Assembly: GCA_035515235.1 (NCBI GenBank)
Contig: DATJBS010000012.1
Coordinates: 25,336-89,335 of the forward strand
Direction: 5' to 3'
Length of the DNA stretch: 64,000 bases
DNA from: Chitinophagales bacterium
GTDB lineage: Bacteria > Bacteroidota > Bacteroidia > Chitinophagales > JADIYW01
Notes under the pieces: generated by a model
Seen by the model: the letters and a program-made list of their open reading frames with translations, nothing else
What the model was told of the DNA's origin: nothing
The model's database searches: none
Part shown: piece by piece, positions 1 through 64,000 of the stretch
Numbering within the stretch: the first letter of the stretch is position 1
How the letters are laid out: each line of letters opens with the position of its first letter
Translations under genes and position numbers: made by a program

Positions 1-357
1 ATCGTATCCTTCTGTTTTAATCATATGATACAATCCTGGTATCTCCTCAGGACTATCTTGTAAATCTGCATCCATTGTAATGACCACATCTCCTTCTGAT
101 GCTAGAAACCCTTCATTTAAAGCAGCAGATTTGCCATAATTTCTTTGGAAACAAATGCCTTTAATATGTGGATTTTTCTGAGAATTCTCTTCAATAACAG
201 ACCAAGACCGATCCGTGCTACCATCATTGACAGCTATAATTTCGTATGAAAAATTATTCTTCAGCATGACCTGATCAATCCAAGCAAATAATTCTGGAAG
301 GGATTCTTCCTCATTATACAAAGGAATGATAACGGAGATGTCAATAGAATTAGCCAT
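1..357 (-). CDS. Glycosyltransferase family 2, N-terminal ~119 aa (gene runs off the left edge)
   Basis: Not in the ORF track (no stop in window). Hand translation from ATG at 357: MANSIDISVIIPLYNEEESLPELF...IIAVNDGSTDRS...VVITMDADLQDSPEEI. This is the GT-A/GT2 N-terminal pattern with a DAD (DxD-type) motif. Confidence 0.8.
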   Translation of the reverse strand, partial: MANSIDISVIIPLYNEEESLPELFAWIDQVMLKNNFSYEIIAVNDGSTDRSWSVIEENSQKNPHIKGICFQRNYGKSAALNEGFLASEGDVVITMDADLQDSPEEIPGLYHMIKTEGYD

Positions 358-784
358 TATTCTTAAAAATTAAAGCAATTAAAGAAGAAAACATCATACC
401 TAATGCATTATATTTTAAAATCACCACCGAAATAATAGAAACAGTATCACTTTCTGCTTCTAGAGGAATCCATTCTTGATGGAAAGCCACTAAATAAAAT
501 ATAGAAACAAATAAGGACATGACTAAAGCTGTCATCCAACCTGAAACAAATATTCTAGCGAAACTAGTCGTTCGATGTATTTTCTTAATGACGAATGTGG
601 TAAAACCAATTCCAAAAAGAATACTTATAATACCGACAAAAATTTCAAATAAATCATTTTCTTTCGGCAATTCTAAAGCCGTCGGAATAAAGCTCGCAAG
701 GATAAAAGCAGTAGCTGATAAAAATGCTGAAAATATAATAACAATTATACTAGAAGGCGCTTGGTCTTGATGCGTATCAGTCAT
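350..784 (-). CDS. Hypothetical multi-pass membrane protein
   Basis: 144-aa ORF with about 4 hydrophobic helices (IIVIIFSAFLSATAFILASFI, FVGIISILFGIGFTTFVI, WMTALVMSLFVSIFYLVAF, MMFSSLIALIF). It overlaps both neighbours by 8 nt. Confidence 0.55.
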   Translation of the reverse strand: MTDTHQDQAPSSIIVIIFSAFLSATAFILASFIPTALELPKENDLFEIFVGIISILFGIGFTTFVIKKIHRTTSFARIFVSGWMTALVMSLFVSIFYLVAFHQEWIPLEAESDTVSIISVVILKYNALGMMFSSLIALIFKNNG

Positions 785-2030
785 TCCATTCGATTTGACC
801 GTTATTAAAAACAGCTTTTACGCTTCCTGTAAGTTCCACACCAAAATAGGGAGAATTAGAGGATTTGCTTTTTCTCTGAGATGCTTTAACTGTAGATTTA
901 TCTTTAGGATCAACCAAAATAAAATTAGCTTTTTCTCCTTCATGAATAGAAATGATATCTTTTTGAAATAGTTTTCTTGGTGCGATAGACATTAACTGAA
1001 CCACTTTTTCTATATCCCCTAACGCTTTCATAGCTAAAGGAAAAGCAAACTCGATATTCGCCATTCCAGGAGTAGCATATTCAAATTCTAATCTTTTAGA
1101 TTCTACATCTAAGGGAATATGTTGAGTGCTGATCATATCAATAGTCCCATCTTTCAATCCTTTAAATAATGCTTTCACATCTTTTTGAGTTCTCAAAGGT
1201 GGAATTACTTTAAAATTGGTATCAAACTCACTCACTTCACTTTCATCAAATAACAAATGATGTAAATAAGCAGACGCTGTAACTTGAAGTCCTTTCTTTT
1301 TAGCTTCACGAATTAATTCTACTCCTTCTGCAGTACTTACACCTGTAAAGTGCAAATTACCTTCAGTATATTCTAGCAAACTTAAATCTCTATAAATTTG
1401 TAAGGATTCAGAAAGATTAGAAATACCTTTCATGCCCATGACTACAGAGGTTTTGCCTTCATTGATTTGCCCTTCTCCTACTAAATCTTCATCTAAAGGC
1501 ACAGAATAAATCACTCCATTAAATGGACTGACGTATTGTAAGGCGCGCATCATGACTCCAGAATTGTGAACAGAATGTGGCGCATCACTGAATGCTACTG
1601 CTCCAGCTTGATGCATATCAAACATTTCGGTAGGATTTTTCCCTTTCAACCCTTCAGTAATTGCACCTATTGGCCATATCTCTACAATATTTCCTTTAGT
1701 GTTTTTGACAAGATATTCTATTTGAGTTTTGTGTTGTGTGACAGGTTCTGTATCAGCAATAGCACATACCGAAGTGACACCACCTTTTATAGCAGCCTCT
1801 GTCAAACTTTGTATATCCTCTCTGTATTCAAATCCTGGATCACCAATAGAAGCATAAGTCTCACACAGTCCGGGCATCATTATCCAACCTTTTGCATCGA
1901 TCACTTTTACAGAGGAAACTTCAGAATTGGCTTCTAAAATTTTACCGTTTTTGATAATAATATCTTTAATTTTTCTATTCCAAGGGGAAGTAGGATCTAC
2001 GATTTCAACGTTATTGAGCCTGTATATCAT
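777..2030 (-). CDS. Dihydroorotase-like amidohydrolase with degenerate metal site (PyrC'-type)
   Basis: 417-aa ORF with dihydroorotase layout (GAVAFSDAP, TASAYLHHLLF, DMISTQHIPL). The expected HxH site reads PGLCETYASIGDPG and the DHAPH-type site reads TQHIPL. Confidence 0.7.
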   Translation of the reverse strand: MIYRLNNVEIVDPTSPWNRKIKDIIIKNGKILEANSEVSSVKVIDAKGWIMMPGLCETYASIGDPGFEYREDIQSLTEAAIKGGVTSVCAIADTEPVTQHKTQIEYLVKNTKGNIVEIWPIGAITEGLKGKNPTEMFDMHQAGAVAFSDAPHSVHNSGVMMRALQYVSPFNGVIYSVPLDEDLVGEGQINEGKTSVVMGMKGISNLSESLQIYRDLSLLEYTEGNLHFTGVSTAEGVELIREAKKKGLQVTASAYLHHLLFDESEVSEFDTNFKVIPPLRTQKDVKALFKGLKDGTIDMISTQHIPLDVESKRLEFEYATPGMANIEFAFPLAMKALGDIEKVVQLMSIAPRKLFQKDIISIHEGEKANFILVDPKDKSTVKASQRKSKSSNSPYFGVELTGSVKAVFNNGQIEWND

Positions 2031-4048
2031 GTAGTAGTTTTTCTATTTGAAAAGCGAATCAATAAAATTTCAGCTATCAAAAATAATAGTGCCAAAATTA
2101 CACAAACTTTCCATAGTGCTGCACGACTTTTTAAAATCCCTGGATTGTTTTTTTGTAAAAAATTGGTGTCATTTACAATATCAATATAAGCACCGGGAAA
2201 CTTTGCTTTCAATTCGGCTAAATTCAAGAATTTCATCTCAGATTCTTTCCTATCATAATTACAAGCAAGGACGGACAAAAGCTGCTCTCCTCTCCAAACA
2301 TCAAAAACGCCATCTTGAGACATACTTGAAGGAATTTCTATACTGACTTGCTGACCTAATGGACGAATCGGAGGAATAATCTCGTAAGAACCATTCGACA
2401 ATTTGATGGCTTCATCATTAGCAATAGAGATATTCAAATCTCTGACTTCCTCATGAGAGCCTATCGTATAATATAAAGGTCGGGCTTGTGATTTGATGAC
2501 AGCAAAATTATAGACTAACGGAGGAAAGATAGATTTTGAAGAGAAATCATTAATGTTGGCATCTAAGGAAGCTGCTTGAATATAAACCAAGCCTTTATCT
2601 ACTATATATTTTTGTATAAATGGTCTTCCATTGTCAAATTTCAAAATGCTGACTTCGGGCACTTGAAAAGAGGAAGTAATCGTCCAAAAAGATTGAACTT
2701 GAGGTAAATCTAAATTTTTAGGAAATTTTTCAAAAGCTATGGAAACAATAGGGTCTTGCTCATTCATTTCTATCACACGAGCTACTTGTTGCCTTCTTTC
2801 TGAATATTGACCTACCGATAATTTAGACAATAAAGCATTATTAGCTATTGAAGCTTTTTTATCATCTGGAATGACATAAAGATTACCACCATTTTTTACA
2901 AACTCTACCAATTCATCTTGAAAAGTGGTGGATAAATTCTGCACTTGATTCAATACTACCAAACTATAATCCTGTGAAATAGTAGCGGAAGAGGAGCTTT
3001 GTCTTTGTGTGATAAAACTTCGATCACTTTGAAAAACTTGATAAATATTTTTTGTAGATGTAATCTCTTCTATTAATAAGACTTTGTTTTGAACAGAAGC
3101 ATCTACTGCAAAATACATGATATTGTCAAAAGCTATATTGGCGTCTTGAATATTGATTTGGCCTTTTTGCCAACCGTTACTTTTGACATTAAGCGATAAA
3201 GTATCTATTAAAGTTTGGTCTTTTTGCAATACAATATCTTTCACAGCCACAACCTCTCCTTGTATAGATAATTGCAGTTGAGTAGATATTTCTGGACCTT
3301 GATTTTTAATTTTTACTAATAATTGATTGACAGCATCTCTATGAAAAACAGGATCTATCAAGCTGATGGAATCAATAGAAATATTATTATTGGAGTTATT
3401 TTGTATAGGAATGAGTGTACTCGACACAAACAAACTATCCCAAACTTGTGGCAATGCATTGACTTGAAAATCACTGAAATAATAAACGTGAACATTCCTC
3501 TCGTGCAAATCTTTTAAAAGTTGACTGACTCTTGTATTCCAATTTTCTACAGATAATGAAGTCGGTGAAAAGACGATATCGTTTACAATCTTCTTAGCTT
3601 CTGCAGGACTATAAAAAGATAAGTTGGAGCTTTCTAAATCATTCGTCAATATCATCACTTGACGTTGAGCGTCTAACTGCTCGAGCAATGCAGATGCTTT
3701 CCACTTCGCCTCTTCTAAAAGTGTTCGATTATTAGATAATTGACTCATACTAAAAGTATTGTCAATATAAATAATCAGCTTATCTGTGGGAGATTGAGCC
3801 TTTTTATCATTTCCAAAAAATGGCAAAGCAAAAGCTAAGACTAAAAATATAACTGCAAGAATTCTACTGAGTAAGATTAAAATATTTTTTAATCGACCAG
3901 TTTTCTTTTGCTCAACGATGACTTCATTCAGAAAAGTGATATCAGAAAAATATACTTTTTTATATCTCCTAAAATAAAATAAATGGATGATAATCGGAAT
4001 AGCAATCGCTGCTAATGCCCAAAGAATCCAAGGAGAACCAAAACCCAT
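2027..4048 (-). CDS. BatA-domain (N-terminal double-TM) protein
   Basis: 673-aa ORF. The N-terminus MGFGSPWILWALAAIAIPIIIHLFYFRR matches the BatA / N-terminal double-transmembrane signature. There is a C-terminal TM anchor (LWKVCVILALLFLIAEILLI) and a 4-nt overlap with the upstream gene. Confidence 0.7.
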   Translation of the reverse strand: MGFGSPWILWALAAIAIPIIIHLFYFRRYKKVYFSDITFLNEVIVEQKKTGRLKNILILLSRILAVIFLVLAFALPFFGNDKKAQSPTDKLIIYIDNTFSMSQLSNNRTLLEEAKWKASALLEQLDAQRQVMILTNDLESSNLSFYSPAEAKKIVNDIVFSPTSLSVENWNTRVSQLLKDLHERNVHVYYFSDFQVNALPQVWDSLFVSSTLIPIQNNSNNNISIDSISLIDPVFHRDAVNQLLVKIKNQGPEISTQLQLSIQGEVVAVKDIVLQKDQTLIDTLSLNVKSNGWQKGQINIQDANIAFDNIMYFAVDASVQNKVLLIEEITSTKNIYQVFQSDRSFITQRQSSSSATISQDYSLVVLNQVQNLSTTFQDELVEFVKNGGNLYVIPDDKKASIANNALLSKLSVGQYSERRQQVARVIEMNEQDPIVSIAFEKFPKNLDLPQVQSFWTITSSFQVPEVSILKFDNGRPFIQKYIVDKGLVYIQAASLDANINDFSSKSIFPPLVYNFAVIKSQARPLYYTIGSHEEVRDLNISIANDEAIKLSNGSYEIIPPIRPLGQQVSIEIPSSMSQDGVFDVWRGEQLLSVLACNYDRKESEMKFLNLAELKAKFPGAYIDIVNDTNFLQKNNPGILKSRAALWKVCVILALLFLIAEILLIRFSNRKTTT

Positions 4049-4146
4049 AACTCAAAAATAAAAGAATTGCGTTGTAAAAGAGAATAAGTTGAATGTTTAT
4101 ATAAATAGTAAGAAATTATACAAATCTGCTTTAGAAATTAGAGCTA

Positions 4147-5442
4147 TCAACTCTCCAAAGCTTCATATTTTTCTTCCACATGTTGTACATAAGCTGCAGC
4201 TGTGATATCTCCATTGACATTGATGACTGTTCTCGACATATCTAAAATCCTGTCAACACCATAAATCAGTGCGATAGATTCTCCAGGCACACCAATAGAA
4301 ATTAAAATCGTAACGATGACAGGCAACGAACCTCCAGGAACTCCTGCCGTCCCCACTCCTGCCATTACACATAAAAGCACCACCATAATTTGAGAAACAA
4401 AAGACAATTCCACATCAAAACATTGGGCTAAAAACAAAACGGTAATCCCTTCAAATAAAGCGGTTCCATTTTGATTTCCAGTACTTCCTACCGTTAAAAC
4501 AAAATGCGTAATCGGTTTAGGTATTTTTAATTTTTCTATACTCACTCTTATCGCTGTCGGTAAAGTCGCATTACTAGAACTAGTAGAAAATGCTGTCAAA
4601 GTCACTTCACTCATATCTTTCATGAATTGCCATGGATTCTTTTTTGCAAAGAATTTTAAAATAATTCCATACACTACAAATTGATGAATTGCCAATCCTA
4701 AAATCACTATCCCGACATACCAAATCAGCGTAATTAGAAAATCCGCTCCTACATTCAGTACCATATTAAACAATAAAGCAGCTACTCCATAAGGTGCGAG
4801 CTTCATAGCATAACCTATAATGACTAATACTATCTCGTATAAAGATTCAAGAAACTTCAACATCGGTTGAGCTTTTTCTGGACCAATAGCAGTCATAGCA
4901 ATACCAAAAATTAAAGCAAAAAACATAATAGAAATCAGTCCACCACCGGTATTATTGACATCAAAAGCATGGCCCATTTCATGAATTGGGTTTTTAGGGA
5001 TAATATTAGCAATGATATCTCCTATAGTTCTCTTTTTATTTTCATTAGAAAATTCTTGTGCACTAGAAGCTTCAGATTTGTACTCTTGAACTAAATAAGC
5101 TCTAGTTTCTTCTGAAATCTTTTTTCCTGGATTAAATATATTCACCAATCCCACACCTATCATCACGGCTATAAAACTCACAACAAGCGTATATTTCACC
5201 AATATACTTCCCATTCGCCCCAGCTTCTTTAAGTCGCCAATTTCAACTACACCCAATACCAATGCGGAGAGAATCAAAGGTATCACTGTCATGAAAATCA
5301 TGTTCATGAAAATTTTTCCAATAGGTTCTACCCATGCAGTAATGAGTGATAATTGTTCTTGTGGTAAATTCAATTGTTTCACTATCAGTCCGAGTACAAT
5401 CCCCGATAGCATTCCTATAAAAATCTTGGTATGTAATTTCAT
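4147..5442 (-). CDS. Dicarboxylate/amino acid:cation symporter (DAACS, GltP-like)
   Basis: 431-aa polytopic ORF with family blocks SSSNATLPTAI, VGSTGNQNGTALFEG and YGVDRILDMSRTVINVNGD. Confidence 0.85.
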   Translation of the reverse strand: MKLHTKIFIGMLSGIVLGLIVKQLNLPQEQLSLITAWVEPIGKIFMNMIFMTVIPLILSALVLGVVEIGDLKKLGRMGSILVKYTLVVSFIAVMIGVGLVNIFNPGKKISEETRAYLVQEYKSEASSAQEFSNENKKRTIGDIIANIIPKNPIHEMGHAFDVNNTGGGLISIMFFALIFGIAMTAIGPEKAQPMLKFLESLYEIVLVIIGYAMKLAPYGVAALLFNMVLNVGADFLITLIWYVGIVILGLAIHQFVVYGIILKFFAKKNPWQFMKDMSEVTLTAFSTSSSNATLPTAIRVSIEKLKIPKPITHFVLTVGSTGNQNGTALFEGITVLFLAQCFDVELSFVSQIMVVLLCVMAGVGTAGVPGGSLPVIVTILISIGVPGESIALIYGVDRILDMSRTVINVNGDITAAAYVQHVEEKYEALES

Positions 5443-5587
5443 TTGTGCTTTAAAGTAAGAGAAAATGAATAAAACATTTGAAAAATTCTCAATAAATTAT
5501 TATCTATCTCTAATTAAAAAGATAGAAAATGACCTTAAAACATATGATTATTGATTCAAATTTCAAAGAAATCAAACTTCCTCTCCA

Positions 5588-6232
5588 CTATTCTTCCGCT
5601 TCTATAACTTTAGCCTGGATGACTTTTTCTTTTAAGAAGGGACCTATCAATTCTAATGCACCATCCAATCTGTGGTTATTATTAATAATAATATCTGCAT
5701 GAAATTTCATCGGCAGAATAAATTGCTCATACGTCGGATGAACATGATATTGATATCTATACAAGACATCATCTAAAGGATAGTTGCGCTCCTCAGCATC
5801 TCTTTTAATTCTTCTAATCAACTTTAAATGCTCACTAGCATCTAAGAAAATTTTCAAATCCATTAATTTTGCAATCTCCTCAAAATAGAAAACAAAAATC
5901 CCTTCAACTATAATGACCGGTGCAGGTAAGTAAGTAATCTCTTTAGCCGTCACTAAAGGATTATTGAAGGTATATTCTGAGATAGTTACCGATTCGCCAT
6001 TGATTAATTTACTTAAATCATTGAAAAAATCTTCTCTTCTAAATGATGTAGGCAAATCAAAATTGAGTTGCTCATTACAATCTGCAGCTTGCTCCTCTCT
6101 TTTTTTGTAATAGTTGTCCATACTTAATAGACAGACTTCACTTGGAGAAAACTCGTGAAATAAACGATTGATTAAAGTAGTCTTACCAGATCCACTACCT
6201 CCGGTGATGCCAATGACGTACGGTTTGTGCAT
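5588..6232 (-). CDS. udk: Uridine kinase
   Basis: P-loop GITGGSGSGKTT right after MHKPYVI, with phosphoribulokinase/uridine kinase layout. I prefer the ATG at 6232 over the track start at 6265, which would add 11 unlikely residues. Confidence 0.85.
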   Translation of the reverse strand: MHKPYVIGITGGSGSGKTTLINRLFHEFSPSEVCLLSMDNYYKKREEQAADCNEQLNFDLPTSFRREDFFNDLSKLINGESVTISEYTFNNPLVTAKEITYLPAPVIIVEGIFVFYFEEIAKLMDLKIFLDASEHLKLIRRIKRDAEERNYPLDDVLYRYQYHVHPTYEQFILPMKFHADIIINNNHRLDGALELIGPFLKEKVIQAKVIEAEE

Positions 6233-6392
6233 ATACAAAGATATAAATTTGATGCAGAGCTTCAAGAACTTATTTTATAGATTTATAAAAATATCTATTC
6301 TTAATTTCCACAAAGAAAATCAATGTGAATAATCCATTCAGAAATTTATTGTCAATAGCTATTTTAAAGCTTAATTTTACAAAAAACTGACT

Positions 6393-7274
6393 ATGCAATT
6401 ATTGGATGGAAAAGACCTATCAAAAACTATCAAGCTAGAAATCGCTCAAAAAGTAAAAGAAATTAAATTAAATGGCGGTAAAACACCACACTTAGCAGCT
6501 ATTCTTGTAGGAAATGATGGAGCAAGTGAAACTTATGTAGCTAGCAAAGTAAAATCTTGCGAAGAAGTAGGTTTCAAATCCACTTTAGTCAGATTGGATA
6601 ATGATATTACTGAGCAAGAATTGTTAGCAGAAATTCATTTATTGAATAATGATGATGATATAGATGGCTTTATTGTTCAACTTCCATTACCGTCACATAT
6701 CAATGAACAAAAGATTGTACAAGCTATTGATCCTGAAAAAGATGTAGATGGTTTCCATCCTGTTAATGTCGGCAAAATGGTTCAAAACTTACCTACATTC
6801 TTACCTGCTACTCCTTATGGTATTTTGACTTTACTCAAAAGAAATAATATTGATACCAATGGTAAACATTGCGTAGTCATAGGTCGTAGTAATATTGTAG
6901 GCATGCCGATGAGTATCTTAATGGCAAGAAAAGACAATCCAGGAAACTGTACAGTTACGCTTTGTCACAGTGCTACTAAAAATCTGAAAGAAGAAATTCT
7001 AAGAGCAGACATCGTGATTGCAGCTTTAGGAAAAGCAGAATTTGTAACCGCTGATATGGTAAAAAAAGGCGCAGTCGTCATCGATGTAGGAATCACGAGA
7101 GTAAAAGACGATACCAAGAAATCAGGCTATGCACTCAAAGGAGATGTAAAATTTGATGAAGTTTCTAAAAAAGCTTCTTTCATTACTCCTGTTCCAGGTG
7201 GTGTAGGTCCTATGACGGTCGTATCTTTAATGCTCAATACTTTACAAGCTTCTAAGGATAAGACGATATTTTGA
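6393..7274 (+). CDS. folD: Bifunctional methylenetetrahydrofolate dehydrogenase/cyclohydrolase
   Basis: 293 aa with blocks [37 protein letters not shown] and [11 protein letters not shown]. Confidence 0.95.
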
Positions 7275-7276
7275 CC

Positions 7277-7346
7277 ACACTTCGACAGGCTCAGTAACCA
7301 CAGTCGACTGACAATAGACGACACTTCGACTAAGCTCAGTGACCAC
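7277..7346. repeat. Two ~25-bp direct copies of an intergenic boilerplate word (acacttcgacNNgctcagtRaccac)
   Basis: 7277..7301 and 7321..7346 are near-identical. They are followed at 7464..7516 by gtcattctgaa.../...cagcatgac words of the same family seen at 16698..16829 and 54393..54610. Confidence 0.6.
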
Positions 7347-7579
7347 CGTTTTTGCAGAATTTAACATAATGCAAAAAATTAAACATTAAGAATTTAAGAT
7401 AAATTAATCATCACACTAACTTAATACTTTTCATAAAGAAATATAAGTCAACTGTTCCAATTTGTCATTCTGAAAGGATCTATTTAAGAATTGCTTTGAG
7501 ATGCTTACAGCATGACATGATAGTAATAGTTTAATCTCATTAGCACATTGACCAATCAGCACATTATCTCATTAACCCA

Positions 7580-8632
7580 TTACTTCAAAACATCACTCAA
7601 CTCAGAACCTCTAATTTCTAAAATCAATTGATAGCCATAAGCTGAAGATGGAGTTTGATATCCTGCTTTGAAGTTTCCTTCTAATATCTTTTGAGCAATA
7701 TTTAAAGCTGTTTCCGCAGTCAATGTATAAGCTTCAATTGTTTTTAGCTTTGCCATAATAGAAGCTCCTTTCTCATTAGATACTTTCCCTACTATATAAC
7801 TATTCGCTTGAGCTCTAACATCTTCAGACGGACCACCTTCTTTGACTTGAGATTTTAAAAAATTCTTCACAAAAGATAATCCAAGAATACCTTTGATATA
7901 ATTGGTCAATTTTAAATTCTTAATCATTTTGGGAGACATCGCCATAAATACTTTAATGTTAGGAATTCCAGTACTATAAAAAGCTGTACTCACATCTCCC
8001 CAAGGAATAGTGACTGCCGTCAAGTTAGGTTTGTCGAAATCAAATTTCTTGACTTCATAAGCATTCGGGACAGAAGTGATTTTTCCATTTTTCCTAATCG
8101 CACCACCTTTATCCATTCCGCTAATCATCGTAATGGAAGTTCCACGAGAAGGACCGCCAACTCCCTTAAATGCTAATTCTAAATCGGTTGCATCAGGTAA
8201 TTTTTCACTGAGATATTTAGCTAAACAATCTGTTGGAACCACATCAAAACCTGTTCCGGGCATGATCATAATATTTTTATCTATTCCATCTTGATGAAAA
8301 GTTTTAGCCATTTCAAAAACACCTATCTCGCCAGTGATATCTGTATAATGGAGTTTCTTTTCTATACAATATTCAATGACTTGATGAGCAGTCTCGCTAA
8401 AAGGTCCTGCACAATTCATTATCAAAGAATAATCACCGATGATATCATTAAGTAGATTTAAATTTTTAACATCCGAAACCTTATAAGGTAAATCATGCAA
8501 ATTGGCTAAGGAAGATAATTTCTGATCTGAACGACCTACTAATAAAGGCTTCAATCCTTTACTTACAGCTAACTCTGTGATTAGTGTTCCAGTATAACCG
8601 TAAGCACCATAAATAATAAAATTCTTTTCCAT
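7580..8632 (-). CDS. Saccharopine dehydrogenase family oxidoreductase
   Basis: 350 aa. N-terminal Rossmann motif IIYGAYGYTGTLI and the overall length and layout are typical of saccharopine-dehydrogenase-like NAD(P)-binding proteins. Confidence 0.75.
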   Translation of the reverse strand: MEKNFIIYGAYGYTGTLITELAVSKGLKPLLVGRSDQKLSSLANLHDLPYKVSDVKNLNLLNDIIGDYSLIMNCAGPFSETAHQVIEYCIEKKLHYTDITGEIGVFEMAKTFHQDGIDKNIMIMPGTGFDVVPTDCLAKYLSEKLPDATDLELAFKGVGGPSRGTSITMISGMDKGGAIRKNGKITSVPNAYEVKKFDFDKPNLTAVTIPWGDVSTAFYSTGIPNIKVFMAMSPKMIKNLKLTNYIKGILGLSFVKNFLKSQVKEGGPSEDVRAQANSYIVGKVSNEKGASIMAKLKTIEAYTLTAETALNIAQKILEGNFKAGYQTPSSAYGYQLILEIRGSELSDVLK

Positions 8633-8715
8633 TTCATTAAAATACGAATAAATTGAAAAAATATTAATTTAATTATGACTTGACACTTAGATAGTGCGAT
8701 ATTCTTGGAATAATC

Positions 8716-8730
8716 TTAGAATGATTCTAA
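8716..8730. promoter_or_regulatory. Perfect 7-1-7 palindrome TTAGAATgATTCTAA in the divergent promoter region (Fur-box-like)
   Basis: Read directly. The arms ttagaat/attctaa are exact reverse complements. A degenerate second copy, tttagaatgattttaaa, lies at 8889..8905 just upstream of the sufB ATG. Confidence 0.35.
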
Positions 8731-8807
8731 ATTTGCAAATTCTTTAAAGGCGCTGAACTTTAGCGTTAAAATTTAAGAAAGGAGTATTGTATTAAATATA
8801 CATTAAG

Positions 8808-8859
8808 AATACCTCAAAAATACCTAATTAATACCTAAATAAGTCGAAATGTATACCTC
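8808..8859 (+). promoter_or_regulatory. Helically phased AATACCT boxes upstream of sufB
   Basis: AATACCT occurs at 8808, 8819 and 8830 (11-bp spacing), plus TATACCT at 8853. Confidence 0.3.
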
Positions 8860-8877
8860 ACTTTGTTTAATATTTCA

Positions 8878-8885
8878 TAGATTTG
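8878..8885 (+). promoter_or_regulatory. Candidate Bacteroidota -7 promoter box (TAGATTTG) for the suf operon
   Basis: Matches TAnnTTTG, 29 nt upstream of the sufB ATG. Confidence 0.35.
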
Positions 8886-8913
8886 GTATTTAGAATGATT
8901 TTAAATAAAAACA

Positions 8914-10359
8914 ATGAGTGATCAAAACCAAATACTTGAAGACTTAACTTCGTCTGATTACAAATATGGTTTTGTAACAGATATTGAGCAAGAGTTTGCT
9001 CCCAAAGGGTTGACTGAAGATATTATAAGATTTATATCTGCTAAAAAAGAAGAACCTGAATGGATGCTGGAATGGAGACTGAAAGCATTTAAAGAATGGC
9101 TGAAGATGCCAGAGCCTCAATGGTCCAATGTAACATTTCCAAAAATCGATTTCCAAGACATCATATATTACGCTGCTCCTGTTCAAAAAATAGAACTTAA
9201 TAGCTTGGATGAAGTAGATCCTGAAATATTGAAAACTCTACAAAAACTAGGAATTTCAATAGATGAGCAAAAGAGATTAACTGGCGTAGCGATGGATATT
9301 GTCATGGACAGTGTTTCCGTAAAAACTACCTTCCAAACTTCATTAAAAGAAAAAGGAATTATTTTCTGCTCTATTAGTGATGCGATTAAAGATCATCCAG
9401 ATTTAGTGAAAAAATATATGGGTTCTGTAGTGCCTGTAAAAGATAATTACTATGCCGCTCTGAATAGCGCAGTTTTTAGTGATGGTTCATTTTGCTATAT
9501 CCCAAAAGGTGTAAGATGTCCAATGGAACTTTCTACTTACTTTAGAATTAATGCTGCAGGAACTGGACAATTCGAGAGAACCTTATTAATAGCTGATGAT
9601 GATAGTTATGTAAGTTATTTAGAAGGATGTACCGCTCCTATGAGAGATGAGAATCAATTACATGCTGCAGTAGTAGAATTAGTAGCGATGGATCGTGCAG
9701 AGATTAAATACTCAACTGTCCAAAACTGGTATCCTGGAAATAAAGAAGGAGTTGGTGGTGTTTATAATTTTGTGACTAAGAGAGGATTCTGCAAAGGAGA
9801 CTCTTCTAAAATTAGCTGGACTCAAGTAGAAACAGGCTCAGCAATTACTTGGAAATATCCTAGCTGTATTTTAGCGGGTGACAATTCTATTGGTGAGTTT
9901 TATTCTGTAGCTGTCACGAATAATTTCCAACAAGCAGATACTGGTACTAAGATGATTCATATCGGAAAGAATACAAAAAGCCGAATTGTTTCTAAAGGAA
10001 TTAGTGCAGGAAAAAGTCAAAATAACTATAGAGGTCTAGTTAAAGTTCACAAAAAAGCAGACAATGCTAGAAACTTTTCACAGTGTGACTCCTTATTAAT
10101 GGGAGACAAATGTGGAGCGCATACTTTCCCTTATTTGGAAGTCAATAATAGATCTGCACAAGTAGAACACGAAGCCACAACTTCAAAAATTAGCGAAGAC
10201 ATCTTATTCTATTGCAAACAAAGAGGAATAGAAGAAGAACAAGCCGTAGCAATGATTGTCAATGGATTCTGTAAAGAAGTCATGGATAATTTACCAATGG
10301 AATTCGCAGTAGAAGCAAGAAAATTATTAGCTATCAGTTTAGAAGGTAGCGTAGGGTAA
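8914..10359 (+). CDS. sufB: Fe-S cluster assembly protein SufB
   Basis: 481 aa. Typical SufB blocks (YGF...[55 protein letters not shown]) and first position in the suf cluster. Confidence 0.95.
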
Positions 10360-10386
10360 TTCATAAAAATAACAACAAGAAACAAA

Positions 10387-11142
10387 ATGATACAAATCAA
10401 TAATTTACATGTCAGCATTGAGGGCAAGGAGATTTTAAAAGGCCTTAATTTGACCATCAATAAAGGTGAAGTTCATGCTATCATGGGTCCTAATGGCACA
10501 GGAAAAAGTACTTTAGGAAATGTTTTATCAGGAAAAGATGGATATACCATTTCTGAAGGAACTGTCTTATTTGAAGGCATCGATTTATTAGAATTAGAAC
10601 CAGAAGAAAGAGCTCAAATGGGTTTATTTCTTGCATTCCAATATCCAGTAGAAATACCTGGAGTAAGTAATGCCAACTTCCTGAAGGCATCTATCAATGA
10701 AATCAGAAAATCTAAAGACCTCGCTCCTATCTCTGCAACAGATTTCTTAAAACTGATGAGAGAGAAAATGGAATTGGTAGAAATGAAGAAAGACTTCATC
10801 AGCCGTTCTGTGAATGTTGGTTTTTCAGGAGGAGAAAAGAAAAGAAACGAGATCCTTCAAATGGCCATGCTAGATCCTAAATTGGCGATTTTGGACGAAA
10901 CGGATTCAGGTTTGGATATTGATGCATTGAGAATTGTAGCTAACGGTGTCAATAAATTAAGAACAGAAGAAAATGCTTTTATCATCATTACACACTACCA
11001 AAGATTATTGGATCATATCGTTCCAGATTTCGTTCATGTAATGTATGATGGAAAGATTGTCAAATCAGGTGATAAATCTTTAGCATTAGAATTAGAAGAG
11101 AAAGGGTACGATTGGATTAAAGATGAGGTTGAAGCAGTATAA
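10387..11142 (+). CDS. sufC: Fe-S cluster assembly ATPase SufC
   Basis: 251 aa. Walker [13 protein letters not shown] signature [10 protein letters not shown], Walker [13 protein letters not shown]. Confidence 0.95.
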
Positions 11143-11174
11143 ATTACTTTTCAGCTTTAGTATCAAACTAAATT

Positions 11175-12479
11175 ATGACGACAATTATTGAAACATCTAT
11201 ATATAGCCAAACTTTAGACGAACTTTTGGAAACCCAACAACTTCCTGAAGAAATCGTCCAAAAGAAAATTTCGGCTATTCAAAAGTTTGAAGAATTAGGT
11301 CTTCCTTCTATGAAACATGAAGAATGGAAATATACCTACTTGGCCAAAGTTTTCAAAAAAGGCTTTACTCCAGGAATTCAAACAAATAATAACAACAACT
11401 ACTCAGAAAGAATTAAAGAATATCTTCCTGCTATTTCCTCTGATAAAAACAGATTAGTTATTGTAGATGGTATTTTTTCTAAGGAGTTTTCTCAAATCAA
11501 TACTTCTACAGAGTATCATATCTCTTCATTAGCTGATGCTTGGGAAAACAATATTCAAACTGCAACTGAATTATTCACTTCTATCACCAAGCAGCAAGAC
11601 CGAGCGCTCACAGCACTCAACTCTGCACTTTGTCAAGATGGAGTATTTATAGAAGTAGCTGACGAATGCACTGCACAAATTGAACTTTTATTGATTCATA
11701 CAGGACAGATGCAAATGTCTATGCCTAGAATTTTAATTCAAATTGGTGTAAATGGATATCTAAGTATTGCTGAACAAGTGATTTTATTAGAAAACTCTAG
11801 CTTCTCTAATGTTGTTTCTGAAATAAAAACAGCAGAAGGCGCAATGATAGAATGGGTGAAAATCCAAGATCCCGGAGCTAATATGTATCATTTTGACAGC
11901 TGCTATGTTCAACAAGCTACTAAGAGTAACTACCATTGTACTACAGTTTCTTTATCTGGAGAACTTATTAGAAATAATCAATTCATTGAAATTCAGGGCG
12001 AAAATGCTCATGCGGATTTAGGTGGAATTTCTATTTTAGACAATAAAGAACAAACGGACAATTTGATCATCATCAGACACTCCGCTCCTAATACTACTTC
12101 TAATCAATTGTATAAAAACATTTTGAATGGAGAAAGTACAGGTGTATTTAACGGTAAGATTGTGGTAGATCAAATCGCACAAAAAACCAATGCTTTTCAG
12201 TCCAACAAAAATATTTTGCTTTCAGATGATGCTGCAGCATTTTTCAGACCACAGTTAGAAATTTTTGCAGATGATGTCAAATGTAGCCATGGTGCCACTT
12301 CTTATCAAATAGAAGATCACGAATTATTTTATTTGAGAAGTAGAGGAATTAGCAAAGAATTATCAAGATCTCTATTGATGTATGCTTTTGCTGCAGACGT
12401 AGTAGAAGAAATCGAAGATACATTACTAAGAGAAGGAGTAAAATCCAAAATCGCTTCCAAACTTAAAATTGAATTTTAA
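11175..12479 (+). CDS. sufD: Fe-S cluster assembly protein SufD
   Basis: 434 aa. C-terminal SufB/D beta-helix blocks (LEIFADDVKCSHGATS, LFYLRSRGI) and position after sufC. Confidence 0.9.
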   Translation: MTTIIETSIYSQTLDELLETQQLPEEIVQKKISAIQKFEELGLPSMKHEEWKYTYLAKVFKKGFTPGIQTNNNNNYSERIKEYLPAISSDKNRLVIVDGIFSKEFSQINTSTEYHISSLADAWENNIQTATELFTSITKQQDRALTALNSALCQDGVFIEVADECTAQIELLLIHTGQMQMSMPRILIQIGVNGYLSIAEQVILLENSSFSNVVSEIKTAEGAMIEWVKIQDPGANMYHFDSCYVQQATKSNYHCTTVSLSGELIRNNQFIEIQGENAHADLGGISILDNKEQTDNLIIIRHSAPNTTSNQLYKNILNGESTGVFNGKIVVDQIAQKTNAFQSNKNILLSDDAAAFFRPQLEIFADDVKCSHGATSYQIEDHELFYLRSRGISKELSRSLLMYAFAADVVEEIEDTLLREGVKSKIASKLKIEF

Positions 12480-13720
12480 TGACTTATACCAATATTACCA
12501 AGGAATGGGATGTACAAAAAATCAGAGCGGAGTTTCCCATTCTGAAGACTTTCGTGCACAACAAACCATTGGTTTATTTGGACAATGCAGCTTCTACCCA
12601 AAAACCTCAATGTGTATTAGATACAGAATTCAATTATTACGCTACTCAGTACTCCAATATTCATAGAGGAGTTCATCATTTGAGTCAAATCGGTACAGAC
12701 TTATATGAAGAGGTAAGAAAAACAGTTCAGCACTTCATAAATGCGGCTACTGAAAAAGAAATTATCTTTACAAAAGGTACGACTTACGGTATTAATCTAC
12801 TCGCTTATTCTTGGTCAACAGCCTTTTTAAAAGCAGGAGATGAAATTCTTATCACAGGTTTAGAACACCATTCTAATATCGTTCCATGGCAAATGGCGTG
12901 TGAAAGACATGGTGCAACTCTGAAAGTAGTTCCAATACAAGAAAACGGAACTGTTCTGATAGAAGATTTCAAAAAAATGATTTCTTCTAAAACAAAATTG
13001 GTAGCTTTTACTTATGTTTCTAATGCTTTAGGCACTATTAACCCGGTTAAAGAAATTATTGAATTAGCTCATCAAGCAGGTGCTCATGTTTTAGTGGATG
13101 CCGCTCAAGCTATTCAACATATTGCCATAGATGTACAAGAATTAGATTGTGATTTCCTTGTTTTCTCCGGTCACAAAATTTATGGTCCAACTGGTACAGG
13201 AATTTTATACGGAAAAGAACATTTATTAAATGCTATTCCACCATTTGAAGGCGGTGGTGATATGATCAAAGAAGTAAAGTTTGAGAAAACTACTTATAAT
13301 GATTTACCATTCAAATTTGAAGCAGGAACTCCCAATATTGCAGGAATTATAGCTTTCGGTACTGCTATCAAATATGTACAAGATTTAGGATTAGACAAAA
13401 TCTATGCATACGAAGAAGAATTATTACAATATGCTACAGAACAAGTCGGTCAAATTGAAGGCATCAGACTTATAGGCACTTCAGAACATAAAGCAAGTGT
13501 TTTATCCTTTATGATAGATGGAGCACATCCTTATGATGTTGGTGTTATTTTAGACAATATGGGCATTGCTATTCGTACTGGACATCATTGCACTCAACCT
13601 ATCATGGATTATTATTGCATTCCGGGTACTTGTAGAGCATCTTTCGCTATCTACAATACTAAAGAAGAAATCGACCTATTGGTACAAGGAATATTGAAGG
13701 CAAAAAAAATGTTGCTCTAA
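12479..13720 (+). CDS. sufS: Cysteine desulfurase SufS (group II)
   Basis: 413 aa. PLP-Lys FSGHKIYGPTG and catalytic loop RTGHHCTQP. The start overlaps the sufD stop by 1 nt. Confidence 0.9.
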   Translation: MTYTNITKEWDVQKIRAEFPILKTFVHNKPLVYLDNAASTQKPQCVLDTEFNYYATQYSNIHRGVHHLSQIGTDLYEEVRKTVQHFINAATEKEIIFTKGTTYGINLLAYSWSTAFLKAGDEILITGLEHHSNIVPWQMACERHGATLKVVPIQENGTVLIEDFKKMISSKTKLVAFTYVSNALGTINPVKEIIELAHQAGAHVLVDAAQAIQHIAIDVQELDCDFLVFSGHKIYGPTGTGILYGKEHLLNAIPPFEGGGDMIKEVKFEKTTYNDLPFKFEAGTPNIAGIIAFGTAIKYVQDLGLDKIYAYEEELLQYATEQVGQIEGIRLIGTSEHKASVLSFMIDGAHPYDVGVILDNMGIAIRTGHHCTQPIMDYYCIPGTCRASFAIYNTKEEIDLLVQGILKAKKMLL

Positions 13721-13773
13721 ATTAAATTAAGATTCTAAAACACATCCAACTATATACAGAAAAAACTCCGAGA

Positions 13774-14193
13774 ATGGCTACAATTAATGAAATACAAGAC
13801 GAAATCGTAGAGGACTTTTCAATGTTTGAAGATTGGAATGACAAGTATGAATATCTCATTGATTATGGGAAATCATTACCATTAATCGACGAAAAATACA
13901 AAACTGACGAATACCGTATTCATGGTTGCCAATCTAGAGTCTGGTTATACGCAGAAGTAAAAAATGATATCCTTTATTTTTATGCAGACAGTGATGCAAT
14001 TATCACCAAGGGTATTGTAGGCTTACTGCTGAAAGTACTTTCTGGACATACACCTCAGGAAGTGAACGATGCAGATTTGTACTTTTTGAGAAAAATCGGA
14101 TTACAAGAACATCTGTCTCCAACAAGAGCAAATGGACTGGTGTCTATGATCAAACAAATAAAAACATATGCTCTTGCATATAATATAGCTTAA
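13774..14193 (+). CDS. sufE: SufE-like sulfur acceptor
   Basis: 139 aa. Conserved IHGCQSRVWL cysteine motif of SufE/CsdE. Confidence 0.85.
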   Translation: MATINEIQDEIVEDFSMFEDWNDKYEYLIDYGKSLPLIDEKYKTDEYRIHGCQSRVWLYAEVKNDILYFYADSDAIITKGIVGLLLKVLSGHTPQEVNDADLYFLRKIGLQEHLSPTRANGLVSMIKQIKTYALAYNIA

Positions 14194-14237
14194 ACGCTTT
14201 TCATCAAACCAAATAAAAACGGACTTTGAGAAATTTT

Positions 14238-14540
14238 ATGGAAATTAAAGACGAAGCGATCACAGTAATACAAGATATTTATGATCCTGAAATCCCAGTG
14301 AATATTTACGACTTGGGACTAATATATGAAGTCAATGTAGACCCGTCCAATAATATTCATGTATTGATGACTTTGACCTCCCCTTCGTGTCCAGTAGCTG
14401 AAAGCTTACCAGGCGAAGTCAAAACAAAATTAAAAGAAATAGACGGTGCCAATGAAGTTGAGGTAGAACTTACATTTGATCCACCTTGGACGACAGAATT
14501 AATGACAGAAGCAGCTAAGCTGGAGCTTGGTATGCTATAA
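14238..14540 (+). CDS. DUF59 / SufT-like Fe-S assembly protein
   Basis: Contains DPEIPVNIYDLGLIY and LTSPSCP blocks. ATG at 14238 preferred over the in-frame TTG at 14226 used by the track. Confidence 0.8.
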   Translation: MEIKDEAITVIQDIYDPEIPVNIYDLGLIYEVNVDPSNNIHVLMTLTSPSCPVAESLPGEVKTKLKEIDGANEVEVELTFDPPWTTELMTEAAKLELGML

Positions 14541-14566
14541 ATTATACACTTTAAAATTATTACATT

Positions 14567-14980
14567 ATGTATCCAGAGAATATGACAAGGCCGATGGTTC
14601 AAGAGCTTGAAAATGCTGGTTTTGAATCCCTTAAATCTGCTCAAGAAGTTGCAGATATTTTAGACAAAAAAGAAGGTACTGCATTCGTTGTAATCAATTC
14701 AGTATGCGGTTGTGCTGCTGCTAATGCTCGTCCTGCTGCTATCATGGCTGCAAAAAGCGAAAAACATCCTGATCATTTGATTACTGTTTTTGCTGGAGTA
14801 GATAGAGATGCAGTAGAAAAAGCAAGATCTTATACTTTCCCTTTCCCTCCTTCTTCTCCATCTATGGCAATTTTCAAAGACGGAAAATTAGTTCACATGA
14901 TTGAAAGACATCAAATAGAAGGAAAACCCGCACAACTTATAGCTAATAGTTTGATTGCAGCATTCGAAGAGTACTGCTAA
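14567..14980 (+). CDS. Bacilliredoxin (BrxA/BrxB, DUF1094 family)
   Basis: 137 aa with the CGC active-site block [16 protein letters not shown]. Confidence 0.8.
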
Positions 14981-15121
14981 AAATTAAAACCTAATCAAAT
15001 TAAGGCTATTCAATATTTTGGATAGCCTTTTTTGTAACAACGATATCCATCCTAATCGACAGCAAACATTTCGTCTGATTAAAGCAGATGGTTCTTCTAA
15101 GATGAAGTAAAATATAATGCA

Positions 15122-16033
15122 ATGAATATTGAAATCGAACACATTTTAACAGGACATGCAGATGCCATTTATTCTTTATGCGCAGGTCATGAAAATCATC
15201 TTTTCTATAGTGGAAGTGCGGATAAATTTGTAGGATGTTGGGATGATACAACTGGTCTATTCTTACATCCACTAGCCAAAACTATTGGTAGTATTTATTC
15301 TTTATATCACGATGCTGAGCGCCAAATATTATATGTAGGAGAAAGAAAAGGAATTGTTCTTCTCATAGACCTTACAAAAGAGCATCCTCCGAAAGCTATT
15401 CAAGCGCATGAAGGCGATGTATTTTCTCTTATCGAAGATCAAAAAAAGCAAATCATCACAGGTGGTGGCGACGGATATTTAAAAGTTTGGACTAAAGATC
15501 TACAACTCATCAAAGCAGTTCATTTATCCAATAAAAATATTCGTAGTATTCGATTATCTGCTGCTACAAATGAAATCCTCGTCGGACTTTCTGACCATAC
15601 GATTCGAGTATTAGACGCAGATACATTTGACACAAAACAGGTCCTAGAAAATCATAAGAATTCAATATTTACAATAGAAATTTTAGAGGACAACAGATTT
15701 GTTAGTGCTGGAAGAGATGCAGTATTTATTGTATGGCAAAGAGAAAATGAGCAATGGATTCACTCTGAAACGATATCAGCACATCTATATACGGTCAATC
15801 ATTTAACACTTTCTCCAAATAAAAAACTATTAGCAAGTGGTAGCAGAGACAAAACCATTAAAATTTGGGATGCAAAAAGTCTCCAATTGTTAAAAGTTTT
15901 AGATCGAGATAAATTTCCTGAAAATCACTCTCATTCTGTCAATAGATTATTGTGGTTGAATGATGAAGTTTTAATTAGTACAGGTGACGATAAAAAGATC
16001 ATCTCCTGGAAATTGATTCAAGATTCAAAATAA
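15122..16033 (+). CDS. WD40-repeat protein
   Basis: 303 aa with reiterated WD-like units (GSADKFVGCWD, GGGDGYLKVW, LSDHTIRVLD, GSRDKTIKIWD, TGDDKKIISW). Confidence 0.8.
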   Translation: MNIEIEHILTGHADAIYSLCAGHENHLFYSGSADKFVGCWDDTTGLFLHPLAKTIGSIYSLYHDAERQILYVGERKGIVLLIDLTKEHPPKAIQAHEGDVFSLIEDQKKQIITGGGDGYLKVWTKDLQLIKAVHLSNKNIRSIRLSAATNEILVGLSDHTIRVLDADTFDTKQVLENHKNSIFTIEILEDNRFVSAGRDAVFIVWQRENEQWIHSETISAHLYTVNHLTLSPNKKLLASGSRDKTIKIWDAKSLQLLKVLDRDKFPENHSHSVNRLLWLNDEVLISTGDDKKIISWKLIQDSK

Positions 16034-16125
16034 TGCAATAAAATCTCAGCAGGAACTTTAAGACCTTCATTACTTGTTATTCAAGCAATAAATCCTTTAA
16101 TTTACTAAACATAAAATTTTACTTC

Positions 16126-16677
16126 TTGAGTTATTTATATATAGCAGGAATCGTTGCATACTACTTGTACAAAGCTTATGCGAATAATAAAAAGAAACAG
16201 CAAGAAAATGCTGAATCCATTCCGTCTGCTCAACAACCAACGAAAAAGAAAAAAGGATTTTTTGATGAATTTTTAGAAGAGCTAGAAAAACATAATCAAG
16301 CTCCAGAACAAACTAGCCCAAAAGAAGAAACTGTAGTAGTTAAAACTCCAATGAGAACAGCTCCAAGAGAAGAGACTGTGGTCAGATCTCCTACAAGAAA
16401 TGTTCAAAAAGAAGAGCCTGCAATCAATAAAATACCTAGAAAACTTACCCAAGCTAAGAAGTCAGCTTCTCCTATTTTTTCTGAAGAAATTGCCAAACCT
16501 ATCAATAAATATTTTGACATTCCTCCTTCTGAAATCGATGCAGAAATTGGAAATACAGATATTGAGTCCATTTTACAAGAAAGCGATCAGCCTAAAAGCA
16601 GAAAAAGATTTGCAGGGATGGATATTACTCCTAAACAAGCGTTGAAGTCTCAGATTATTCTGGAGAAAAAATTTTAA
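16126..16677 (+). CDS. Hypothetical membrane-anchored K/E/P-rich protein
   Basis: 183-aa ORF with a TTG start. N-terminal hydrophobic anchor, then a low-complexity region with an internal EETVV repeat. No recognisable family. Confidence 0.45.
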   Translation: MSYLYIAGIVAYYLYKAYANNKKKQQENAESIPSAQQPTKKKKGFFDEFLEELEKHNQAPEQTSPKEETVVVKTPMRTAPREETVVRSPTRNVQKEEPAINKIPRKLTQAKKSASPIFSEEIAKPINKYFDIPPSEIDAEIGNTDIESILQESDQPKSRKRFAGMDITPKQALKSQIILEKKF

Positions 16678-16857
16678 AAGTTTTGGCTTTAAGAATTATG
16701 TCATCCTGAATTCAGCGATAGCGGAATGACTGATCTCTAAAACTCAATGCTTCGGATACAACAAGAGCAGTTCAACAAGCTCTCTGAGAACCTAAGTGTC
16801 AGAGATTCTTCCTTCGTCAGAATGACATTTAGTTTCAACCGAATAAATGCTATTATA

Positions 16858-17259
16858 TTAAATCGATGGAACCAATTCTGTTTTTATTAAAACAGTAGCA
16901 CTCAACATTTTATGAATAGGGCAAGCATTGGCTACAGAAGTCAACCTTTTTAATATAGCTTCGTCATACTCTCCTTCAATTGTAATTTTCCTATCAAAAG
17001 TAGTCGTCTGATCTTCTTTATTATATTCTAAATTAATTTCTACATGTATGTCGTTAATAGCTATTTTCTTATGATTGATATACATTCTCAAAGTGATAGC
17101 AGTACAAGCCGCTAATGCGCTTGCAAGCAAATCATCTGGTGTAGGTCCTTCATTTTTTCCACCTACTGCAATCGGTTCATCGGCAAGAATTTGATGAGAT
17201 GAAGTTGTAATTTTAGCTTGAAGATTATCTTTCGTATTAATTGCTTTTACTAATGTCAT
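16858..17259 (-). CDS. OsmC family peroxiredoxin-like protein
   Basis: 133 aa with the two conserved Cys blocks ALAACTAITLRMY and ANACPIHKML. Confidence 0.85.
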   Translation of the reverse strand: MTLVKAINTKDNLQAKITTSSHQILADEPIAVGGKNEGPTPDDLLASALAACTAITLRMYINHKKIAINDIHVEINLEYNKEDQTTTFDRKITIEGEYDEAILKRLTSVANACPIHKMLSATVLIKTELVPSI

Positions 17260-17344
17260 GATGATATTTTTAGTTTTTCAAGTATAGTGATAATCTAAGC
17301 AATAGTCAATTATTGGAGGGGTTCTTTCAAGATAACTTTTGCTA

Positions 17345-17586
17345 CAAATTAAAAATGCCCGTCATTGACGAGCATTCATAAAATCTTAAAAAGGTAAAAA
17401 CTTATTTTCCTAAATTATCGATATCCATTTCTATAATAGGATATCCTAATTTTTTCAATGGTTCAAGGACTGTTGCCTTATCTCCTACTACTATGATATA
17501 CATCTGAGAAGGATGGATATAGGAATTATCGATTTGATCTACATCAATTTTAGTCGGTTTATTTAAAATGCTTAACTGTTGATTGA
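17345..17586. repeat. Left 242-bp direct repeat (displaced copy of the M16 peptidase 3' end plus terminator)
   Basis: Colinear with 33379..33620 at a constant 16,034-bp offset. The first ~39 bp, including the hairpin, are identical. Substitutions are scattered through the coding part. Confidence 0.9.
17351..17376 (-). terminator. Rho-independent terminator (duplicate copy), likely ending the island operon
   Basis: Minus strand reads aatgctcgtcaatgacgggcattttt: a ~9-bp stem with one mismatch followed by a T-run. Identical to the copy at 33385..33410. Confidence 0.65.
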
Positions 17587-17656
17587 TTTCAGATAATCTA
17601 AAACTTTGTTTTTTTTCTTCTTTGCTCGTTAAATATTTTATTGAATTTTCAGACAT
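17402..17656 (-). pseudogene. Remnant of the M16 peptidase C-terminus (84-aa ORF)
   Basis: ...LSILNKPTKIDVDQIDNSYIHPSQMYIIVVGDKATVLEPLKKLGYPIIEMDIDNLGK mirrors the last ~60 aa of the 33436..36294 protein. The N-terminal 25 aa are unrelated. Confidence 0.8.
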
Positions 17657-17666
17657 TTTTTGATAT

Positions 17667-18191
17667 TTATACTTTTTCCGTTTCTAAAATCATATTCAAA
17701 AATGATGTTGGTTGAAGGAAGTAGTTTGGGTTTTCTTCCAGTTTTTCCTTTATCAGAATTAGTCCTCCGTTGGTGTAAGATTCCATTGTTTTAATCAACA
17801 ATTTTACCGCATCATCTTCATCCAATTCTCCTTTTTCAAGTGCTACTAGGTCAATGTCTGTTTTTGCTATAAGTGCAATAAATATATTTTCTTGTAAATT
17901 GGTAAAGTCCTTACGATCCAATCTATTTGACTTACTACCCCAAAATTGAATTGCGTGACTAAAATCAACCTTTTTTGAGTTTTCTGGTATCGGACTAAAT
18001 TCTTTATTAAACAGTCCAAGAAAGAAAGCATAAATATACAACTCGTAGTTATTGGCAAACTGCTTTCCTCTATCTTCTTTAGATTGTTCAGAGCCACCAC
18101 CTTTACGGGTCAATTTATCAAACAAAATTTCTCTAAAAGCTATGTCATATTTTGGGATTTTCTCCTTCCATTTTTCAAATAAATTCTTCAT
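17667..18191 (-). CDS. Hypothetical 174-aa, apparently alpha-helical protein (last gene of the island operon)
   Basis: ORF starts 1 nt after the stop of the SMC-like ATPase gene. No motif recognised. May correspond to a dnd/ssp-associated small protein, but I cannot verify that. Confidence 0.6.
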   Translation of the reverse strand: MKNLFEKWKEKIPKYDIAFREILFDKLTRKGGGSEQSKEDRGKQFANNYELYIYAFFLGLFNKEFSPIPENSKKVDFSHAIQFWGSKSNRLDRKDFTNLQENIFIALIAKTDIDLVALEKGELDEDDAVKLLIKTMESYTNGGLILIKEKLEENPNYFLQPTSFLNMILETEKV

Positions 18192-18192
18192 C

Positions 18193-20343
18193 TTATAATG
18201 TGATTACTTGTGAGTTAATTGTTTTCAAGTTGTTTGCATCAAAAGGTCTTTCTAACTTAACCCAAAACGCCTTGTCTCTTCTAACATTCTCAAATTCTTT
18301 TTTGATAGAAAGCGTTTTTGTTGCTTTGTCTGTGTGCAGAAAATCTTTGATAAGAAGAATTTTTTGATTTTCGGTTTCAAAAATCAGGTTCAAAAATTGA
18401 GCTGTTTTGTTTTCTCCAAACGATGAAGTCGGAGCATCAAAAATCATTGGAAAATTTTCTTCTTTAATTTCTGATGCCAATTCAGAAATTGCAAATAAGA
18501 TTGAAATGTGCATTGAGGTTAATAATGATTGGTTTGGTTTATAGAAAGTCCTGCCATCTTCTTGCAATTCTACTTCTACTATTGTCCGATTTACTTTGTT
18601 TCTTCTAGTAAATACAATTGTTCCTGTGAAAGCATCAATATTGATTGTCTTGAAAAAGTTGTTTGATTTTGTTTGAAGCTTCTCAATAAATTCATCAAAT
18701 TTCTTCTCCTTAGTATCTTTAAAAATAGTTTCAATGTCACGTAAAATGTTTCTTGTCTTTATCAAAAAAGAATTGGCTGAACTCGTGTCAATCTTATCTT
18801 TTTCTTCCTTTTTTGCTTTTAACTCAGATTCAAGACTTTTCAATTTTGTTGTATAGTCCACTTGGTCTTGATTCCGATTTTTAAGGTCTCTTTGCCAAGC
18901 ATTGTAATTTTTTAGTACATCACTTAATTTCTCAGCACCAATACTCGAATTACCCAATATTTTCTCTCTTTCAGACTTCTCTTTTTCTAATTGTTCGTTG
19001 AGTTCTTCAATGTCTTTTTTTCGGTCATCATTAAATTCAAAAAGTTCTTTAATTTTAGTTCTTATTAATCTAAGATTTTTAAGGTTATCTTCGTGACTAA
19101 TACTCAAATTATCAAGTCTGTTTGTATAATCGTATTTGAAAAGAGGCTCATCTTTATCGGTTTCATTTTCTTCTGTAACTTGACTTTCTAAATACGTTTT
19201 TAGTCTTTTCATCATAAATTCGTAAGCCTCTGATCCTTTTTTAGCTTCACGATTGCACACTTTGCAAATTTCATCATTTAGCATTTCTTCCATAATAGCT
19301 TTTGAAGGAATGTTATTAGGAAGCGGAATAGCATTATTTAATAATTCTGCTTTGGCTTTTTTTTCTCCCTCTATAATGCCTTTTTGTTTGTCAAATTCTG
19401 ATTGCAATTCTCTTCGTGTTTTACTGTGTGCTGACACTTTTTCTGCAAACTCCTTATGTAAGGGCTCAAAATTGACTAGAATCCAATTTTCGTCAAATAG
19501 TGAAGTAGTGTAGTTTTCATCTATTCTGCCTGCTAAATATGAAATTCTTTCTTCAATGTCCTTAATTCGCTTGTTAAGCGTTTCTAAAGCATCTGCGTTG
19601 CTAACGTGACTTTCTGCTAATTGTAAATTGCCTTCTATTTTTCTGATTTCTTCTTCCGTGGAATTCAAATGAACAAGATACTTTGCTTTCTCTCTCTCCA
19701 AATAAATAATATCCCCTTCAAGCTTTTTATAAAGTGCTTCATTCTTTTTATCAAGCTTTGAAGAATCTTCTACTGCTTTTTCTGCTTTCTCTCGTAAAAA
19801 AGCTCCCTTTTCAGAATATTTATCGTAATGCTTCGCCTCCGAAAATAGATTTATAAGGTTTGCTAATGCACTATCACTTTCAAAAATATTAAGTTCCGCT
19901 TCACCCTTGAACATTGAATATTTCCGAATCTGAAAAGGGAATATTCTGTCCAAAAGAGCTTGACCATCAACCTGTGTTCTTTCACCCGAACTATTTTCAG
20001 AAATGCCTTCAATCATAAAACTTGAAGTCGAACATTCATTTGCTTTTTCTTTTTTTGCGAGGAAAGATTTTGTGATGATACTTTTCTCTCCATATTGTTC
20101 TACAGTCATTGAAACCCTTACACGAAAACTATCACCAATTTCCGTTTCATTCAGTTTTTTGGCAGACACTAGCATATCTAATTCTCGATTCTCTCCATTG
20201 AAAAGCCAATCTACTGATTCAAAGAATTTTGTTTTTCCTTCTCCATTTTCTCCAAGGATAATGTTTAAACCTTCCGATAATTCAAAAGTGTTGGTATCGT
20301 AATAACAGAGGTAATTGTCGATTTGTATTTTTCTGATTATCAT
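18193..20343 (-). CDS. SMC/DndD/Rad50-like coiled-coil ABC ATPase
   Basis: 716 aa. N-terminal head with Walker A GENGEGKTK, a long K/E-rich heptad middle, and a C-terminal Walker-B-like PMIFDAPTSSFGENK. 4-nt overlap with the upstream 76-aa gene. Confidence 0.75.
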   Translation of the reverse strand: MIIRKIQIDNYLCYYDTNTFELSEGLNIILGENGEGKTKFFESVDWLFNGENRELDMLVSAKKLNETEIGDSFRVRVSMTVEQYGEKSIITKSFLAKKEKANECSTSSFMIEGISENSSGERTQVDGQALLDRIFPFQIRKYSMFKGEAELNIFESDSALANLINLFSEAKHYDKYSEKGAFLREKAEKAVEDSSKLDKKNEALYKKLEGDIIYLEREKAKYLVHLNSTEEEIRKIEGNLQLAESHVSNADALETLNKRIKDIEERISYLAGRIDENYTTSLFDENWILVNFEPLHKEFAEKVSAHSKTRRELQSEFDKQKGIIEGEKKAKAELLNNAIPLPNNIPSKAIMEEMLNDEICKVCNREAKKGSEAYEFMMKRLKTYLESQVTEENETDKDEPLFKYDYTNRLDNLSISHEDNLKNLRLIRTKIKELFEFNDDRKKDIEELNEQLEKEKSEREKILGNSSIGAEKLSDVLKNYNAWQRDLKNRNQDQVDYTTKLKSLESELKAKKEEKDKIDTSSANSFLIKTRNILRDIETIFKDTKEKKFDEFIEKLQTKSNNFFKTINIDAFTGTIVFTRRNKVNRTIVEVELQEDGRTFYKPNQSLLTSMHISILFAISELASEIKEENFPMIFDAPTSSFGENKTAQFLNLIFETENQKILLIKDFLHTDKATKTLSIKKEFENVRRDKAFWVKLERPFDANNLKTINSQVITL

Positions 20344-20570
20344 AAAGCCTCATTTAAAAATTGAGTAACTTGGTTTCGCAATACCGAATCCGTAACTGTT
20401 GAAGTGCCGTCCAATCCTTCTACTATCAAAGCAATTGCTTTAATTATTGGCTTGTCAGAATTAAGAGCTTCTCTAATTGTAGAAGGCAATTCTTCTTTAT
20501 TGAATTCATACTTGTTTTCAAGTAGCTCGTGGGTTAAAAAACTTTTGAGTATATCGTCTTTTCTTGCCAT
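20340..20570 (-). CDS. Hypothetical 76-aa protein
   Basis: Small ORF wedged between the helicase gene (10-nt gap) and the ATPase gene (4-nt overlap). No motif recognised. Confidence 0.5.
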   Translation of the reverse strand: MARKDDILKSFLTHELLENKYEFNKEELPSTIREALNSDKPIIKAIALIVEGLDGTSTVTDSVLRNQVTQFLNEAL

Positions 20571-20580
20571 AAGAATAATT

Positions 20581-22785
20581 TTATAAATCGTTAAGGTTTA
20601 GGTTGTAGTAGTCCAATATGCTTTTCAGCTTTTCGTAAGTGTCGGTCTTGTTCATTGCCAGATTAGCAAAGTCAACCACTCGTTCAAGTTCTTTTTTTAC
20701 TAGCCCTTTTTCCATTTCAAAAGTGCTTTCATCTGAAACTTCCGGCACAACTACTAAATCGTGAATGGTTGCGTGAATTTTATCTTTATGCAATCGCAAA
20801 ACTCTGCCTCTTCTTTGGATAAATTGTCTTGGATTACCAGTACTCGCACAAAATATTGCTAGTTCGGAACGTGGAACATCAACACCTTCATCCAAACATT
20901 TCATTGAAGTTAAAACGTGAATATTACTTTGTTCAAAGTTTCTTAAAATTTCCTCTCGGTTGCTTGAATTTGCAGTAAATTGTTTCACCATTACAGAATC
21001 ATCTGTTTGGCTAACTGCCTTGGTATATTCGTTAATCAACCTATTTTCATCTTCGGTTTCAACACTAAAATCTGTTTCATCAAAATTTGCTTCTATGCCC
21101 TCTGGAACATAAATCAATGTATATTTCAGGTTCTTTCGTTTATCAAATTCACTTCTGAGAATCGCTTTGAAAGCTTCTAATTTATTGGCTGCTTTGTGAA
21201 TAATTCGTTTTCTTTCAAGGAGTTTCTTTTCAATTTCAGGAGTACTTCTAAAATTTCCTGTTTCTTTGTCAAATAAGCCCATTCGCAACAGTTGAAGAGA
21301 AAGTTCCTTGTACTTCTCCATTTCTGGGTCTGTTAGCTTTACTATATGCGGATAGTAAGTGTAATTACAAAGCCATCCAATTTTTAAGGCTTCCTCCATT
21401 GAATAGGAAACAATGTATGGCGGCTCATCATTGAAAAACTCTTGAATGGCTTGATTTCCTACTTCGTCAAATTTTCTATGCGGAGTTGCAGATAATCCAA
21501 TTCGTTTTTCAAGATGGATGTTTGGTAGCAATCTTAAAAGTCCTTGAGAACCCAAATTGTGCGTTTCATCTGAAATTAAAATGGTGTCTTTAGGCAGTTG
21601 AGTAAAGTAACTTTGAAACTTTGGTCTTGGCAAAGAAGCATAAGTAACAATGACGATGTAAGAAGTATCAATCAGTTTTGAGGCAGTATTGAAAAATGCT
21701 AGGTTTTTATCCCAATTTTCTTTTGAACTGACGGTAATGATGTTTTTAAAATTGAAATTAGCACATTCTTTTTTCCATTGTTCAACTAAAGCTGTTGTTG
21801 GAACGGTTATAATGGCTCTGTAAATTCCAGTTTTCTTGTATTCATTTAGCAAACAGTTGAGCGAAGTAATCGTTTTACCAGTGCCAGTTGCCATTGCAAA
21901 CATTCCTTTGTAGTTGTTCGCAACCCAGTTTTCGTAAGCTTTTATCTGATAAGGGCGAGGTTTACCACCTTTGGGAAATCTTGGTGTTCTTCTAATGATT
22001 TCAATTTCACTAAAAAGTTTCGTGATTGTTTTTTTCAGTTTGGGGTTTGAAATCAAACTCTGTTTCTTTTTGAGAAGTTGTTCTTCCTGAACAAGTAATT
22101 CATTGATGTCTTTCTTTCCAAATCTATCTTTGAGAACAACTTCAATGTCACTAACAGGGATATATTCAACATCTTCATCTTTTTCAGCGAAATAGTCATC
22201 AATGAGTTTAAGTTGCTTTTTAATCAGTTTGTTTGACCTGCCATTTTCCCAGCTCAAAAAAGCTTCCAGTTGTTCTATGTTTTCAGAAAGACCATAGTAG
22301 GTAAAGTTGCAAGATGCTTGATAGCCAACAGCATCTTGACCATCACTAAAAACGCCTGATTTGTAATGGGCTATTCCTTTTCCGTTTTTGGGTTTGATAA
22401 CCTTTATTTCAATGCGTTTTTCAGCTATTAAATATGCCAAACATTCAAAAAAGTGTGTATCGTATTCATCAAGTACTCTTCCTAGCGAAACAATATCCGT
22501 TAAATCAAATACTCTTATTTCATTTGGATTATCTTCTACTCGGGAAATTGCTTCTTTATCCTTTGCCGAAAGCAAATGATTGATAACCATTTTCATTTTC
22601 CCGCCTTTACTGATAAAAGTGGCAAAGCCAACAGAAAGCAGATTTATAGCGGAAGAACTGAAATAACCTAACAATAAACTAAATTCATTGCTATTGGCTA
22701 ATCCGTCCAAATAGAATTGCAAGGGTTCGTTTTCTGAACCCGTTTTATAATCTCTATCTATTGACCAATCGCAATCTTTAAGCAT
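20581..22785 (-). CDS. PLD-like nuclease domain fused to an SF2 (Res/DEAH-type) helicase
   Basis: 734 aa. N-terminal HKD-like block GIAHYKSGVFSDG...ASCNFTYYGLSENIE. Helicase motifs: I MATGTGKT, II DETH, III SATP, VI QRRGRVLR. 8-nt overlap with the desulfurase gene. Confidence 0.8.
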   Translation of the reverse strand: MLKDCDWSIDRDYKTGSENEPLQFYLDGLANSNEFSLLLGYFSSSAINLLSVGFATFISKGGKMKMVINHLLSAKDKEAISRVEDNPNEIRVFDLTDIVSLGRVLDEYDTHFFECLAYLIAEKRIEIKVIKPKNGKGIAHYKSGVFSDGQDAVGYQASCNFTYYGLSENIEQLEAFLSWENGRSNKLIKKQLKLIDDYFAEKDEDVEYIPVSDIEVVLKDRFGKKDINELLVQEEQLLKKKQSLISNPKLKKTITKLFSEIEIIRRTPRFPKGGKPRPYQIKAYENWVANNYKGMFAMATGTGKTITSLNCLLNEYKKTGIYRAIITVPTTALVEQWKKECANFNFKNIITVSSKENWDKNLAFFNTASKLIDTSYIVIVTYASLPRPKFQSYFTQLPKDTILISDETHNLGSQGLLRLLPNIHLEKRIGLSATPHRKFDEVGNQAIQEFFNDEPPYIVSYSMEEALKIGWLCNYTYYPHIVKLTDPEMEKYKELSLQLLRMGLFDKETGNFRSTPEIEKKLLERKRIIHKAANKLEAFKAILRSEFDKRKNLKYTLIYVPEGIEANFDETDFSVETEDENRLINEYTKAVSQTDDSVMVKQFTANSSNREEILRNFEQSNIHVLTSMKCLDEGVDVPRSELAIFCASTGNPRQFIQRRGRVLRLHKDKIHATIHDLVVVPEVSDESTFEMEKGLVKKELERVVDFANLAMNKTDTYEKLKSILDYYNLNLNDL

Positions 22786-23926
22786 ATTTAAAATTTGGTT
22801 GTGTTAGTTCTTTGATTTTGCTAATCACTGTTTCTATGTCTTCAATTGAGTTGTATTTTCCTAAGGAAAACCGTAAAGATGCAAACGCATCACCATCACA
22901 TAAACCCATTGCTTTCAAAACGTGTGAGGGTTCAATTACTGCTGAAGAACAAGCAGAACCATTGGAAACTGCAATATTTTTCATTCTGCCAATCAAAACA
23001 TTGGCATCCTGTCCTTTGAAACAAATGTTGGTGGTGTTGAAAATTCTGTTTTCTGAATCACCATTTAGTGAAGTATTTTGCAGTTTTAAAAATTCAGTTT
23101 CGAGTTTGTCTTTTAGTTCAGAAATGTTCCTTTTATTCAAATCCATTTCTTCACTAGCTATTTCACAAGCCTTTGCTAAGGCAATAATTCCAGGTACATT
23201 GAGTGTGCCGCTTCTCAAACCTTGTTCGTGACCGCCTCCGTGAATTTGTGGGGAGAGTTTTGTTTTATTTCTTACATACAAGGCTCCGATTCCTTTTGGG
23301 GCATACATTTTATGACCACTAAAACAAAGTAAATCAATACATAAATCATTAACATCAATTTCAATTTTACCAACTGCTTGAGTGGCATCTGTCATAAACA
23401 AAGCTCCTTTTTCGTGAGCTAGTTTAGCAATTTCTTTGATGGGTTGAATTACTCCAGTTTCGTTATTGATATACATAACGGAAACTAAAACAGTATCAGG
23501 TCGAATGGCTTTTTGAAGTTCTGCTAAATCAATCAATCCATTAGGTTGAACTGTTAAATAAGTAACTTCAAAACCTTTTCTTTCTAAGTCTTTGCAAGTG
23601 TCTAAAACCGCTTTGTGTTCGGTTGAAATGGTGATGATGTGTTTTCCTATATTAGAATAGCTTTCTGCAACACCTTTTATGGCAATATTGATCGCTTCTG
23701 TTGCTCCACTTGTAAAAATCAGTTCATTCGGTTCTGCATAGATAAAATCAGCTATTTGCTCTCGGGCTTGTTTTACTTTTTCATTGATGTTTTGACCAAA
23801 ATGGTGGGAACTGCTTGCATTGGCAAAGTTGTCCTTTAAAAAAGGCAACATAGCTTCAAGCACCCTTGGATCGATGGGGGTGGTGGAATTGTAGTCGAGA
23901 TATGATATGTTTCGAAATTTATTCAT
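22778..23926 (-). CDS. sspA: IscS/NifS-type (group I) cysteine desulfurase, SspA/DndA-like by context
   Basis: 382 aa. PLP-Lys FSGHKMYAPKGIGALY and catalytic loop SNGSACSS...EPSHVL. Embedded in the phosphorothioation-type operon. Confidence 0.7.
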   Translation of the reverse strand: MNKFRNISYLDYNSTTPIDPRVLEAMLPFLKDNFANASSSHHFGQNINEKVKQAREQIADFIYAEPNELIFTSGATEAINIAIKGVAESYSNIGKHIITISTEHKAVLDTCKDLERKGFEVTYLTVQPNGLIDLAELQKAIRPDTVLVSVMYINNETGVIQPIKEIAKLAHEKGALFMTDATQAVGKIEIDVNDLCIDLLCFSGHKMYAPKGIGALYVRNKTKLSPQIHGGGHEQGLRSGTLNVPGIIALAKACEIASEEMDLNKRNISELKDKLETEFLKLQNTSLNGDSENRIFNTTNICFKGQDANVLIGRMKNIAVSNGSACSSAVIEPSHVLKAMGLCDGDAFASLRFSLGKYNSIEDIETVISKIKELTQPNFKYA

Positions 23927-23934
23927 TCAAAAAT

Positions 23935-24675
23935 CTATGCTTTGTGTATGTGAGGATTAAGATTGAAAGGCTCAAATCCTTGTTCAAAAGTTGTATCAGG
24001 TAAACTATTCCAGACTGACGATAATACTAAATAATATGGTTTCCAAAGTCTTTGTTGTGAGTTGAAAACTATTTCTTTATACCTTGAGTCTTCAATAAGT
24101 TTATATACTTTTTCTGATGGAAAATAATTTTGTAAAATAAAATCAATACCCAATATTACATCCATTGGAGGATAAGCAATTCGCGGGGTAGGAAGAATTA
24201 ACGCTGAACCAAAACTGTCTACACCTTTTTGCTCCAACTTATTTCCCCCAAAAGTTAAATGATATTCGGGATGGATATAGGTGTAATTAGGACTTTTAAT
24301 ATTTTTATCTAAATGCCAAGAGGCATAAAAAACATCAATTTTGTCAGGTAAATCACGGTATCCTTCTAATTCAATGTCAAAACTTAAATCCCTTAAAGGG
24401 TTACATACATTATTTAGATCATTTTGAAAAATACCAGCAAGTGAAATATTGAAAACTATGTCAATTAAATTTACTTTTTGAGGTATTGAACCTGCGACAC
24501 AACCTTCAATAGAAAACTTCAAACTACCACATTCATAATTCCATTCTGAAATATTTTGAGAGCATTGTAACTTTGCAGAAGCATCAAACAAGCTTTTGGC
24601 ATCTTGTATAATATTGTTGGAAGTTAGCAATACAGCAAAATCAAAAATATCTATAGCTAGTATTTGACAATTCAT
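23935..24675 (-). CDS. Hypothetical 246-aa protein (third gene of the kinase/REC triad)
   Basis: ORF starts 2 nt after the REC-like gene and ends 8 nt before the desulfurase gene. No recognised family. His/aromatic-rich patch WHLDKNIKSPNYTYIHPEYHLTFGG. Confidence 0.6.
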   Translation of the reverse strand: MNCQILAIDIFDFAVLLTSNNIIQDAKSLFDASAKLQCSQNISEWNYECGSLKFSIEGCVAGSIPQKVNLIDIVFNISLAGIFQNDLNNVCNPLRDLSFDIELEGYRDLPDKIDVFYASWHLDKNIKSPNYTYIHPEYHLTFGGNKLEQKGVDSFGSALILPTPRIAYPPMDVILGIDFILQNYFPSEKVYKLIEDSRYKEIVFNSQQRLWKPYYLVLSSVWNSLPDTTFEQGFEPFNLNPHIHKA

Positions 24676-24677
24676 TT

Positions 24678-25823
24678 TTATGGTCTTACGTTAGGGTATT
24701 GTTTTTGTAATATTTCTAGTTTGTATTCCTCAGACGGAGATAACTTTTTCCACTTATCTTTGCCTTTTGGTTTCAAGGCTTCTTCATAACAAACATATTT
24801 TTTGTCCTGCCACGGGTAATAGTTGTCTTGGCCATCAACTAACAATCCATCAACTGTATCAATAGAAACACCAGAACCAACGCATTTAGTCCAAAAAGCT
24901 TCACTTTTCGCCTTTTCATTTTTCTCTATTGGTACTAATCCGGGTAATTCTAACTTCTCCTTCAAAAGATCTACTTTCTGACTTGCAGTTGTAGCTCTTA
25001 AACTATTTTTTAATTCTAACTCCGTTCTCCACCAATGTTCAATTCCACTCATCCACCATCTCTCCCATCCTTCACTAAAAACACCACGATATTGGTATTT
25101 CTTTAAATTCTCTAAAACATTTTTCCAATCACTTGATTTAAAAATATCAATGCCAAGTCGAGTTGCTAGTATTTCTTCGGTAATTAAAATTCCCGAAACT
25201 GGGATATTTGATTTGTCAAGAAGATTTTTGATAATAAAGTTCGAAACTGTATGTGTAGGATATCCTATAACTGCTCTCATTTCACTTATAAAACGATTAT
25301 TCTCTAATTCCAAATTATATTTATATAATTCAATAAGGTTGTTATCATCATTTTTACATTTTGAAATTAGCTCATAACCGATTGAAAGACTTATCAGTTT
25401 CTGTCTCAACGGAGCAAATAGAATTGGGTCGTTAAGCCATTCTCTTGGAACTATTAGGTCAAATAAATCTTCATTTGTTCGATCAAAATACTTTTCAAGG
25501 TTCACAGTGGCAGACAATAAAACAATTGGAATTTCTTTTAATCTCCCTGCTTTTGATAAATTTCTATACTCTTGTGCCAATGAAGATCCTTTATAATGAG
25601 ATGTTTCCTTATCTTTATTTGGCATTTCTTCAAGATTTAAATCAAGAATCAACCCTTCGTAACTTTTAAATTCATCTGATAATATTCTTTCACGTTCTTT
25701 CTCCCAATCTCCTTTAGGATTATCAAAATCAATTGAAAGCACTCCTTCTTTTTGAAGGCCTGTAATAATACCCTTTGCATTGAGCTCACTATTATCGTCT
25801 ATATATAAATATTTACAAGTCAT
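24678..25823 (-). CDS. REC-like (receiver) domain protein with unknown Trp-rich C-terminal domain
   Basis: 381 aa. The N-terminal ~125 aa fit a receiver layout: YLYIDDN (acidic pair D9/D10), GLILDLNLEEMP (D61 at the phospho-acceptor position), IPIVLLSA (S104). The C-terminal ~250 aa are unassigned (GWERWWMSGIEHWW). 11-nt overlap with the kinase-like gene. Confidence 0.6.
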   Translation of the reverse strand: MTCKYLYIDDNSELNAKGIITGLQKEGVLSIDFDNPKGDWEKERERILSDEFKSYEGLILDLNLEEMPNKDKETSHYKGSSLAQEYRNLSKAGRLKEIPIVLLSATVNLEKYFDRTNEDLFDLIVPREWLNDPILFAPLRQKLISLSIGYELISKCKNDDNNLIELYKYNLELENNRFISEMRAVIGYPTHTVSNFIIKNLLDKSNIPVSGILITEEILATRLGIDIFKSSDWKNVLENLKKYQYRGVFSEGWERWWMSGIEHWWRTELELKNSLRATTASQKVDLLKEKLELPGLVPIEKNEKAKSEAFWTKCVGSGVSIDTVDGLLVDGQDNYYPWQDKKYVCYEEALKPKGKDKWKKLSPSEEYKLEILQKQYPNVRP

Positions 25824-27990
25824 ATTGTTCTAATTCTTCTTTTTGCGCTTTAGGAAGTTCAATTCTAAAGCAAGTGTTATAACCATTTTCTGGGATAATA
25901 ATTTTTATAATACCTCCGTAATCTTCGATAATGTCTTTAATAATCTTCAAACCTAAACCAGTTCCTGTTAATTTTTCATCTGAGGGTGAATCAAATCCAG
26001 CAGGAGTTGATGTTGTGAAAAAAGCATTAAAGACCCGATTTTTATTTTCTTCAGGAATACCGTCTCCGTTATCGTGAATTTCTAAATATATTCTGTTGTT
26101 ATCTTCACCAGTTATTATTCTAATTTTTCCTGAATTTCCCGAACGTTTTATTGCTTTTTTTGAATTAGTATATAGGTTATACAAAATCGAACTCCACTCG
26201 GAAATATGCATTAGAGTGGTATAAAGATTGTAACCATAGGAGTCTAAAAGCAGTTCTGTATTTTGCCTTTCAAGGTCATCTTTAATATTTTTAATGAAAC
26301 GTTCAACAACATCAGTTATTAAAACAGGTTTAATTTCTCTGCTTGTGTTTTCAGATACTGTTGCATTAAAGTAAGACGTATAAGATGTGAAATTCGCAAA
26401 CGTCATTTTTAAATTATCAAGAAGTTCTATTGTTTTTAAATCATTTTCACTTGATTCATAAAGTTTAGCTATATAACCATTTATAGATGGTGTAAATTGA
26501 ATTATTTCGTGAGTAAACTCTCCAATAGTCAATCCTAATGAAGCTAGAATTCTAAGCATACTGAGCTCTTCAATGACCTCATAGTACTTTTCTTTTATAC
26601 TTTTAATGGCTTCCTTAGCAGTCTCATTTAAATCTTCTTTATCAACCTCTTCAAATTCCTCTTCAATTGTTTTTTTCTCTGGAATATCCTCTAAATTATC
26701 GTCCACATCCACCGGAGTTTGCTCTCCTTTTTTAAGTAAAGAAATTTTCTCAGATATTCTTCCCTTTGCTGCCTCAAATGCTTTCTGAAGAAAATCAGTA
26801 AGCTCGTAGAAGGCGTCATTTTCGATCAATCCCTCCCTACTTGCAGTCTCTTGAAACATTTCACCTTCTTTATCGATAATTTCGACAAAGCCAAATAAAT
26901 TTCTATTGCTTAGAGGAATATTTCCTTGACCAGATTGAAATGTATATCTTTTATCAAAATATAGCCAATCATTTTTTGGTTCCCCATAAGGCAGAACTCT
27001 AAAGCCGTTTCTGTAAAGTCTTATACCACTGCTTTCTTGAGAAAGTTTATAAATATTTTTTAACTCAAGTTGTGAAATATTAAGATAATATTCCTGTCGA
27101 TTATATATAAAATAGTAAGCTTTAAAGTGAATGTTTTTTAATTTATCAAATCTGCTAGAATTATCTGATTTATGAATCTGTATAGCATAATCGTCTAAAT
27201 TTAATTTTTCACTTTTAACCCCAAAAAATCCGTCTCCCAATGCATCTACAAAGCCTTCAATAACTGCTACATTCTTATTAAATAACATTTTCTCAGGACT
27301 TGCTATTTCATAAGTTACACCATCAATTATATTAGAAAACTTTACTTTGAAGGACTCATCATTCTGTTTTGCAAGGTTTAATGATTGACTACTTTCAGAA
27401 AGATAATCAGGTTGAAACAGATCCGAAACATATCTGTAAATTCTTTTTATTGAAGCTTCAGTCCAACCTTCTCTTAGGTCTTTAATGATTAAAGTTGTAC
27501 CTTCTAGCTTTTCCTTTGGTATATAGTCAATTTGGTTATTGATTGCAGAAATATCCTGATCGACTGTATAATTATTCCAGTCAATAGTAAGTTTTATTGC
27601 TTGTTCCGATTCTAGCGTTTGAGTTATAATAATTAATTTCTTTCCAAGTCTTTGTGTGGCAAATCTTCCAATTCCTTTTTTTCCCGCTCGACTTCGTTTA
27701 TATCGAGAAGATAATGGATTATGCACTTTATCTGTTGATGAGATAGTCATAAATCCCAACCTGAGTTGTTCTAATGTCATTCCAAGTCCATCATCAATTA
27801 TCTCTAACGTTCCACCACTCCATAAAGAATCCATAAAATTTACCTCAACATTTTTTGCATCCGCATCATATGCATTTTTGACTAATTCTGAAACCGCTGT
27901 TTCTGCCCTACCGACTAGCTCTTTTCCTAATCTATCAATCAAACCTGCATCTACCGAAAATGCAATACTATTTGGTGATTTTTCTTCCAT
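25813..27990 (-). CDS. Soluble double-GHKL protein: N-terminal MORC/Hsp90-like ATPase plus C-terminal histidine-kinase core
   Basis: First GHKL: ELVKNAYDADA, IIDDGLGM, GKKGIGRF. A putative H-box GEFTHEIIQF sits after an acidic coiled linker. Second GHKL: NLYTNSKKAI, IHDNGDGI, FNAFFTT, GTGLGLKI. No TM segments. ATG at 27990 (MEEKSPNS) is preferred. The track start at 28041 would overlap the upstream gene by 41 nt. Confidence 0.7.
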   Translation of the reverse strand: MEEKSPNSIAFSVDAGLIDRLGKELVGRAETAVSELVKNAYDADAKNVEVNFMDSLWSGGTLEIIDDGLGMTLEQLRLGFMTISSTDKVHNPLSSRYKRSRAGKKGIGRFATQRLGKKLIIITQTLESEQAIKLTIDWNNYTVDQDISAINNQIDYIPKEKLEGTTLIIKDLREGWTEASIKRIYRYVSDLFQPDYLSESSQSLNLAKQNDESFKVKFSNIIDGVTYEIASPEKMLFNKNVAVIEGFVDALGDGFFGVKSEKLNLDDYAIQIHKSDNSSRFDKLKNIHFKAYYFIYNRQEYYLNISQLELKNIYKLSQESSGIRLYRNGFRVLPYGEPKNDWLYFDKRYTFQSGQGNIPLSNRNLFGFVEIIDKEGEMFQETASREGLIENDAFYELTDFLQKAFEAAKGRISEKISLLKKGEQTPVDVDDNLEDIPEKKTIEEEFEEVDKEDLNETAKEAIKSIKEKYYEVIEELSMLRILASLGLTIGEFTHEIIQFTPSINGYIAKLYESSENDLKTIELLDNLKMTFANFTSYTSYFNATVSENTSREIKPVLITDVVERFIKNIKDDLERQNTELLLDSYGYNLYTTLMHISEWSSILYNLYTNSKKAIKRSGNSGKIRIITGEDNNRIYLEIHDNGDGIPEENKNRVFNAFFTTSTPAGFDSPSDEKLTGTGLGLKIIKDIIEDYGGIIKIIIPENGYNTCFRIELPKAQKEELEQYDL

Positions 27991-28000
27991 ATTAGTAGTT

Positions 28001-29104
28001 TTATATAAAACAAGACGCACAACCTTCACCCTCTGCATCATCTAAGATGTCCACTAGGTAAGGTGATTTTGCTTTTGATTTTCTTTCCATTCTTTTAATG
28101 TACTCTTCCTTTATGGCAGCTATTCTTGTGGGCTGAATTAATTCTTCCAAACTTTCAAATTGACCCCAAGTGTAGCCGTCTTTCTCGTATTCCATTGCTT
28201 TTTTATACAACTCAGGGTGTTGTTCGTATAACCAAACCCATTCAATTTTTTGCTGGAAAAAGCAAAAGAAACAGCCAGAACGACTTCTTGCGTATTCTCC
28301 TTTTTTTCCGTTAATCTCAAATTCAATTTTGTTGTAGTAGGCAGGAACCCCCACACCGCTTTCTTCGAGTATTCTGAAAATATCTTCTCGAACCAATACT
28401 TCATCATTATCTAATAATGGGAAGGAAGCTTCAGTTGCTAAAGGATAATCAGTCGTTTTCAAAAAGTCAAAAACCAAATGATTAAATGCTTTCACATTGG
28501 CATCTAATAAAATATTGAGCTTTTGGTCTATTGTGAAACTTGAATCCACTTTTCGAGAAATAGTTTGAAACGCTTTTTCTTGATTTTTGCCAAAGTCTAT
28601 ATTCTTGGACATTGTTAAAAGTTGCTCCATATTTTGGTTGGCTAGCAATTTTGTGACAACATCTTGACTCCAAATATTCTTACGAAATGGGAATATGGAT
28701 TGAATATTTTTTTTGGTTGAAATATAGCCTTCTCTTTCTTCATCACCTCTGATACCTACATAAGAAACTACTGGATCAGTGCCGACATACTTTTCAAAAG
28801 GATCAAGTTTCAGTTTCTTAGTACACCAGCGTGCATTAGGTGAAGGTAAAAAACCTCCAAGCATTTTCACAAAGTGATCGAATGGGTCTTCCGAACTGTT
28901 TTCAGCACCTTTTAACAATTGTATCTTTATTCCAAGATGTGTTTGTAAATTTTCAATTAATTGATAGGTTTCGTCAAGTTCCTTACCTGTATCGCAGGTA
29001 TAGAATTCTAAATCAATAGACGGATATTTCGTTTTGACATAAATAGCCAAAGCAGCACTGTCTTTCCCTCCTGATATACCTAATACGTGTCTTACTTTGC
29101 TCAT
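28001..29104 (-). CDS. sspD: PP-loop ATP pyrophosphatase / PAPS-reductase family protein, SspD-like
   Basis: 367 aa. PP-loop GISGGKDSAALAIY and Cys pairs SGCFFCFF and GCASCFI. ATGA overlap with the upstream ATPase gene. Confidence 0.7.
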   Translation of the reverse strand: MSKVRHVLGISGGKDSAALAIYVKTKYPSIDLEFYTCDTGKELDETYQLIENLQTHLGIKIQLLKGAENSSEDPFDHFVKMLGGFLPSPNARWCTKKLKLDPFEKYVGTDPVVSYVGIRGDEEREGYISTKKNIQSIFPFRKNIWSQDVVTKLLANQNMEQLLTMSKNIDFGKNQEKAFQTISRKVDSSFTIDQKLNILLDANVKAFNHLVFDFLKTTDYPLATEASFPLLDNDEVLVREDIFRILEESGVGVPAYYNKIEFEINGKKGEYARSRSGCFFCFFQQKIEWVWLYEQHPELYKKAMEYEKDGYTWGQFESLEELIQPTRIAAIKEEYIKRMERKSKAKSPYLVDILDDAEGEGCASCFI

Positions 29105-32100
29105 TGTAATAATTCTTTAAGTAGGTTCAAGACAGCCGCAATATTTGAAGTATTGTCTTTGCCCAGTTTGTTTTTCAATTCGTTCTTCAATTCCTCAATC
29201 TCTTTGCTTTTGTTTTTTGGAACCCTTACCACTTTCGGGTCAATTTTGCTAAAGAACGAATCAATTTTAACTCCTATCACTTCTTCTTTGCTTTCGTCAA
29301 TATCCGACTTTGAGATTTTCGTCAAACTATCCAATTCCAAAATCATTGCTTTAAATTTTTCGTAAAGCAAAATTTCATCTTCGTCTGTAAAGGCTTCCAA
29401 TGTTTTACCTGTTACTGCTTGTGCTATAGAGTTCAGCCAAGCTTTTCGGTCGTCTAAAGGCGAATCCAATCTTTGTACAAATGTCTTTTGATTACTCAAA
29501 AGCATATGCTTTTTCAATTTTGTGAATCGCTTTTGTAAATACGCTTTGTATTCTTCAAAGTCGGAAGTTTGCCCAACAAATTCACTACAAATGAAATCCT
29601 CAAAACGCTTTACCAATTCATCATAAGCAGTTCGTAGTTCTCTTACGGAATCTTGTAAACTGGTTGTAAAGCTTTGAAGTTTAGATTTATCTTGTTGTAA
29701 AGTGGAAAGCGTTAAACCCAAAGCAGTTGGGAAAGCATCAAAAAATGTTTCTTCGGGGTCTTTACTTGTTGCAATAGCTTTTCTAATCTTGATAGCTGAT
29801 GGTGAAAGCCTTTTTGTGTTCTTACTGTATTCTGGTAACTGTTTGTAGAAAACAATAAATGGTTTTATAGTTTCAATAAAAGAGTTGTTATCGAATTTTT
29901 GTTCGGTTGCAATGTTTAAGAATGTTCGATAACTATTGAAAATATCAAGCTTTACACCTTCAATATCAAATGTTTTTATAGAATACTTTTCAGGATATTT
30001 GGCTATTAATTCCAAGTTCTCTTCTGACAAGTTAGGGATGTAACTTTCGTCATTGAAAATGGCGAAATCATCTCGTTTCAAAAACAAGAATGTAGGAACC
30101 CAAAAGTCAATCAACCCTTGTTTTAGTTTGAAAGGTCTTTTGCTCAGTAATTCACTTAATTCTGAGATTTTGAGTTGTTCAGATTTGGCACTTTCTAAAA
30201 AGTCTTCTGAAGCACTCCAAAGTTTGTAGAATGTAGAAGTTCTATCTATAGAAATTACATCTGTTGCATTTTCTCTAATTGGCGAAATGCCGCTTTCTTT
30301 TAAAAGGGATAAATAAATGGTTTTTTCGGGCGGAAATTTAGAATCATCAAAGCCTATATTTTCCTGGTCCCAATGGTTAGCTAAGGCTGAAAAATATCGT
30401 TTCTTAGCTGTATGAATAGATGAAGAAATCTTATGTTTATTTACTAATTCGTTTTTAAAAACAGGGGTAGCATCATACACAATATTACAAACTTGAGAAA
30501 GTAGTTTATTGAAGTCCTTTTTATCAGCAATTTTCTTTTCCTCTCCATTAAAGTACCACTTTACATTTTCATTTTCAGTGAAAAGTCCTTTATTTGAAAT
30601 ATGATGATTAAGAATATTTTTTTGTGAATTCACAATGCTTTCTAACTCTCTTTTTGCTACTTTATCATCTTTGTTTTCTTCCAAAACTTTTTCAGATTTT
30701 TCAATCTCAAAAAGTAGATTTTTTATCTCATCTGTGTTTTTGAAGTAACAGTATATTACAGCTTCTTCTTGTTGCTTTGATTTGTTTTTAATGTCATTTT
30801 CTTTCAACTTACTATTAAAAACAAGATTTACAATCCCATCAATTTCACCTGTTGGGAAATAATTATCAGGATAATCCGAAATTCGAAATTCGAAATATCT
30901 TGGTGTACCTGTAGAGAAAGAATATTGTTTAGCAAAAACTGGATTGAATTGAATATGTTTATTCAGAAGTGTAGTAATATCAACCACTTCCGAAATTTTA
31001 TTGCCCGCTTCAATCAATGCGGTTTGAATGTCTAAATCTGTACCTTCAAATAGAATGAATCGTTTTGAATGGGTACGGTAGCGGATAATATTCTTTGTTT
31101 CAAGATTCTTAATGACTTCTTTGGCATCCGATACACCACAGGCAGTTTTTAAATAATCAATAAAGAAATTCAGATCCAAGATTGAACCACTTGCAGAGAA
31201 AATATTCAAAAGTCCAATCGTTTTTACTGCTTTGATATAATCATTGATATTTGAATCAAATGCTCTTTCCACTTCTTCAATAGATGAACGAATGGAACTC
31301 CAAGCAGAAAAATCGGGATTGTATTTTGATGTTAAAAACGAATAGAAATTAAAATTTAGGTAATCGTAAACATTTGACAGATTGTAGAACGGATTTTCCT
31401 TTTTGTTGAATTTTGCCAATCCTGTATGATCTGACGATTCAAGAAATGAAAACAATGAACGTTCATTTTGACCGTATCTCTGCAATGAAAGTGTGAGTAT
31501 ATTTGCTGAAAGAATATCAAGTGGATATAGCTTTGAAGCAATTTCTTTTAAGTAATCTTTATTAAAGTTAAATGCCTTTGTTTCGGTAGTTAGCTTTAAG
31601 CATTTATCAATTTCTGATTTTGAAGTTTTGGATTCAAAATGCTCAGCAACATATTCCGAAGCTAAAAATAAAAGTTGTTCAACAGGCTCGTTAAAAGTAA
31701 TTTCACGGAAGCGACCTTTTACTTTTGTCCATTCTTGTTGTTGGTTTTTGCTTAGTGAATAAGCATAAGATTCCAAACTTTGGTGAACTGTGGTAATTAA
31801 AACAATATTGTGCTTTGGATTATTACAAAATTCTGCAAGTTGCTGAACAAAGTATAATTCTTTTTCAGGATTGTGTTTACTCGCATACTCTAAAAATTTA
31901 CCAAACTCATCTATGAGAATAAATAAAACCTTGTTTTCTTTTCCAATGGAATGGTAGCGGTTAAATATTTCTGAAAGAATATTTTCTTGTAGATTCTTCA
32001 CCGAATGCACTTCAAAGGTATCTGCAAATTGTTCTACAATTGAAGCGTAAGAACCAATTAATTTTACAAAATCAAACTTTGGCTTATCAAGGAAATTAGG

Positions 32101-32322
32101 TTCAAAGTAACGTTTCGTTCCTATAATACTCTGCTCAAATGCCAAAAGAAAAGAAGATTTACCTGTTCCATAAGTACCAACTACATTAAAAGAACGTATC
32201 CCTTTTTTAAAGTCGTTAACTATTTGGCTAACAACTTGACTCGCATTGGGAGTTGGGATGTAGTTGAAATCCCTATCAGTGTCCCTTATAATATTTACCG
32301 ATGTTGTGAAATTATTTGCCAT
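29101..32322 (-). CDS. sspC: Large P-loop NTPase, SspC-like by position
   Basis: 1073 aa. Walker A GTYGTGKSS and Walker B LFILIDEFGK. Sits between the DUF4007-like and PP-loop genes with 11-nt and 4-nt overlaps. Confidence 0.6.
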   Translation of the reverse strand: MANNFTTSVNIIRDTDRDFNYIPTPNASQVVSQIVNDFKKGIRSFNVVGTYGTGKSSFLLAFEQSIIGTKRYFEPNFLDKPKFDFVKLIGSYASIVEQFADTFEVHSVKNLQENILSEIFNRYHSIGKENKVLFILIDEFGKFLEYASKHNPEKELYFVQQLAEFCNNPKHNIVLITTVHQSLESYAYSLSKNQQQEWTKVKGRFREITFNEPVEQLLFLASEYVAEHFESKTSKSEIDKCLKLTTETKAFNFNKDYLKEIASKLYPLDILSANILTLSLQRYGQNERSLFSFLESSDHTGLAKFNKKENPFYNLSNVYDYLNFNFYSFLTSKYNPDFSAWSSIRSSIEEVERAFDSNINDYIKAVKTIGLLNIFSASGSILDLNFFIDYLKTACGVSDAKEVIKNLETKNIIRYRTHSKRFILFEGTDLDIQTALIEAGNKISEVVDITTLLNKHIQFNPVFAKQYSFSTGTPRYFEFRISDYPDNYFPTGEIDGIVNLVFNSKLKENDIKNKSKQQEEAVIYCYFKNTDEIKNLLFEIEKSEKVLEENKDDKVAKRELESIVNSQKNILNHHISNKGLFTENENVKWYFNGEEKKIADKKDFNKLLSQVCNIVYDATPVFKNELVNKHKISSSIHTAKKRYFSALANHWDQENIGFDDSKFPPEKTIYLSLLKESGISPIRENATDVISIDRTSTFYKLWSASEDFLESAKSEQLKISELSELLSKRPFKLKQGLIDFWVPTFLFLKRDDFAIFNDESYIPNLSEENLELIAKYPEKYSIKTFDIEGVKLDIFNSYRTFLNIATEQKFDNNSFIETIKPFIVFYKQLPEYSKNTKRLSPSAIKIRKAIATSKDPEETFFDAFPTALGLTLSTLQQDKSKLQSFTTSLQDSVRELRTAYDELVKRFEDFICSEFVGQTSDFEEYKAYLQKRFTKLKKHMLLSNQKTFVQRLDSPLDDRKAWLNSIAQAVTGKTLEAFTDEDEILLYEKFKAMILELDSLTKISKSDIDESKEEVIGVKIDSFFSKIDPKVVRVPKNKSKEIEELKNELKNKLGKDNTSNIAAVLNLLKELLQ

Positions 32323-33196
32323 AATATGTATCTAAAATTGTGAAAGCATCTGATTTTTTCTTGAATTGCAACTCTTTAATCCCTGCTTGGTCAGTAAAAG
32401 TGATATCTTTAAACTCACTAACTATTTCAGAAATTTTATTCATCAAACCTGAGCGATTTAAAGCGAAAATTGAACCCGGACTATTCAAGTCAAACTCCAA
32501 GGAATTCAGGCTTATAGAATTTCCGTAGTTTGAATTATCAAGTATTGTGAATAATACAACCGCTTCTGGGAGATTATCTCTTTCAGTATTTTCAATGTAA
32601 AATTGTTCTTCTTTGCCTTTCCCTGTTGTTTTTAAAAGCTCAATTTCAGACAGAATTCCCGAGAAACTATCTTCAACATTTTTACTTTCGTTGTCGTTTT
32701 TATACAGATTGGTAAAAACGATAAAATCTTTACCTACGGTATTTTCATTAAAGTTTAAATCGGAACTGTTGTCGCCTATTCGCTTGACGTAGTTCACAAA
32801 AGTTTCTTTGTTAAAAAACAATTTCTCTTTTCTAAATTCATTTAAAATAATGGAATAGATGGAGGCAAATCCGCTTTTTACCAACTGATAATGTAAAAGC
32901 CAAAGGCTTGCTTCATCTTCCAAAAAAGGGTCGTATCCATTTTCATCATCAAATAATCGTTTGCCAAATTCAGTTGGATTGTCTTTATTGTCAATAATAT
33001 TGAAAGCTTTCAGCCAAAAACGAATGGATGAAACCATATTCTTACCAACGCCAAGTTGTACAACGGCATCTTCGTCATTAAAATTCTTGCCTTCTTGAAC
33101 ATAATCGTACCCCTTTTTCAGCCAAAGTTGTCGGCACTGAAAGGAGTCGTGTCCAGAGAAAGTATATTTTATTATTTCAGTATTTTCCAATATCAT
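32312..33196 (-). CDS. sspB: DUF4007-like protein (SspB nickase family), first gene of the operon
   Basis: 294 aa. FSGHDSFQCRQLWLKKGYDYV and LGVGKNMVSSIRFWLKAF resemble the conserved N-terminal blocks I associate with DUF4007. Recognised from memory, not from a search. Confidence 0.6.
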   Translation of the reverse strand: MILENTEIIKYTFSGHDSFQCRQLWLKKGYDYVQEGKNFNDEDAVVQLGVGKNMVSSIRFWLKAFNIIDNKDNPTEFGKRLFDDENGYDPFLEDEASLWLLHYQLVKSGFASIYSIILNEFRKEKLFFNKETFVNYVKRIGDNSSDLNFNENTVGKDFIVFTNLYKNDNESKNVEDSFSGILSEIELLKTTGKGKEEQFYIENTERDNLPEAVVLFTILDNSNYGNSISLNSLEFDLNSPGSIFALNRSGLMNKISEIVSEFKDITFTDQAGIKELQFKKKSDAFTILDTYYGK

Positions 33197-33350
33197 CTTT
33201 TCTTATGAAATCAATTTTTATAAGCTACAAAGTAACCAAATTATTCATTTTAATTGAGGAAAAACTACATTAGTAATTATCCTATTTTTCAAAGAAGTTA
33301 TATTGCACTTTATATAATGACTGTAAGTGTTTGGACTTGATGGTTGAGAT

Positions 33351-33371
33351 TCAAAGTCAATTTGACTTTGA
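33351..33371. promoter_or_regulatory. Perfect 10-1-10 palindrome tcaaagtcaaTttgactttga at the right island boundary
   Basis: Read directly. Lies 7 bp inside the island from the repeat edge (33379) and about 155 bp upstream of the operon's first ATG. Confidence 0.4.
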
Positions 33372-33378
33372 AATATTT

Positions 33379-33620
33379 CAAATTAAAAATGCCCGTCATT
33401 GACGAGCATTCATAAAAACTTGAAGGATAAAAAATCTATTTTTCTAAATTATCGATATCCATTTCTATTACGGGATATCCTAATTTTTTCAAAGGCTCAT
33501 GAACTGTTGCTTTATCTCCGACCACTATAATGTACATCTGAGAAGGATGGATATAAGTCTTCGTAATTTGATCTACATCACTTTTAGTCAGTTTATTTAA
33601 AATGCTTAACTGTTGATTGA
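33379..33620. repeat. Right 242-bp direct repeat (functional 3' end plus terminator of the M16 peptidase gene)
   Basis: Partner of 17345..17586. Confidence 0.9.
33385..33410 (-). terminator. Rho-independent terminator of the M16 peptidase gene
   Basis: Minus strand aatgctcgtcaatgacgggcattttt, 26 nt downstream of the stop codon. Confidence 0.65.
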
Positions 33621-36294
33621 CTAATTGATCGTTGAAATTATTTTGGAGAATGTATTTCATGAAACTTGCTTTTTGAGATGCTGTTTCATATTTCAAAGCA
33701 TCTTTTTGACCTACTGAGTTTTTAGTAAAAGTCAACTCTTCTTCTGTAATTCCATCTTTCAAATAGGTGTTCAAGTCATTCATGATTTCAATCACTGAAC
33801 TATCTGTTGCAGATGCTTTTACACTCGTGCTGACATAAAATTTATCTACATAATCACTTCCTTCAAAACCAGATCTTGCTCCATAAGTCCAACCTTTGCG
33901 CTCTCTTAAGTTCAAATTGATTCGGCTATTAAACATTCCTCCTAAAGGATAATTTGCAATACCAGCCTTGTAATAATCTCCCAAGCCATTATATCTCAAA
34001 CCTCTTCCAACCACTTTAATTTGAGATTGAGGTGATTTGTCTTTATGAGCAAATACTATAGTAGTTTCATTTGGAGTTGTCACCGTTTTGAAAGGCAGTA
34101 TCTTTTGATTCTTTCTTGGTGCTCTTTTCAGATAGGATAATTTATCCACTACATTCTCTTCAGTGATATTTCCAACTATGATAATTTCTGCATGATCCGG
34201 AGCGAGCTGATTGGTATAAAACGCTTTCACATCATCTAAAGTGATAATAGACACTGTTTGTTCTGTGCCTGATTCTGGCAAAGAGAAAATATGATCAGAA
34301 GGATATAAAAGATGTGCTTCTACGATTCCTGCTATACTTGCCGCATTCGTTTTTGCAAATTGAATAGATTGCAATTGTTGTTTTTGAACACGATCAAAAT
34401 CTGAAGAATCAAATCTTGGAGTTAATAACATCGCATTTAAAAGCTCTATAGAACGATCTAAATGTTCGTTTAAAGCAGTTACACTAATCACCATATCTGT
34501 CTCATCTGTGTAAACATTGATGCTAGAGCCTATCTTTTTTAACTCACTCTGAAACTGTTCAGAATCATATTGCACAGTGCCTTCTTTAAGCATTTGAGCT
34601 AATATATTAGATACACCAGATTTTTCTAAAGGTTCTAATAATTGTCCTGCTTTATAAACTAAAGTAATATTTGTAATAGGTAATTCTGTATATGCAGTAC
34701 CAATAACTTTTGTTCCGTTGGTCCAAGTTTGGTTCCAAAATTTAGGAACTTCTACGATAGGGTTTTCTCCTGCAGATGGTTGTTTTGAGCGATCAAATGC
34801 ATCTTGACCTTTTACATAAGTAAGGTTTTCATACTCAGATAAATCTGATTGATATCCATCAGGAAATTCAGGTCTTTTATAATTATCTGTAGCAGCAATA
34901 TTTTGAGGATGATCTTTTGAATAAACACTCAAAATAACAGAGTTTTGACCTTTGATATATTTACTATAAACTTCTCTTACATCTTCGATAGTCAGTTCTT
35001 TCATGTGTTTGATGAGTGACTGCAAGTAGGAAGGATTGCCAGTAAATGTTTCATAAAAAGCCAATAAGGAGCCTTTTCTTTGTACCGATTGAAGGCTATA
35101 CATCAAACTAGCATATTCTGAAGTAATGTATTCATTAAATACACTGGTGTCTATTGGGAGCACATCAAAACTATCGATTATACTTCTCATTTCTTGTTCA
35201 ATTTCTGTTAAAGATTTCCCCGGAAATGCAAATACAGATAAATTGAACTGCCCTGCTAATTCAGATGAAGGGTTAGAAACACTTGCCTGCATAGCTTTTT
35301 GTGTTTTAACAAATTTCTGATAGAAGGGTGATTTCTTATTGTTATTTCCACCTAATAAATAAGCTAATGCATCCAATGCCACTTCATCTTTGGTATTAGA
35401 AGGCGCTCCCGGAAAAGTCATAGATACATAAGGAAATTGGATATTGTCTTCGTACGAAATATATCTATCATTAGGTAACGTTACCGGCATTTTAGGCATA
35501 TTGTCTACAGATGGACCTGCAGGAATATTAGCGAAATATTTTGCCACTAATTGTAAAACTTCTTTTTCTTCAAATTTCCCTGCAATAGTTAATGTTGCAT
35601 TATTTGGACCATACCATCTTAAGAAGAAATTTTTTAATTCTTCTAATTCAAATTGATCGATATCATCCAAGTAACCAATAGTTGTCCATGAATAAGGATG
35701 ACCAAAAGGATATAAGGCCTCTCCTATTTTTTCGAATACTAAACCATATGGTCTATTGTCATAATTTTGCTGTCTTTCGTTTTTGACTGTAGATCTTTGA
35801 ATTTCAAATTTCTTAGTAGTGACTGCATCTAAAAGATATCCCATCCTATCTGACTCTAACCATAAAGCAGTTTCCAATTGATTAGATGGAAGTGTTTCGA
35901 AATAGTTGGTTCTATCTCTATTCGTAGTACCATTTAATGTACCTCCGGCTTCAGTAACGATAGCGAAATGTTTTTCATCACCGACATTATCAGAACCTTG
36001 AAACATCATATGTTCGAAAAAGTGAGCAAAACCAGAACGACTTGGTGTTTCTCTCGCCGAGCCCACATGATAAGTTACATCTACATATACAATAGGATCT
36101 GAATTATCTTCATGTAGTATCAATGTCAATCCATTAGGATAGTGATACTTTTTGTAAGGAATTACAGAAGAATTCGGAACAGGTTTAACCTCTTCAACTA
36201 ATTTAGGTTGAGGTAAATTTTGAGCCATAATAGTTTGATTAATAGTAAGTGATGCCAATACTAACCAACAGAGTGTATATTTTTTCAGCTTCAT
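33436..36294 (-). CDS. Secreted M16-family (pitrilysin-like) zinc peptidase, double-domain
   Basis: Inverted zincin motif HFFEHMMFQG. Signal peptide MKLKKYTLCWLVLASLTINQTIMA. ATG at 36294 preferred over the track start at 36339. Confidence 0.9.
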   Translation of the reverse strand: MKLKKYTLCWLVLASLTINQTIMAQNLPQPKLVEEVKPVPNSSVIPYKKYHYPNGLTLILHEDNSDPIVYVDVTYHVGSARETPSRSGFAHFFEHMMFQGSDNVGDEKHFAIVTEAGGTLNGTTNRDRTNYFETLPSNQLETALWLESDRMGYLLDAVTTKKFEIQRSTVKNERQQNYDNRPYGLVFEKIGEALYPFGHPYSWTTIGYLDDIDQFELEELKNFFLRWYGPNNATLTIAGKFEEKEVLQLVAKYFANIPAGPSVDNMPKMPVTLPNDRYISYEDNIQFPYVSMTFPGAPSNTKDEVALDALAYLLGGNNNKKSPFYQKFVKTQKAMQASVSNPSSELAGQFNLSVFAFPGKSLTEIEQEMRSIIDSFDVLPIDTSVFNEYITSEYASLMYSLQSVQRKGSLLAFYETFTGNPSYLQSLIKHMKELTIEDVREVYSKYIKGQNSVILSVYSKDHPQNIAATDNYKRPEFPDGYQSDLSEYENLTYVKGQDAFDRSKQPSAGENPIVEVPKFWNQTWTNGTKVIGTAYTELPITNITLVYKAGQLLEPLEKSGVSNILAQMLKEGTVQYDSEQFQSELKKIGSSINVYTDETDMVISVTALNEHLDRSIELLNAMLLTPRFDSSDFDRVQKQQLQSIQFAKTNAASIAGIVEAHLLYPSDHIFSLPESGTEQTVSIITLDDVKAFYTNQLAPDHAEIIIVGNITEENVVDKLSYLKRAPRKNQKILPFKTVTTPNETTIVFAHKDKSPQSQIKVVGRGLRYNGLGDYYKAGIANYPLGGMFNSRINLNLRERKGWTYGARSGFEGSDYVDKFYVSTSVKASATDSSVIEIMNDLNTYLKDGITEEELTFTKNSVGQKDALKYETASQKASFMKYILQNNFNDQLVNQQLSILNKLTKSDVDQITKTYIHPSQMYIIVVGDKATVHEPLKKLGYPVIEMDIDNLEK

Positions 36295-36419
36295 TCTATA
36301 TATTTTAAGAAAATTAAAACTAATTAATAATACCTCCATTATTTGTTAAAAAGCTAAAAAATGAAAAAAAACTGCTTCTCTATATAGATTTGGTCTAAAT
36401 AAGAATTATATTTGACATT

Positions 36420-36566
36420 ATGTTTAGACCTTCACCATTAAAACCAATGGAATGTGCTGAGTTACAGCCATTGAAGTCTGCATTTTCAGGTTGTTGTAGT
36501 AAAAAGAAATGTTGTAAAAAATACAAAAAATCAAAACGTTGTAAAAGTTGCCCAGGCGAAAAATAA
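36420..36566 (+). CDS. Candidate 48-aa Cys/Lys-rich small protein
   Basis: Not in the track (<60 aa). Hand translation: MFRPSPLKPMECAELQPLKSAFSGCCSKKKCCKKYKKSKRCKSCPGEK, with 7 Cys including two CC pairs and CxxC. A TAnnTTTG box (tatatttg, 36407..36414) lies immediately upstream. Confidence 0.4.
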   Translation: MFRPSPLKPMECAELQPLKSAFSGCCSKKKCCKKYKKSKRCKSCPGEK

Positions 36567-36745
36567 AACGTGATGTACAATATTCTTTTTTAGTATCTAT
36601 CTGAGAAGTAGATGAATAACTATTTGAATAATTTTGTCCTAATTAATTTTGGGATGAATATAGTTTTTTAAAGCTTTTACATATTCTTCAAAAGCTTTTT
36701 TACCTGCAAAGTAATTTTACAAGTCGTCTTACAAACCCAATAAGC

Positions 36746-36776
36746 AAAAAAAAACTGCGACCAAAGCCGCAGTTTT
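36746..36776 (-). terminator. Rho-independent (bidirectional-looking) terminator downstream of queA
   Basis: aaaaaaaaactgcg-accaaagc-cgcagtttt: a 7-bp stem flanked by an A9 run and a T run. On the minus strand the hairpin is followed by T9. Confidence 0.7.
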
Positions 36777-36784
36777 ACTGTTTG

Positions 36785-37831
36785 TTATATAATTAGCATA
36801 GCATCACCATAAGAGTAGAAATTATATCCTTCTTTTATAGCTATTTGGTACGCTTCCATTGTCAAATCATAACCTGCAAATGCAGCGACCATGATTACTA
36901 AGCTTGACTTAGGTAAATGGAAATTTGTAATCATTGTATTTGCAATAGAGAATTCATGCGGAGGGTGAATAAAAGTATTGGTCCAACCTTCCATAGATTT
37001 TAATAATCTTTCAGCAGATACAGCAGTTTCTACAGATCTCATTACAGTAGTACCCACAGCACAGATTCTCTTATTAGCAGTAAGTCCTTTATTGACAATT
37101 TTAGCTGCTGGCTCAGTAATTTTGAAATATTCAGCATCCATTTTATGCTTAGACAAGTCTTCTACATCAATAGAACGGAAAGTTCCTAATCCAATATGTA
37201 AAGTAGTTTCTGCAAATTCCACTCCTTTGAGTTCTAATCTTTTCATCAATTCTTTAGAAAAGTGTAACCCTGCAGTAGGAGCTGCTACAGCACCTTCTTC
37301 TTTAGCGTAGATGGTTTGATATCTTTCTTTATCTATAAACTCAGGCTCTCTTTTGATGTATTTAGGTAAAGGTGTTAAACCTAATTTATCTAAAATAGCT
37401 CTAAACTCATCTTGTGTACCATCAAATAAGAAACGGATAGTTCTACCTCTAGAAGTGGTATTATCTACTACTTCAGCAATCAAATCGTCATCACCGAAAT
37501 AGAGTTTATTGCCTACACGAATTTTACGAGCAGGATCTACCAATACATCCCAAAGTTTGAGTTCATGGTTCAATTCTCTCAACAAAAACACTTCTATTTT
37601 TGCTCCAGTTTTTTCTTTAGTACCATACAATCTTGCAGGAAATACTTTGGTGTTATTCACCATAATTACGTCTCCTTCGTCAAAATAGCCTAAAACGTCT
37701 TTGAAAACTTTGTGTTCAATGGTGCCTGTAGCTCTATTGACCACCATTAATCTAGACTCATCTCTACTATCTGCTGGATAAAGTGCAATACGCTCACTAG
37801 GGAGCTCAAAATCAAATTGGGATAATTTCAT
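36785..37831 (-). CDS. queA: S-adenosylmethionine:tRNA ribosyltransferase-isomerase
   Basis: 348 aa. [11 protein letters not shown]...[13 protein letters not shown] and [10 protein letters not shown] blocks are typical of QueA. Confidence 0.93.
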
Positions 37832-37900
37832 AATCTTACGGGATTAAATCGCGTGGGCGCAAATATACTAAAAAACAGGTGATTTTAAAAGGTCGAAAGA

Positions 37901-38545
37901 TTAAAATTGAGTTATCTTTCCGAGCCTAATCCCTTGAACTGCATTAGTTAAGAGTATTAAATCTGCTGATAATATATCTTTTACTGATAACGATTGTTCT
38001 ATAATTTTAAACGCTGAATTTTGTATCAACCAAGTTCTAAAAACACCTTTTACGGGCATATCTGATATTGGAGGCGTAAATAAGACATTATTTTTCAAAA
38101 TGAATATATTATAGATGCTCGTTTCGATGACATGACCATTCTCATTGAGTATTAATGCGTCATTCAATTCATTTCCAAGAGCCCAATTCATAGCAGATTG
38201 ATAAAGAGCTCTTTCTGTAGTTTTAGCATTCCAAGGTGGAGCTATTTTTTTATTTACTTTGTTATAAATTCCAATTTCAAGACAGCTCTTTTGTGAATGT
38301 GCTAAAGGTATCTTTTCAATTTTTTCTAAAAAATTATCTTTTGGATCAATATGAATCAAATATCTGATTTTATACTTTTTAGAATCTTCAGGCAGATTAG
38401 AAAGAATCGTAAGTTTTGCTTGAGCGAGAATTAGATTAACTGAATGAATGTCATTTTGGTACAATCCCCATTTCAAACGATCTAAATGAAACTCTAAAAG
38501 TTCAACTTGACCATTTTCGCACAACATCGTTTCTATAAATTCCAT
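37901..38545 (-). CDS. Aminotransferase class IV-like protein (aminodeoxychorismate-lyase type)
   Basis: 214 aa. Weak by-eye resemblance to the class IV fold C-terminal region (ALILNENGHVIETSIYNIFI..., PISDMPVKGVFR, LLTNAVQGI). Confidence 0.55.
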   Translation of the reverse strand: MEFIETMLCENGQVELLEFHLDRLKWGLYQNDIHSVNLILAQAKLTILSNLPEDSKKYKIRYLIHIDPKDNFLEKIEKIPLAHSQKSCLEIGIYNKVNKKIAPPWNAKTTERALYQSAMNWALGNELNDALILNENGHVIETSIYNIFILKNNVLFTPPISDMPVKGVFRTWLIQNSAFKIIEQSLSVKDILSADLILLTNAVQGIRLGKITQF

Positions 38546-38631
38546 AAGTTAAAAATTAGAAGGATTTGCTTGAAAAAATCAAAGTAGCAAAATATAACGT
38601 AAATTAGAAAACAAGAAACATAATTTTTATC

Positions 38632-39222
38632 ATGAAAAAAATCCATCTCTTATTTTCCATTGCTTTCTTACTTCTTTTGTTTTCAATGATGAATGCTTGC
38701 AAGAGAGATGGAACAGATTGTGGTAATAATATGCCAAAATTTTATGCTACTGAAATGTATGGGATTACCCATGATGAATCTTTTGAAAAAATCACCGACA
38801 CCACTGTCATTCGATATGAAGATTTGAGAATTGAAATCAATTTTTCAGGAAAACATTATTCCTTATGGAGACCACGTTTTAATATCTTCCCAAGTGCATT
38901 TGCTTGTGACCCTGTCCCACCATATTCTGAAGAAATTATTACAGATATAATCATTACAGCTAATCAAGATTATGACTCCTTACATCTAGCTGGAGCCGAT
39001 TTAAAAGATCTCTTTTATGTCAAAAAATATTCTTTTGATTCAAAATTTACTTTAGAAGATTATCTGAAAACTGAACCCAAAGTAGAGAATTTACAATTTA
39101 GTCTAAAGTCTGCTCCAGATACTCAAATGAAAATTCAATTGACTATTACCTATTTTTATGATGGTAGATTAGTGAAAATATTGAAATACGACTCTTCTGC
39201 TTTTATTCTATCGCCTAATTGA
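38632..39222 (+). CDS. Hypothetical lipoprotein
   Basis: 196 aa. Signal peptide with lipobox (LLLLFSMMNAC). Confidence 0.6.
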   Translation: MKKIHLLFSIAFLLLLFSMMNACKRDGTDCGNNMPKFYATEMYGITHDESFEKITDTTVIRYEDLRIEINFSGKHYSLWRPRFNIFPSAFACDPVPPYSEEIITDIIITANQDYDSLHLAGADLKDLFYVKKYSFDSKFTLEDYLKTEPKVENLQFSLKSAPDTQMKIQLTITYFYDGRLVKILKYDSSAFILSPN

Positions 39223-39226
39223 TCAA

Positions 39227-40540
39227 TTATTTAACTAGAGTACCAAATAAATCAAATTCTGTAGCATCTACAATTTCAATTTGAGCAAAATCTCCTATTC
39301 TCAAATAGTTTCCTTTCGTAGGAATCAATACCTCATTATCCACTTCTGGAGAATCAAATTCTGTCCGTCCAATATAATTGCCGCTTTCTTTACGATCAAT
39401 TAAAACTTTAAAAGTTTGTCCAATTTTCTCTGAATTTTTCTCAAATGAGATTTCTTCTTGTATACTCATTAGAATTTGAGCTCTTTCTTGTTTGACTTCT
39501 TCTGAGATATCGTCTTCATATTGATGAGCAATAGTATTTTCCTCATGAGAATAAGTAAATACGCCTAATCTTTCAAACTGCATTTCACGTACGAAATCAC
39601 ATAAATCTTCGAAATCTTCGTCCGTCTCACCTGGAAATCCAACTAACATCGTTGTGCGAAGTGCAATATTTGGAACTTTAGTTCTGATTTGTTGAATCAA
39701 TTCTGTTTGTTCTGCTCTCGTCACTTGGCGACGCATTCTTTTCAAAACATTATCAGAAGCATGCTGAAAAGGAATATCTAAATAGTCACAAACTTTATCA
39801 CATTGTGCAATTGCATCTAATATTTCTAATGGAAATTTAGACGGATATGCATAATGTAATCTAATCCACTCGATACCTTCCACTTCATTCAAAGCAAAAA
39901 GCAATTCGTCTAAGGCTCTCTTTTTGTACAAATCTAATCCGTAATAGGTCAATTCTTGAGCGATTAGAATCAATTCTTTGACTCCGACTTTAGCTAAGTT
40001 TTTAGCTTCTTGAACAAGAGATTCTATGCTACGAGAGATATGCTCTCCACGCATCAAAGGAATTGCGCAAAACGAACATGTTCTATTACAACCTTCAGAG
40101 ATTTTTAAATATGCAAAATGTTGTGGTGTGCTGATGCTACGCTCTCCTATTAATTCATGCTGATAATCGACATTGAATCTTTCGAGCAACTGTGGCATTT
40201 CTAGAGTGCCGAAATAACCATCTACCGAAGGTATTTCAACTTCTAAATCATCTTTATAACGCTGAGAAAGACAACCTGTTACAAACAATTTATCGATTTC
40301 TCCTCTTTCTTTTTTGTCCGCAAAATGCAAAATCGTATTAATAGATTCTTCTTTAGCTTTATCAATAAAACCACAAGTATTAATGACGACGATATTTGCG
40401 TCGGTATTACCTTCACTATGTTCTGCTTGAATTTCGTTGTGCAGTAATTGACTGACCAATACTTCCGAATCCACTAAGTTTTTGGAACAACCTAAAGTAA
40501 TGACATCTACTTTGTCTTGACGCAATGATTTTGTTTTCAA
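39227..40540 (-). CDS. rimO: Ribosomal protein S12 methylthiotransferase RimO (radical SAM MTTase)
   Basis: 437 aa. UPF0004 N-domain (TLGCSKN), radical-SAM CNRTCSFC, C-terminal TRAM. Size and layout favour RimO over MiaB. Confidence 0.8.
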   Translation of the reverse strand: MKTKSLRQDKVDVITLGCSKNLVDSEVLVSQLLHNEIQAEHSEGNTDANIVVINTCGFIDKAKEESINTILHFADKKERGEIDKLFVTGCLSQRYKDDLEVEIPSVDGYFGTLEMPQLLERFNVDYQHELIGERSISTPQHFAYLKISEGCNRTCSFCAIPLMRGEHISRSIESLVQEAKNLAKVGVKELILIAQELTYYGLDLYKKRALDELLFALNEVEGIEWIRLHYAYPSKFPLEILDAIAQCDKVCDYLDIPFQHASDNVLKRMRRQVTRAEQTELIQQIRTKVPNIALRTTMLVGFPGETDEDFEDLCDFVREMQFERLGVFTYSHEENTIAHQYEDDISEEVKQERAQILMSIQEEISFEKNSEKIGQTFKVLIDRKESGNYIGRTEFDSPEVDNEVLIPTKGNYLRIGDFAQIEIVDATEFDLFGTLVK

Positions 40541-40558
40541 AAAATTGAAATTTCAGTC

Positions 40559-41539
40559 TTAGTTAAAAAGTGTTTCTACGAAAGCTCTTCTATTGAACAC
40601 TTGTAATTGATCCATTTGTTCACCCAAACCAATGTATTTGATGGGGATTTTAAATTCATCTGCAATACTTAATACGACACCACCTTTTGCAGTTCCGTCT
40701 AATTTAGTGATCGCAAGAGCAGTCACTTGAGTAGCAGCAGAGAAATGTTTGGCTTGCTCTAAAGCATTCTGTCCTGTGGTAGCATCTAATACTAGCAATA
40801 CTTCGTGAGGAGCATCAGGTATTACTTTGGACATAACTCTTTTTATTTTAGTCAATTCGTCCATCAAGCCTACTTTATTATGTAATCTTCCTGCAGTATC
40901 TATAATGACAATATCTGCTTGATTATTCACAGCAGATTGCACAGCATCAAAAGCAACAGCAGCAGGATCACTTCCCATAGCATGTTTGACTATAGGCACT
41001 CCTGCTCTTTCAGACCAAATCACTAATTGATCTACGGCAGCAGCTCGAAAGGTATCAGCTGCACCTAAAATCACATTATACCCTTGTTTTTTATACTGAT
41101 GAGAAAGCTTACCGATTGTTGTAGTTTTCCCTACGCCATTGACCCCTACGACCATAATGACATACGGCTTTTTATCTACTGGTAATACATAATCTTCAAT
41201 ATCATGAGTATTGTTCTCTTCTAAAAGCTTAGAAATCTCATTGAAAAGAATATTATTCAAGTCTGTCGCGTTGATATATTTATCTTTTGCAACACGCTCT
41301 TCTAGTCTGTCAATGATTTTAATAGTAGTATTTAAGCTCACATCAGATGAAATCAGAATTTCTTCTAATTCATCTAAGAACTCAATATCTACAGTAGTTT
41401 TACCAGCTACAGCTTTAGAAATTCTAGAAAAAAATCCTTGCTTAGTCTTTTCGAGACCTTGCTGAAGTTGCTGAACTTCTTCTTTAGCTTCTTCTTCGGA
41501 TTTGTTTTTGGAACCGAACCATTTTTTTAAAATACTCAT
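40559..41539 (-). CDS. ftsY: Signal recognition particle receptor FtsY
   Basis: SRP GTPase blocks GVNGVGKTTTIGKL, DTAGR, TKLDGTAKGG. ATG at 41539 (MSILKKWFG) preferred over the TTG at 41599. Confidence 0.92.
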   Translation of the reverse strand: MSILKKWFGSKNKSEEEAKEEVQQLQQGLEKTKQGFFSRISKAVAGKTTVDIEFLDELEEILISSDVSLNTTIKIIDRLEERVAKDKYINATDLNNILFNEISKLLEENNTHDIEDYVLPVDKKPYVIMVVGVNGVGKTTTIGKLSHQYKKQGYNVILGAADTFRAAAVDQLVIWSERAGVPIVKHAMGSDPAAVAFDAVQSAVNNQADIVIIDTAGRLHNKVGLMDELTKIKRVMSKVIPDAPHEVLLVLDATTGQNALEQAKHFSAATQVTALAITKLDGTAKGGVVLSIADEFKIPIKYIGLGEQMDQLQVFNRRAFVETLFN

Positions 41540-41616
41540 AGGTGGATTTATAAATGCAAACAGCTTCTCTAAAATACTCAGAGAAGCTATATTATGCAAT
41601 TAAATACAAGAATTAA

Positions 41617-41784
41617 TTACGCTTTCTTAAGCTCTTCTTGTAATGTATCTTTATGAACAAATTTTTCACGGAAAGAATAAGCTCCTGATTTATCAGACTT
41701 GATAGCTTTAATTACTTTCACCATTGTTTTAGAATCTACAGCTTTACCCCTGTCAATTCTCGAGTTTTTGGAAACTTTAGCCAT
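41617..41784 (-). CDS. DUF4295 family small protein (55 aa)
   Basis: Not in the track (<60 aa). Hand translation: MAKVSKNSRIDRGKAVDSKTMVKVIKAIKSDKSGAYSFREKFVHKDTLQEELKKA. It occupies the conserved slot between rpmG and ftsY in Bacteroidota. Confidence 0.75.
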   Translation of the reverse strand: MAKVSKNSRIDRGKAVDSKTMVKVIKAIKSDKSGAYSFREKFVHKDTLQEELKKA

Positions 41785-41786
41785 GA

Positions 41787-41972
41787 TTATTTAATTTCTT
41801 TGTGAACTGTATATTTTTTCAAAATAGAGTTGAATTTTTTCAATTCAATTCTTTCAGGTGTGTTTTTACGATTTTTAGTCGTAATGTATCTTGAAGTACC
41901 TGGTAAAGCAGTTGCTTTATGCTCAGTACATTCTAAAATCACTTGGATTCTATTACCTTTTTTCTTTGCCAT
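41787..41972 (-). CDS. rpmG: 50S ribosomal protein L33
   Basis: 61 aa: [19 protein letters not shown]...[19 protein letters not shown]. Confidence 0.95.
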
Positions 41973-41983
41973 GATCGTTTAGT

Positions 41984-42229
41984 TTAGAAGTTTAAAACAA
42001 TTTCACCCTTCTTTTCCAATTCTTTCATGTAAGCATAAATACCTTTTCTGTTGATATTACGCAATGCATGAGTAGACAATTTCAATTCGATCCAACGATC
42101 TAATTCAGGGATATAAAAGCTTTTCTTTTGCAAATTCGGGTTGAATTTACGCTTAGTCTTTCTGTTAGAGTGAGAGACGTAATGTCCTGATAATGGTCCT
42201 TTTCCGGTTAATTCGCAAAACCTTGCCAT
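41984..42229 (-). CDS. rpmB: 50S ribosomal protein L28
   Basis: 81 aa: [34 protein letters not shown]. Confidence 0.95.
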
Positions 42230-42254
42230 ATTCTTTAGTTTCTTTTAAAGTCTG

Positions 42255-42262
42255 CAAAGATA
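42255..42262 (-). promoter_or_regulatory. Candidate -7 box TATCTTTG for rpmB-rpmG
   Basis: The reverse complement of caaagata matches TAnnTTTG, 26 nt upstream of the rpmB ATG. Confidence 0.45.
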
Positions 42263-42322
42263 ATCAATATCTTCGCATGTTATTTTTATAGTTTTCAACA
42301 TGTGAGAAAAGATTCCCACTTT

Positions 42323-42399
42323 TGGTGACCCCGAAGAGATTCGAACTCCTAATCTTCTGATCCGTAGTCAGATGCCATATCCAATTAGGCCACGGGGCC
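42323..42399 (-). tRNA. tRNA-Arg (anticodon ACG), CCA encoded
   Basis: The 77-nt reverse complement ggccccgtggcctaattggatatggcatctgactacggatcagaagattaggagttcgaatctcttcggggtcacca folds as a cloverleaf. Anticodon stem tctga/tcaga, loop ctACGga, T-loop ttcgaat. Confidence 0.9.
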
Positions 42400-42436
42400 G
42401 AATAAACAATAGTTTAGTCCATTATTTATCGAGGTG

Positions 42437-42444
42437 CAAAGATA
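42437..42444 (-). promoter_or_regulatory. Candidate -7 box TATCTTTG for tRNA-Arg
   Basis: The reverse complement of caaagata matches TAnnTTTG, 38 nt upstream of the tRNA 5' end. Confidence 0.4.
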
Positions 42445-42618
42445 TAGATATTTCTTTTACTTTTCAATACTTTCCCAATCTTTTTATTAAAATTTGATTG
42501 TGATATTTACGTTAATCAAAAATCAATATCGATTTCGAATAATCCTGTTCATTTTTTACAAACAAATATACATTTGATTAAGCTCGCTTTATTACTGAAG
42601 CACCTATAAACCAGCTCA

Positions 42619-45066
42619 TTAGAACGGATAGCCAATACCTATCACAAAGTTAGCATTCTGACCACGCCAAGATTTCCATTTATCATTCCATCTCCCTCTT
42701 CCATCCGGCTGCAATTCATTATAACCTGGATACTGAGTGATCCATCTTTTTCCTTCTTCGATATTAGGATCATACAATTTATATGAATAGTCTAATCTTA
42801 TTACAAACAATCCAAAATCTAGCCTAAACCCATACCCTGCACTCCATGCTAAGTCTTTGCCTAAACGTTTGATATTGAATTCTGCATTAGGTTTAGTACT
42901 ATCAGCTCTCAGCATCCACACGTTACCGATATCTGTAAACAATGCCATCTTAAACAGCTTAGTTAAATTGAAACGATATTCCACATTAAACTCCAGCTGA
43001 ATATCTCCAGTATTCAAATCTAATGAGGTTACGGAAGTATCTGCACTTCCTGGACCAAGTTCTCTATAGTTCCATCCACGCATCGACTGTGGACCTCCTG
43101 CGGCAAACTGCTCGACAAAAGGCATGATTTTAGAATTGCCATAAGGTATACCCGTACCTACATATACTCTAGAAACTAAAGTACTTTTATTTTTGAAGGT
43201 AAAATAGTACCTAAAGTCATTTTCTAACTTGGTGAAAGAAGCATAAGGAATCTTACTTAAAGTATATCCATCTTCTGGCTTGGTTTTGATGATCGACTGT
43301 ATACCGTAAACTAAATTCCCAGCTAGACCAACAGTTGCTCTATAAAATAGGAAACTCTTCACATTCCCTAAATTGATGTCTTGAGAACTATAAGTAAAAA
43401 CATATTTCTGTCCCATAATGAACTGCTGCTTATAGGACTGCGCAAAAATGGGATTAGAATTTAGAAAGGTATTGAAGTTGCTATTGAAAGATGCTTCTCT
43501 AGGCTTGATAAAACTTAAACTAAATGGTTGTAACTCATGTCTGATTTTCTTATTTCGTATATCATATCCATAACCTACGTTAATAGTATTGACTACATAT
43601 GAATAGTATCCAATTTTTCTCTGAAGATTATACCCTAAATTAATAAAAGTACTTTTGGGATATTGTAGAGGTTTATAATTATTTCGAATAACTGCTCTTT
43701 TCGTTTGCGGAAAAATTTTTGGAAAATATAATCTAGCATTCGTCAATAAATTCACAGAACTAATTCTTGTATTCTTCTCCGTCTCTTTATTAATATTATT
43801 GAATCTAAACTCTACCCCATTAGAAATATTAAATTCTAATCGATCTGCCCGCTTGAAAATATTTCTATTCATGTAAGAAATATTAAAATAAGTACCAATC
43901 TTATCTCTAGCATCCGTATTGGCTTCTAATTCAATTTTCCCCGATTGTCTTTTACGCAATTCTGCAGTGATTTCTGTATCTATATATCCTTCTGTCTGCG
44001 AGACCAATAAAGGTTTGTACTTAATATTCACAAATCGAAACACCCCCAATTCTGTCAATCGGCTGATGGTTTTTTGATAATCATCTTTTTGGAAGGTGGA
44101 ATCAGGATGATAAAAGATAGACTGAGCTATAATATCTGACCTTATATCTCTGGGAGAATAATAGATATACAGTCGTCTCAAAGTATCTTCCTTAAATGTT
44201 TTTCTTTTTAAGGTTGTATTTCCATAATTGATATTGAAAGTGACTTCACCTACTTTATACTGCTTGCGGACCAAATCATCTTTGTCATTTTTGATTTGCA
44301 AATAAACATCTTTAGCTACCTGATCGCCCGAAGTATCGACTTCAAATAGAATATTATTTTTAGTGAAAGAGAAAAAGCCGTTATTATTTAAAGCCAATGC
44401 CACCCGCTCTTGTTCCGCTTTCAAAGCATCTGTAGTGTAAGGGTCTCCTTTTTTGATAAAGGACTTTTTCATATTAGCCTTGACTACACTATCTATATCA
44501 GGATCCTCAATCTCAAAATAAGTATCATTGAAAGAATATCTTTTTGCAGGAAAAGCTCTGTAAAGCACTTCTGCTTTTTTCTTGTGTGATTTATATTCGC
44601 TCGTGACATCTGCGTTGAAATAACCTTGATTAATGAGGTAATTAGTCATTTTCTCCTCACTCGAAATCAATAATGTAGAATCAAATTCTACTGGCGCTTC
44701 TGCGATTTTTTCACGAATCCATTTATTGAATTTATTATAAGGTGGTTTTCCTTTGGCTACTTTCCTCTCCTCTTTCTTAGCATTGTGTGTAGCATTATAA
44801 AAGAACAATCTCGGTTGGAAAATAAATAAAAACTTTTTGTTGGGAACCTGGAGAGGCAATGCTGACAAATCAGAAGCTAATCTTTTCTTCTCTACTTTCA
44901 ATACTTTTTCGTAATCGGAAGCGTCTTCAATATCTTCAACATCTATTTTATTGCTTTTCAATAAATATTCTCCGTCACTGATATTTTTAGTAGTATTGCA
45001 ACTCCATGAAAATAACACCACCAATAAATACAATATTATAAATGAGGGTTTTATCTTAAGAGGCAT
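42619..45066 (-). CDS. Omp85 (BamA/TamA) family outer-membrane protein
   Basis: 815 aa. Signal/lipobox-like N-terminus, long beta-rich C-terminal barrel ending in aromatic ...GIGYPF, and bacterial surface antigen type blocks (GGPQSMRGW, DIGNVW). Confidence 0.8.
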   Translation of the reverse strand: MPLKIKPSFIILYLLVVLFSWSCNTTKNISDGEYLLKSNKIDVEDIEDASDYEKVLKVEKKRLASDLSALPLQVPNKKFLFIFQPRLFFYNATHNAKKEERKVAKGKPPYNKFNKWIREKIAEAPVEFDSTLLISSEEKMTNYLINQGYFNADVTSEYKSHKKKAEVLYRAFPAKRYSFNDTYFEIEDPDIDSVVKANMKKSFIKKGDPYTTDALKAEQERVALALNNNGFFSFTKNNILFEVDTSGDQVAKDVYLQIKNDKDDLVRKQYKVGEVTFNINYGNTTLKRKTFKEDTLRRLYIYYSPRDIRSDIIAQSIFYHPDSTFQKDDYQKTISRLTELGVFRFVNIKYKPLLVSQTEGYIDTEITAELRKRQSGKIELEANTDARDKIGTYFNISYMNRNIFKRADRLEFNISNGVEFRFNNINKETEKNTRISSVNLLTNARLYFPKIFPQTKRAVIRNNYKPLQYPKSTFINLGYNLQRKIGYYSYVVNTINVGYGYDIRNKKIRHELQPFSLSFIKPREASFNSNFNTFLNSNPIFAQSYKQQFIMGQKYVFTYSSQDINLGNVKSFLFYRATVGLAGNLVYGIQSIIKTKPEDGYTLSKIPYASFTKLENDFRYYFTFKNKSTLVSRVYVGTGIPYGNSKIMPFVEQFAAGGPQSMRGWNYRELGPGSADTSVTSLDLNTGDIQLEFNVEYRFNLTKLFKMALFTDIGNVWMLRADSTKPNAEFNIKRLGKDLAWSAGYGFRLDFGLFVIRLDYSYKLYDPNIEEGKRWITQYPGYNELQPDGRGRWNDKWKSWRGQNANFVIGIGYPF

Positions 45067-45068
45067 AT

Positions 45069-45806
45069 ATGGTATTGTCTAAATCTGATATTAAAAGAAT
45101 TAACGCTCTTAAAATTAAGAAATACAGGGTGATAGAGAAACAATTTGTAGCTGAAGGGCAAAAAATTATTTTGGACTTAATACAAATTGGACTCATTCCT
45201 GAATTATTGGTGACGACAAAGTTACAGGAAAGTTTATTTAATCACATTGATTCTAATAAATTAAGAATTGCAAGCGAGGAAGATCTACAAAAAATCTCAT
45301 CTTTAAAGCAATCTCCAGGCTGTTTAGCAATATTTAATACTCCAGAACCTACAGAAGAAATTCCTAATGAGAGCTGGATTTTAGCGACAGATGATATTCA
45401 AGACCCTGGAAATTTAGGTACTTTGATAAGAATTGCAGACTGGTTTGGAATACGATATATCGTTTGTTCAATAGAAACAGTAGATGCTTATAATTCTAAA
45501 GTCGTTCAAGCCACCATGGGCTCGATCGGAAGAGTGCAAATTCATTATGTGGATTTAGAAGATTTCTTTAAGAAAAATCCCACAAGAAAAATTTATGCAG
45601 GAGTCTTAGACGGCCGAGATATTAGAGATATTAATTTTGCCGAACCGGGTATTTTATTGATAGGTAATGAATCCAAGGGCATTGACAAAAGCCTCATGTC
45701 TTATGTTTCAGATCCTGTATTAATTCCTAGACTGGGCGAAGCTGAATCACTTAACGCGGGCGTAGCGGCTGGTATAATGGTTTCGTTTGCTCTTTTATCA
45801 CGTTAG
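45069..45806 (+). CDS. TrmH/SpoU family RNA 2'-O-methyltransferase
   Basis: 245 aa. SPOUT motifs DPGNLGTLIRIADWFG, LLIGNESKGI, ESLNAGVAAGI. Confidence 0.85.
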   Translation: MVLSKSDIKRINALKIKKYRVIEKQFVAEGQKIILDLIQIGLIPELLVTTKLQESLFNHIDSNKLRIASEEDLQKISSLKQSPGCLAIFNTPEPTEEIPNESWILATDDIQDPGNLGTLIRIADWFGIRYIVCSIETVDAYNSKVVQATMGSIGRVQIHYVDLEDFFKKNPTRKIYAGVLDGRDIRDINFAEPGILLIGNESKGIDKSLMSYVSDPVLIPRLGEAESLNAGVAAGIMVSFALLSR

Positions 45807-46683
45807 GCACATCCCCATTTTCTCTACGTTGATATTCCACCATATTGATTTGTTTCCATTTCCCTTTAGCCCATTCAAAAGATTCTAAAGTCCCATCAGG
45901 CACTAAATCTATAGCGCTAGCATCCGTATTTCCACTGAGTGAAACTAGATGATCGTAATAAATCTGTTTAATTTCTGGATAAAAAGAAATGGAGAGCGCA
46001 GCATCTTTTTTGTATTCAAATACTATTCTTGTAGGACTTTTGCCTTTGAGCATATTGAAAATAGGATAACCGAATTTTGCTTTTCCCTCTTTGTCAAACC
46101 ACAGCACGTCAATATATTTCTTATTCGTTCGGATATTATTACCATCCCAACCAAATAAAGTATAGTAAGTAGTTTTACCCACTTTCATGGGAATGATTTG
46201 ATAATACAAAGCTCCTATCCATCTGTCAGCATCCACGATTATAGAATCTATATGGTCATAAAAATCTGTATAATCTACTAATGGCTGCAATTGAGGTTGA
46301 GTTTCATTGGATTGAATTACCCCAAAATATCTATAAGTTCCATTATCAAATGCTAATTGCCACGTGAAAATTCTAAACTTTTTGTCTTCAGGTTCCATGA
46401 TAGCTATGGAATTCAGTGAATCAAATTTATAATTAAACGAACCTTGTTCACGCAGTGCTTTGGATAATACTTTAATGATTTTCATGGCTGCTGCTGATCG
46501 CTGAGTTTCGGTACTATCGTTGATCAGTTGAAAGTTAAAAACCTTCAGAGAATCGTGATAGACTTTCAGACTAGTAGAAGTTTTGCTGGGAGCAGTTTCC
46601 ACGACATTCTTCTCTTGAGCAAATCCGCTTAAGCTAGATATGAGCAAAATCATTACAACAAAACTTAAACGAATATTCATCAT
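45751..46683 (-). CDS. Hypothetical secreted protein
   Basis: 310 aa with signal peptide MMNIRLSFVVMILLISSLSGFAQE. Its 3' end overlaps the convergent TrmH gene by 56 nt. Confidence 0.6.
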   Translation of the reverse strand: MMNIRLSFVVMILLISSLSGFAQEKNVVETAPSKTSTSLKVYHDSLKVFNFQLINDSTETQRSAAAMKIIKVLSKALREQGSFNYKFDSLNSIAIMEPEDKKFRIFTWQLAFDNGTYRYFGVIQSNETQPQLQPLVDYTDFYDHIDSIIVDADRWIGALYYQIIPMKVGKTTYYTLFGWDGNNIRTNKKYIDVLWFDKEGKAKFGYPIFNMLKGKSPTRIVFEYKKDAALSISFYPEIKQIYYDHLVSLSGNTDASAIDLVPDGTLESFEWAKGKWKQINMVEYQRRENGDVPNVIKEQTKPLYQPLRPR

Positions 46684-47125
46684 GCTTTCTATATCAATAA
46701 TGGCACCAAATTAATGAAAATTAAATAGGCAGAATGTGAAAATAAGCAAATCAAACCTTCTCATACTCTATATCCAAACTTCGAGTATCCTCAGTGTAAA
46801 ATACTAAATAGGGCGTGTCCCTTCGGGTCGGGCTATCATTTCGTCTTCCCTCATGTCATTACGGATGTAATCCGTAATCATTTCGGGTGATACTCCATTC
46901 TATCCCTCACGCGTACGAGTTGGTAAGGAATAAGCTTAGTCTCTAAAAGATATACGAACTTAATATCTCAAGAGTAAATTTCAAGTAAAAAAAAACTTTT
47001 TATCTTTAATAAAGTTTATGATGTATTTTGAGAGATATAAAGCTGTTCAAAACACATTGACTTTTTATAGTATAAAGTCCTTAAAAAAGTGCTTACTTCT
47101 TTAATTAATCTATAGAATAAAAATT

Positions 47126-47338
47126 ATGCAACAAATTATTTTAAAAAAAGATATCGACAAAGCCAAGATTGATGCTTTGCTTAATTTCTTAAAAACTTGG
47201 AATATTGAGGCAGAACTTAAAACTAGCTCAATTAAAGCCAAAGAGGAAAGTGAATTTTCACTTTCCACTGGACTATGGAAAGATTATAATATAGATTCAA
47301 ACGAACTTCGTACAAAAGCTTGGAATAGAAACAAATGA
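47126..47338 (+). CDS. Putative type II antitoxin (partner of the PIN toxin)
   Basis: 70-aa ORF whose stop overlaps the toxin start (ATGA). Confidence 0.6.
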   Translation: MQQIILKKDIDKAKIDALLNFLKTWNIEAELKTSSIKAKEESEFSLSTGLWKDYNIDSNELRTKAWNRNK

Positions 47339-47712
47339 TACTCTGCGATACCAATATTTTTATAGAAATATATAGAGGAAATTTTGACATTATACAAGTT
47401 GTAAAATCAATTGGTCAACACAATATTGCTGTATCTGATGTTACTTGTGCCGAGTTGCTGTATGGAGCTAGAAATAAAAGAGAATTACTAGCAATACGCA
47501 AAGATTTAAATAAAATAACTATTGCACCAATTGAAGCTAGTATTTCAACATTGGCAGTAGAGCTTGTAGAAAAGCATGCATTGTCTCATAAGCTTTCTCT
47601 ACCCGATGCCTTAATTGGAGCCACAGCGATTTTTCATAATATAGAACTCTTCACTCTCAATATTAAAGATTTTAGATTTTTGGAGCAAATTAAATTGTTT
47701 AAGATAGAATAA
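47335..47712 (+). CDS. vapC: PIN-domain toxin (VapC-like)
   Basis: 125 aa. PIN acidic residues in context: CDTNIF (D5), CAELLYG (E40), LPDALIG (D91), NIKDF (D111). Confidence 0.8.
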   Translation: MILCDTNIFIEIYRGNFDIIQVVKSIGQHNIAVSDVTCAELLYGARNKRELLAIRKDLNKITIAPIEASISTLAVELVEKHALSHKLSLPDALIGATAIFHNIELFTLNIKDFRFLEQIKLFKIE

Positions 47713-47913
47713 TTGAAGTTCAAACTTTTCTCTTAAAGCTAAGAATACATATTATTTATACACTTTCATTTATGCTGAACTACAACGCTTTTCCATTTCC
47801 TTATTCTAGAATTTCAAATTTTATCAGAGATGTCAAAGTTTAGGTATTAAAGATTGTACTTAAAGAAATCAGACTAGAACGATAAGCTGAAAGCTGGATT
47901 TAAAACCCAATAG

Positions 47914-48725
47914 AATATGAATGGATTTGCACCTACGGAGCAATATATTATTGGTGGATATTATTTTCTACAAAAAGACAGCACCTACGGCGCATCATTA
48001 TTTGAAAATTCAATACTATTATTCAAGTAGAATTTAGATTAAAGAGATTGCTTCGTGCCTCGCAATGACAGATTTCTTTCAATTTTAGCCAATCCAACAG
48101 AATATGAATGGGTTTGCATCTACGGAACAATATATTATTGGTGGATATTATTTTCTACAAAAAGATAGCACCTACGGCGCATCATTATTTGAAAAATCTA
48201 ATGCAATTACACAAGTAGAATTTAGATTAAAGATATTGTTTCGTGCCTCGCAATGACGGATTTTTTTTCATTTTTATAAAACCCATTAAAATATGAACTG
48301 GCTTGCAACTACGGAGCAAAATATATTATTGGTGGATATTATTTTCTACAAAAAGACAGCACCTACGGCGCATCTTTATTTGTAAAATCTAATACAATTA
48401 CACAAGTAGAATTTATTTTAAAAGAGATTGCTTCGTGCCTCGCAATGACAGATTTCTTTCAATTTTAGCCAATCCAACAGAATATGAATGGGTTTGCACC
48501 TACGGAGCAATATATATTATTGGTGGATATTATTTTCTACAAAAAGACAGCACCTACGGCGCATCTTTATTTGTAAAATCTAATACAATTACACAAGTAG
48601 AATTTATTTTAAAAGAGATTGCTTCGCTATTCGCAATGAAGAATTTTTAATTTTTAGAAACTCCAACAGAATATGAATTGGCTTGCACCTACGGAGCAAT
48701 ATATTATTGGTGGATATTATTTTCT
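47914..48725. repeat. Tandem repeat, ~189-bp unit x ~4.3
   Basis: Units start at 47914, 48101, 48290, 48481 and 48670 (lengths 187, 189, 191, 189, then a partial unit). Each unit carries gcacctacggRgca twice and the hairpin word attgcttcgtgcctcgcaatgac. Confidence 0.9.
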
Positions 48726-48864
48726 TAAATAGAGATGGTTCTTATTAAAGAAAATGACTTAAAACTTGAATAGCGAGAGAGCTTATTAAAGAAAATGATG
48801 AAATACTTAAATAGAGATAATGCTTATTAAAGAAAACAAAGAAAAACTTAAATAGGAAACGATT
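48724..48864. repeat. Tandem repeat, 41-bp unit x ~3.4
   Basis: Units start at 48724, 48765, 48806 and 48847 (cttaaatagagat..gcttattaaagaaaa...). It abuts the 189-bp array. Confidence 0.85.
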
Positions 48865-49079
48865 ATAATAAATATCTTTTTGAAATATTATACTGAATTT
48901 ACAAGCTAGCAGTATTTAGTAGATAATCATATTATAGTTTTTTTAAGGTATAACATGCTACAATAACAATTAATTATTAACTTTAATTTAGTTCAAAATC
49001 AAAATGATTACTAATAGAAGGAATGTAATAAACCTTACTATAATTTGTAACTACTCATTATTTACTTAAAAAATAAGGT

Positions 49080-51438
49080 ATGAAAAAGTTAGTGTTTACA
49101 TTATTACAATTTCTTTTCATTTTTAACAGTGAGGTGTATTCTCAAGTATCATTTGATAATTATGCAAATATCCATACCATTGGAATAAGTTTACGAACAG
49201 ATATTCCTGACATACAAAATGATTTATCTTTGTCATTAGAATATAAAAAAGCAACAGACATTACTAAATCTTCTTCTAAAAATGATTGGATTCAGGGTTT
49301 TGAAATGGTTCAAACTAATACATTTGATACTAATCTCTATAATTCTTCTATTTTTTATTGCTCTCCTAACACTGAATATTATATCAAAGTAACTTTAGTC
49401 GATCCTACCACACCTTCTCTGAATGGGATTTTTTACGATACAATTACAACACAGCAATTAGAGCCTATTACTACCTACAGCAAAACTTATTATGTTTCTC
49501 CCTTAGGCACGAATGCATTATATTTAGAGACAGCTCCTGGTAATTTTCAACAAGCACTAAATCTTGTACAAGCGGGTGAAAGAATTGTCCTTTTATCTGG
49601 AATTTATAATTTTGGAGAAATTACTTTTAATAAAAGTGGTACACTATCTGCCCCAATTACAATAGAAGGAATTTCAAAAGGAAGTGTTCTCATCGATGGA
49701 AGTGATAATAATATAAATTGGGCTTCAGATCCTACAAGTGAAGGTTACAAAACAGTGATAAAAAATTCAAATTGCAATGTTGTAATCGCAGATGGAATTA
49801 GACTATATCCGCACAATACATTACTAGAATTAAGAAAAAATAAAATTGCTTATAATAATGACAGTTGTATTGAGGCTGGTGTAGATGGATTTTTTAGGAA
49901 TAAAAAATTTGGTGATATTTATAATGTTCTTCGTGTAAAATTTAGAGATAATTCAGATCCTAGAGATAAGGACGTAAAAGTAGGTAGGTATAATTTCTTT
50001 ATGAAATTATTTGGCTCTCAAAACATTAGATTTAGCAAACTGGATATTAAATATTATGGATCCAGTAACGAAGCAGCCATTGTACTTAAAAATTCTACTA
50101 ATATCATTTTTGATAATTGTCATTTTGAATTCAATGATATTGGTGTCTAATTGGATGAGAATACTAATAATATACTTATTGATAATTGTGAGTTTTCTGA
50201 TGGAAATGGTGATTGGAAATATTGGAGAATGAAAGCAACTGGCCAAGACTTTTTTTATCCAAATTGTACAGATCTTAACAAAGCTTCAGGAAATCGTGGT
50301 TTAGAAAAAGGGGGGAGTTTTTGTAACGGGAAATTTCTCAGGAAGGGGCTTAATTATAAAAAACTCTTCTTTTCATGATATCGTTCAAGGTTTATCTATT
50401 ACACCACAATCGTTTTGGATAGACAAAAATGGCAAAACTTCAGAAATTGATTTTTATGATAATGAAGTTTTTAATTGTTCTGAAGATGGTTTAGAATGTG
50501 ATGTATTTCCCCGAAATGTAAGAATATGGAACAATACTTTTCATGATGTAAATGCAGCAATATCTATTGCTTCAGGAGCAGATGGACCCATATACATCTT
50601 TAGAAATATATTCTATAATTTCACAACAGATACGACATGGTTACCAATTGCGAATGATTTCAATCCTGGCCGTTCTTTAAAATTAAATGCCGATAATTCA
50701 GGTCAAGCAAAAGACAATACTGGTCATTTGTATTTTATGCACAATACCGTATATGCAAAAAACGATCACTATCCAATGGATATTTACAAACCCAATCCTC
50801 AAGTTTGGGATAAGATAATATTATTGAATAATATTTTTCATACAGAGAATCAATTTTGCATGAGATTTAGAGCATCTACATTTGGAGATGTAAGATCAGA
50901 TAATAATAATTTCTATAATAAACAGAAAAACTTAATTTATTATGAAAAAACCATCTTTGACACACTTAGTCTTTCAGCATTTAACAACCAATTTCAATTA
51001 GATCATCATAGTTTTTATGCAAAACCATCATTTTATGATACTTCCAATTATGACTTTAGATTAAATGAAGGAAGTCCTAATATAGACGCTGGAGTTATTA
51101 TACCAGGTTTAAACACTGACTATTATGGTCTAGCACCAGATATAGGAGCTATAGAGTCTTCGATGACTACCCATATTTTAAAAACTGAAAAAGAAATCGA
51201 TATACAATTATATCCAAATCCATTTTCTTCAAATCTTGAGATGCGTATCAATAAGAACTCTAGCTTTGAAAATGCTAGTTTGATTATTTACAATTTAGAT
51301 GGAAGATTGATGCATCAACAGCAAATCAACAGCAACAATACCACTTTAAATACTAATAATTTATTACCTGGCCTTTACATCATTTCTATTCACATAGATA
51401 ATAATGATTACACAAAAAAAATTATAAAAGTATTGTAA
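49080..51438 (+). pseudogene. Disrupted gene for a secreted right-handed beta-helix protein with T9SS C-terminal sorting domain
   Basis: Three ORF pieces (49080..50150, 50151..50378, 50305/50728..51438). There is an in-frame TAA at 50148 and a +1 frameshift at the A5G6 run (50305..50315). Beta-helix words include NCHFEFNDIG and IDNCEFSDG. The C-terminus LYPNPFSSNLEMRIN...LPGLYIISI...KIIKV is a Por/T9SS tail. Confidence 0.75.
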
Positions 51439-51512
51439 AACTCTATTTCTCCTACTGACTTTTAATAACTTTTATTAAATATTTCCAAAGCTTATTGTAC
51501 AAAAAAGCATGG

Positions 51513-51520
51513 TATCTTTG
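51513..51520 (+). promoter_or_regulatory. Candidate -7 box TATCTTTG for the MATE gene
   Basis: Matches TAnnTTTG and ends 9 nt before the ATG at 51529 (very short leader). Confidence 0.4.
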
Positions 51521-51528
51521 CACCTCGA

Positions 51529-52878
51529 ATGAAAAATGAGATAAAAAGAACTTTGCAAATTGCTGCTCCCTTGATATTGGGAAATATCACGCAGATGGCT
51601 TTGAGTCTCATTGACACTGCTATGGTTGGTGCGATTGATTACAAACAATTGGCTGCAGCGGCATTGGTCACCAATCTTTTAGCTATACCTTATGTAATGG
51701 GTATTGGACTGACGACTGCTTTGACTCCTTTAATTGCAATTGCTAATGGTAAAGGCAATAAATTTGAAGCATCGAGATATTTATATAATGGTGTAATTCT
51801 CTGTACCATCATCTCTGTTTTTATTGCTTTAGGACTTTCTTTTTCTGAAAAAATTGTTTTCAATATTGGGCAAGACCCGATAGTAGCAGCTTTATCTATT
51901 CCATATTTAAAAATCATGGGTTGGTCCGTGATTCCTATGATATTTTTCCTTTCATTGAAGCAGTTTTGCGATGCACTCGAACAAACAAAAGTCGCCATGT
52001 TTCTTTCATTAATATCCATGCCTATCAATGTTTTATTGAATTGGATCATGATTTATGGCAATTGGGGTTTCCCAAGAATGGAGCTAGAAGGTGCAGGATG
52101 GGCTACATTAATCAGTCGTATTTTGATAGCAATTGCATTACTTTGGGTTGTACTCACTAACGAAAGATTTAAAGAATATATTGACTTAAGAAAAGAAGCT
52201 TGGAAAATCAATCTCGTATCATTCGTTCAAATTCTTAAACTAGGAATTCCAAGTGGATTACAATTTGGATTGGAAGTGGGCGCTTTTGCAATTTCTGGAA
52301 TTATGATTGGTTGGTTTGGAGCAACTCAACAAGCAGCTCACCAAATCGCATTAAATATTGCTTCATTTACCTTCATGATTATCATGGGCTTATCTACTGC
52401 TGGATCTATTCGAATTAGTAATGCTCTAGGTAGAGGAAATATTTTACAAATGAGAAATATCGGCTTGAGTACTTTAACTGTAGGTCTTGCTTATGGATTT
52501 ATTACAGGTCTACTTTTTATTATTTTCCATAATTACCTACCTCTTATTTTCAATCAAAATACTGAAGTAGTCAGTCTTGCAGCACATTTATTGATTTTTG
52601 CAGCCATTTTTCAAATATCAGATTCCACCCAAGCTATAGGTATAGGATTGCTCCGAGGCATGAAAGACGTCACGATTCCCACCGTTAGCGTTATTATTGC
52701 TTATTGGGTTATTGGCTTGCCATTAGGATATTATTTAGGCGTAAAATATGATATGAAGGCCACAGGAATGTGGATAGGTCTCGTGATAGGTTTGACGGTT
52801 TCATCGATATTACTGAATATCCGATTCCATACACATACTAAAAAGATGTTGGCAGAAGAAAATCTAAGCAATAGATAA
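51529..52878 (+). CDS. MATE family efflux transporter
   Basis: 449 aa, 12-TM layout, N-terminal LAAPLILGNITQMALSLIDTAMVG typical of MATE/NorM. Confidence 0.88.
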   Translation: MKNEIKRTLQIAAPLILGNITQMALSLIDTAMVGAIDYKQLAAAALVTNLLAIPYVMGIGLTTALTPLIAIANGKGNKFEASRYLYNGVILCTIISVFIALGLSFSEKIVFNIGQDPIVAALSIPYLKIMGWSVIPMIFFLSLKQFCDALEQTKVAMFLSLISMPINVLLNWIMIYGNWGFPRMELEGAGWATLISRILIAIALLWVVLTNERFKEYIDLRKEAWKINLVSFVQILKLGIPSGLQFGLEVGAFAISGIMIGWFGATQQAAHQIALNIASFTFMIIMGLSTAGSIRISNALGRGNILQMRNIGLSTLTVGLAYGFITGLLFIIFHNYLPLIFNQNTEVVSLAAHLLIFAAIFQISDSTQAIGIGLLRGMKDVTIPTVSVIIAYWVIGLPLGYYLGVKYDMKATGMWIGLVIGLTVSSILLNIRFHTHTKKMLAEENLSNR

Positions 52879-52896
52879 TCTTTTATCTTTACATCA

Positions 52897-54387
52897 ATGG
52901 GTACTATTGTCAAGCAGAGTAGTTTAGGGTTAATAGCAAATTACGCAGGCATCCTACTAGGCTTTGTCAATGTGATGCTCATCATGCCTTCAATTTTGCA
53001 AGCTGAACAAATTGGCTTGATCAATTTAATTTTGGCAGTAATTTTTATCGTATACCCAATTTTAGATTTTAGTGCTGCTCATATTATCAATCGATACTTC
53101 ACTCATGTAGAAAACAGACAGGAGATTTTCAATTATTCGTTTTTAATTTCTTGTGCTGGAGCTGTCGTTTTTGGATTCCTATTTTTACTCGCTAAACCGT
53201 TATTTATAGAATATTACCAAGAGAAATCTCCAGAAATCATTCCCTATTATTGGTTGATTTATGTGGCGTCTATTATGATGAGTTGGATAGGTTTAGTAGA
53301 AAATCTAGCTATAATCAATGGTAAATACCACATTAGCATTTTTTCCAAAGAAGTCTTGTTCCGAATAGGAATTTCTGTGATATTGATAGCTCTATCTTTA
53401 CATTTATTTGATTTCAACACTTATATTCTATTACATTTCTCAATGTATGGAATCTCTGGTTTGCTCATATTAACCTATTTAAAACGACAAGGTTATTTTC
53501 AATTTAGTAGAGCTTTTCCGAAGTTCAGTCCTCCTTTGAAGAAGAATATATTTCGATTTGGAGTTATTACTATTTTTTCTGGACTTGCAAGTGTCATCGC
53601 CACTCGAATAGATATGATTATGCTAGGGTCGATGGAAGGACTAAAAGATGTTGGAATCTATACTATTGCGATGTTTATGTCTGCTACAATCGAAGTACCT
53701 AGACGTGCCATTCTTCAATCTTCAGGACCCGTTATTAGAGTATTTTTCAAAGAGAACAATATTGAAAAAGTTGCTCAAATTCAGTACAAAACCATCATGA
53801 ATTTGTTGCTCATTGGAGGATTTATACTAACACTGATTTTGATAAATTTAGAATCTATATACACCATCATTCCAAATGGAAGCATTTATTCTAAAGGGAT
53901 GTGGGTTGTATTTTTTATAGGTTTGTCTAAGATTGTAGATATGATTGCGGGCAGTTCTGATGAAATCATTGTCTCATCGAAATACTATATTTATAATTTT
54001 GTATTCATTATCATTCTTACGATTATATCTGTCGGGTTCAACTATATTTTGATTCCTCTATATGGTCTTACAGGTGCTGCGATAGCTACTTTGATATCTA
54101 CCTCTTTGATAGTAATTATCAAGTCAATTGTTTTAGTATTTCTATTTAAGATAAAACCTTATAGTTTTAAAATGGTAGGCACTCTCCTATTTTATTTTGC
54201 TTTAGGCGGTTTGTTATTTTTAATGCCCGAGTTCATACATCCGATTATTTCTATTCTCATAAAAGGAAGTATTTGTAGTTTAATGTTGTATTTGTTTTTA
54301 AAATGGACGAAAATTTCTCCAGAAATGAATGAATTGATTAATCAAGTTTTGGCGCAAATCAAATTAGATAAGTGGTTGAAGCTTTAA
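52897..54387 (+). CDS. MOP-superfamily polysaccharide/oligosaccharide flippase (Wzx-like)
   Basis: 496 aa polytopic protein. Length and TM pattern are typical of polysaccharide biosynthesis flippases. Assigned by general resemblance only. Confidence 0.65.
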   Translation: MGTIVKQSSLGLIANYAGILLGFVNVMLIMPSILQAEQIGLINLILAVIFIVYPILDFSAAHIINRYFTHVENRQEIFNYSFLISCAGAVVFGFLFLLAKPLFIEYYQEKSPEIIPYYWLIYVASIMMSWIGLVENLAIINGKYHISIFSKEVLFRIGISVILIALSLHLFDFNTYILLHFSMYGISGLLILTYLKRQGYFQFSRAFPKFSPPLKKNIFRFGVITIFSGLASVIATRIDMIMLGSMEGLKDVGIYTIAMFMSATIEVPRRAILQSSGPVIRVFFKENNIEKVAQIQYKTIMNLLLIGGFILTLILINLESIYTIIPNGSIYSKGMWVVFFIGLSKIVDMIAGSSDEIIVSSKYYIYNFVFIIILTIISVGFNYILIPLYGLTGAAIATLISTSLIVIIKSIVLVFLFKIKPYSFKMVGTLLFYFALGGLLFLMPEFIHPIISILIKGSICSLMLYLFLKWTKISPEMNELINQVLAQIKLDKWLKL

Positions 54388-54392
54388 TTAAT

Positions 54393-54583
54393 TAGAGATT
54401 CTGAAACAATTCTGAACTAAATTCAGAATGATGTGGTTCTGAATGACAGAGCAGTTCGTTTTACCGGTAACGTCATTGCGGGCTTGTTCCGCAATCTATT
54501 GAGTATTACTTAGAGATTCTGTAATGATTAAATTCTGAAACAATTCTGAACTAAATTCAGAATGACGTGGTTCTGAATGACAG
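54393..54583. repeat. Stacked intergenic hairpin elements with a ~57-bp direct duplication
   Basis: tagagattctg...aaacaattctgaactaaattcagaatgaYgtggttctgaatgacag occurs at 54393..54449 and 54511..54583; the second copy has a 16-bp insert. Inner palindromes are ttctgaa/ttcagaa and attgcgg/ccgcaat. The region lies between convergent genes. Confidence 0.8.
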
Positions 54584-54619
54584 TTTTGGTACAGAATTCA
54601 GAATGACAATAATGCTAAG

Positions 54620-55390
54620 CTACTCATCTAGTTTGGCTAATTGCCACCATTTTCCCATATCCTTAATATTGACATCTGCAATACTTAAATTTTGAGTTGC
54701 AGCATGTTTTTCCATCCATTGAAATCTCTTCATGAATTTGATATTAGTCATTTCTAAAGATTTCTCTGCATCCAAATTCAAGAGTCTTGCATAATTAATA
54801 ACAGCAAATAAAACATCTCCCATTTCATTTTCTATCTCTACCGGATCATTTGATTTTACTGCTTCAGATAATTCACTGAGTTCTTCATGAATCTTATCGA
54901 CCACCTGAGAAGTTTCTTCCCAATCAAAACCAACTTGGCGGACTTTATCTTGTATCCTTTGCGCTTTGACCATAGATGGAAGTCCTTTTGGAACTCCTTC
55001 TAAAACAGATTTCTTGCCTTCTTTAAGTTTTAATTTCTCCCAATTCTGTTTTACCTCTTCTTCGCTAGAAACTTTTACGTCTCCATAAATATGTGGGTGT
55101 CTATAAATCAATTTCTCGCAAATTCCATTGAGTACATCTGCTATATCAAAGTCTTGAGTTTCAGAAGCTATTTTACTATAAAACACCATATGCAACATCA
55201 CATCACCTAATTCTTCTTGGACACCTTTAATGTCATTATTGATGATTGCATCCGAAAGTTCGTACGTTTCCTCAATCGTTAATTTCCTTAGAGAAGATAT
55301 CGTTTGTTTTTTATCCCATGGACACTTTTCTCTTAAGTCATCCATTACATTTAATAAGCGTTCAAAAGCTTTTAATCTTTCATCCATCAA
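54620..55390 (-). CDS. mazG: Nucleoside triphosphate pyrophosphohydrolase MazG
   Basis: 256 aa. Tandem MazG EExxE/D motifs (IEETYELSDAI, QEELGDVMLH, HEELSELSEA, ENEMGDVLF). Confidence 0.9.
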   Translation of the reverse strand: MMDERLKAFERLLNVMDDLREKCPWDKKQTISSLRKLTIEETYELSDAIINNDIKGVQEELGDVMLHMVFYSKIASETQDFDIADVLNGICEKLIYRHPHIYGDVKVSSEEEVKQNWEKLKLKEGKKSVLEGVPKGLPSMVKAQRIQDKVRQVGFDWEETSQVVDKIHEELSELSEAVKSNDPVEIENEMGDVLFAVINYARLLNLDAEKSLEMTNIKFMKRFQWMEKHAATQNLSIADVNIKDMGKWWQLAKLDE

Positions 55391-55424
55391 AAGAAGTTTG
55401 CACTAAAAATACTACATTAGTAGC

Positions 55425-55835
55425 ATGGATAAAAACATCAAACTCATTTATCAAGGGAATTACAACCCGGTCCATCAGTTTTTGATATTCATGGGTATTC
55501 ATTTAGTTGCATTTGCAAGCGCTTATATCTTTAACGTCAAGCCTAATAACGTTTGGGTGATTTTCCAAACGATCTTATTTCTATACGCTGCTTCATCAAT
55601 TGTCTCTGGATTATTTACTGAAAACGATGCAAAATTCTACTATCCTGCCATTATTATTTCTTTTATAATCTTCTTTTTTCTAGGCAAAAAACTTGCTTTG
55701 ATAGCTTCTAAAGTTCAGTTAGATGATTTAGTGTACATGAAGAATTTTGTCATTCTAAATGCTTTGTTTTTCTTTATGTTGATGCTCGCTTCCATGGTAT
55801 TTAGATGGGTCAAGCAGAAATTAGAAACGATGTAA
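55425..55835 (+). CDS. Hypothetical membrane protein
   Basis: 136 aa with about 4 hydrophobic helices. No family recognised. Confidence 0.55.
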   Translation: MDKNIKLIYQGNYNPVHQFLIFMGIHLVAFASAYIFNVKPNNVWVIFQTILFLYAASSIVSGLFTENDAKFYYPAIIISFIIFFFLGKKLALIASKVQLDDLVYMKNFVILNALFFFMLMLASMVFRWVKQKLETM

Positions 55836-55893
55836 GAACCGAATAGATCCTTTATTGTTATATTTCTAATTGCATCAGCAATTTTACCACACA

Positions 55894-57150
55894 ATGAATA
55901 GAGCTGCACTCCGAACTTTGATTTTTTTAGCAGTAATGTCTGTAGCAGGCATTATTTTCACGCAATTATATTGGGTCAAGAAATCATTAGATCTTCAAGA
56001 CAAACAGTTTGATCATAGAGTACACGTCGCTTTAAATTCTGTTTCTAATAAATTAATTTCAAATTCAAAAATAGAATTAGAAACTCTCAATAGAATCAGC
56101 AATAATTATTACACTTTAGATTTCACCTCTCAAGTAAAACCTAAGAATCTTGAAGAATATTTGGTGGTGGAATTTAGAAATCAAAGTTTGTTTGAACCCT
56201 TTGAATATGGGCTCTTTGATTGCAATACGGATACTTTAATTTTTGGAAAATTCATCCATTCATTAGATGTACAAAATATCGAAAACGTAAAAATTGATTT
56301 ACCGAGCAATGAAAACTATTATATAGCCATATTATTCCCTCGAAAAAAATCTTATTTCGCTGATGACTGGACAATTTTAGCTGTATTCTCAGTGGTGATA
56401 CTCATTGTTTTATTCTTCTTTACTTTTTCAATTATCACTATTCTAAAACAGAAACAGGTGGGAGAAGTAAAAAATGATTTTGTCAATAATATGACGCATG
56501 AATTTAAAACTCCTATTGCCACGATTGGTCTTGCTTCAGATGTATTAATGAGAGAAAATATTTACAATTTTCCCAAAAAAATAAATCATTATGCAAGAAT
56601 TATTTCTGAAGAAAATAAACGTTTAAAAAGCCAGGTAGATACCATCCTGCAAGTAGCATTAACAGATGCTAAGAAAATTGAATTGAAATTAGAAGTGCTT
56701 GATGTAGATGATATTATACTTCAAAATGCAGCTACTTTCTCTGTAAGAGCAAATGACAAGCAAGGTCATATTAGAACGAATTTACAAGCAGAAAATTCTC
56801 TAATTAATGGAGACAAAGTGCATATCACCAACATTTTATATAACTTACTAGACAATGCCTTGAAGTATTGCGATAAAATACCAGAGATTTTGATTAGCAC
56901 TAGAAATAAAGGTTCCTATTTAGAAATATCTATTGAAGATAATGGGAAAGGAATTGAATCTGAAGATATTGATCAAATCTTCGACAAATTTTATCGAGTA
57001 AGTAGCGGAAACAGGCACGATGTCAAAGGTTTTGGTATAGGCTTGTTTTACGTTAAAAATATGGTTAAAATGCACAAAGGAGATATTACTCTAAAAAGCA
57101 AATTAGGCGAAGGCACAACATTTTACATTACAATACCAATTATAAAATAA
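55894..57150 (+). CDS. Sensor histidine kinase (classical, membrane-bound)
   Basis: H-box NNMTHEFKTPIATI, N-box LLDNALKY, G-boxes DNGKGI and GFGIGL, two TM segments. ATG at 55894 preferred over the TTG at 55870. Confidence 0.88.
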   Translation: MNRAALRTLIFLAVMSVAGIIFTQLYWVKKSLDLQDKQFDHRVHVALNSVSNKLISNSKIELETLNRISNNYYTLDFTSQVKPKNLEEYLVVEFRNQSLFEPFEYGLFDCNTDTLIFGKFIHSLDVQNIENVKIDLPSNENYYIAILFPRKKSYFADDWTILAVFSVVILIVLFFFTFSIITILKQKQVGEVKNDFVNNMTHEFKTPIATIGLASDVLMRENIYNFPKKINHYARIISEENKRLKSQVDTILQVALTDAKKIELKLEVLDVDDIILQNAATFSVRANDKQGHIRTNLQAENSLINGDKVHITNILYNLLDNALKYCDKIPEILISTRNKGSYLEISIEDNGKGIESEDIDQIFDKFYRVSSGNRHDVKGFGIGLFYVKNMVKMHKGDITLKSKLGEGTTFYITIPIIK

Positions 57151-57155
57151 TCCAA

Positions 57156-57854
57156 ATGGCAAAGAAGTTATTATTAGTAGAAGATGACCCGAACTTAGGA
57201 TTTATTGTAAAAGATAATTTAGAAGACAGAGGTTTTGAAGTGGTGCATTGTGAAGATGGCAAACAAGCAGATGACCTATTATATAAAGAGACTTTTGACT
57301 TATTACTGCTAGATGTGATGATGCCCAAAAAAGATGGGTTTACGCTTGCAGAAGACATAAGAGCTAGAAATATAGAAACGCCTATTATTTTCATGACTGC
57401 CCGTGAGATGATTGAAGATAAAATCCGTGGATTCAAAGCAGGTGCTGATGATTATATCACCAAACCTTTTGATTTTGAAGAATTATACATGCGTATTGAA
57501 GCAGTATTAAAAAGGAAAAGTGTTCAAGAAGCCATCGCTCCTCCTTTGAGTAGTGAGTATAATATTGGAACTTTTAAATTAATCGCTCCAGAATTAAAAT
57601 TGATCGATCATAACAATACTGTGTATACTTTAACTAAAAAAGAAGCAGGATTGTTAGAATACTTAGCTCGATATGCTAATCAACCGATTAAAAGAGAGGA
57701 AATCTTGAGATCTATCTGGAATGACGACAGTTATTTCGCAGGAAGAAGTATGGATGTATATATTACCAAATTGAGAAAATACTTAAAATCTGATCCGAAT
57801 ATTGAAATTCAGAACGTACATGGAGTAGGTTTTAAATTAAATGTCACTCAATAA
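57156..57854 (+). CDS. OmpR/PhoB-type response regulator
   Basis: 232 aa. REC (LLLVEDD, DLLLLDVMMPKKDG, IIFMTA, KP) plus a winged-helix C-terminus (...YITKLRKYL...VHGVGFKL). Confidence 0.92.
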   Translation: MAKKLLLVEDDPNLGFIVKDNLEDRGFEVVHCEDGKQADDLLYKETFDLLLLDVMMPKKDGFTLAEDIRARNIETPIIFMTAREMIEDKIRGFKAGADDYITKPFDFEELYMRIEAVLKRKSVQEAIAPPLSSEYNIGTFKLIAPELKLIDHNNTVYTLTKKEAGLLEYLARYANQPIKREEILRSIWNDDSYFAGRSMDVYITKLRKYLKSDPNIEIQNVHGVGFKLNVTQ

Positions 57855-57941
57855 ATTTCAATCAAGATATAATAACATTGTTCTCCAAGAGTTTGTACAG
57901 AATAGGAGTAATTTTACGAGAATAAATGGACAGAGGACAAA

Positions 57942-58910
57942 ATGAAAGTTTCCGATCTTAAAGCCCCAATTGATGAAGAGCTGCGCATTTTTGAAAAGAA
58001 ATTTCGAGAAGCTATGCGTAGCGACGTTGCCTTATTGGACAAAGTCACTTACTATATTTATCAAAGAAAGGGAAAACAAGTCCGACCGATGTTTATTTTC
58101 CTTGCTGCAAAAATGTGCGGTGGAGTTACAGAAGCCACTTATACAGGTGCTTCACTCATCGAGCTTTTACATACTGCAACTTTAGTCCACGATGATGTCG
58201 TAGATGATGCCAATGAAAGAAGAGGTTTCTTTTCAATTAATGCATTATGGAAAAATAAAATTGCTGTTTTAGTTGGTGATTATTTATTATCTAAAGGTCT
58301 ACTACTATCATTAGAGCATGGTCAATATCACCTCTTACATATAGTTTCCAATGCAGTCAAATCCATGAGTGAAGGAGAGCTACTTCAAATGGAGAAAGCT
58401 CGTAAATTGGATATTACTGAAGAAATTTACTTCCAAATCATCACTAATAAAACCGCTTCATTGATAGCTGCCGCTTGCGCTACAGGTGCAGCTTCCACTA
58501 CGAATGACAAGGAATTAATAGAGAAAATGCGTTTGATGGGAGAATATATTGGTATCGCTTTTCAGATTAAAGATGATTTATTCGATTACGGAGAAACAGA
58601 TATTGGCAAACCGAGAGGAATAGATATTAAAGAGAGAAAAATGACTTTGCCTCTCATCTACACTTTAAATCAAGTCAATAAAAAAGATAAGAAGTGGATT
58701 ATCAATATTGTCAAAAATTATAATGAAGACAAAGCTAAAGTGCAAGAATTAATTGAGTTTGTAAAAGCAAAAGGTGGAATTCAATACACGATAGACACCA
58801 TGAACTTATACAAACAAAAAGCTTTTGAAATTATTGATACTATTGAAGATTCGGAAGCTAAAGAAGGATTAGTAGATTTAGTGAATTATATAACAGAGCG
58901 GAATTATTAG
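57942..58910 (+). CDS. Polyprenyl diphosphate synthase (IspB-like)
   Basis: 322 aa. First DDxxD in LVHDDVVDD and second in FQIKDDLFDY. Confidence 0.88.
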   Translation: MKVSDLKAPIDEELRIFEKKFREAMRSDVALLDKVTYYIYQRKGKQVRPMFIFLAAKMCGGVTEATYTGASLIELLHTATLVHDDVVDDANERRGFFSINALWKNKIAVLVGDYLLSKGLLLSLEHGQYHLLHIVSNAVKSMSEGELLQMEKARKLDITEEIYFQIITNKTASLIAAACATGAASTTNDKELIEKMRLMGEYIGIAFQIKDDLFDYGETDIGKPRGIDIKERKMTLPLIYTLNQVNKKDKKWIINIVKNYNEDKAKVQELIEFVKAKGGIQYTIDTMNLYKQKAFEIIDTIEDSEAKEGLVDLVNYITERNY

Positions 58911-58911
58911 A

Positions 58912-59913
58912 GTGGCTTTTCAGATTCATAAAAATGATAAAATCAATACACAATGGTGGATTCTAATTTTAGGATTAGTCATTATGGCTGGAAAATTTTA
59001 TGCATTTTATCTGACCAAATCTAATACCATTTTATCCGATGCCCTAGAGAGCATAGTCAATATTATCGCAGGTAGCTTAGGGCTTTATAGCTTATATTTA
59101 TCTAGCAAACCTAGAGACTTCGACCACCCTTACGGTCATGGAAAAGTAGAGTTCATCACTTCTGCAATAGAAGGCACCATGATTATCGTAGCTGGAGGAA
59201 TGATTATCTATAAATCCATTTACTCTTTCATTCATCCTCAGCTGATTCAAGAATTAGGTATAGGAATTATTTTAATCAGTATTTCAGGTATCGTCAATTA
59301 TATATTAGGAACAATTGCTGTCAAAAAAGGTAAAAAGAAACACTCTTTAGCATTAGAATCTAGCGGTGTACATCTCAAAACAGATGCATATACGACATTG
59401 GGAATTATTGTTGGACTTTTGGTCATCTATGTCACAAAATTGGACATTTTAGATAATATCATAGCTTTTGTAATTGCATTATTTATTATTTATCATGGAT
59501 ATAGAATTGTAAAAAAATCTATCGGTGGTATTATGGATGAAGCTGATTTTCAATTGAATGAACACGTCATCCAACATTTAGAAGAAAACAGAAAACCTGA
59601 ATGGATAGATGTACATAATTTCAGAATCATTAAGTACGGAGAAGTCATTCATATTGATTGTCACATGACGATGCCGTGGTATTATTCACTACAAGAATCC
59701 CATGACAGCATGAAGCTCTTTGAAGAATGCTTGCAAAATTCTGTCTCCAATCCTGTAGAAACTTTTATACATATCGACCCTTGTGTTCCGAGGTCTTGTA
59801 AAATATGTCAAGTTCAAAACTGTCCCGAAAGGCAATTTAAGTTTGAACATAAAATCATTTGGAAATTAGACAATATCACTAAAAACCAAAAGCATCATTA
59901 TTCAAAATTCTAA
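58912..59913 (+). CDS. Cation diffusion facilitator (CDF) family transporter
   Basis: 333 aa with a GTG start. 6-TM N-domain with ILSDALESIVN and HPYGHGKVEF blocks, plus a cytoplasmic C-domain. Confidence 0.8.
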   Translation: MAFQIHKNDKINTQWWILILGLVIMAGKFYAFYLTKSNTILSDALESIVNIIAGSLGLYSLYLSSKPRDFDHPYGHGKVEFITSAIEGTMIIVAGGMIIYKSIYSFIHPQLIQELGIGIILISISGIVNYILGTIAVKKGKKKHSLALESSGVHLKTDAYTTLGIIVGLLVIYVTKLDILDNIIAFVIALFIIYHGYRIVKKSIGGIMDEADFQLNEHVIQHLEENRKPEWIDVHNFRIIKYGEVIHIDCHMTMPWYYSLQESHDSMKLFEECLQNSVSNPVETFIHIDPCVPRSCKICQVQNCPERQFKFEHKIIWKLDNITKNQKHHYSKF

Positions 59914-60053
59914 CTTCTATCTGAAAATACGATTAAGGTTCTTCTAGAATTCCAAATTTTTATAAGTTATTTAATATTCGGCTCTAACTATAATACATGT
60001 AATTATCTATCTTTAAGAGATTTCGAAAACCTTACATAAAAAGTGCATTCTCA

Positions 60054-62354
60054 ATGATTTTTGCTATAATATCTTGTTTTATACTGTCAATTTTCATACT
60101 ATGCTTTGGGGTTCATCTTAAAAATATTGCTTTTAAATACTTAGCTGTATTTCCTTTTTCACTCTTTTTATTTTTCGCATCTTTTATTTCTAGCAAAGTA
60201 GTAGATGATGGATTCTTAATCAAACAAGAATGGATTCCTTCGTTGGGTGTCTCTTTAGACTTTCAATTAGATGGACTGTCATTACTTTTCACTTTATTGA
60301 TTACAGGAATTGGAACCTTTATTTTCCTTTACGCTTCCTCCTATTTGAAAGGACATGAATTCATCAATAGGTTTTATACTTACCTGACCATGTTCATGGG
60401 TTCCATGCTCGGATTAGTGTTATCGGATAATCTATTGACTTTATTTATCTTTTGGGAACTGACGAGTATCACTTCTTTTTTCTTAATTGGCTTTGATAAT
60501 AACAATGAAGAAGCTAGAAAAAGCGCCTTATTATCCTTAGGAATAACAGGATTAGGAGGTTTCTTTTTATTAACTGGAATAATAGGTTTGGGAGTCGTTG
60601 CAGAGACTTATTCTATACATGAATTGATTGCTCAAAAGAAACTTATCTTAAACAATCCACTCTATATCTATATTGTCATTCTGATATTTATTGGCGCATT
60701 TACTAAATCTGCACAATTCCCTTTCCACTTTTGGCTTCCAAGTGCCATGAAAGCTCCCACTCCTGTATCTGCATATTTGCATTCGGCGACGATGGTAAAA
60801 GCAGGAATTTATTTGATAGCAAGACTAAGTCCATCGTTAGGTGGAACTGATATTTGGAATATTACCTTGATTGTTGTCGGAGGTTTCACCATGCTTTATG
60901 CAGCATTCCATTCCATATTTAAAACAGATTTAAAAGGAATTTTAGCCTATTCTACTATTGCATCTTTGGGAATGATGGTCTTTCTTTTAGGCTTAAATAA
61001 TCCATATTCTATACAAGCTGTATCCACTTTTATATTGGTGCACGCATTGTACAAGGCAGCATTATTCATGACTACGGGAGCGATAGACCACAGTATACAT
61101 ACTAGAGATATCACCAAATTATATGGATTAAAAAAGATTTTGCCTTTTGTAGGAATCGCTGGCGTTTTAGCAGCATTATCTAATGCAGGAATCCCATTAT
61201 CTTTTGGTTTTATAGGAAAAGATTTGATTTACGAATCTACTTTGCATTCGTTCGAGAATTATGCTTTTCTATTGACAGGAATTGCAGTCGTGACTAATAT
61301 TCTATTATTATATTCTGGATTTCTTGCAGGAATAAAACCTTTTACTGGAAATTATAAAAATCAATATAAAAAATTCCAAGCTCCTGATTTTTGGTTATAC
61401 GCTCCTGCTTTAATATTGGGAATATTAGGAATTGTATTTGGAGTATTTCCACATTTAGCTCAAACATTATTGATTCAACCTACTGCAAATGTTATAGCAG
61501 GAAGTCCTATTGCTATGAATTTAAAAATCTTTCATGGCTGGAATATCGTAATAGCTTTAAGTGCAGCGACGATTATTTCAGGAATTATTTTATACCTTTT
61601 GCTAAAGCCTACTCATAAAAAAGAAAGCTTTGTCCATAAATTTGAAGCAGTTTCGCCTCAATCCATTTCTAAAAAAGGAATTGATTATATAAAATTATTC
61701 GCCTACCATTATACCAAAACATTGCACAATGGATATCTAAGGATATACCTACTAGTCATCATAGCTTTTATGACACTGATTGTCGGTTTTAGGTTATTAA
61801 CTCTAGTTCCATTACAAATTAATACAGATGATTTATCAGAATTCCGTCTCTACGAATTGGTTGTATTCTTTGCTGTGGTCATAGCGACTATAACTGCTGT
61901 AGTAACACATTCTAGGCTGACTGCTATCGCTAGTTTAGGAATTATTGGTTTCTGTATCAGCTTAATTTTCGTTTTTTATGGAGCACCCGATTTAGCAATG
62001 ACTCAATTTACTATTGATACATTGACAGTAGTACTTTTTGTATTGGTATTATTCAAACTACCAGGTTATATCAGAAAGAGTAAGCGAGTCATTCAAATTA
62101 GAGATGCTATTGTTTCCGGAGCTTTTGGAACTCTGATTGCTTTGATTACTCTGCAAGCATTAGTCTCTCCAGCAAGCAAAGATATCAGTATGTTTTACGC
62201 TCGAAATGCTTATATTTTAGCTAAAGGTAAAAATGTGGTCAATGTCATTTTAGTTGACTTTAGAGGTTTTGATACTTTAGTGGAAACGATCGTATTATCC
62301 ATAGCTGCGATAGGCGTATATGGACTGCTCAAATTTAAGTTCACACCTAAATAA
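60054..62354 (+). CDS. mrpA: Na+/H+ antiporter subunit A (MrpA/MnhA, with fused MnhB-like C-terminus)
   Basis: 766 aa. NuoL-like blocks (FWELTSITSFFLIGF, SAQFPFHFWLPSAMKAPTPVSAYLHSATMVKAG). First gene of an mrp-type cluster. Confidence 0.88.
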   Translation: MIFAIISCFILSIFILCFGVHLKNIAFKYLAVFPFSLFLFFASFISSKVVDDGFLIKQEWIPSLGVSLDFQLDGLSLLFTLLITGIGTFIFLYASSYLKGHEFINRFYTYLTMFMGSMLGLVLSDNLLTLFIFWELTSITSFFLIGFDNNNEEARKSALLSLGITGLGGFFLLTGIIGLGVVAETYSIHELIAQKKLILNNPLYIYIVILIFIGAFTKSAQFPFHFWLPSAMKAPTPVSAYLHSATMVKAGIYLIARLSPSLGGTDIWNITLIVVGGFTMLYAAFHSIFKTDLKGILAYSTIASLGMMVFLLGLNNPYSIQAVSTFILVHALYKAALFMTTGAIDHSIHTRDITKLYGLKKILPFVGIAGVLAALSNAGIPLSFGFIGKDLIYESTLHSFENYAFLLTGIAVVTNILLLYSGFLAGIKPFTGNYKNQYKKFQAPDFWLYAPALILGILGIVFGVFPHLAQTLLIQPTANVIAGSPIAMNLKIFHGWNIVIALSAATIISGIILYLLLKPTHKKESFVHKFEAVSPQSISKKGIDYIKLFAYHYTKTLHNGYLRIYLLVIIAFMTLIVGFRLLTLVPLQINTDDLSEFRLYELVVFFAVVIATITAVVTHSRLTAIASLGIIGFCISLIFVFYGAPDLAMTQFTIDTLTVVLFVLVLFKLPGYIRKSKRVIQIRDAIVSGAFGTLIALITLQALVSPASKDISMFYARNAYILAKGKNVVNVILVDFRGFDTLVETIVLSIAAIGVYGLLKFKFTPK

Positions 62355-62386
62355 AGTAAAATTGAATAGTTAAAAATTGAAAACTT

Positions 62387-62797
62387 ATGAAATCTATTAT
62401 ACTTAAAACTGCTACTACTTACCTTCTGCCTTTATTGCTGTTATTCTCCATATTTATTTTATTGAGAGGACATTATAACTCAGGTGGGGGATTTGTAGGC
62501 GGCCTAATTACTTCCATTGCGTTTGTTTTATACTCTTTTGCAAATGATATCCAAAGCGCAAAATCTATGTTCAAATATGTTCCTGGATTTTTAATTCCTA
62601 CTGGATTAACTCTGTCCGTTTTAAGTGGTTTTTTTCCACTGCTTTTGGGCAAACCTTTTTTAACGAGTATATGGTATCCTGAAACCATAGGTATTATTGG
62701 TTCTTTAGGAACTACTTTATTTTTTGATATAGGTGTTTATTTTGTAGTAATTGGAGTGACTTTAACCATTTTATTCACGATTTCTGAGAGTCTTTAA
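62387..62797 (+). CDS. mrpB: Na+/H+ antiporter subunit B (MrpB/MnhB)
   Basis: 136 aa. LLRGHYNSGGGFVGGL block and position in the cluster. Confidence 0.8.
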   Translation: MKSIILKTATTYLLPLLLLFSIFILLRGHYNSGGGFVGGLITSIAFVLYSFANDIQSAKSMFKYVPGFLIPTGLTLSVLSGFFPLLLGKPFLTSIWYPETIGIIGSLGTTLFFDIGVYFVVIGVTLTILFTISESL

Positions 62798-63150
62798 TGG
62801 AATTATTACTAGTATTTTTAATTGGTCTTTTATATTCTTCAGGGATTTACCTGATGTTTCGAAGAAGTATGGTGAAATTACTTCTAGGACTTTCGCTTTT
62901 AGGAAATGGTGCTAATATGTTGATTTTCTTAATGGGCGAATTAGTCAAAGGAGAACCGCCAATTATAGGAAAATCGGTTTCCATGTTTACAGGAGCTTAT
63001 GCTGATCCTGTTCCTCAATCATTGATTCTTACTGCGATTGTCATCAGTTTTGGACTACAATCATTTGCTATTATTCTTCTAAAAAAAGTATACGCTATTA
63101 CTGGTTCGGATGATTTGGATTATTTAAACGTTCAAGACCAAGACATATGA
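62797..63150 (+). CDS. mrpC: Na+/H+ antiporter subunit C (MrpC/MnhC, NuoK-like)
   Basis: 117 aa, 3 TM, DPVPQSLILTAIVISF block. Confidence 0.8.
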   Translation: MELLLVFLIGLLYSSGIYLMFRRSMVKLLLGLSLLGNGANMLIFLMGELVKGEPPIIGKSVSMFTGAYADPVPQSLILTAIVISFGLQSFAIILLKKVYAITGSDDLDYLNVQDQDI

Positions 63151-64000
63151 ATGCTAATATCATCTTAGCTCCTATATTGATTCACCTCATTACGGCTGTG
63201 ATATCTTTATTTTTATGGGGAAGAGTTTTACCACAAAAAATATTGAGTCTTATAGGTTCTCTTTTAGTTTTAATTTCGAGTGTTCTCATCTTTTTTTTGA
63301 ATCAAAAATGGGGTTCTATTATCGTTTTTGCAGGAAATTGGAAACCACCCTATGGAATTACTTTTGTAACGGACACATTGAGTACTATCATGCTATTACT
63401 GACAGCAATAGTCGGATTAGCAGTCAGTATATATTCTCATGTTGCCATAAGTACGAGTCGAATTAAATTTGGCTACTACCCTATTTATCACTTTTTGTTG
63501 ATGGGATTATCTGGAGCTTTTTTGACAGGTGATATCTTTAATATGTACGTATGGTTTGAGGTCGTGATTATTTCTTCTTTCGTATTATTGACTTTAGGTG
63601 GCAAAAGAATGCAAATGGAAGGTGCAGTCAAGTACATGGCTATAAACATGTTAGCATCCATTATATTCTTGACGGGCATCGGTATTTTATATGGACTAAC
63701 TGGAAGTTTAAACATTGCAGACATTGGTACTAAGGTAAGAACTATTGAAAATCAAGGTTTAGTTCAAGTCACTTCTTTATTGTTCTTTTTTGGATTTGGT
63801 ATTAAATCAGCAGTTTTCCCTTTATACTTTTGGTTGCCTTCTTCTTATCATACACCACCATCGGCGATAGCGGCCATCTTTGGAGGATTATTGACCAAAA
63901 TGGGGATTTATTCTTTATTGCGAGTCTTCACAGTGATATTTTATCCTGATAATTTCATGCTGAATTTTTTCTGTGCAATTGCTATCATGACCATGATTAC
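63147..64000 (+). CDS. mrpD: Na+/H+ antiporter subunit D (MrpD/MnhD, NuoN/M-like), 5' part; continues beyond the window
   Basis: Not in the track (no stop in window). The ATG at 63147 overlaps the mrpC stop (ATGA). Hand translation: MNANIILAPILIHL...FGIKSAVFPLYFWLPSSYHTPPSAIAAIFGGLLTKMGIY, the proton-pumping subunit signature. Confidence 0.85.
   Translation, partial: MNANIILAPILIHLITAVISLFLWGRVLPQKILSLIGSLLVLISSVLIFFLNQKWGSIIVFAGNWKPPYGITFVTDTLSTIMLLLTAIVGLAVSIYSHVAISTSRIKFGYYPIYHFLLMGLSGAFLTGDIFNMYVWFEVVIISSFVLLTLGGKRMQMEGAVKYMAINMLASIIFLTGIGILYGLTGSLNIADIGTKVRTIENQGLVQVTSLLFFFGFGIKSAVFPLYFWLPSSYHTPPSAIAAIFGGLLTKMGIYSLLRVFTVIFYPDNFMLNFFCAIAIMTMI

Follow-up and report, generated by a model that had tools for sequence, protein, structure and literature searches.

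Closest described systems

The only characterised Pbe system is DndCDEA-PbeABCD of Haloterrigena (Natrinema) jeotgali A29 (Xiong et al. 2019, PMC6459918). It confers about 10^4-fold protection, which is PT-dependent and requires all four pbe genes. Without PT modification the system is not toxic and loses its activity instead. Cleavage of viral DNA was not seen in that study, and the nuclease step is disputed between it and PMC10853773. In the 2019 survey, which predates the description of Ssp, 320 of 553 pbeAC pairs had no known modification partner. Among the entries listed in the accessible portion of its supplementary PbeAC table, the Bacteroidetes are represented only by Bacteroides ndongoniae and Belliella baltica, and by none of the genera found here.

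PbeABCD-type modules are also described as CxC/zinc-hook ABC ATPase-DndE-anchored systems. According to the accessible text of Rakesh et al. 2024 (PMC10853773), these combine an HKD nuclease fused to an SF2 helicase, a small protein that evolves fast, an ABC ATPase whose coiled coil of roughly 400 residues is capped by a Cys hook, and a DndE cognate. The locus described here has the first three and, in the last position, a member of the PbeD family, which is reported as the DndE cognate. The same text gives as their associates DndD-centred PT modules, cytosine methylases or none, and does not mention Ssp.

The Ssp writer is reported to introduce single-strand PT by means of an ORC/Cdc6-like ATPase and the triple-wHTH protein SspB. 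In SspABCD-SspE and SspABCD-SspFGH (Xiong 2020; Wang 2021, PMC8092258) the writer genes are the same as in the present locus and the effector likewise adjoins the writer; the effector here is however a four-protein Pbe set. Wang et al. reported that 83.9% of sspBCD clusters carry neither sspE nor sspFGH (PMC8092258).

A PbeABCD module adjoining an Ssp writer

The window, i.e. the whole stretch of 64,000 nucleotides analysed, carries four successive minus-strand ORFs at 20581-22785 (734 aa), 20340-20570 (76 aa), 18193-20343 (716 aa) and 17667-18191 (174 aa). The first shares 8 nt (22778-22785) with the upstream desulfurase gene (22778-23926), and the following junctions are equally tight: a gap of 10 nt, an overlap of 4 nt and a gap of 1 nt. 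ORFs, sizes, quoted motifs and overlap are all as the initial annotation described them. The four-gene set is kept in all complete related loci found, with products of approximately 734, 69-85, 709-730 and 152-188 aa; the four ORFs are real genes. Their A-B-C-D order is conserved across all of these loci and they form one transcription unit with no internal minus-strand terminator.

By sequence, and in the case of pbeB by position, the genes make up a PbeABCD anti-virus module, a type that already has a name, and their function is assigned by homology only. The initial annotation had proposed a PT-linked restriction partner and named PbeABCD for comparison; this is supported by the full-length PbeA match (E=0), the PbeC and PbeD family matches and the A-B-C-D order. 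It had also considered homologues of SspFGH, or a role like that of DndFGH or SspE. None of the 11 island proteins matched the PADLOC models of SspE, SspF/G/H or DndF/G/H at E<=0.01, and the module is PbeABCD, not SspFGH, DndFGH or Lamassu. For an ABC-three-component (ABC-3C) system, which the initial annotation had also raised, no model came up among the matches from the libraries searched. We consider it probable, at roughly three chances in four, that this PbeABCD-type module serves as the effector in a PT defence island in which SspABCD, and not DndCDEA, is the writer.

The A29 system has the same four-gene order and sizes as the present locus: a helicase-nuclease of about 730 aa in both, a small protein of 66 aa (76 aa here), a coiled-coil ABC ATPase in both and a partner of 152 aa (174 aa here). 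The PbeA, PbeC and PbeD families match, and in both cases Pbe follows immediately after the PT-writer genes and a cysteine desulfurase gene. However, PbeC, PbeB and PbeD are here too divergent for confident single-sequence matches. The writer also differs, being DndC/D/E in A29 and SspB/C/D/A here, in a bacterial lineage (Bacteroidota) and a genome without DndC.

The PbeA nuclease-helicase

pbeA (20581-22785, minus strand) encodes a fusion protein in which an HKD (PLD) nuclease precedes an XPB-like SF2 helicase. The protein matches PADLOC model PDLC02706 over its full length (E=0, 1111 bits; aa 11-727 on a model of 722 positions), and reaches 401.6 bits against TIGR04095 (dnd_restrict_1), which is under the cut-off of 600. 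Its N-terminal PLD-fold domain covers about aa 20-200 (22186-22728, minus strand), within which aa 23-172 match NF042964, a "phospholipase D-like anti-phage protein" (E=1.2e-10). Foldseek searches with the AF2 model of this domain (pLDDT 75.5) retrieved the NgoAVII R-protein (4rct, 4.9e-6) and SauUSI (7clg, 6e-6), and also NucT, Zucchini and BfiI. NgoAVII-R, SauUSI and BfiI are PLD restriction nucleases, and the predicted domain shares their fold.

The HKD catalytic motif (AHYKSGVFSDG...SCNFT...NIE) occupies aa 139-171 (22273-22371, minus strand), with AHYKSGVFSDG starting at aa 139 and NFTYYGLSENIE at aa 160. No substitution of H140, K142, S158, N160 or E171 occurs among 10 homologues, the most distant of which are 25-29% identical. 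The SF2 core extends over about aa 270-680 (20746-21978, minus strand) and includes motifs I (MATGTGKT, aa 298), II (DETH, aa 406), III (SATP, aa 432) and VI (QRRGRxLR, here QRRGRVLR at aa 657). In the same range of homologues A299-T305, D406/E407/H409, S432-P435 and Q657-R664 do not vary. The core matches the Pfam profiles ResIII (E=1.5e-23), DEAD and Helicase_C (E=2.7e-12), and the nearest solved helicase cores are those of archaeal XPB/Rad25.

SauUSI (PDB 7clg), an ATP-dependent type IV restriction enzyme and one of the two best structural matches to the N-terminal domain, has the same arrangement of a single-HKD PLD nuclease followed by an SF2 motor. It is however a single polypeptide that has its own target-recognition domain and attacks modified cytosine DNA, whereas PbeA does not carry such a domain and is accompanied by PbeB, PbeC and PbeD.

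The zinc-hook ATPase PbeC and its partner PbeD

[quoted passage not shown] The PADLOC PbeC model PDLC02741 matches the N-terminal half only of the window protein (E=5.5e-16, 56 bits), and 13 of the 14 members of this ATPase lineage have PbeC models as their top family (best E 3e-29). Walker A (GENGEGKT, aa 31-38; 20230-20253, minus strand) contains invariant N33, G36 and K37, and the Walker B/D-loop region (MIFDAPTSSFG, aa 633-643; 18415-18447, minus strand) invariant D636, A637, P638, S640 and F642. At the midpoint of the coiled coil lies the hook, C360-K-V-C363 (19255-19266, minus strand), whose two cysteines are invariant in 14 sequences down to 20% identity, as are P342 and P346 upstream. 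The hook is of the C-x-x-C type, unlike the label of the CxC systems. The initial annotation had placed the protein in an SMC/DndD/Rad50 class; it is of the Rad50/DndD-like zinc-hook type and not of the SMC hinge type. The window clade carries a lysine at the expected Q-loop glutamine (FKGE instead of FQGE), suggesting that its ATPase chemistry may be atypical.

In Rad50 and Lamassu LmuB, as in PbeC, a coiled coil divides the ABC ATPase head, and Rad50 also has a CxxC zinc hook. Rad50 heads are the nearest solved structures by sequence match (E=2e-11). The coiled coil is however shorter here, there is no Mre11, LmuA or LmuC partner, and the genes lie in a PT island and not in a repair operon. 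Two other identities were considered. The match to LmuB (PDLC03859, E=2.5e-15) is equalled or exceeded by those to PbeC models and corresponds to a generic Rad50/SMC-head similarity; Lamassu was rejected, the island containing neither LmuA nor LmuC. A DNA-repair complex (Rad50/XPB-like) was rejected as well, since only the ATPase and helicase cores give such matches and the genes sit in a mobile PT island.

pbeD (17667-18191, minus strand) encodes a 174-aa protein of the TIGR04062 family (dnd_assoc_4), a reported DndE cognate. Profile matching assigns it to the PbeD family. The window protein matches TIGR04062 weakly (E=1e-3, far under the curated cut-off), and the model matches all 17 aligned homologues (best E 9.1e-12), every one of them under the curated cut-off of 74 bits, so that the branch is a divergent one. 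The description of the protein as helical agrees with its AF2 model (pLDDT 85), which is mostly helical. DndE did not appear in a PbeD profile search of PDB sequences; in Foldseek DndE (4lrv) ranked third, at a non-significant score (E=3.3, probability 0.23, TM 0.51 on DndE length). PbeD shows more variation within the main clade (66-90% identity) than any other of the conserved genes.

The small protein PbeB

The ORF between pbeA and pbeC (20340-20570, minus strand) encodes an acidic protein of 76 aa (pI 4.8), which is PbeB by its position, size and evolutionary rate. Every complete locus has an ORF of 69-85 aa at this place (103 aa in L043). Identity is 58-96% in close loci and falls to 19-29% in a divergent subgroup, where PbeA is still at 57-64%; M1 is the sole invariant residue. 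The window protein is predicted to be helical. PADLOC searches with PbeB and PbeD at E<=10 gave no useful match. A single match of PbeB to Csx1 (E=0.004) was treated as chance.

Linkage of Pbe to Ssp and the variable slot

The island consists of 11 co-directional genes in the order sspB-C-D-[slot]-sspA-pbeA-B-C-D, the module being translationally coupled to sspA. All writer genes lie on the minus strand: sspB (32312-33196; PADLOC SspB, E=2.3e-123; Pfam DUF4007, E=4e-77), sspC, a large ATPase (29101-32322; PADLOC PDLC02776, E=0, 1723 bits), sspD, a PAPS-reductase-type sulfurtransferase (28001-29104; PADLOC SspD, E=2.4e-91), and sspA, a cysteine desulfurase of the sspA/dndA type (22778-23926; PADLOC SspA, E=1.7e-168; DndA, E=6.3e-167). 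These four are the neighbours of Pbe; DndC, DndD and DndE are not adjacent, and the DndC model TIGR03183 has no match in the whole 3.45-Mb genome. The unusual point is that Pbe is joined in one operon with the Ssp DNA-sulfur-marking genes and not with Dnd.

The initial annotation had counted a lack of linkage to ssp/dnd genes elsewhere against its proposal; the same frame recurs, in the same order, in about 34 of 37 informative loci, all from Bacteroidota. In a sample of 401 genomes of the phylum, SspC and PbeA occur together in 6, each time within 10 kb on the same contig. The link is also kept in a lineage that is only 25-29% identical (L043, L044). Two Pbe cassettes (L041, L042) have no PT writer and only DndB-like neighbours. 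PbeA identity is 77-96% in the main clade, which covers several Bacteroidota orders. Cyclobacterium plantarum (L001) carries a near-identical cassette. Without its slot the cassette measures approximately 11.5 kb. Given this compactness and conservation, one cloned example would represent many genomes. A literature search, with Krishnan et al. 2020 (NAR 48:10045, reportedly on CxC ABC ATPase-DndE anchored conflict systems) outside its scope, found no paper describing the Ssp-Pbe pairing. As judged by homology, which also provides the proposed function, this is a known family in a new pairing.

Between sspD and sspA lies a slot (23935-28041, minus strand) occupied here by a double-GHKL histidine-kinase-like protein (742 aa) and proteins of 381 and 246 aa. 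Nucleotide homology to related loci ends at about 23890-23936 and restarts at about 27975-28005; this break is absent in the three loci that carry the same trio (L023, L024, L027). Elsewhere the slot is empty or holds at least six other cassettes; the contents seen include a DndB-like protein, DUF262 with a Ser/Thr kinase, SIR2, Mrr, a BrxC/D-like ATPase and a GHKL-histidine-kinase relay. The slot is hypervariable and holds interchangeable defence cassettes. Such a variable site within a fixed operon provides a natural experiment in accessory defence gene exchange. The GHKL-kinase trio is a second candidate effector in the island, and sequence alone cannot separate its role from that of Pbe.

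Possible mode of action and alternatives

The function of Pbe is transferred here, by analogy, from a haloarchaeon in which Dnd introduces double-strand PT. In the resulting scheme SspA, SspB, SspC and SspD would place PT marks on host DNA. A Rad50-like PbeC dimer joined by its zinc hook, together with PbeD as a DndE-like DNA-binding partner, would scan or loop DNA and read its PT status. This reading would license PbeA, which would translocate by its XPB-like motor and either nick or cleave invading DNA with the PLD nuclease or stall its replication; the acidic PbeB might be an adaptor or a brake. By analogy with the system of PMC6459918, activity would require host PT, a phage whose DNA carries PT would escape, and without the writer the module would be non-toxic. 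The initial annotation had counted an absence of self-toxicity against such a role; this does not apply here, since the one Pbe system that has been characterised became inactive when PT was lacking and showed no toxicity (PMC6459918).

Tentatively, and at somewhat less than even odds, we propose that sspB-C-D-[slot]-sspA-pbeA-B-C-D is a PT defence class in its own right, so far uncharacterised and spread widely by transfer, with one writer and several readers, in which a constant Pbe is combined with slot effectors. To read single-strand Ssp marks, the constant Pbe would use its zinc-hook ATPase/DndE-like pair, to which nothing in the Ssp writer corresponds, and the hypervariable slot inside the operon would supply second effectors that can be exchanged for one another. 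The question is then whether Pbe, characterised with double-strand Dnd marks, can read single-strand Ssp PT and whether PbeC-PbeD is the reader. The arrangement connects two gaps in earlier surveys, sspBCD without a restriction partner and pbeAC without a modification partner. If the proposal holds, Ssp-Pbe would account for part of the approximately 84% "orphan" sspBCD clusters, those without sspE or sspFGH, and for some of the pbeAC pairs classed as "solitary" (58%).

Pbe might instead act by abortive infection: a phage factor would remove or modify PbeB, the freed PbeA would cut the cell's own DNA and the cell would die, PT tuning only the location of PbeCD. The accessible text of PMC10853773 offers such a suicide version as an alternative for the CxC ABC ATPase-DndE class, and the fast evolution of PbeB described above is typical of phage-contacting components. 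However, the window PbeB, helical by prediction and 58-96% conserved in the main clade, is no obvious disordered decoy. In the archaeal system, moreover, PT-modified virus escaped and viral replication was halted without DNA degradation (PMC6459918), both of which fit self/non-self discrimination better than suicide. We regard the suicide version as unlikely. That Pbe reads no PT at all, merely sharing a defence island with Ssp and responding to another cue or to a methylase elsewhere in the genome, appears quite improbable. The writer-less cassettes and the 320 of 553 "solitary" pairs of the 2019 survey (PMC6459918) are consistent with it, as is the argument, in the accessible part of PMC10853773, that such modules are often functionally decoupled. 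Yet sspA and pbeA overlap by 8 nt with no terminator between them, colinearity is strict in about 34 loci, all six genomes with both components have them within 10 kb on one contig, and the island moves as a single unit with sharp homology borders. The linkage is also kept at 25-29% identity, and chance co-location would not hold gene order over such a distance.

PbeC and PbeD could also serve the writer, choosing sites for SspBCD as DndD-DndE might, with PbeA as an accessory motor and modification, not restriction, as the outcome. In the accessible text of PMC10853773 PbeC/PbeD are the sister pair of DndD/DndE, which is part of the Dnd writer, and the variability of PbeD (66-90% in the main clade) is that which a specificity subunit might have. 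SspB and SspC, however, already fill the DNA-recognition and ATPase roles in the Ssp writer, a writer would have no use for an HKD nuclease, SspBCD modifies DNA in E. coli without any Pbe genes (PMC8053081) and archaeal DndCDEA made PT with the pbe genes deleted (PMC6459918). A writer role is therefore highly improbable, and the reading of Pbe as a PT-dependent effector is preferred.

Borders of the island

In nucleotide comparisons no related locus aligns outside positions 17595-33294 of the window. The island is bounded by a direct repeat of 242 nt, whose left (17345-17586) and right (33379-33620) copies are 87% identical. The right copy corresponds to the 3' end and terminator of an M16 peptidase gene, and the left copy contains a copy of that terminator hairpin (17353-17377). 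An ORF of 84 aa at 17402-17656, considered as a possible fifth gene of the module, was rejected: it is a decayed copy of aa 879-967 of the M16 peptidase, 63% identical, inside the direct repeat. A scan for sigma-70 promoters gave 78 sites for 65 expected and is uninformative; Bacteroidota promoters, moreover, do not follow the sigma-70 consensus. Only two minus-strand terminator hairpins were found, both located at the island borders.

A PbeABCD-family cassette downstream of sspA

Taken as a set, the four genes lying next to the cysteine desulfurase gene sspA (22778-23926) can be assigned from their sequences to the known PbeABCD family of antiviral modules, of which they represent a further member. 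They comprise pbeA (20581-22785, 734 AA), a small ORF in the pbeB position (20340-20570, 76 AA), pbeC (18193-20343, 716 AA) and pbeD (17667-18191, 174 AA), all on the minus strand. The junctions are a 10-nt gap (pbeA/pbeB), a 4-nt overlap (pbeB/pbeC) and a 1-nt gap (pbeC/pbeD). The ORF coordinates confirm the packed arrangement described in the initial annotation, including the 8-nt overlap between pbeA and sspA, and each sequence motif quoted there was found where it had been placed. The proposal that these genes encode a restriction partner for DNA phosphorothioate (PT) modification is supported, and the partner can now be named. An 84-AA ORF beside pbeD (17402-17656) was considered as a fifth gene and rejected: it is a decayed copy of the M16 peptidase C-terminus (63% identity to AA 879-967).

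PbeA is matched over its full length by the PADLOC PbeA model PDLC02706 (E=0, 1111 bits), while its score against TIGR04095 ("DNA phosphorothioation system restriction enzyme"), 401.6 bits, lies under the model cut-off of 600. Alignment with ten homologues, with identities down to 25-29%, shows that the HKD residues H140, K142, S158, N160 and E171 are invariant, as are helicase motifs I (A299-T305), II (D406/E407/H409), III (S432-P435) and VI (Q657-R664). Structure modelling, suggested earlier as a check, yielded for residues 1-200 an AlphaFold model (pLDDT 75.5) whose best PDB matches are PLD-family nucleases (NgoAVII R-protein, SauUSI, NucT, Zucchini and BfiI; E from 5e-6 to 4.5e-4). Among solved structures, the helicase core is nearest to archaeal XPB/Rad25. 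More than 120 database clusters of PbeA were found at 91-98% identity.

Pfam assigns AAA_23 and SMC_N heads to PbeC. Among PADLOC models it is matched best by PbeC, over the N-terminal half only (5.5e-16); PbeC models match 13 of 14 lineage members scanned singly (best E about 3e-29), and the solved structures nearest to the family profile are Rad50 ATPase heads. In an alignment of these 14 members, some sharing only 20-25% identity with the window protein, Walker A residues N33, G36 and K37, the Walker B and D-loop signature D636-A-P-x-S640-x-F642 and a CxxC pair (C360/C363) exactly halfway along the protein are invariant. This pair corresponds to a Rad50-type zinc hook and not to an SMC hinge; of the SMC/DndD/Rad50 likeness first noted for this ATPase, the Rad50/DndD part stands and the SMC part does not. 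A lysine occupies the expected Q-loop glutamine position (MFKGE, AA 144-148) in the window protein and all 7 close homologues aligned, while the divergent subgroup retains the glutamine (FQGE). This substitution may alter ATP hydrolysis.

PbeD is predicted to be helical with good confidence (pLDDT 85). Alone, it matches TIGR04062 ("DNA phosphorothioation-associated protein 4") weakly (E=1e-3), but 17 of 17 aligned homologues match this model (best E 9.1e-12). Rakesh et al. call PbeD a DndE cognate (PMC10853773). A PbeD profile search of PDB sequences did not find DndE; in a fold search DndE (4lrv) ranked third and was not significant (TM 0.51 on DndE length, probability 0.23). The 76-AA protein is acidic (pI 4.8) and matched no model in the library searched. 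An ORF of 69-85 AA (103 AA in L043, a distant related locus) occupies the pbeA-pbeC interval of every complete related locus. It evolves fast, the start methionine being the sole invariant residue and identity falling to 19-29% in the divergent subgroup. These features agree with PbeB as it has been described, a small and rapidly evolving protein, with 66 AA in the type system (PMC6459918; PMC10853773).

Organization and borders of the island

The genes upstream of the pbe set, likewise on the minus strand, are sspB (DUF4007, E=2e-123), sspC (E=0), sspD (E=2e-91), three unassigned genes and sspA. The island counts 11 genes (four ssp, the trio and four pbe) and is flanked by housekeeping genes, an M16 peptidase gene and an OsmC-like gene. 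Its two borders are marked by copies of a 242-nt direct repeat (at 17345-17586 and 33379-33620, 87% identical), which is a duplication of the M16 peptidase gene 3' end and its terminator. From 16.8 to 33.7 kb, these repeat copies hold the only two terminator-like hairpins on the minus strand, as would fit transcription of all 11 genes as one unit. A profile search of the whole genome found no DndC, and Ssp is therefore the only PT writer detected. Just outside the island, a 303-AA WD40-repeat protein (15122-16033, plus strand) weakly matches PADLOC HEAT-ARM_XIII (E=9e-16) and is probably unrelated to it.

Possible mode of action

For the window, the analysis establishes to which family the proteins belong, that their catalytic motifs are intact, that the genes are coupled in an operon and that their linkage to Ssp is conserved. 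The Pbe module is joined here to an Ssp writer, whereas in the haloarchaeal DndCDEA-PbeABCD system it accompanies a Dnd writer. That system reduces plaque formation ~10^4-fold and requires each pbe gene; its activity depends on PT modification itself and not on Dnd proteins, PT-modified virus evades it, viral DNA replication is halted with no visible degradation, and the Pbe module without PT is not toxic (PMC6459918). Rakesh et al. take the HKD domain to imply DNA cleavage and the ATPase-DndE pair to scan DNA (PMC10853773). At the present locus, SspABCD would mark host DNA and PbeC-PbeD would read PT status; PbeA would translocate on unmarked invader DNA and act there as a putative nickase or roadblock, with PbeB as a possible adaptor or brake.

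The Pbe-Ssp pairing was not found in the literature searched, where matching papers treat the two as separate systems, although an earlier mention is possible. The Pbe partners named in the consulted part of PMC10853773 are Dnd modules, cytosine methylases or none. The 2019 Pbe survey predates the description of Ssp and, as far as consulted, scarcely sampled Bacteroidetes (PMC6459918). Wang et al. reported that 83.9% of sspBCD clusters lack both sspE and sspFGH and expected further partners (PMC8092258). An Ssp writer with a Pbe effector and a variable slot may be regarded as a recurrent variant on the known PT-defence theme; the PbeABCD family is known and the pairing appears new.

Recurrence of the Ssp-Pbe association

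A scan of species-representative genomes retrieved 40 loci, all from Bacteroidota except three fragments. These (L038-L040), on alphaproteobacterial MAG contigs labelled Caulobacterales, Asaia bogorensis and Rhizobium sp., carry the first 74 AA of PbeA (89-91% identity) and sspD as pieces of a Bacteroidota-type cassette, and could be binning errors or decayed transfers. The genomic linkage to ssp genes anticipated initially was recovered: tblastn with the window proteins identified the colinear order sspB-sspC-sspD-(slot)-sspA-pbeA-pbeB-pbeC-pbeD in ~34 of 37 informative loci. Of 401 Bacteroidota genomes drawn as an even sample, 9 contain PbeA, 15 SspC and 6 both; in each of these 6 the two genes share a contig and are no more than 10 kb apart. 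Both are missing from close relatives of the window genome, as expected for horizontal transfer.

In the distant lineage L043 and L044 (25-29% identity) the order is sspB-C-D-pbeA-B-C-D, and a homologue of the 742-AA double-GHKL/HEF_HK protein of the window directly follows pbeD, outside the slot (L043:3620-5992, minus strand; L044:14239-16599, plus strand). Ssp, Pbe and the kinase-like protein are thus found linked again, with their genes arranged differently. L041 (genome G047) and L042 (G399) contain Pbe cassettes without a nearby Ssp or Dnd writer (PbeA 42-43% identical), with genes for one or two DndB-like (PF14072) proteins at their flanks; the L042 PbeA (481 AA) lacks the N-terminal nuclease part. 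In L021 (Chryseobacterium sp. R2A-55, 3048-10000), pbeABCD and sspB are present (PbeA 96%, PbeC 98% identical), and ~7 kb of other genes stand in place of sspC, sspD and sspA, which were not detected.

Mosaic evolution and a variable slot

Main-clade members share 77-96% (PbeA), 59-98% (PbeC) and 66-90% (PbeD) identity with the window proteins. In a subgroup (L027-L029, L031-L033 and L036), PbeA remains at 57-64% but PbeC falls to 21-25% and PbeD to 27-37%; L034, a short contig ending inside pbeC, gives 34% for PbeC. PbeB-PbeC-PbeD therefore form a sub-module diverging or exchanged faster than the motor-nuclease, as would be expected for components that make contact with phage proteins or recognise DNA.

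Nucleotide homology between the window and related loci is confined to window positions 17595-33294. In all but three loci, which carry the trio, it breaks at ~23890-23936 and returns at ~27975-28005. This pattern indicates that the whole island moves together and that the sspD-sspA stretch is a replaceable slot. Across L001-L038, the slot (23935-28041 in the window) is empty in 6 loci. In 7 loci it holds a DndB-like protein and a 175-189-AA protein, in 5-6 loci a Ser/Thr kinase together with a GmrSD_N/DUF262 protein, and in 3 loci a set of three genes, one of them for a BrxC/D-like ATPase. Further contents are a SIR2_2 protein and an Mrr-type nuclease, and the kinase-like (GHKL) trio of the window recurs in L023 and L027. 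All these contents are genes of defence type, and the cassettes are co-directional with the otherwise fixed operon. The sspD-sspA stretch is a hypervariable slot, with Pbe as the constant partner and the slot as the variable one.

Follow-up and report, generated by a model that had tools for sequence, protein, structure and literature searches.

Among the described systems closest to the locus studied here, SspE combines a DUF262 GTPase with an HNH/DUF1524 nuclease, and Detocs (DtcABC) is built from a TPR-type sensor kinase, a REC-only buffer and a REC-PNP effector. SspE and SspFGH act additively on one sspBCD; SspF carries a Walker A motif, and the C-terminus of SspH is FtsK-like (PMC8092258). 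The PbeABCD, or CxC-ABC-ATPase-DndE, system was reported by Xiong (2019) and re-annotated by Rakesh, Aravind and Krishnan (2024, PMC10853773). GHKL/paraMORC ATPases are established companions of restriction-modification (R-M) nucleases (PMC2292703; VcSduA, PMC12137116), and are encoded with methylases and nucleases and thought to gate the nuclease (PMC2292703; PMC12137116). Finally, a purely computational study (Bellieny-Rabelo, Pretorius and Moleleki, 2021, Genome Biol Evol, PMC8011034) described an R-M-linked, ‘two-component-system-like’ HEF_HK / Response_reg_2 pair, in which a soluble HATPase_c_3-DHp-HATPase_c kinase and an RR-like protein are encoded next to DNA methylases, mostly C5-methylases. 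Our literature search found no paper tying sspBCD to a histidine kinase, in agreement with an earlier sequence-only reading of this DNA, which knew of no Ssp system with a phosphorelay.

The window, the 64,000-nucleotide stretch of DNA that was analyzed and to which all coordinates refer, contains a 16-kb island of 11 genes, all of which, from sspB to PbeD, lie on the minus strand (as do the domains and codons located below). The first three genes encode an SspB-like DUF4007 protein (32312..33196, 294 aa; Pfam DUF4007, 4.2e-77; PADLOC SspB, 2.3e-123), an SspC-like ATPase (29101..32322, 1073 aa; PADLOC SspC, E=0; Walker A GTYGTGKS at aa 49) and an SspD-like protein of the PAPS-reductase family (28001..29104, 367 aa; Pfam PAPS_reduct, 3.8e-08; PADLOC SspD, 2.4e-91). 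They are followed by the three genes of interest, which we refer to together as the triad: G1 (25813..27990; 725 aa, or 742 aa from an alternative upstream ATG at 28041) encodes a soluble paraMORC-type GHKL ATPase fused to a histidine-kinase core, G2 (24678..25823, 381 aa) a receiver-domain protein with a family-specific Trp-rich C-terminal domain, and G3 (23935..24675, 246 aa) a candidate catalytic subunit with an invariant polar cluster. An SspA/DndA-like cysteine desulfurase is encoded next (22778..23926, 382 aa; Aminotran_5, 3.7e-90; PADLOC SspA, 1.7e-168). Recomputing the junctions returned the values given in the sequence-only reading (10-nt gap between sspD and G1, 11-nt overlap of G1 and G2, 2-nt gap between G2 and G3, 8-nt gap between G3 and sspA), and its coordinates, motifs and domain calls were all correct on re-checking. 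G1, G2 and G3 are real genes, each with many conserved homologues.

Past sspA the operon continues into a PbeABCD-like module, on which the sequence-only reading was silent and which PADLOC and NCBIfam models match. The PbeA-like protein (20581..22785, 734 aa; PADLOC PbeA, E=0) joins an N-terminal PLD/HKD-like region, whose residues 23-172 match a Phospholipase-D anti-phage model, to an SF2 helicase, and is recognized as a ‘DNA phosphorothioation system restriction enzyme’ (NCBIfam TIGR04095, 4.9e-120). Between it and the PbeC-like coiled-coil ABC ATPase (18193..20343, 716 aa; PADLOC PbeC, 5.5e-16; AAA_23), whose coiled coil carries a CKVC motif (‘EICKVCNRE’), is a small ORF (20340..20570, 76 aa) with a presumed PbeB-like role, by analogy with PMC10853773. 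The PbeD/DndE-like protein (17667..18191, 174 aa) is weakly assigned (TIGR04062 dnd_assoc_4, E=0.001, below cutoff), and its gene is kept after the ABC ATPase in many loci. The island is bounded by 242-nt direct repeats (unstranded) that are 87% identical: the upstream copy (33379..33620) holds the 3' end and terminator-like hairpin of an intact M16-peptidase gene, and the downstream copy (17345..17586) a duplicated 3' fragment of that gene (ORF 17402-17656) with the identical hairpin (33411-33387 and 17377-17353, respectively). Flavobacterium azooxidireducens has the 11 genes in the same order between other flanks, including a called gene of equal size at the PbeB-like position; the 11 genes together make up a single discrete island. 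The PbeABCD-like module is a second candidate effector, and would be a second, independent reader of the same phosphorothioate (PT) marks. Since such a restriction module is already in the window, the triad is not required to account for immunity here.

The triad is a strictly conserved unit in the loci sampled: G2 is preceded by G1 in 90/90 loci and followed by G3 in 112/112, and G3 is preceded by G2 in 107/108, in a census biased by its collection with motifs of the triad's own family. Metagenome matches in this sample are the best 80 of 222 (the most similar), several contigs of the sample are near-duplicates, and gene contexts were looked at for a minority of the 926 clusters (50% identity) that make up the G2 family. 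The linkage extends to the modification genes, which supports a functional connection of the three genes with one another and with ssp. The order kept in Bacteroidota is sspB-sspC-sspD-G1-G2-G3; SspD immediately precedes G1 in 66 of the 84 loci that could be assessed, and in six further loci the Pbe module alone intervenes. Where no Ssp gene or methyltransferase is seen, the contig is too short to include the neighbors, in most cases being broken upstream of or within G1. The sequence-only reading had emphasized that the triad is sandwiched inside the modification genes, which is not a conserved feature: sspA is downstream on the triad's strand only in near relatives of the window, and elsewhere lies on the opposite strand, upstream, or is absent, so the wedged position is particular to the window's lineage and the conserved unit is sspBCD-triad.

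In 15 loci the triad is instead joined to an M.Eco57I-like N6-adenine methyltransferase in tight, overlapping four-gene operons that contain no other conserved gene. In the G1 tree, the triads linked to a methyltransferase and those linked to Ssp fall into two separate clades, which indicates that the triad co-diverges with the type of its modification partner. The earlier proposal that the triad reads DNA or PT status accordingly loses its PT-specific part, because a triad whose monophyletic sister clade is paired with an N6-adenine methyltransferase cannot simply ‘read PT’; sensing of DNA state is kept, conditionally, in the mechanism considered below. The triad could also be a modification-side helper that aids SspBCD or the methyltransferase in the choice or timing of target sites and has no role in restriction. 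Its position right after sspD and, in the window, before sspA would suit such a role, as would the fact that SspC-type and MORC-type ATPases alike act on DNA, but we judge it highly improbable: PT is made by characterized SspABCD systems that have no genes of this kind (PMC8092258), a stand-alone M.Eco57I-like methyltransferase can act unaided, and a shared helper would have to assist two modification enzymes of unrelated chemistry.

Association with DNA sulfur marking here and with adenine methylation in the sister lineage suggests that the triad is probably a signal-gated restriction half, and to the specific proposal that it supplies the effector half, of restriction type, in a self/non-self defense system based on DNA modification we give an even chance of being right. 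Of 100 loci where the downstream side could be assessed, 34 have the Pbe module after the triad; many loci have the triad without it, and the methyltransferase clade never has it. The 18 Ssp-plus-triad loci that lack it (by tblastn; two have a divergent PbeA-like helicase) have heterogeneous downstream genes with no recurrent SspE or SspFGH among them, which argues that the triad fills the restriction-partner slot. The following sequence of events is our inference throughout, including whether unmodified or modified DNA is sensed and that G3 acts as a nuclease. SspBCD and SspA would make single-strand phosphorothioate marks; G1 would dimerize via its DHp helices and engage DNA in an ATP-dependent manner through its N-terminal paraMORC-type ATPase; the modification state of the DNA, or an infection cue, would set the kinase/phosphatase balance of its C-terminal half; G1 would autophosphorylate on His494 and pass the phosphoryl group to Asp61 of G2; the C-terminal domain of phospho-G2 would bind DNA and/or G3, switching G3 on; and activated G3, probably a nuclease, would attack DNA lacking the mark.

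The residues that such a relay would use are retained in G1. Its N-terminal GHKL ATP-binding domain (aa 30-150, 27541..27903; Pfam HATPase_c_3, 2.1e-22) keeps the motifs E35/N39/D42, D66-G68-G70 and G103-G108 across 89 homologues, and resembles the GHKL domain at the N-terminus of BbrUII/HgiDII-family restriction enzymes (NCBIfam, 1.8e-24). The DHp and CA kinase core (aa 470-725, 25816..26583; phmmer against PDB histidine kinases, 1e-15) contains a second ATPase domain (aa 601-715; Pfam HATPase_c, 2.9e-26) with the N, G1, F and G2 boxes, represented in the same 89 homologues by N605/N609, D640/G642/G644, F654/F657 and G676/G678/G680. Residues 488-718 align with T. maritima HK853 (PDB 4jas/3dge; E about 1e-15), placing H494 of the H-box ‘GEFTHEI’ (codon 26509..26511) on the phospho-acceptor histidine of ‘SHELRTP’; it is the predicted phospho-acceptor, and H494-E495 are at least 97% conserved (89 sequences). 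A sequence scan of G1 found no membrane-helix-type hydrophobic stretch and no Walker A motif, and these results agree with the sequence-only description of a soluble 725-aa protein with a MORC/Hsp90-type GHKL domain and a full histidine-kinase core. At least 95-97% of homologues retain both ATP-binding sites and the His-Asp relay residues, a pattern that indicates purifying selection on the phosphorelay in Ssp-linked and methyltransferase-linked clades alike.

G2 has the receiver that the relay would require. Full-length G2 has no match in Pfam, NCBIfam or PADLOC, but its AlphaFold2 model (pLDDT 92) has an N-terminal receiver fold (aa 1-130, 25434..25823; Asp61 codon 25641-25643) that Foldseek matches in the PDB to RcpA, GacS-D1, CheY and RR468 (target TM about 0.6-0.7). 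The active-site quintet is nearly invariant (D/E9, D10 and K/R127 in 95/96 sequences each; D61 and S/T104 in 96/96), bearing out the receiver domain with D9, D10, D61 and S104 that had been read from the letters. The remaining 251 residues (aa 131-381, 24681..25433) contain the nine Trp of the Trp-rich region noted earlier and conserved R222, G224, Y245, G247, W256/257, W311, C314, D322 and W338; they gave no family match, no PDB match and no assignable nuclease fold or motif. The stretch ‘ITEEILATRLGID’ is helix-turn-helix-like (HTH-like) in appearance, and would suit an ordinary DNA-binding response regulator equally well as a part in an effector.

G3, in which the sequence-only reading could place no motif, is likewise without a match in Pfam, NCBIfam, PADLOC, PDB sequences, PDB folds or BFVD folds, and no nuclease fold or motif could be assigned to it. 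Its AlphaFold2 model has a pLDDT of 90, and six polar residues (H121, D123, H135, H139, R165 and D172) are invariant or nearly so in 109 sequences. Among more distant GHKL-HK relatives, on plasmids of Bacteroides and Bacillus, the genes run kinase / ~210-aa REC-like protein / HNH endonuclease / N6-methylase: the third-gene position is filled by an HNH endonuclease, so that a nuclease stands in G3's place. By this comparison, G3 is likely the catalytic subunit and probably a nuclease.

These features also bear on a regulatory reading, in which G1 senses a cellular or DNA-state signal, phospho-G2 is a DNA-binding response regulator and G3 an accessory, the triad tuning the transcription or activity of the adjoining modification and Pbe genes as C-proteins, DndB and BrxR do elsewhere. 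We consider this possible though doubtful. The G2 C-terminal domain has the HTH-like ‘LAARLGID’ and lacks a catalytic-looking residue set, the authors of PMC8011034 preferred an R-M regulatory role for the related pair, and a PbeABCD-like restriction module is already present in the window. However, the four-gene methyltransferase operons hold no other restriction gene to control, G3 is linked as strictly as G1 and G2 and has an invariant His/Asp/Arg cluster, HNH stands in for G3 in distant variants, transcription factors seldom depend on a sensor with a MORC-type ATPase, and the triad is always within the operon rather than divergent from it.

A further alternative is an infection-triggered abortive-infection phosphorelay whose cue is phage and not modification state, the modification genes shielding host DNA from the effector or merely co-traveling in defense islands. 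The surroundings of the triads are of defense or mobile type, with nearby genes for DRT, toxin-antitoxin, pAgo, relaxase and T4SS, and Detocs provides a precedent for HK-to-REC logic in immunity. Yet nearly every triad shares an operon with a neighboring modification module, stop and start codons overlapping in a way that chance co-location in islands would not produce, the triad co-diverges with its partner, and G1-G3 match no PADLOC family (Detocs, if in the release) except for the restriction-enzyme N-terminus of G1. This alternative is therefore unlikely.

Compared with known systems, the triad, if of restriction type, resembles SspE and SspFGH in being a module directly beside sspBCD; several such modules can share one sspBCD, a situation that may apply to the triad and Pbe in the window. 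However, the triad has no sequence or domain kinship to either, lacking the DUF262 and HNH/DUF1524 domains of SspE (Pfam), the Walker A motif of SspF and the FtsK-like C-terminus of SspH. Detocs shares the logic of histidine kinase to receiver for immunity, but differs in its parts and has no known DNA-modification partner, and no PADLOC match joins it to the triad; identity of the triad with SspE, SspFGH or Detocs was rejected by Pfam, PADLOC and sequence-motif comparison. PbeABCD is also a PT-associated restriction candidate, located in the same operon straight after sspA, but is its own module (HKD-helicase, small protein, ABC ATPase and DndE-like protein) and not part of the triad. With prokaryotic MORC/paraMORC and GHKL-Shedu (VcSduA/paraMORC3) proteins, G1 shares an N-terminal GHKL ATPase with intact ATP motifs, but in G1 this ATPase is fused to a complete histidine-kinase core instead of a nuclease, which implies output via a separate receiver protein. 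On the likeliest reading, the triad would be a phosphorelay-gated restriction or effector partner for DNA-modification modules, PT or N6-adenine. The HEF_HK pair is similar in its soluble kinase with N-terminal HATPase_c_3, DHp His followed by Glu and C-terminal HATPase_c, in its adjoining RR-like protein with a conserved receiver active site and an unassigned C-terminal region, in its operonic association with DNA-modification genes, and in its proposed paraMORC ATPase descent (PMC8011034). It differs in that the window proteins fall short of Pfam PF19191 and PF19192, the G2 C-terminal domain has no detectable kinship to the C. jejuni or Enterobacter RR-like examples, and the triad's partner is SspBCD phosphorothioation or an N6-methylase, whereas the paper's are mostly C5-methylases. 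PMC8011034 mentions neither PT nor a conserved third gene, but a kinase/RR-like pair beside methylases had already been described there, so that the novelty first claimed for the triad has to be reduced.

The three genes studied here lie on the minus strand of the window, and only a few nucleotides separate them from one another and from their neighbours. G1, which encodes a GHKL-histidine kinase (25813-27990, 725 aa), begins after a gap of 10 nt from sspD and overlaps by 11 nt with G2, the gene of a receiver-domain protein (24678-25823, 381 aa); a gap of 2 nt precedes the third gene, G3 (23935-24675, 246 aa), and 8 nt separate G3 from sspA. The G1 frame is open upstream through 27991-28041 to an ATG at 28041, and this alternative start would yield a 742-aa protein that overlaps sspD by 41 nt. 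The longer form is found in the closest listed homologue (97% identical) and in the gene call on a contig with an identical G2 (L132); most homologues, including the gene call of Flavobacterium azooxidireducens, are 725-726 aa long. Pfam and PADLOC identify the flanking phosphorothioate (PT) modification genes as sspB (DUF4007, 2.3e-123), sspC (ATPase, E=0), sspD (PAPS-reductase family, PADLOC 2.4e-91) and sspA (cysteine desulfurase, PADLOC 1.7e-168), such that all components expected of an Ssp phosphorothioation module are adjacent. A sequence-only reading had proposed the same open reading frames and junctions, which recomputation reproduced exactly, as well as sspD- and sspA-like flanks. 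It had also described a GHKL domain and histidine-kinase core in G1, a receiver in G2 and a G3 without placeable motif, all of which agree with the domain, structure and conservation data below.

The triad of G1, G2 and G3 belongs to a cluster of 11 co-directional genes spanning 15.5 kb with junctions of -11 to +10 nt, in the order sspB, sspC, sspD, G1, G2, G3, sspA and a PbeABCD-like module. The latter (17667-22785, minus strand) directly follows sspA in the same operon and, with the roles of its parts interpreted after PMC10853773, consists of a PbeA-like HKD/PLD and SF2 helicase protein (PADLOC E=0; TIGR04095, 'DNA phosphorothioation system restriction enzyme', 4.9e-120), a PbeB-like small protein (76-aa ORF), a PbeC-like coiled-coil ABC ATPase with a CKVC motif (PADLOC 5.5e-16) and a 174-aa protein that matches PbeD weakly through its likeness to DndE (dnd_assoc_4, E=0.001). 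The sequence-only reading did not include this module, and a Pbe-type module paired with Ssp modification rather than Dnd may itself be undescribed. Two copies of a 242-nt direct repeat, 87% identical to each other, bracket the cluster (17345-17586 and 33379-33620). The downstream copy includes a duplicated 3' piece of an M16-peptidase gene (ORF 17402-17656; the intact gene ends at 33436), and an identical terminator-like hairpin is present in both. Because of this arrangement, the cluster looks like a discrete island inserted at the 3' end of the M16-peptidase gene. No integrase was found inside it; tRNA and Rfam scans of the window returned one tRNA-Arg, far from the island, and a promoter scan was uninformative (78 sites versus 65 expected). 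The same 11 genes occur in the same order in F. azooxidireducens (CP096205.1), surrounded by other flanking genes.

The domain organization of G1 combines an N-terminal HATPase_c_3 domain (Pfam, aa 30-150, 2.1e-22), which resembles the N-terminal domain found in restriction enzymes of the BbrUII/HgiDII family (NCBIfam 1.8e-24; PADLOC REase_II 5.8e-16), with a C-terminal HATPase_c domain (aa 601-715, 2.9e-26). Residues 488-718 can be aligned with HK853, which places H494-E495 on the phospho-acceptor histidine of 'SHELRTP'; G1 therefore has the HisKA-type features of a DHp histidine followed by an acidic residue and a CA domain with N, G1, F and G2 boxes. Across 89 full-length homologues, conservation is at least 97% for the predicted phospho-acceptor H494 and the acidic E495, for the kinase-core boxes (N605/N609, D640-G642-G644, F654/F657 and G676-G678-G680), for the intact GHKL motifs I-III (E35/N39/D42, D66-G68-G70 and G103-K105-G106-G108) and for two stretches in the middle region at aa 326-387, 'YRNGFRVLPYGE' and 'ETASREG'. 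No profile matches aa 190-470; the latter stretches resemble the 'NGR' transducer motif of MutL/MORC proteins, and this region may be an S5-type transducer.

Structure prediction places the N-terminal ~130 residues of G2 in a (beta-alpha)5 CheY-like receiver fold (AF2, pLDDT 92), and the top Foldseek matches, obtained with the whole model and dominated by receivers, are all receiver domains (target TM 0.6-0.72). The G2 family comprises 926 clusters. The receiver quintet is retained among 96 homologues (D/E9 in 95, D10 in 95, D61 in 96, S/T104 in 96 and K/R127 in 95), with arginine at position 127 in the window protein. Family scans returned no match for the window G2, including Pfam Response_reg (PF00072) at gathering score; its homologues gave weak matches to Response_reg (1 of 26 and 3 of 42) and iREC (5 of 26 and 3 of 42). 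The C-terminal 250 residues form a family-specific, Trp-rich domain for which neither family scans nor a profile search of the PDB found a relative, and which contains a helix-turn-helix (HTH)-like stretch. That stretch, together with the Pbe module already present in the window, favours the main rival explanation, that the triad is an ordinary regulatory two-component system acting on neighbouring genes. We give this explanation a minority share of our confidence. G3 is also confidently modelled (pLDDT 90), yields no fold match in the PDB or BFVD and no profile match among PDB sequences, and contains a polar cluster in which H121, D123, H139, R165 and D172 are invariant among 109 sequences and H135 is missing from a single one. 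Both G3, which lacks a PDB or BFVD relative, and the C-terminal domain of G2, which has no detectable sequence relative, are candidates for new enzymatic or DNA-reading activities. One G3 homologue, A0A0A2MZP1 of Flavobacterium subsaxonicum (L027, ~11181-11891), is labelled 'DUF2290 domain-containing' in UniProt. DUF2290 is the helicase's partner in the Rst Helicase+DUF2290 anti-phage system; this identity was rejected, as the label is confined to that homologue and could not be reproduced, PF10053 being absent from 47 homologues (Pfam E<=1, PADLOC).

To define the unit to which the triad belongs, its neighbours were recorded in 47 genome loci, 80 metagenome loci and 1 plasmid locus, a sample that was retrieved with the family's own motifs and in which the metagenome loci are the most similar matches and some contigs are near-duplicates. 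Metagenome retrieval used the G3 alignment, as the very diverse G2 alignment offered no conserved stretch. G1 lies upstream of G2 wherever the contig permits (90/90), G3 lies downstream of G2 (112/112) and G2 lies upstream of G3 (107/108). Directly upstream of G1, SspD is found in 66 of 84 assessable loci, the DndE-like end of a Pbe module in 6 (with SspD further upstream in all four that have enough upstream sequence), a methyltransferase in 3 and no query gene in 9, most of which have a methyltransferase downstream. In the 100 loci assessable downstream of G3, PbeA follows in 34, a methyltransferase in 11, a convergent Pbe module in 7, SspA in 7 (once on the same strand, six times on the opposite one), SspD on the opposite strand in 1 and unrelated genes in 40. 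Where neither Ssp genes nor a methyltransferase are seen, the contig ends before the neighbours could appear, in most cases ahead of G1 or inside it on the upstream side. From these counts, the conserved unit is sspBCD-G1-G2-G3, and the position in front of sspA, which the sequence-only reading had described as wedged inside the modification genes, is a peculiarity of the window's close relatives. In 18 loci with Ssp genes and the triad, tblastn found no Pbe module (two have a divergent PbeA-like helicase); the genes downstream are mixed (relaxase, T4SS, transposases, DRT and others), and neither SspE nor SspFGH recurs among them. The triad occurs in dozens of Bacteroidota lineages, including Tannerella forsythia, Hoylesella loescheii, Alistipes, Prevotella and gut Bacteroidales MAGs, and is not a phage-borne module, as only 3 loci are on viral contigs. 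Such regular adjacency to a modification module makes it improbable that the triad is a Detocs-like infection sensor merely co-travelling with modification genes, a reading that we rank below the regulatory one.

The modification partner of the triad is not always an Ssp system. At 15 loci (Pseudodesulfovibrio, Duganella, a Hymenobacter plasmid and 12 metagenome contigs), the same three genes are tightly packed in an operon with a gene for an M.Eco57I-like N6-adenine methyltransferase (Pfam N6_Mtase, Eco57I, M_Eco57I_C or TaqI_C), in the order G1-G2-G3-methyltransferase or methyltransferase-G1-G2-G3, and no other gene is conserved around them. The suggested specificity of the cassette for PT is thus not upheld. 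A neighbour-joining tree of G1 separates the 12 methyltransferase-linked sequences, which group in one clade, from the Ssp-linked ones, which make up the other; both clades keep the residues of the phosphorelay and the polar cluster of G3. Since one clade is paired with phosphorothioate and the other with N6-methyladenine, the chemistry of the mark would be irrelevant to the module in the wider reading given below. The association of one triad with two chemically unrelated marks offers a natural experiment on the sensing of modification state. That the triad is a helper of the modification reaction, a reading that would have to accommodate both partners, is very improbable and also ranks below the regulatory one. 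On the plasmid of Hymenobacter sp. PAMC 26628 (NZ_CP014303.1; L048, 1-5647), where the four-gene operon lies at about 70.8-77.4 kb, the triad adjoins genes for a prokaryotic Argonaute (Piwi domain) and for a large DNA methyltransferase, which is a defence-island context.

More distant relatives were collected by tblastn of G1 against plasmids, which returned 67 records. On a Bacteroides finegoldii plasmid (NZ_OY725905.1; L129, 5992-11094), the gene of a GHKL-kinase is followed by one for a REC-like protein of ~210 aa, then by an HNH endonuclease gene and an N6-methylase gene, and the same order is found on a plasmid of Bacillus sp. AR4-2 (L130, 5992-11366). A weak hhalign alignment places the ~210-aa protein in register with the receiver of G2. 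This four-gene variant, in which the third gene is a recognisable nuclease, looks like a restriction-modification (R-M) system run via a kinase and a receiver. Campylobacter jejuni accounts for 24 of the 67 records; the one examined, the conjugative plasmid CP132133.1 (L138, 4974-9439), encodes a GHKL-kinase and a 340-aa response regulator with a convergent dcm cytosine methylase. On plasmid pC of Ensifer adhaerens (L131, 5734-13956), genes for a GHKL-kinase and a 680-aa protein run convergently to those of a PAPS-reductase-family protein and a large ATPase, which may represent a second independent link of this kinase class to sulfur-type DNA modification, in Alphaproteobacteria. Only the receiver part of G2 aligns, by hhalign, with the RR-like proteins of the distant pairs. 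These relatives therefore indicate a broad class of paraMORC-kinase and receiver modules wired to DNA-modification genes, with varied outputs.

Of the readings considered, the one with most support makes the triad the half of a modification-based system that acts in restriction or as effector; we consider the case for it evenly balanced. It is favoured by the exchange of partners that use two unrelated chemistries of modification, by four-gene methyltransferase operons without another restriction candidate, by the triad's occupation of the SspE/SspFGH slot, by HNH as the third gene in distant variants and by purifying selection on all catalytic residues. Mechanistically, the paraMORC-type ATPase of G1 would engage DNA and thereby set kinase activity, His494 would pass phosphate to Asp61 of G2, and phospho-G2 would license G3, the likely catalytic subunit; each biochemical step, and the direction of sensing, is proposed from sequence. 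Functional integration and a predicted phosphorelay, both anticipated by the sequence-only reading, are supported. A wider reading, to which we lean somewhat less, would make the triad the first module of restriction type to decide between self and non-self by means of a His-Asp phosphorelay, in which a MORC-like DNA-engaging ATPase would act through a histidine kinase and a dedicated receiver protein to license a G3 nuclease. The module would be indifferent to mark chemistry, and it would be the missing restriction partner of many 'orphan' sspBCD clusters of Bacteroidota, among them species of the human mouth and gut. If an R-M-like system does contain a relay from kinase to receiver, this would amount to a new principle of restriction control (e.g. 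licensing, proofreading or delay) and would give a function to widespread paraMORC-kinase pairs.

The triad was compared with the named systems that it could represent. Detocs comprises a TPR-type sensor kinase, a REC-only buffer and a REC-PNP effector; the triad lacks both TPR and PNP domains, and PADLOC returns no Detocs match for it. SspE joins a DUF262 NTPase to a DUF1524/HNH nuclease, domains that Pfam and PADLOC do not find in G1-G3. SspFGH is likewise excluded, as SspF has a Walker A motif and SspH an FtsK/SpoIIIE-like C-terminus (PMC8092258) and G1-G3 have no G....GK[ST] motif, no SspFGH domains and no PADLOC match. A literature search returned no paper joining sspBCD with 'histidine kinase', and the triad is neither described in two Aravind/Krishnan-group surveys of Dnd and BREX nor mentioned in a gut-microbiome PT survey. 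GHKL ATPases are known to gate defence nucleases (PMC2292703; VcSduA). The nearest precedent is the purely computational study of Bellieny-Rabelo et al. 2021 (PMC8011034), which reported upstream C5-methylases and enrichment of R-M domains, proposed descent from paraMORCs and mentions neither PT nor a third gene. The triad matches the pair described there in architecture and context, having a soluble HATPase_c_3-DHp-HATPase_c kinase, an adjacent RR-like gene and a neighbouring DNA-modification gene, so the cassette is not wholly novel. Formal membership in the Pfam families HEF_HK (PF19191) and Response_reg_2 (PF19192) was rejected: the former has no match in the window G1 and none recorded for its 120 nearest homologues (the Duganella homologue reaches E=0.0094 and 16.8 bits, below the cutoff of 24.1), and the latter none in G2 or 68 scanned homologues. 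These models are narrow, because published-type pairs of C. jejuni and Enterobacter also miss them in the Pfam copy used. A 2021 survey left ~84% of sspBCD clusters without a known partner for restriction (PMC8092258), and by filling this slot in dozens of Bacteroidota lineages the triad makes the open partner question accessible to direct experiment. The triad, which had not been described before, represents a three-gene, PT-linked form of the paraMORC-kinase/RR-like R-M pair known from computational work and, beside SspE and SspFGH, a candidate third type of Ssp restriction partner.
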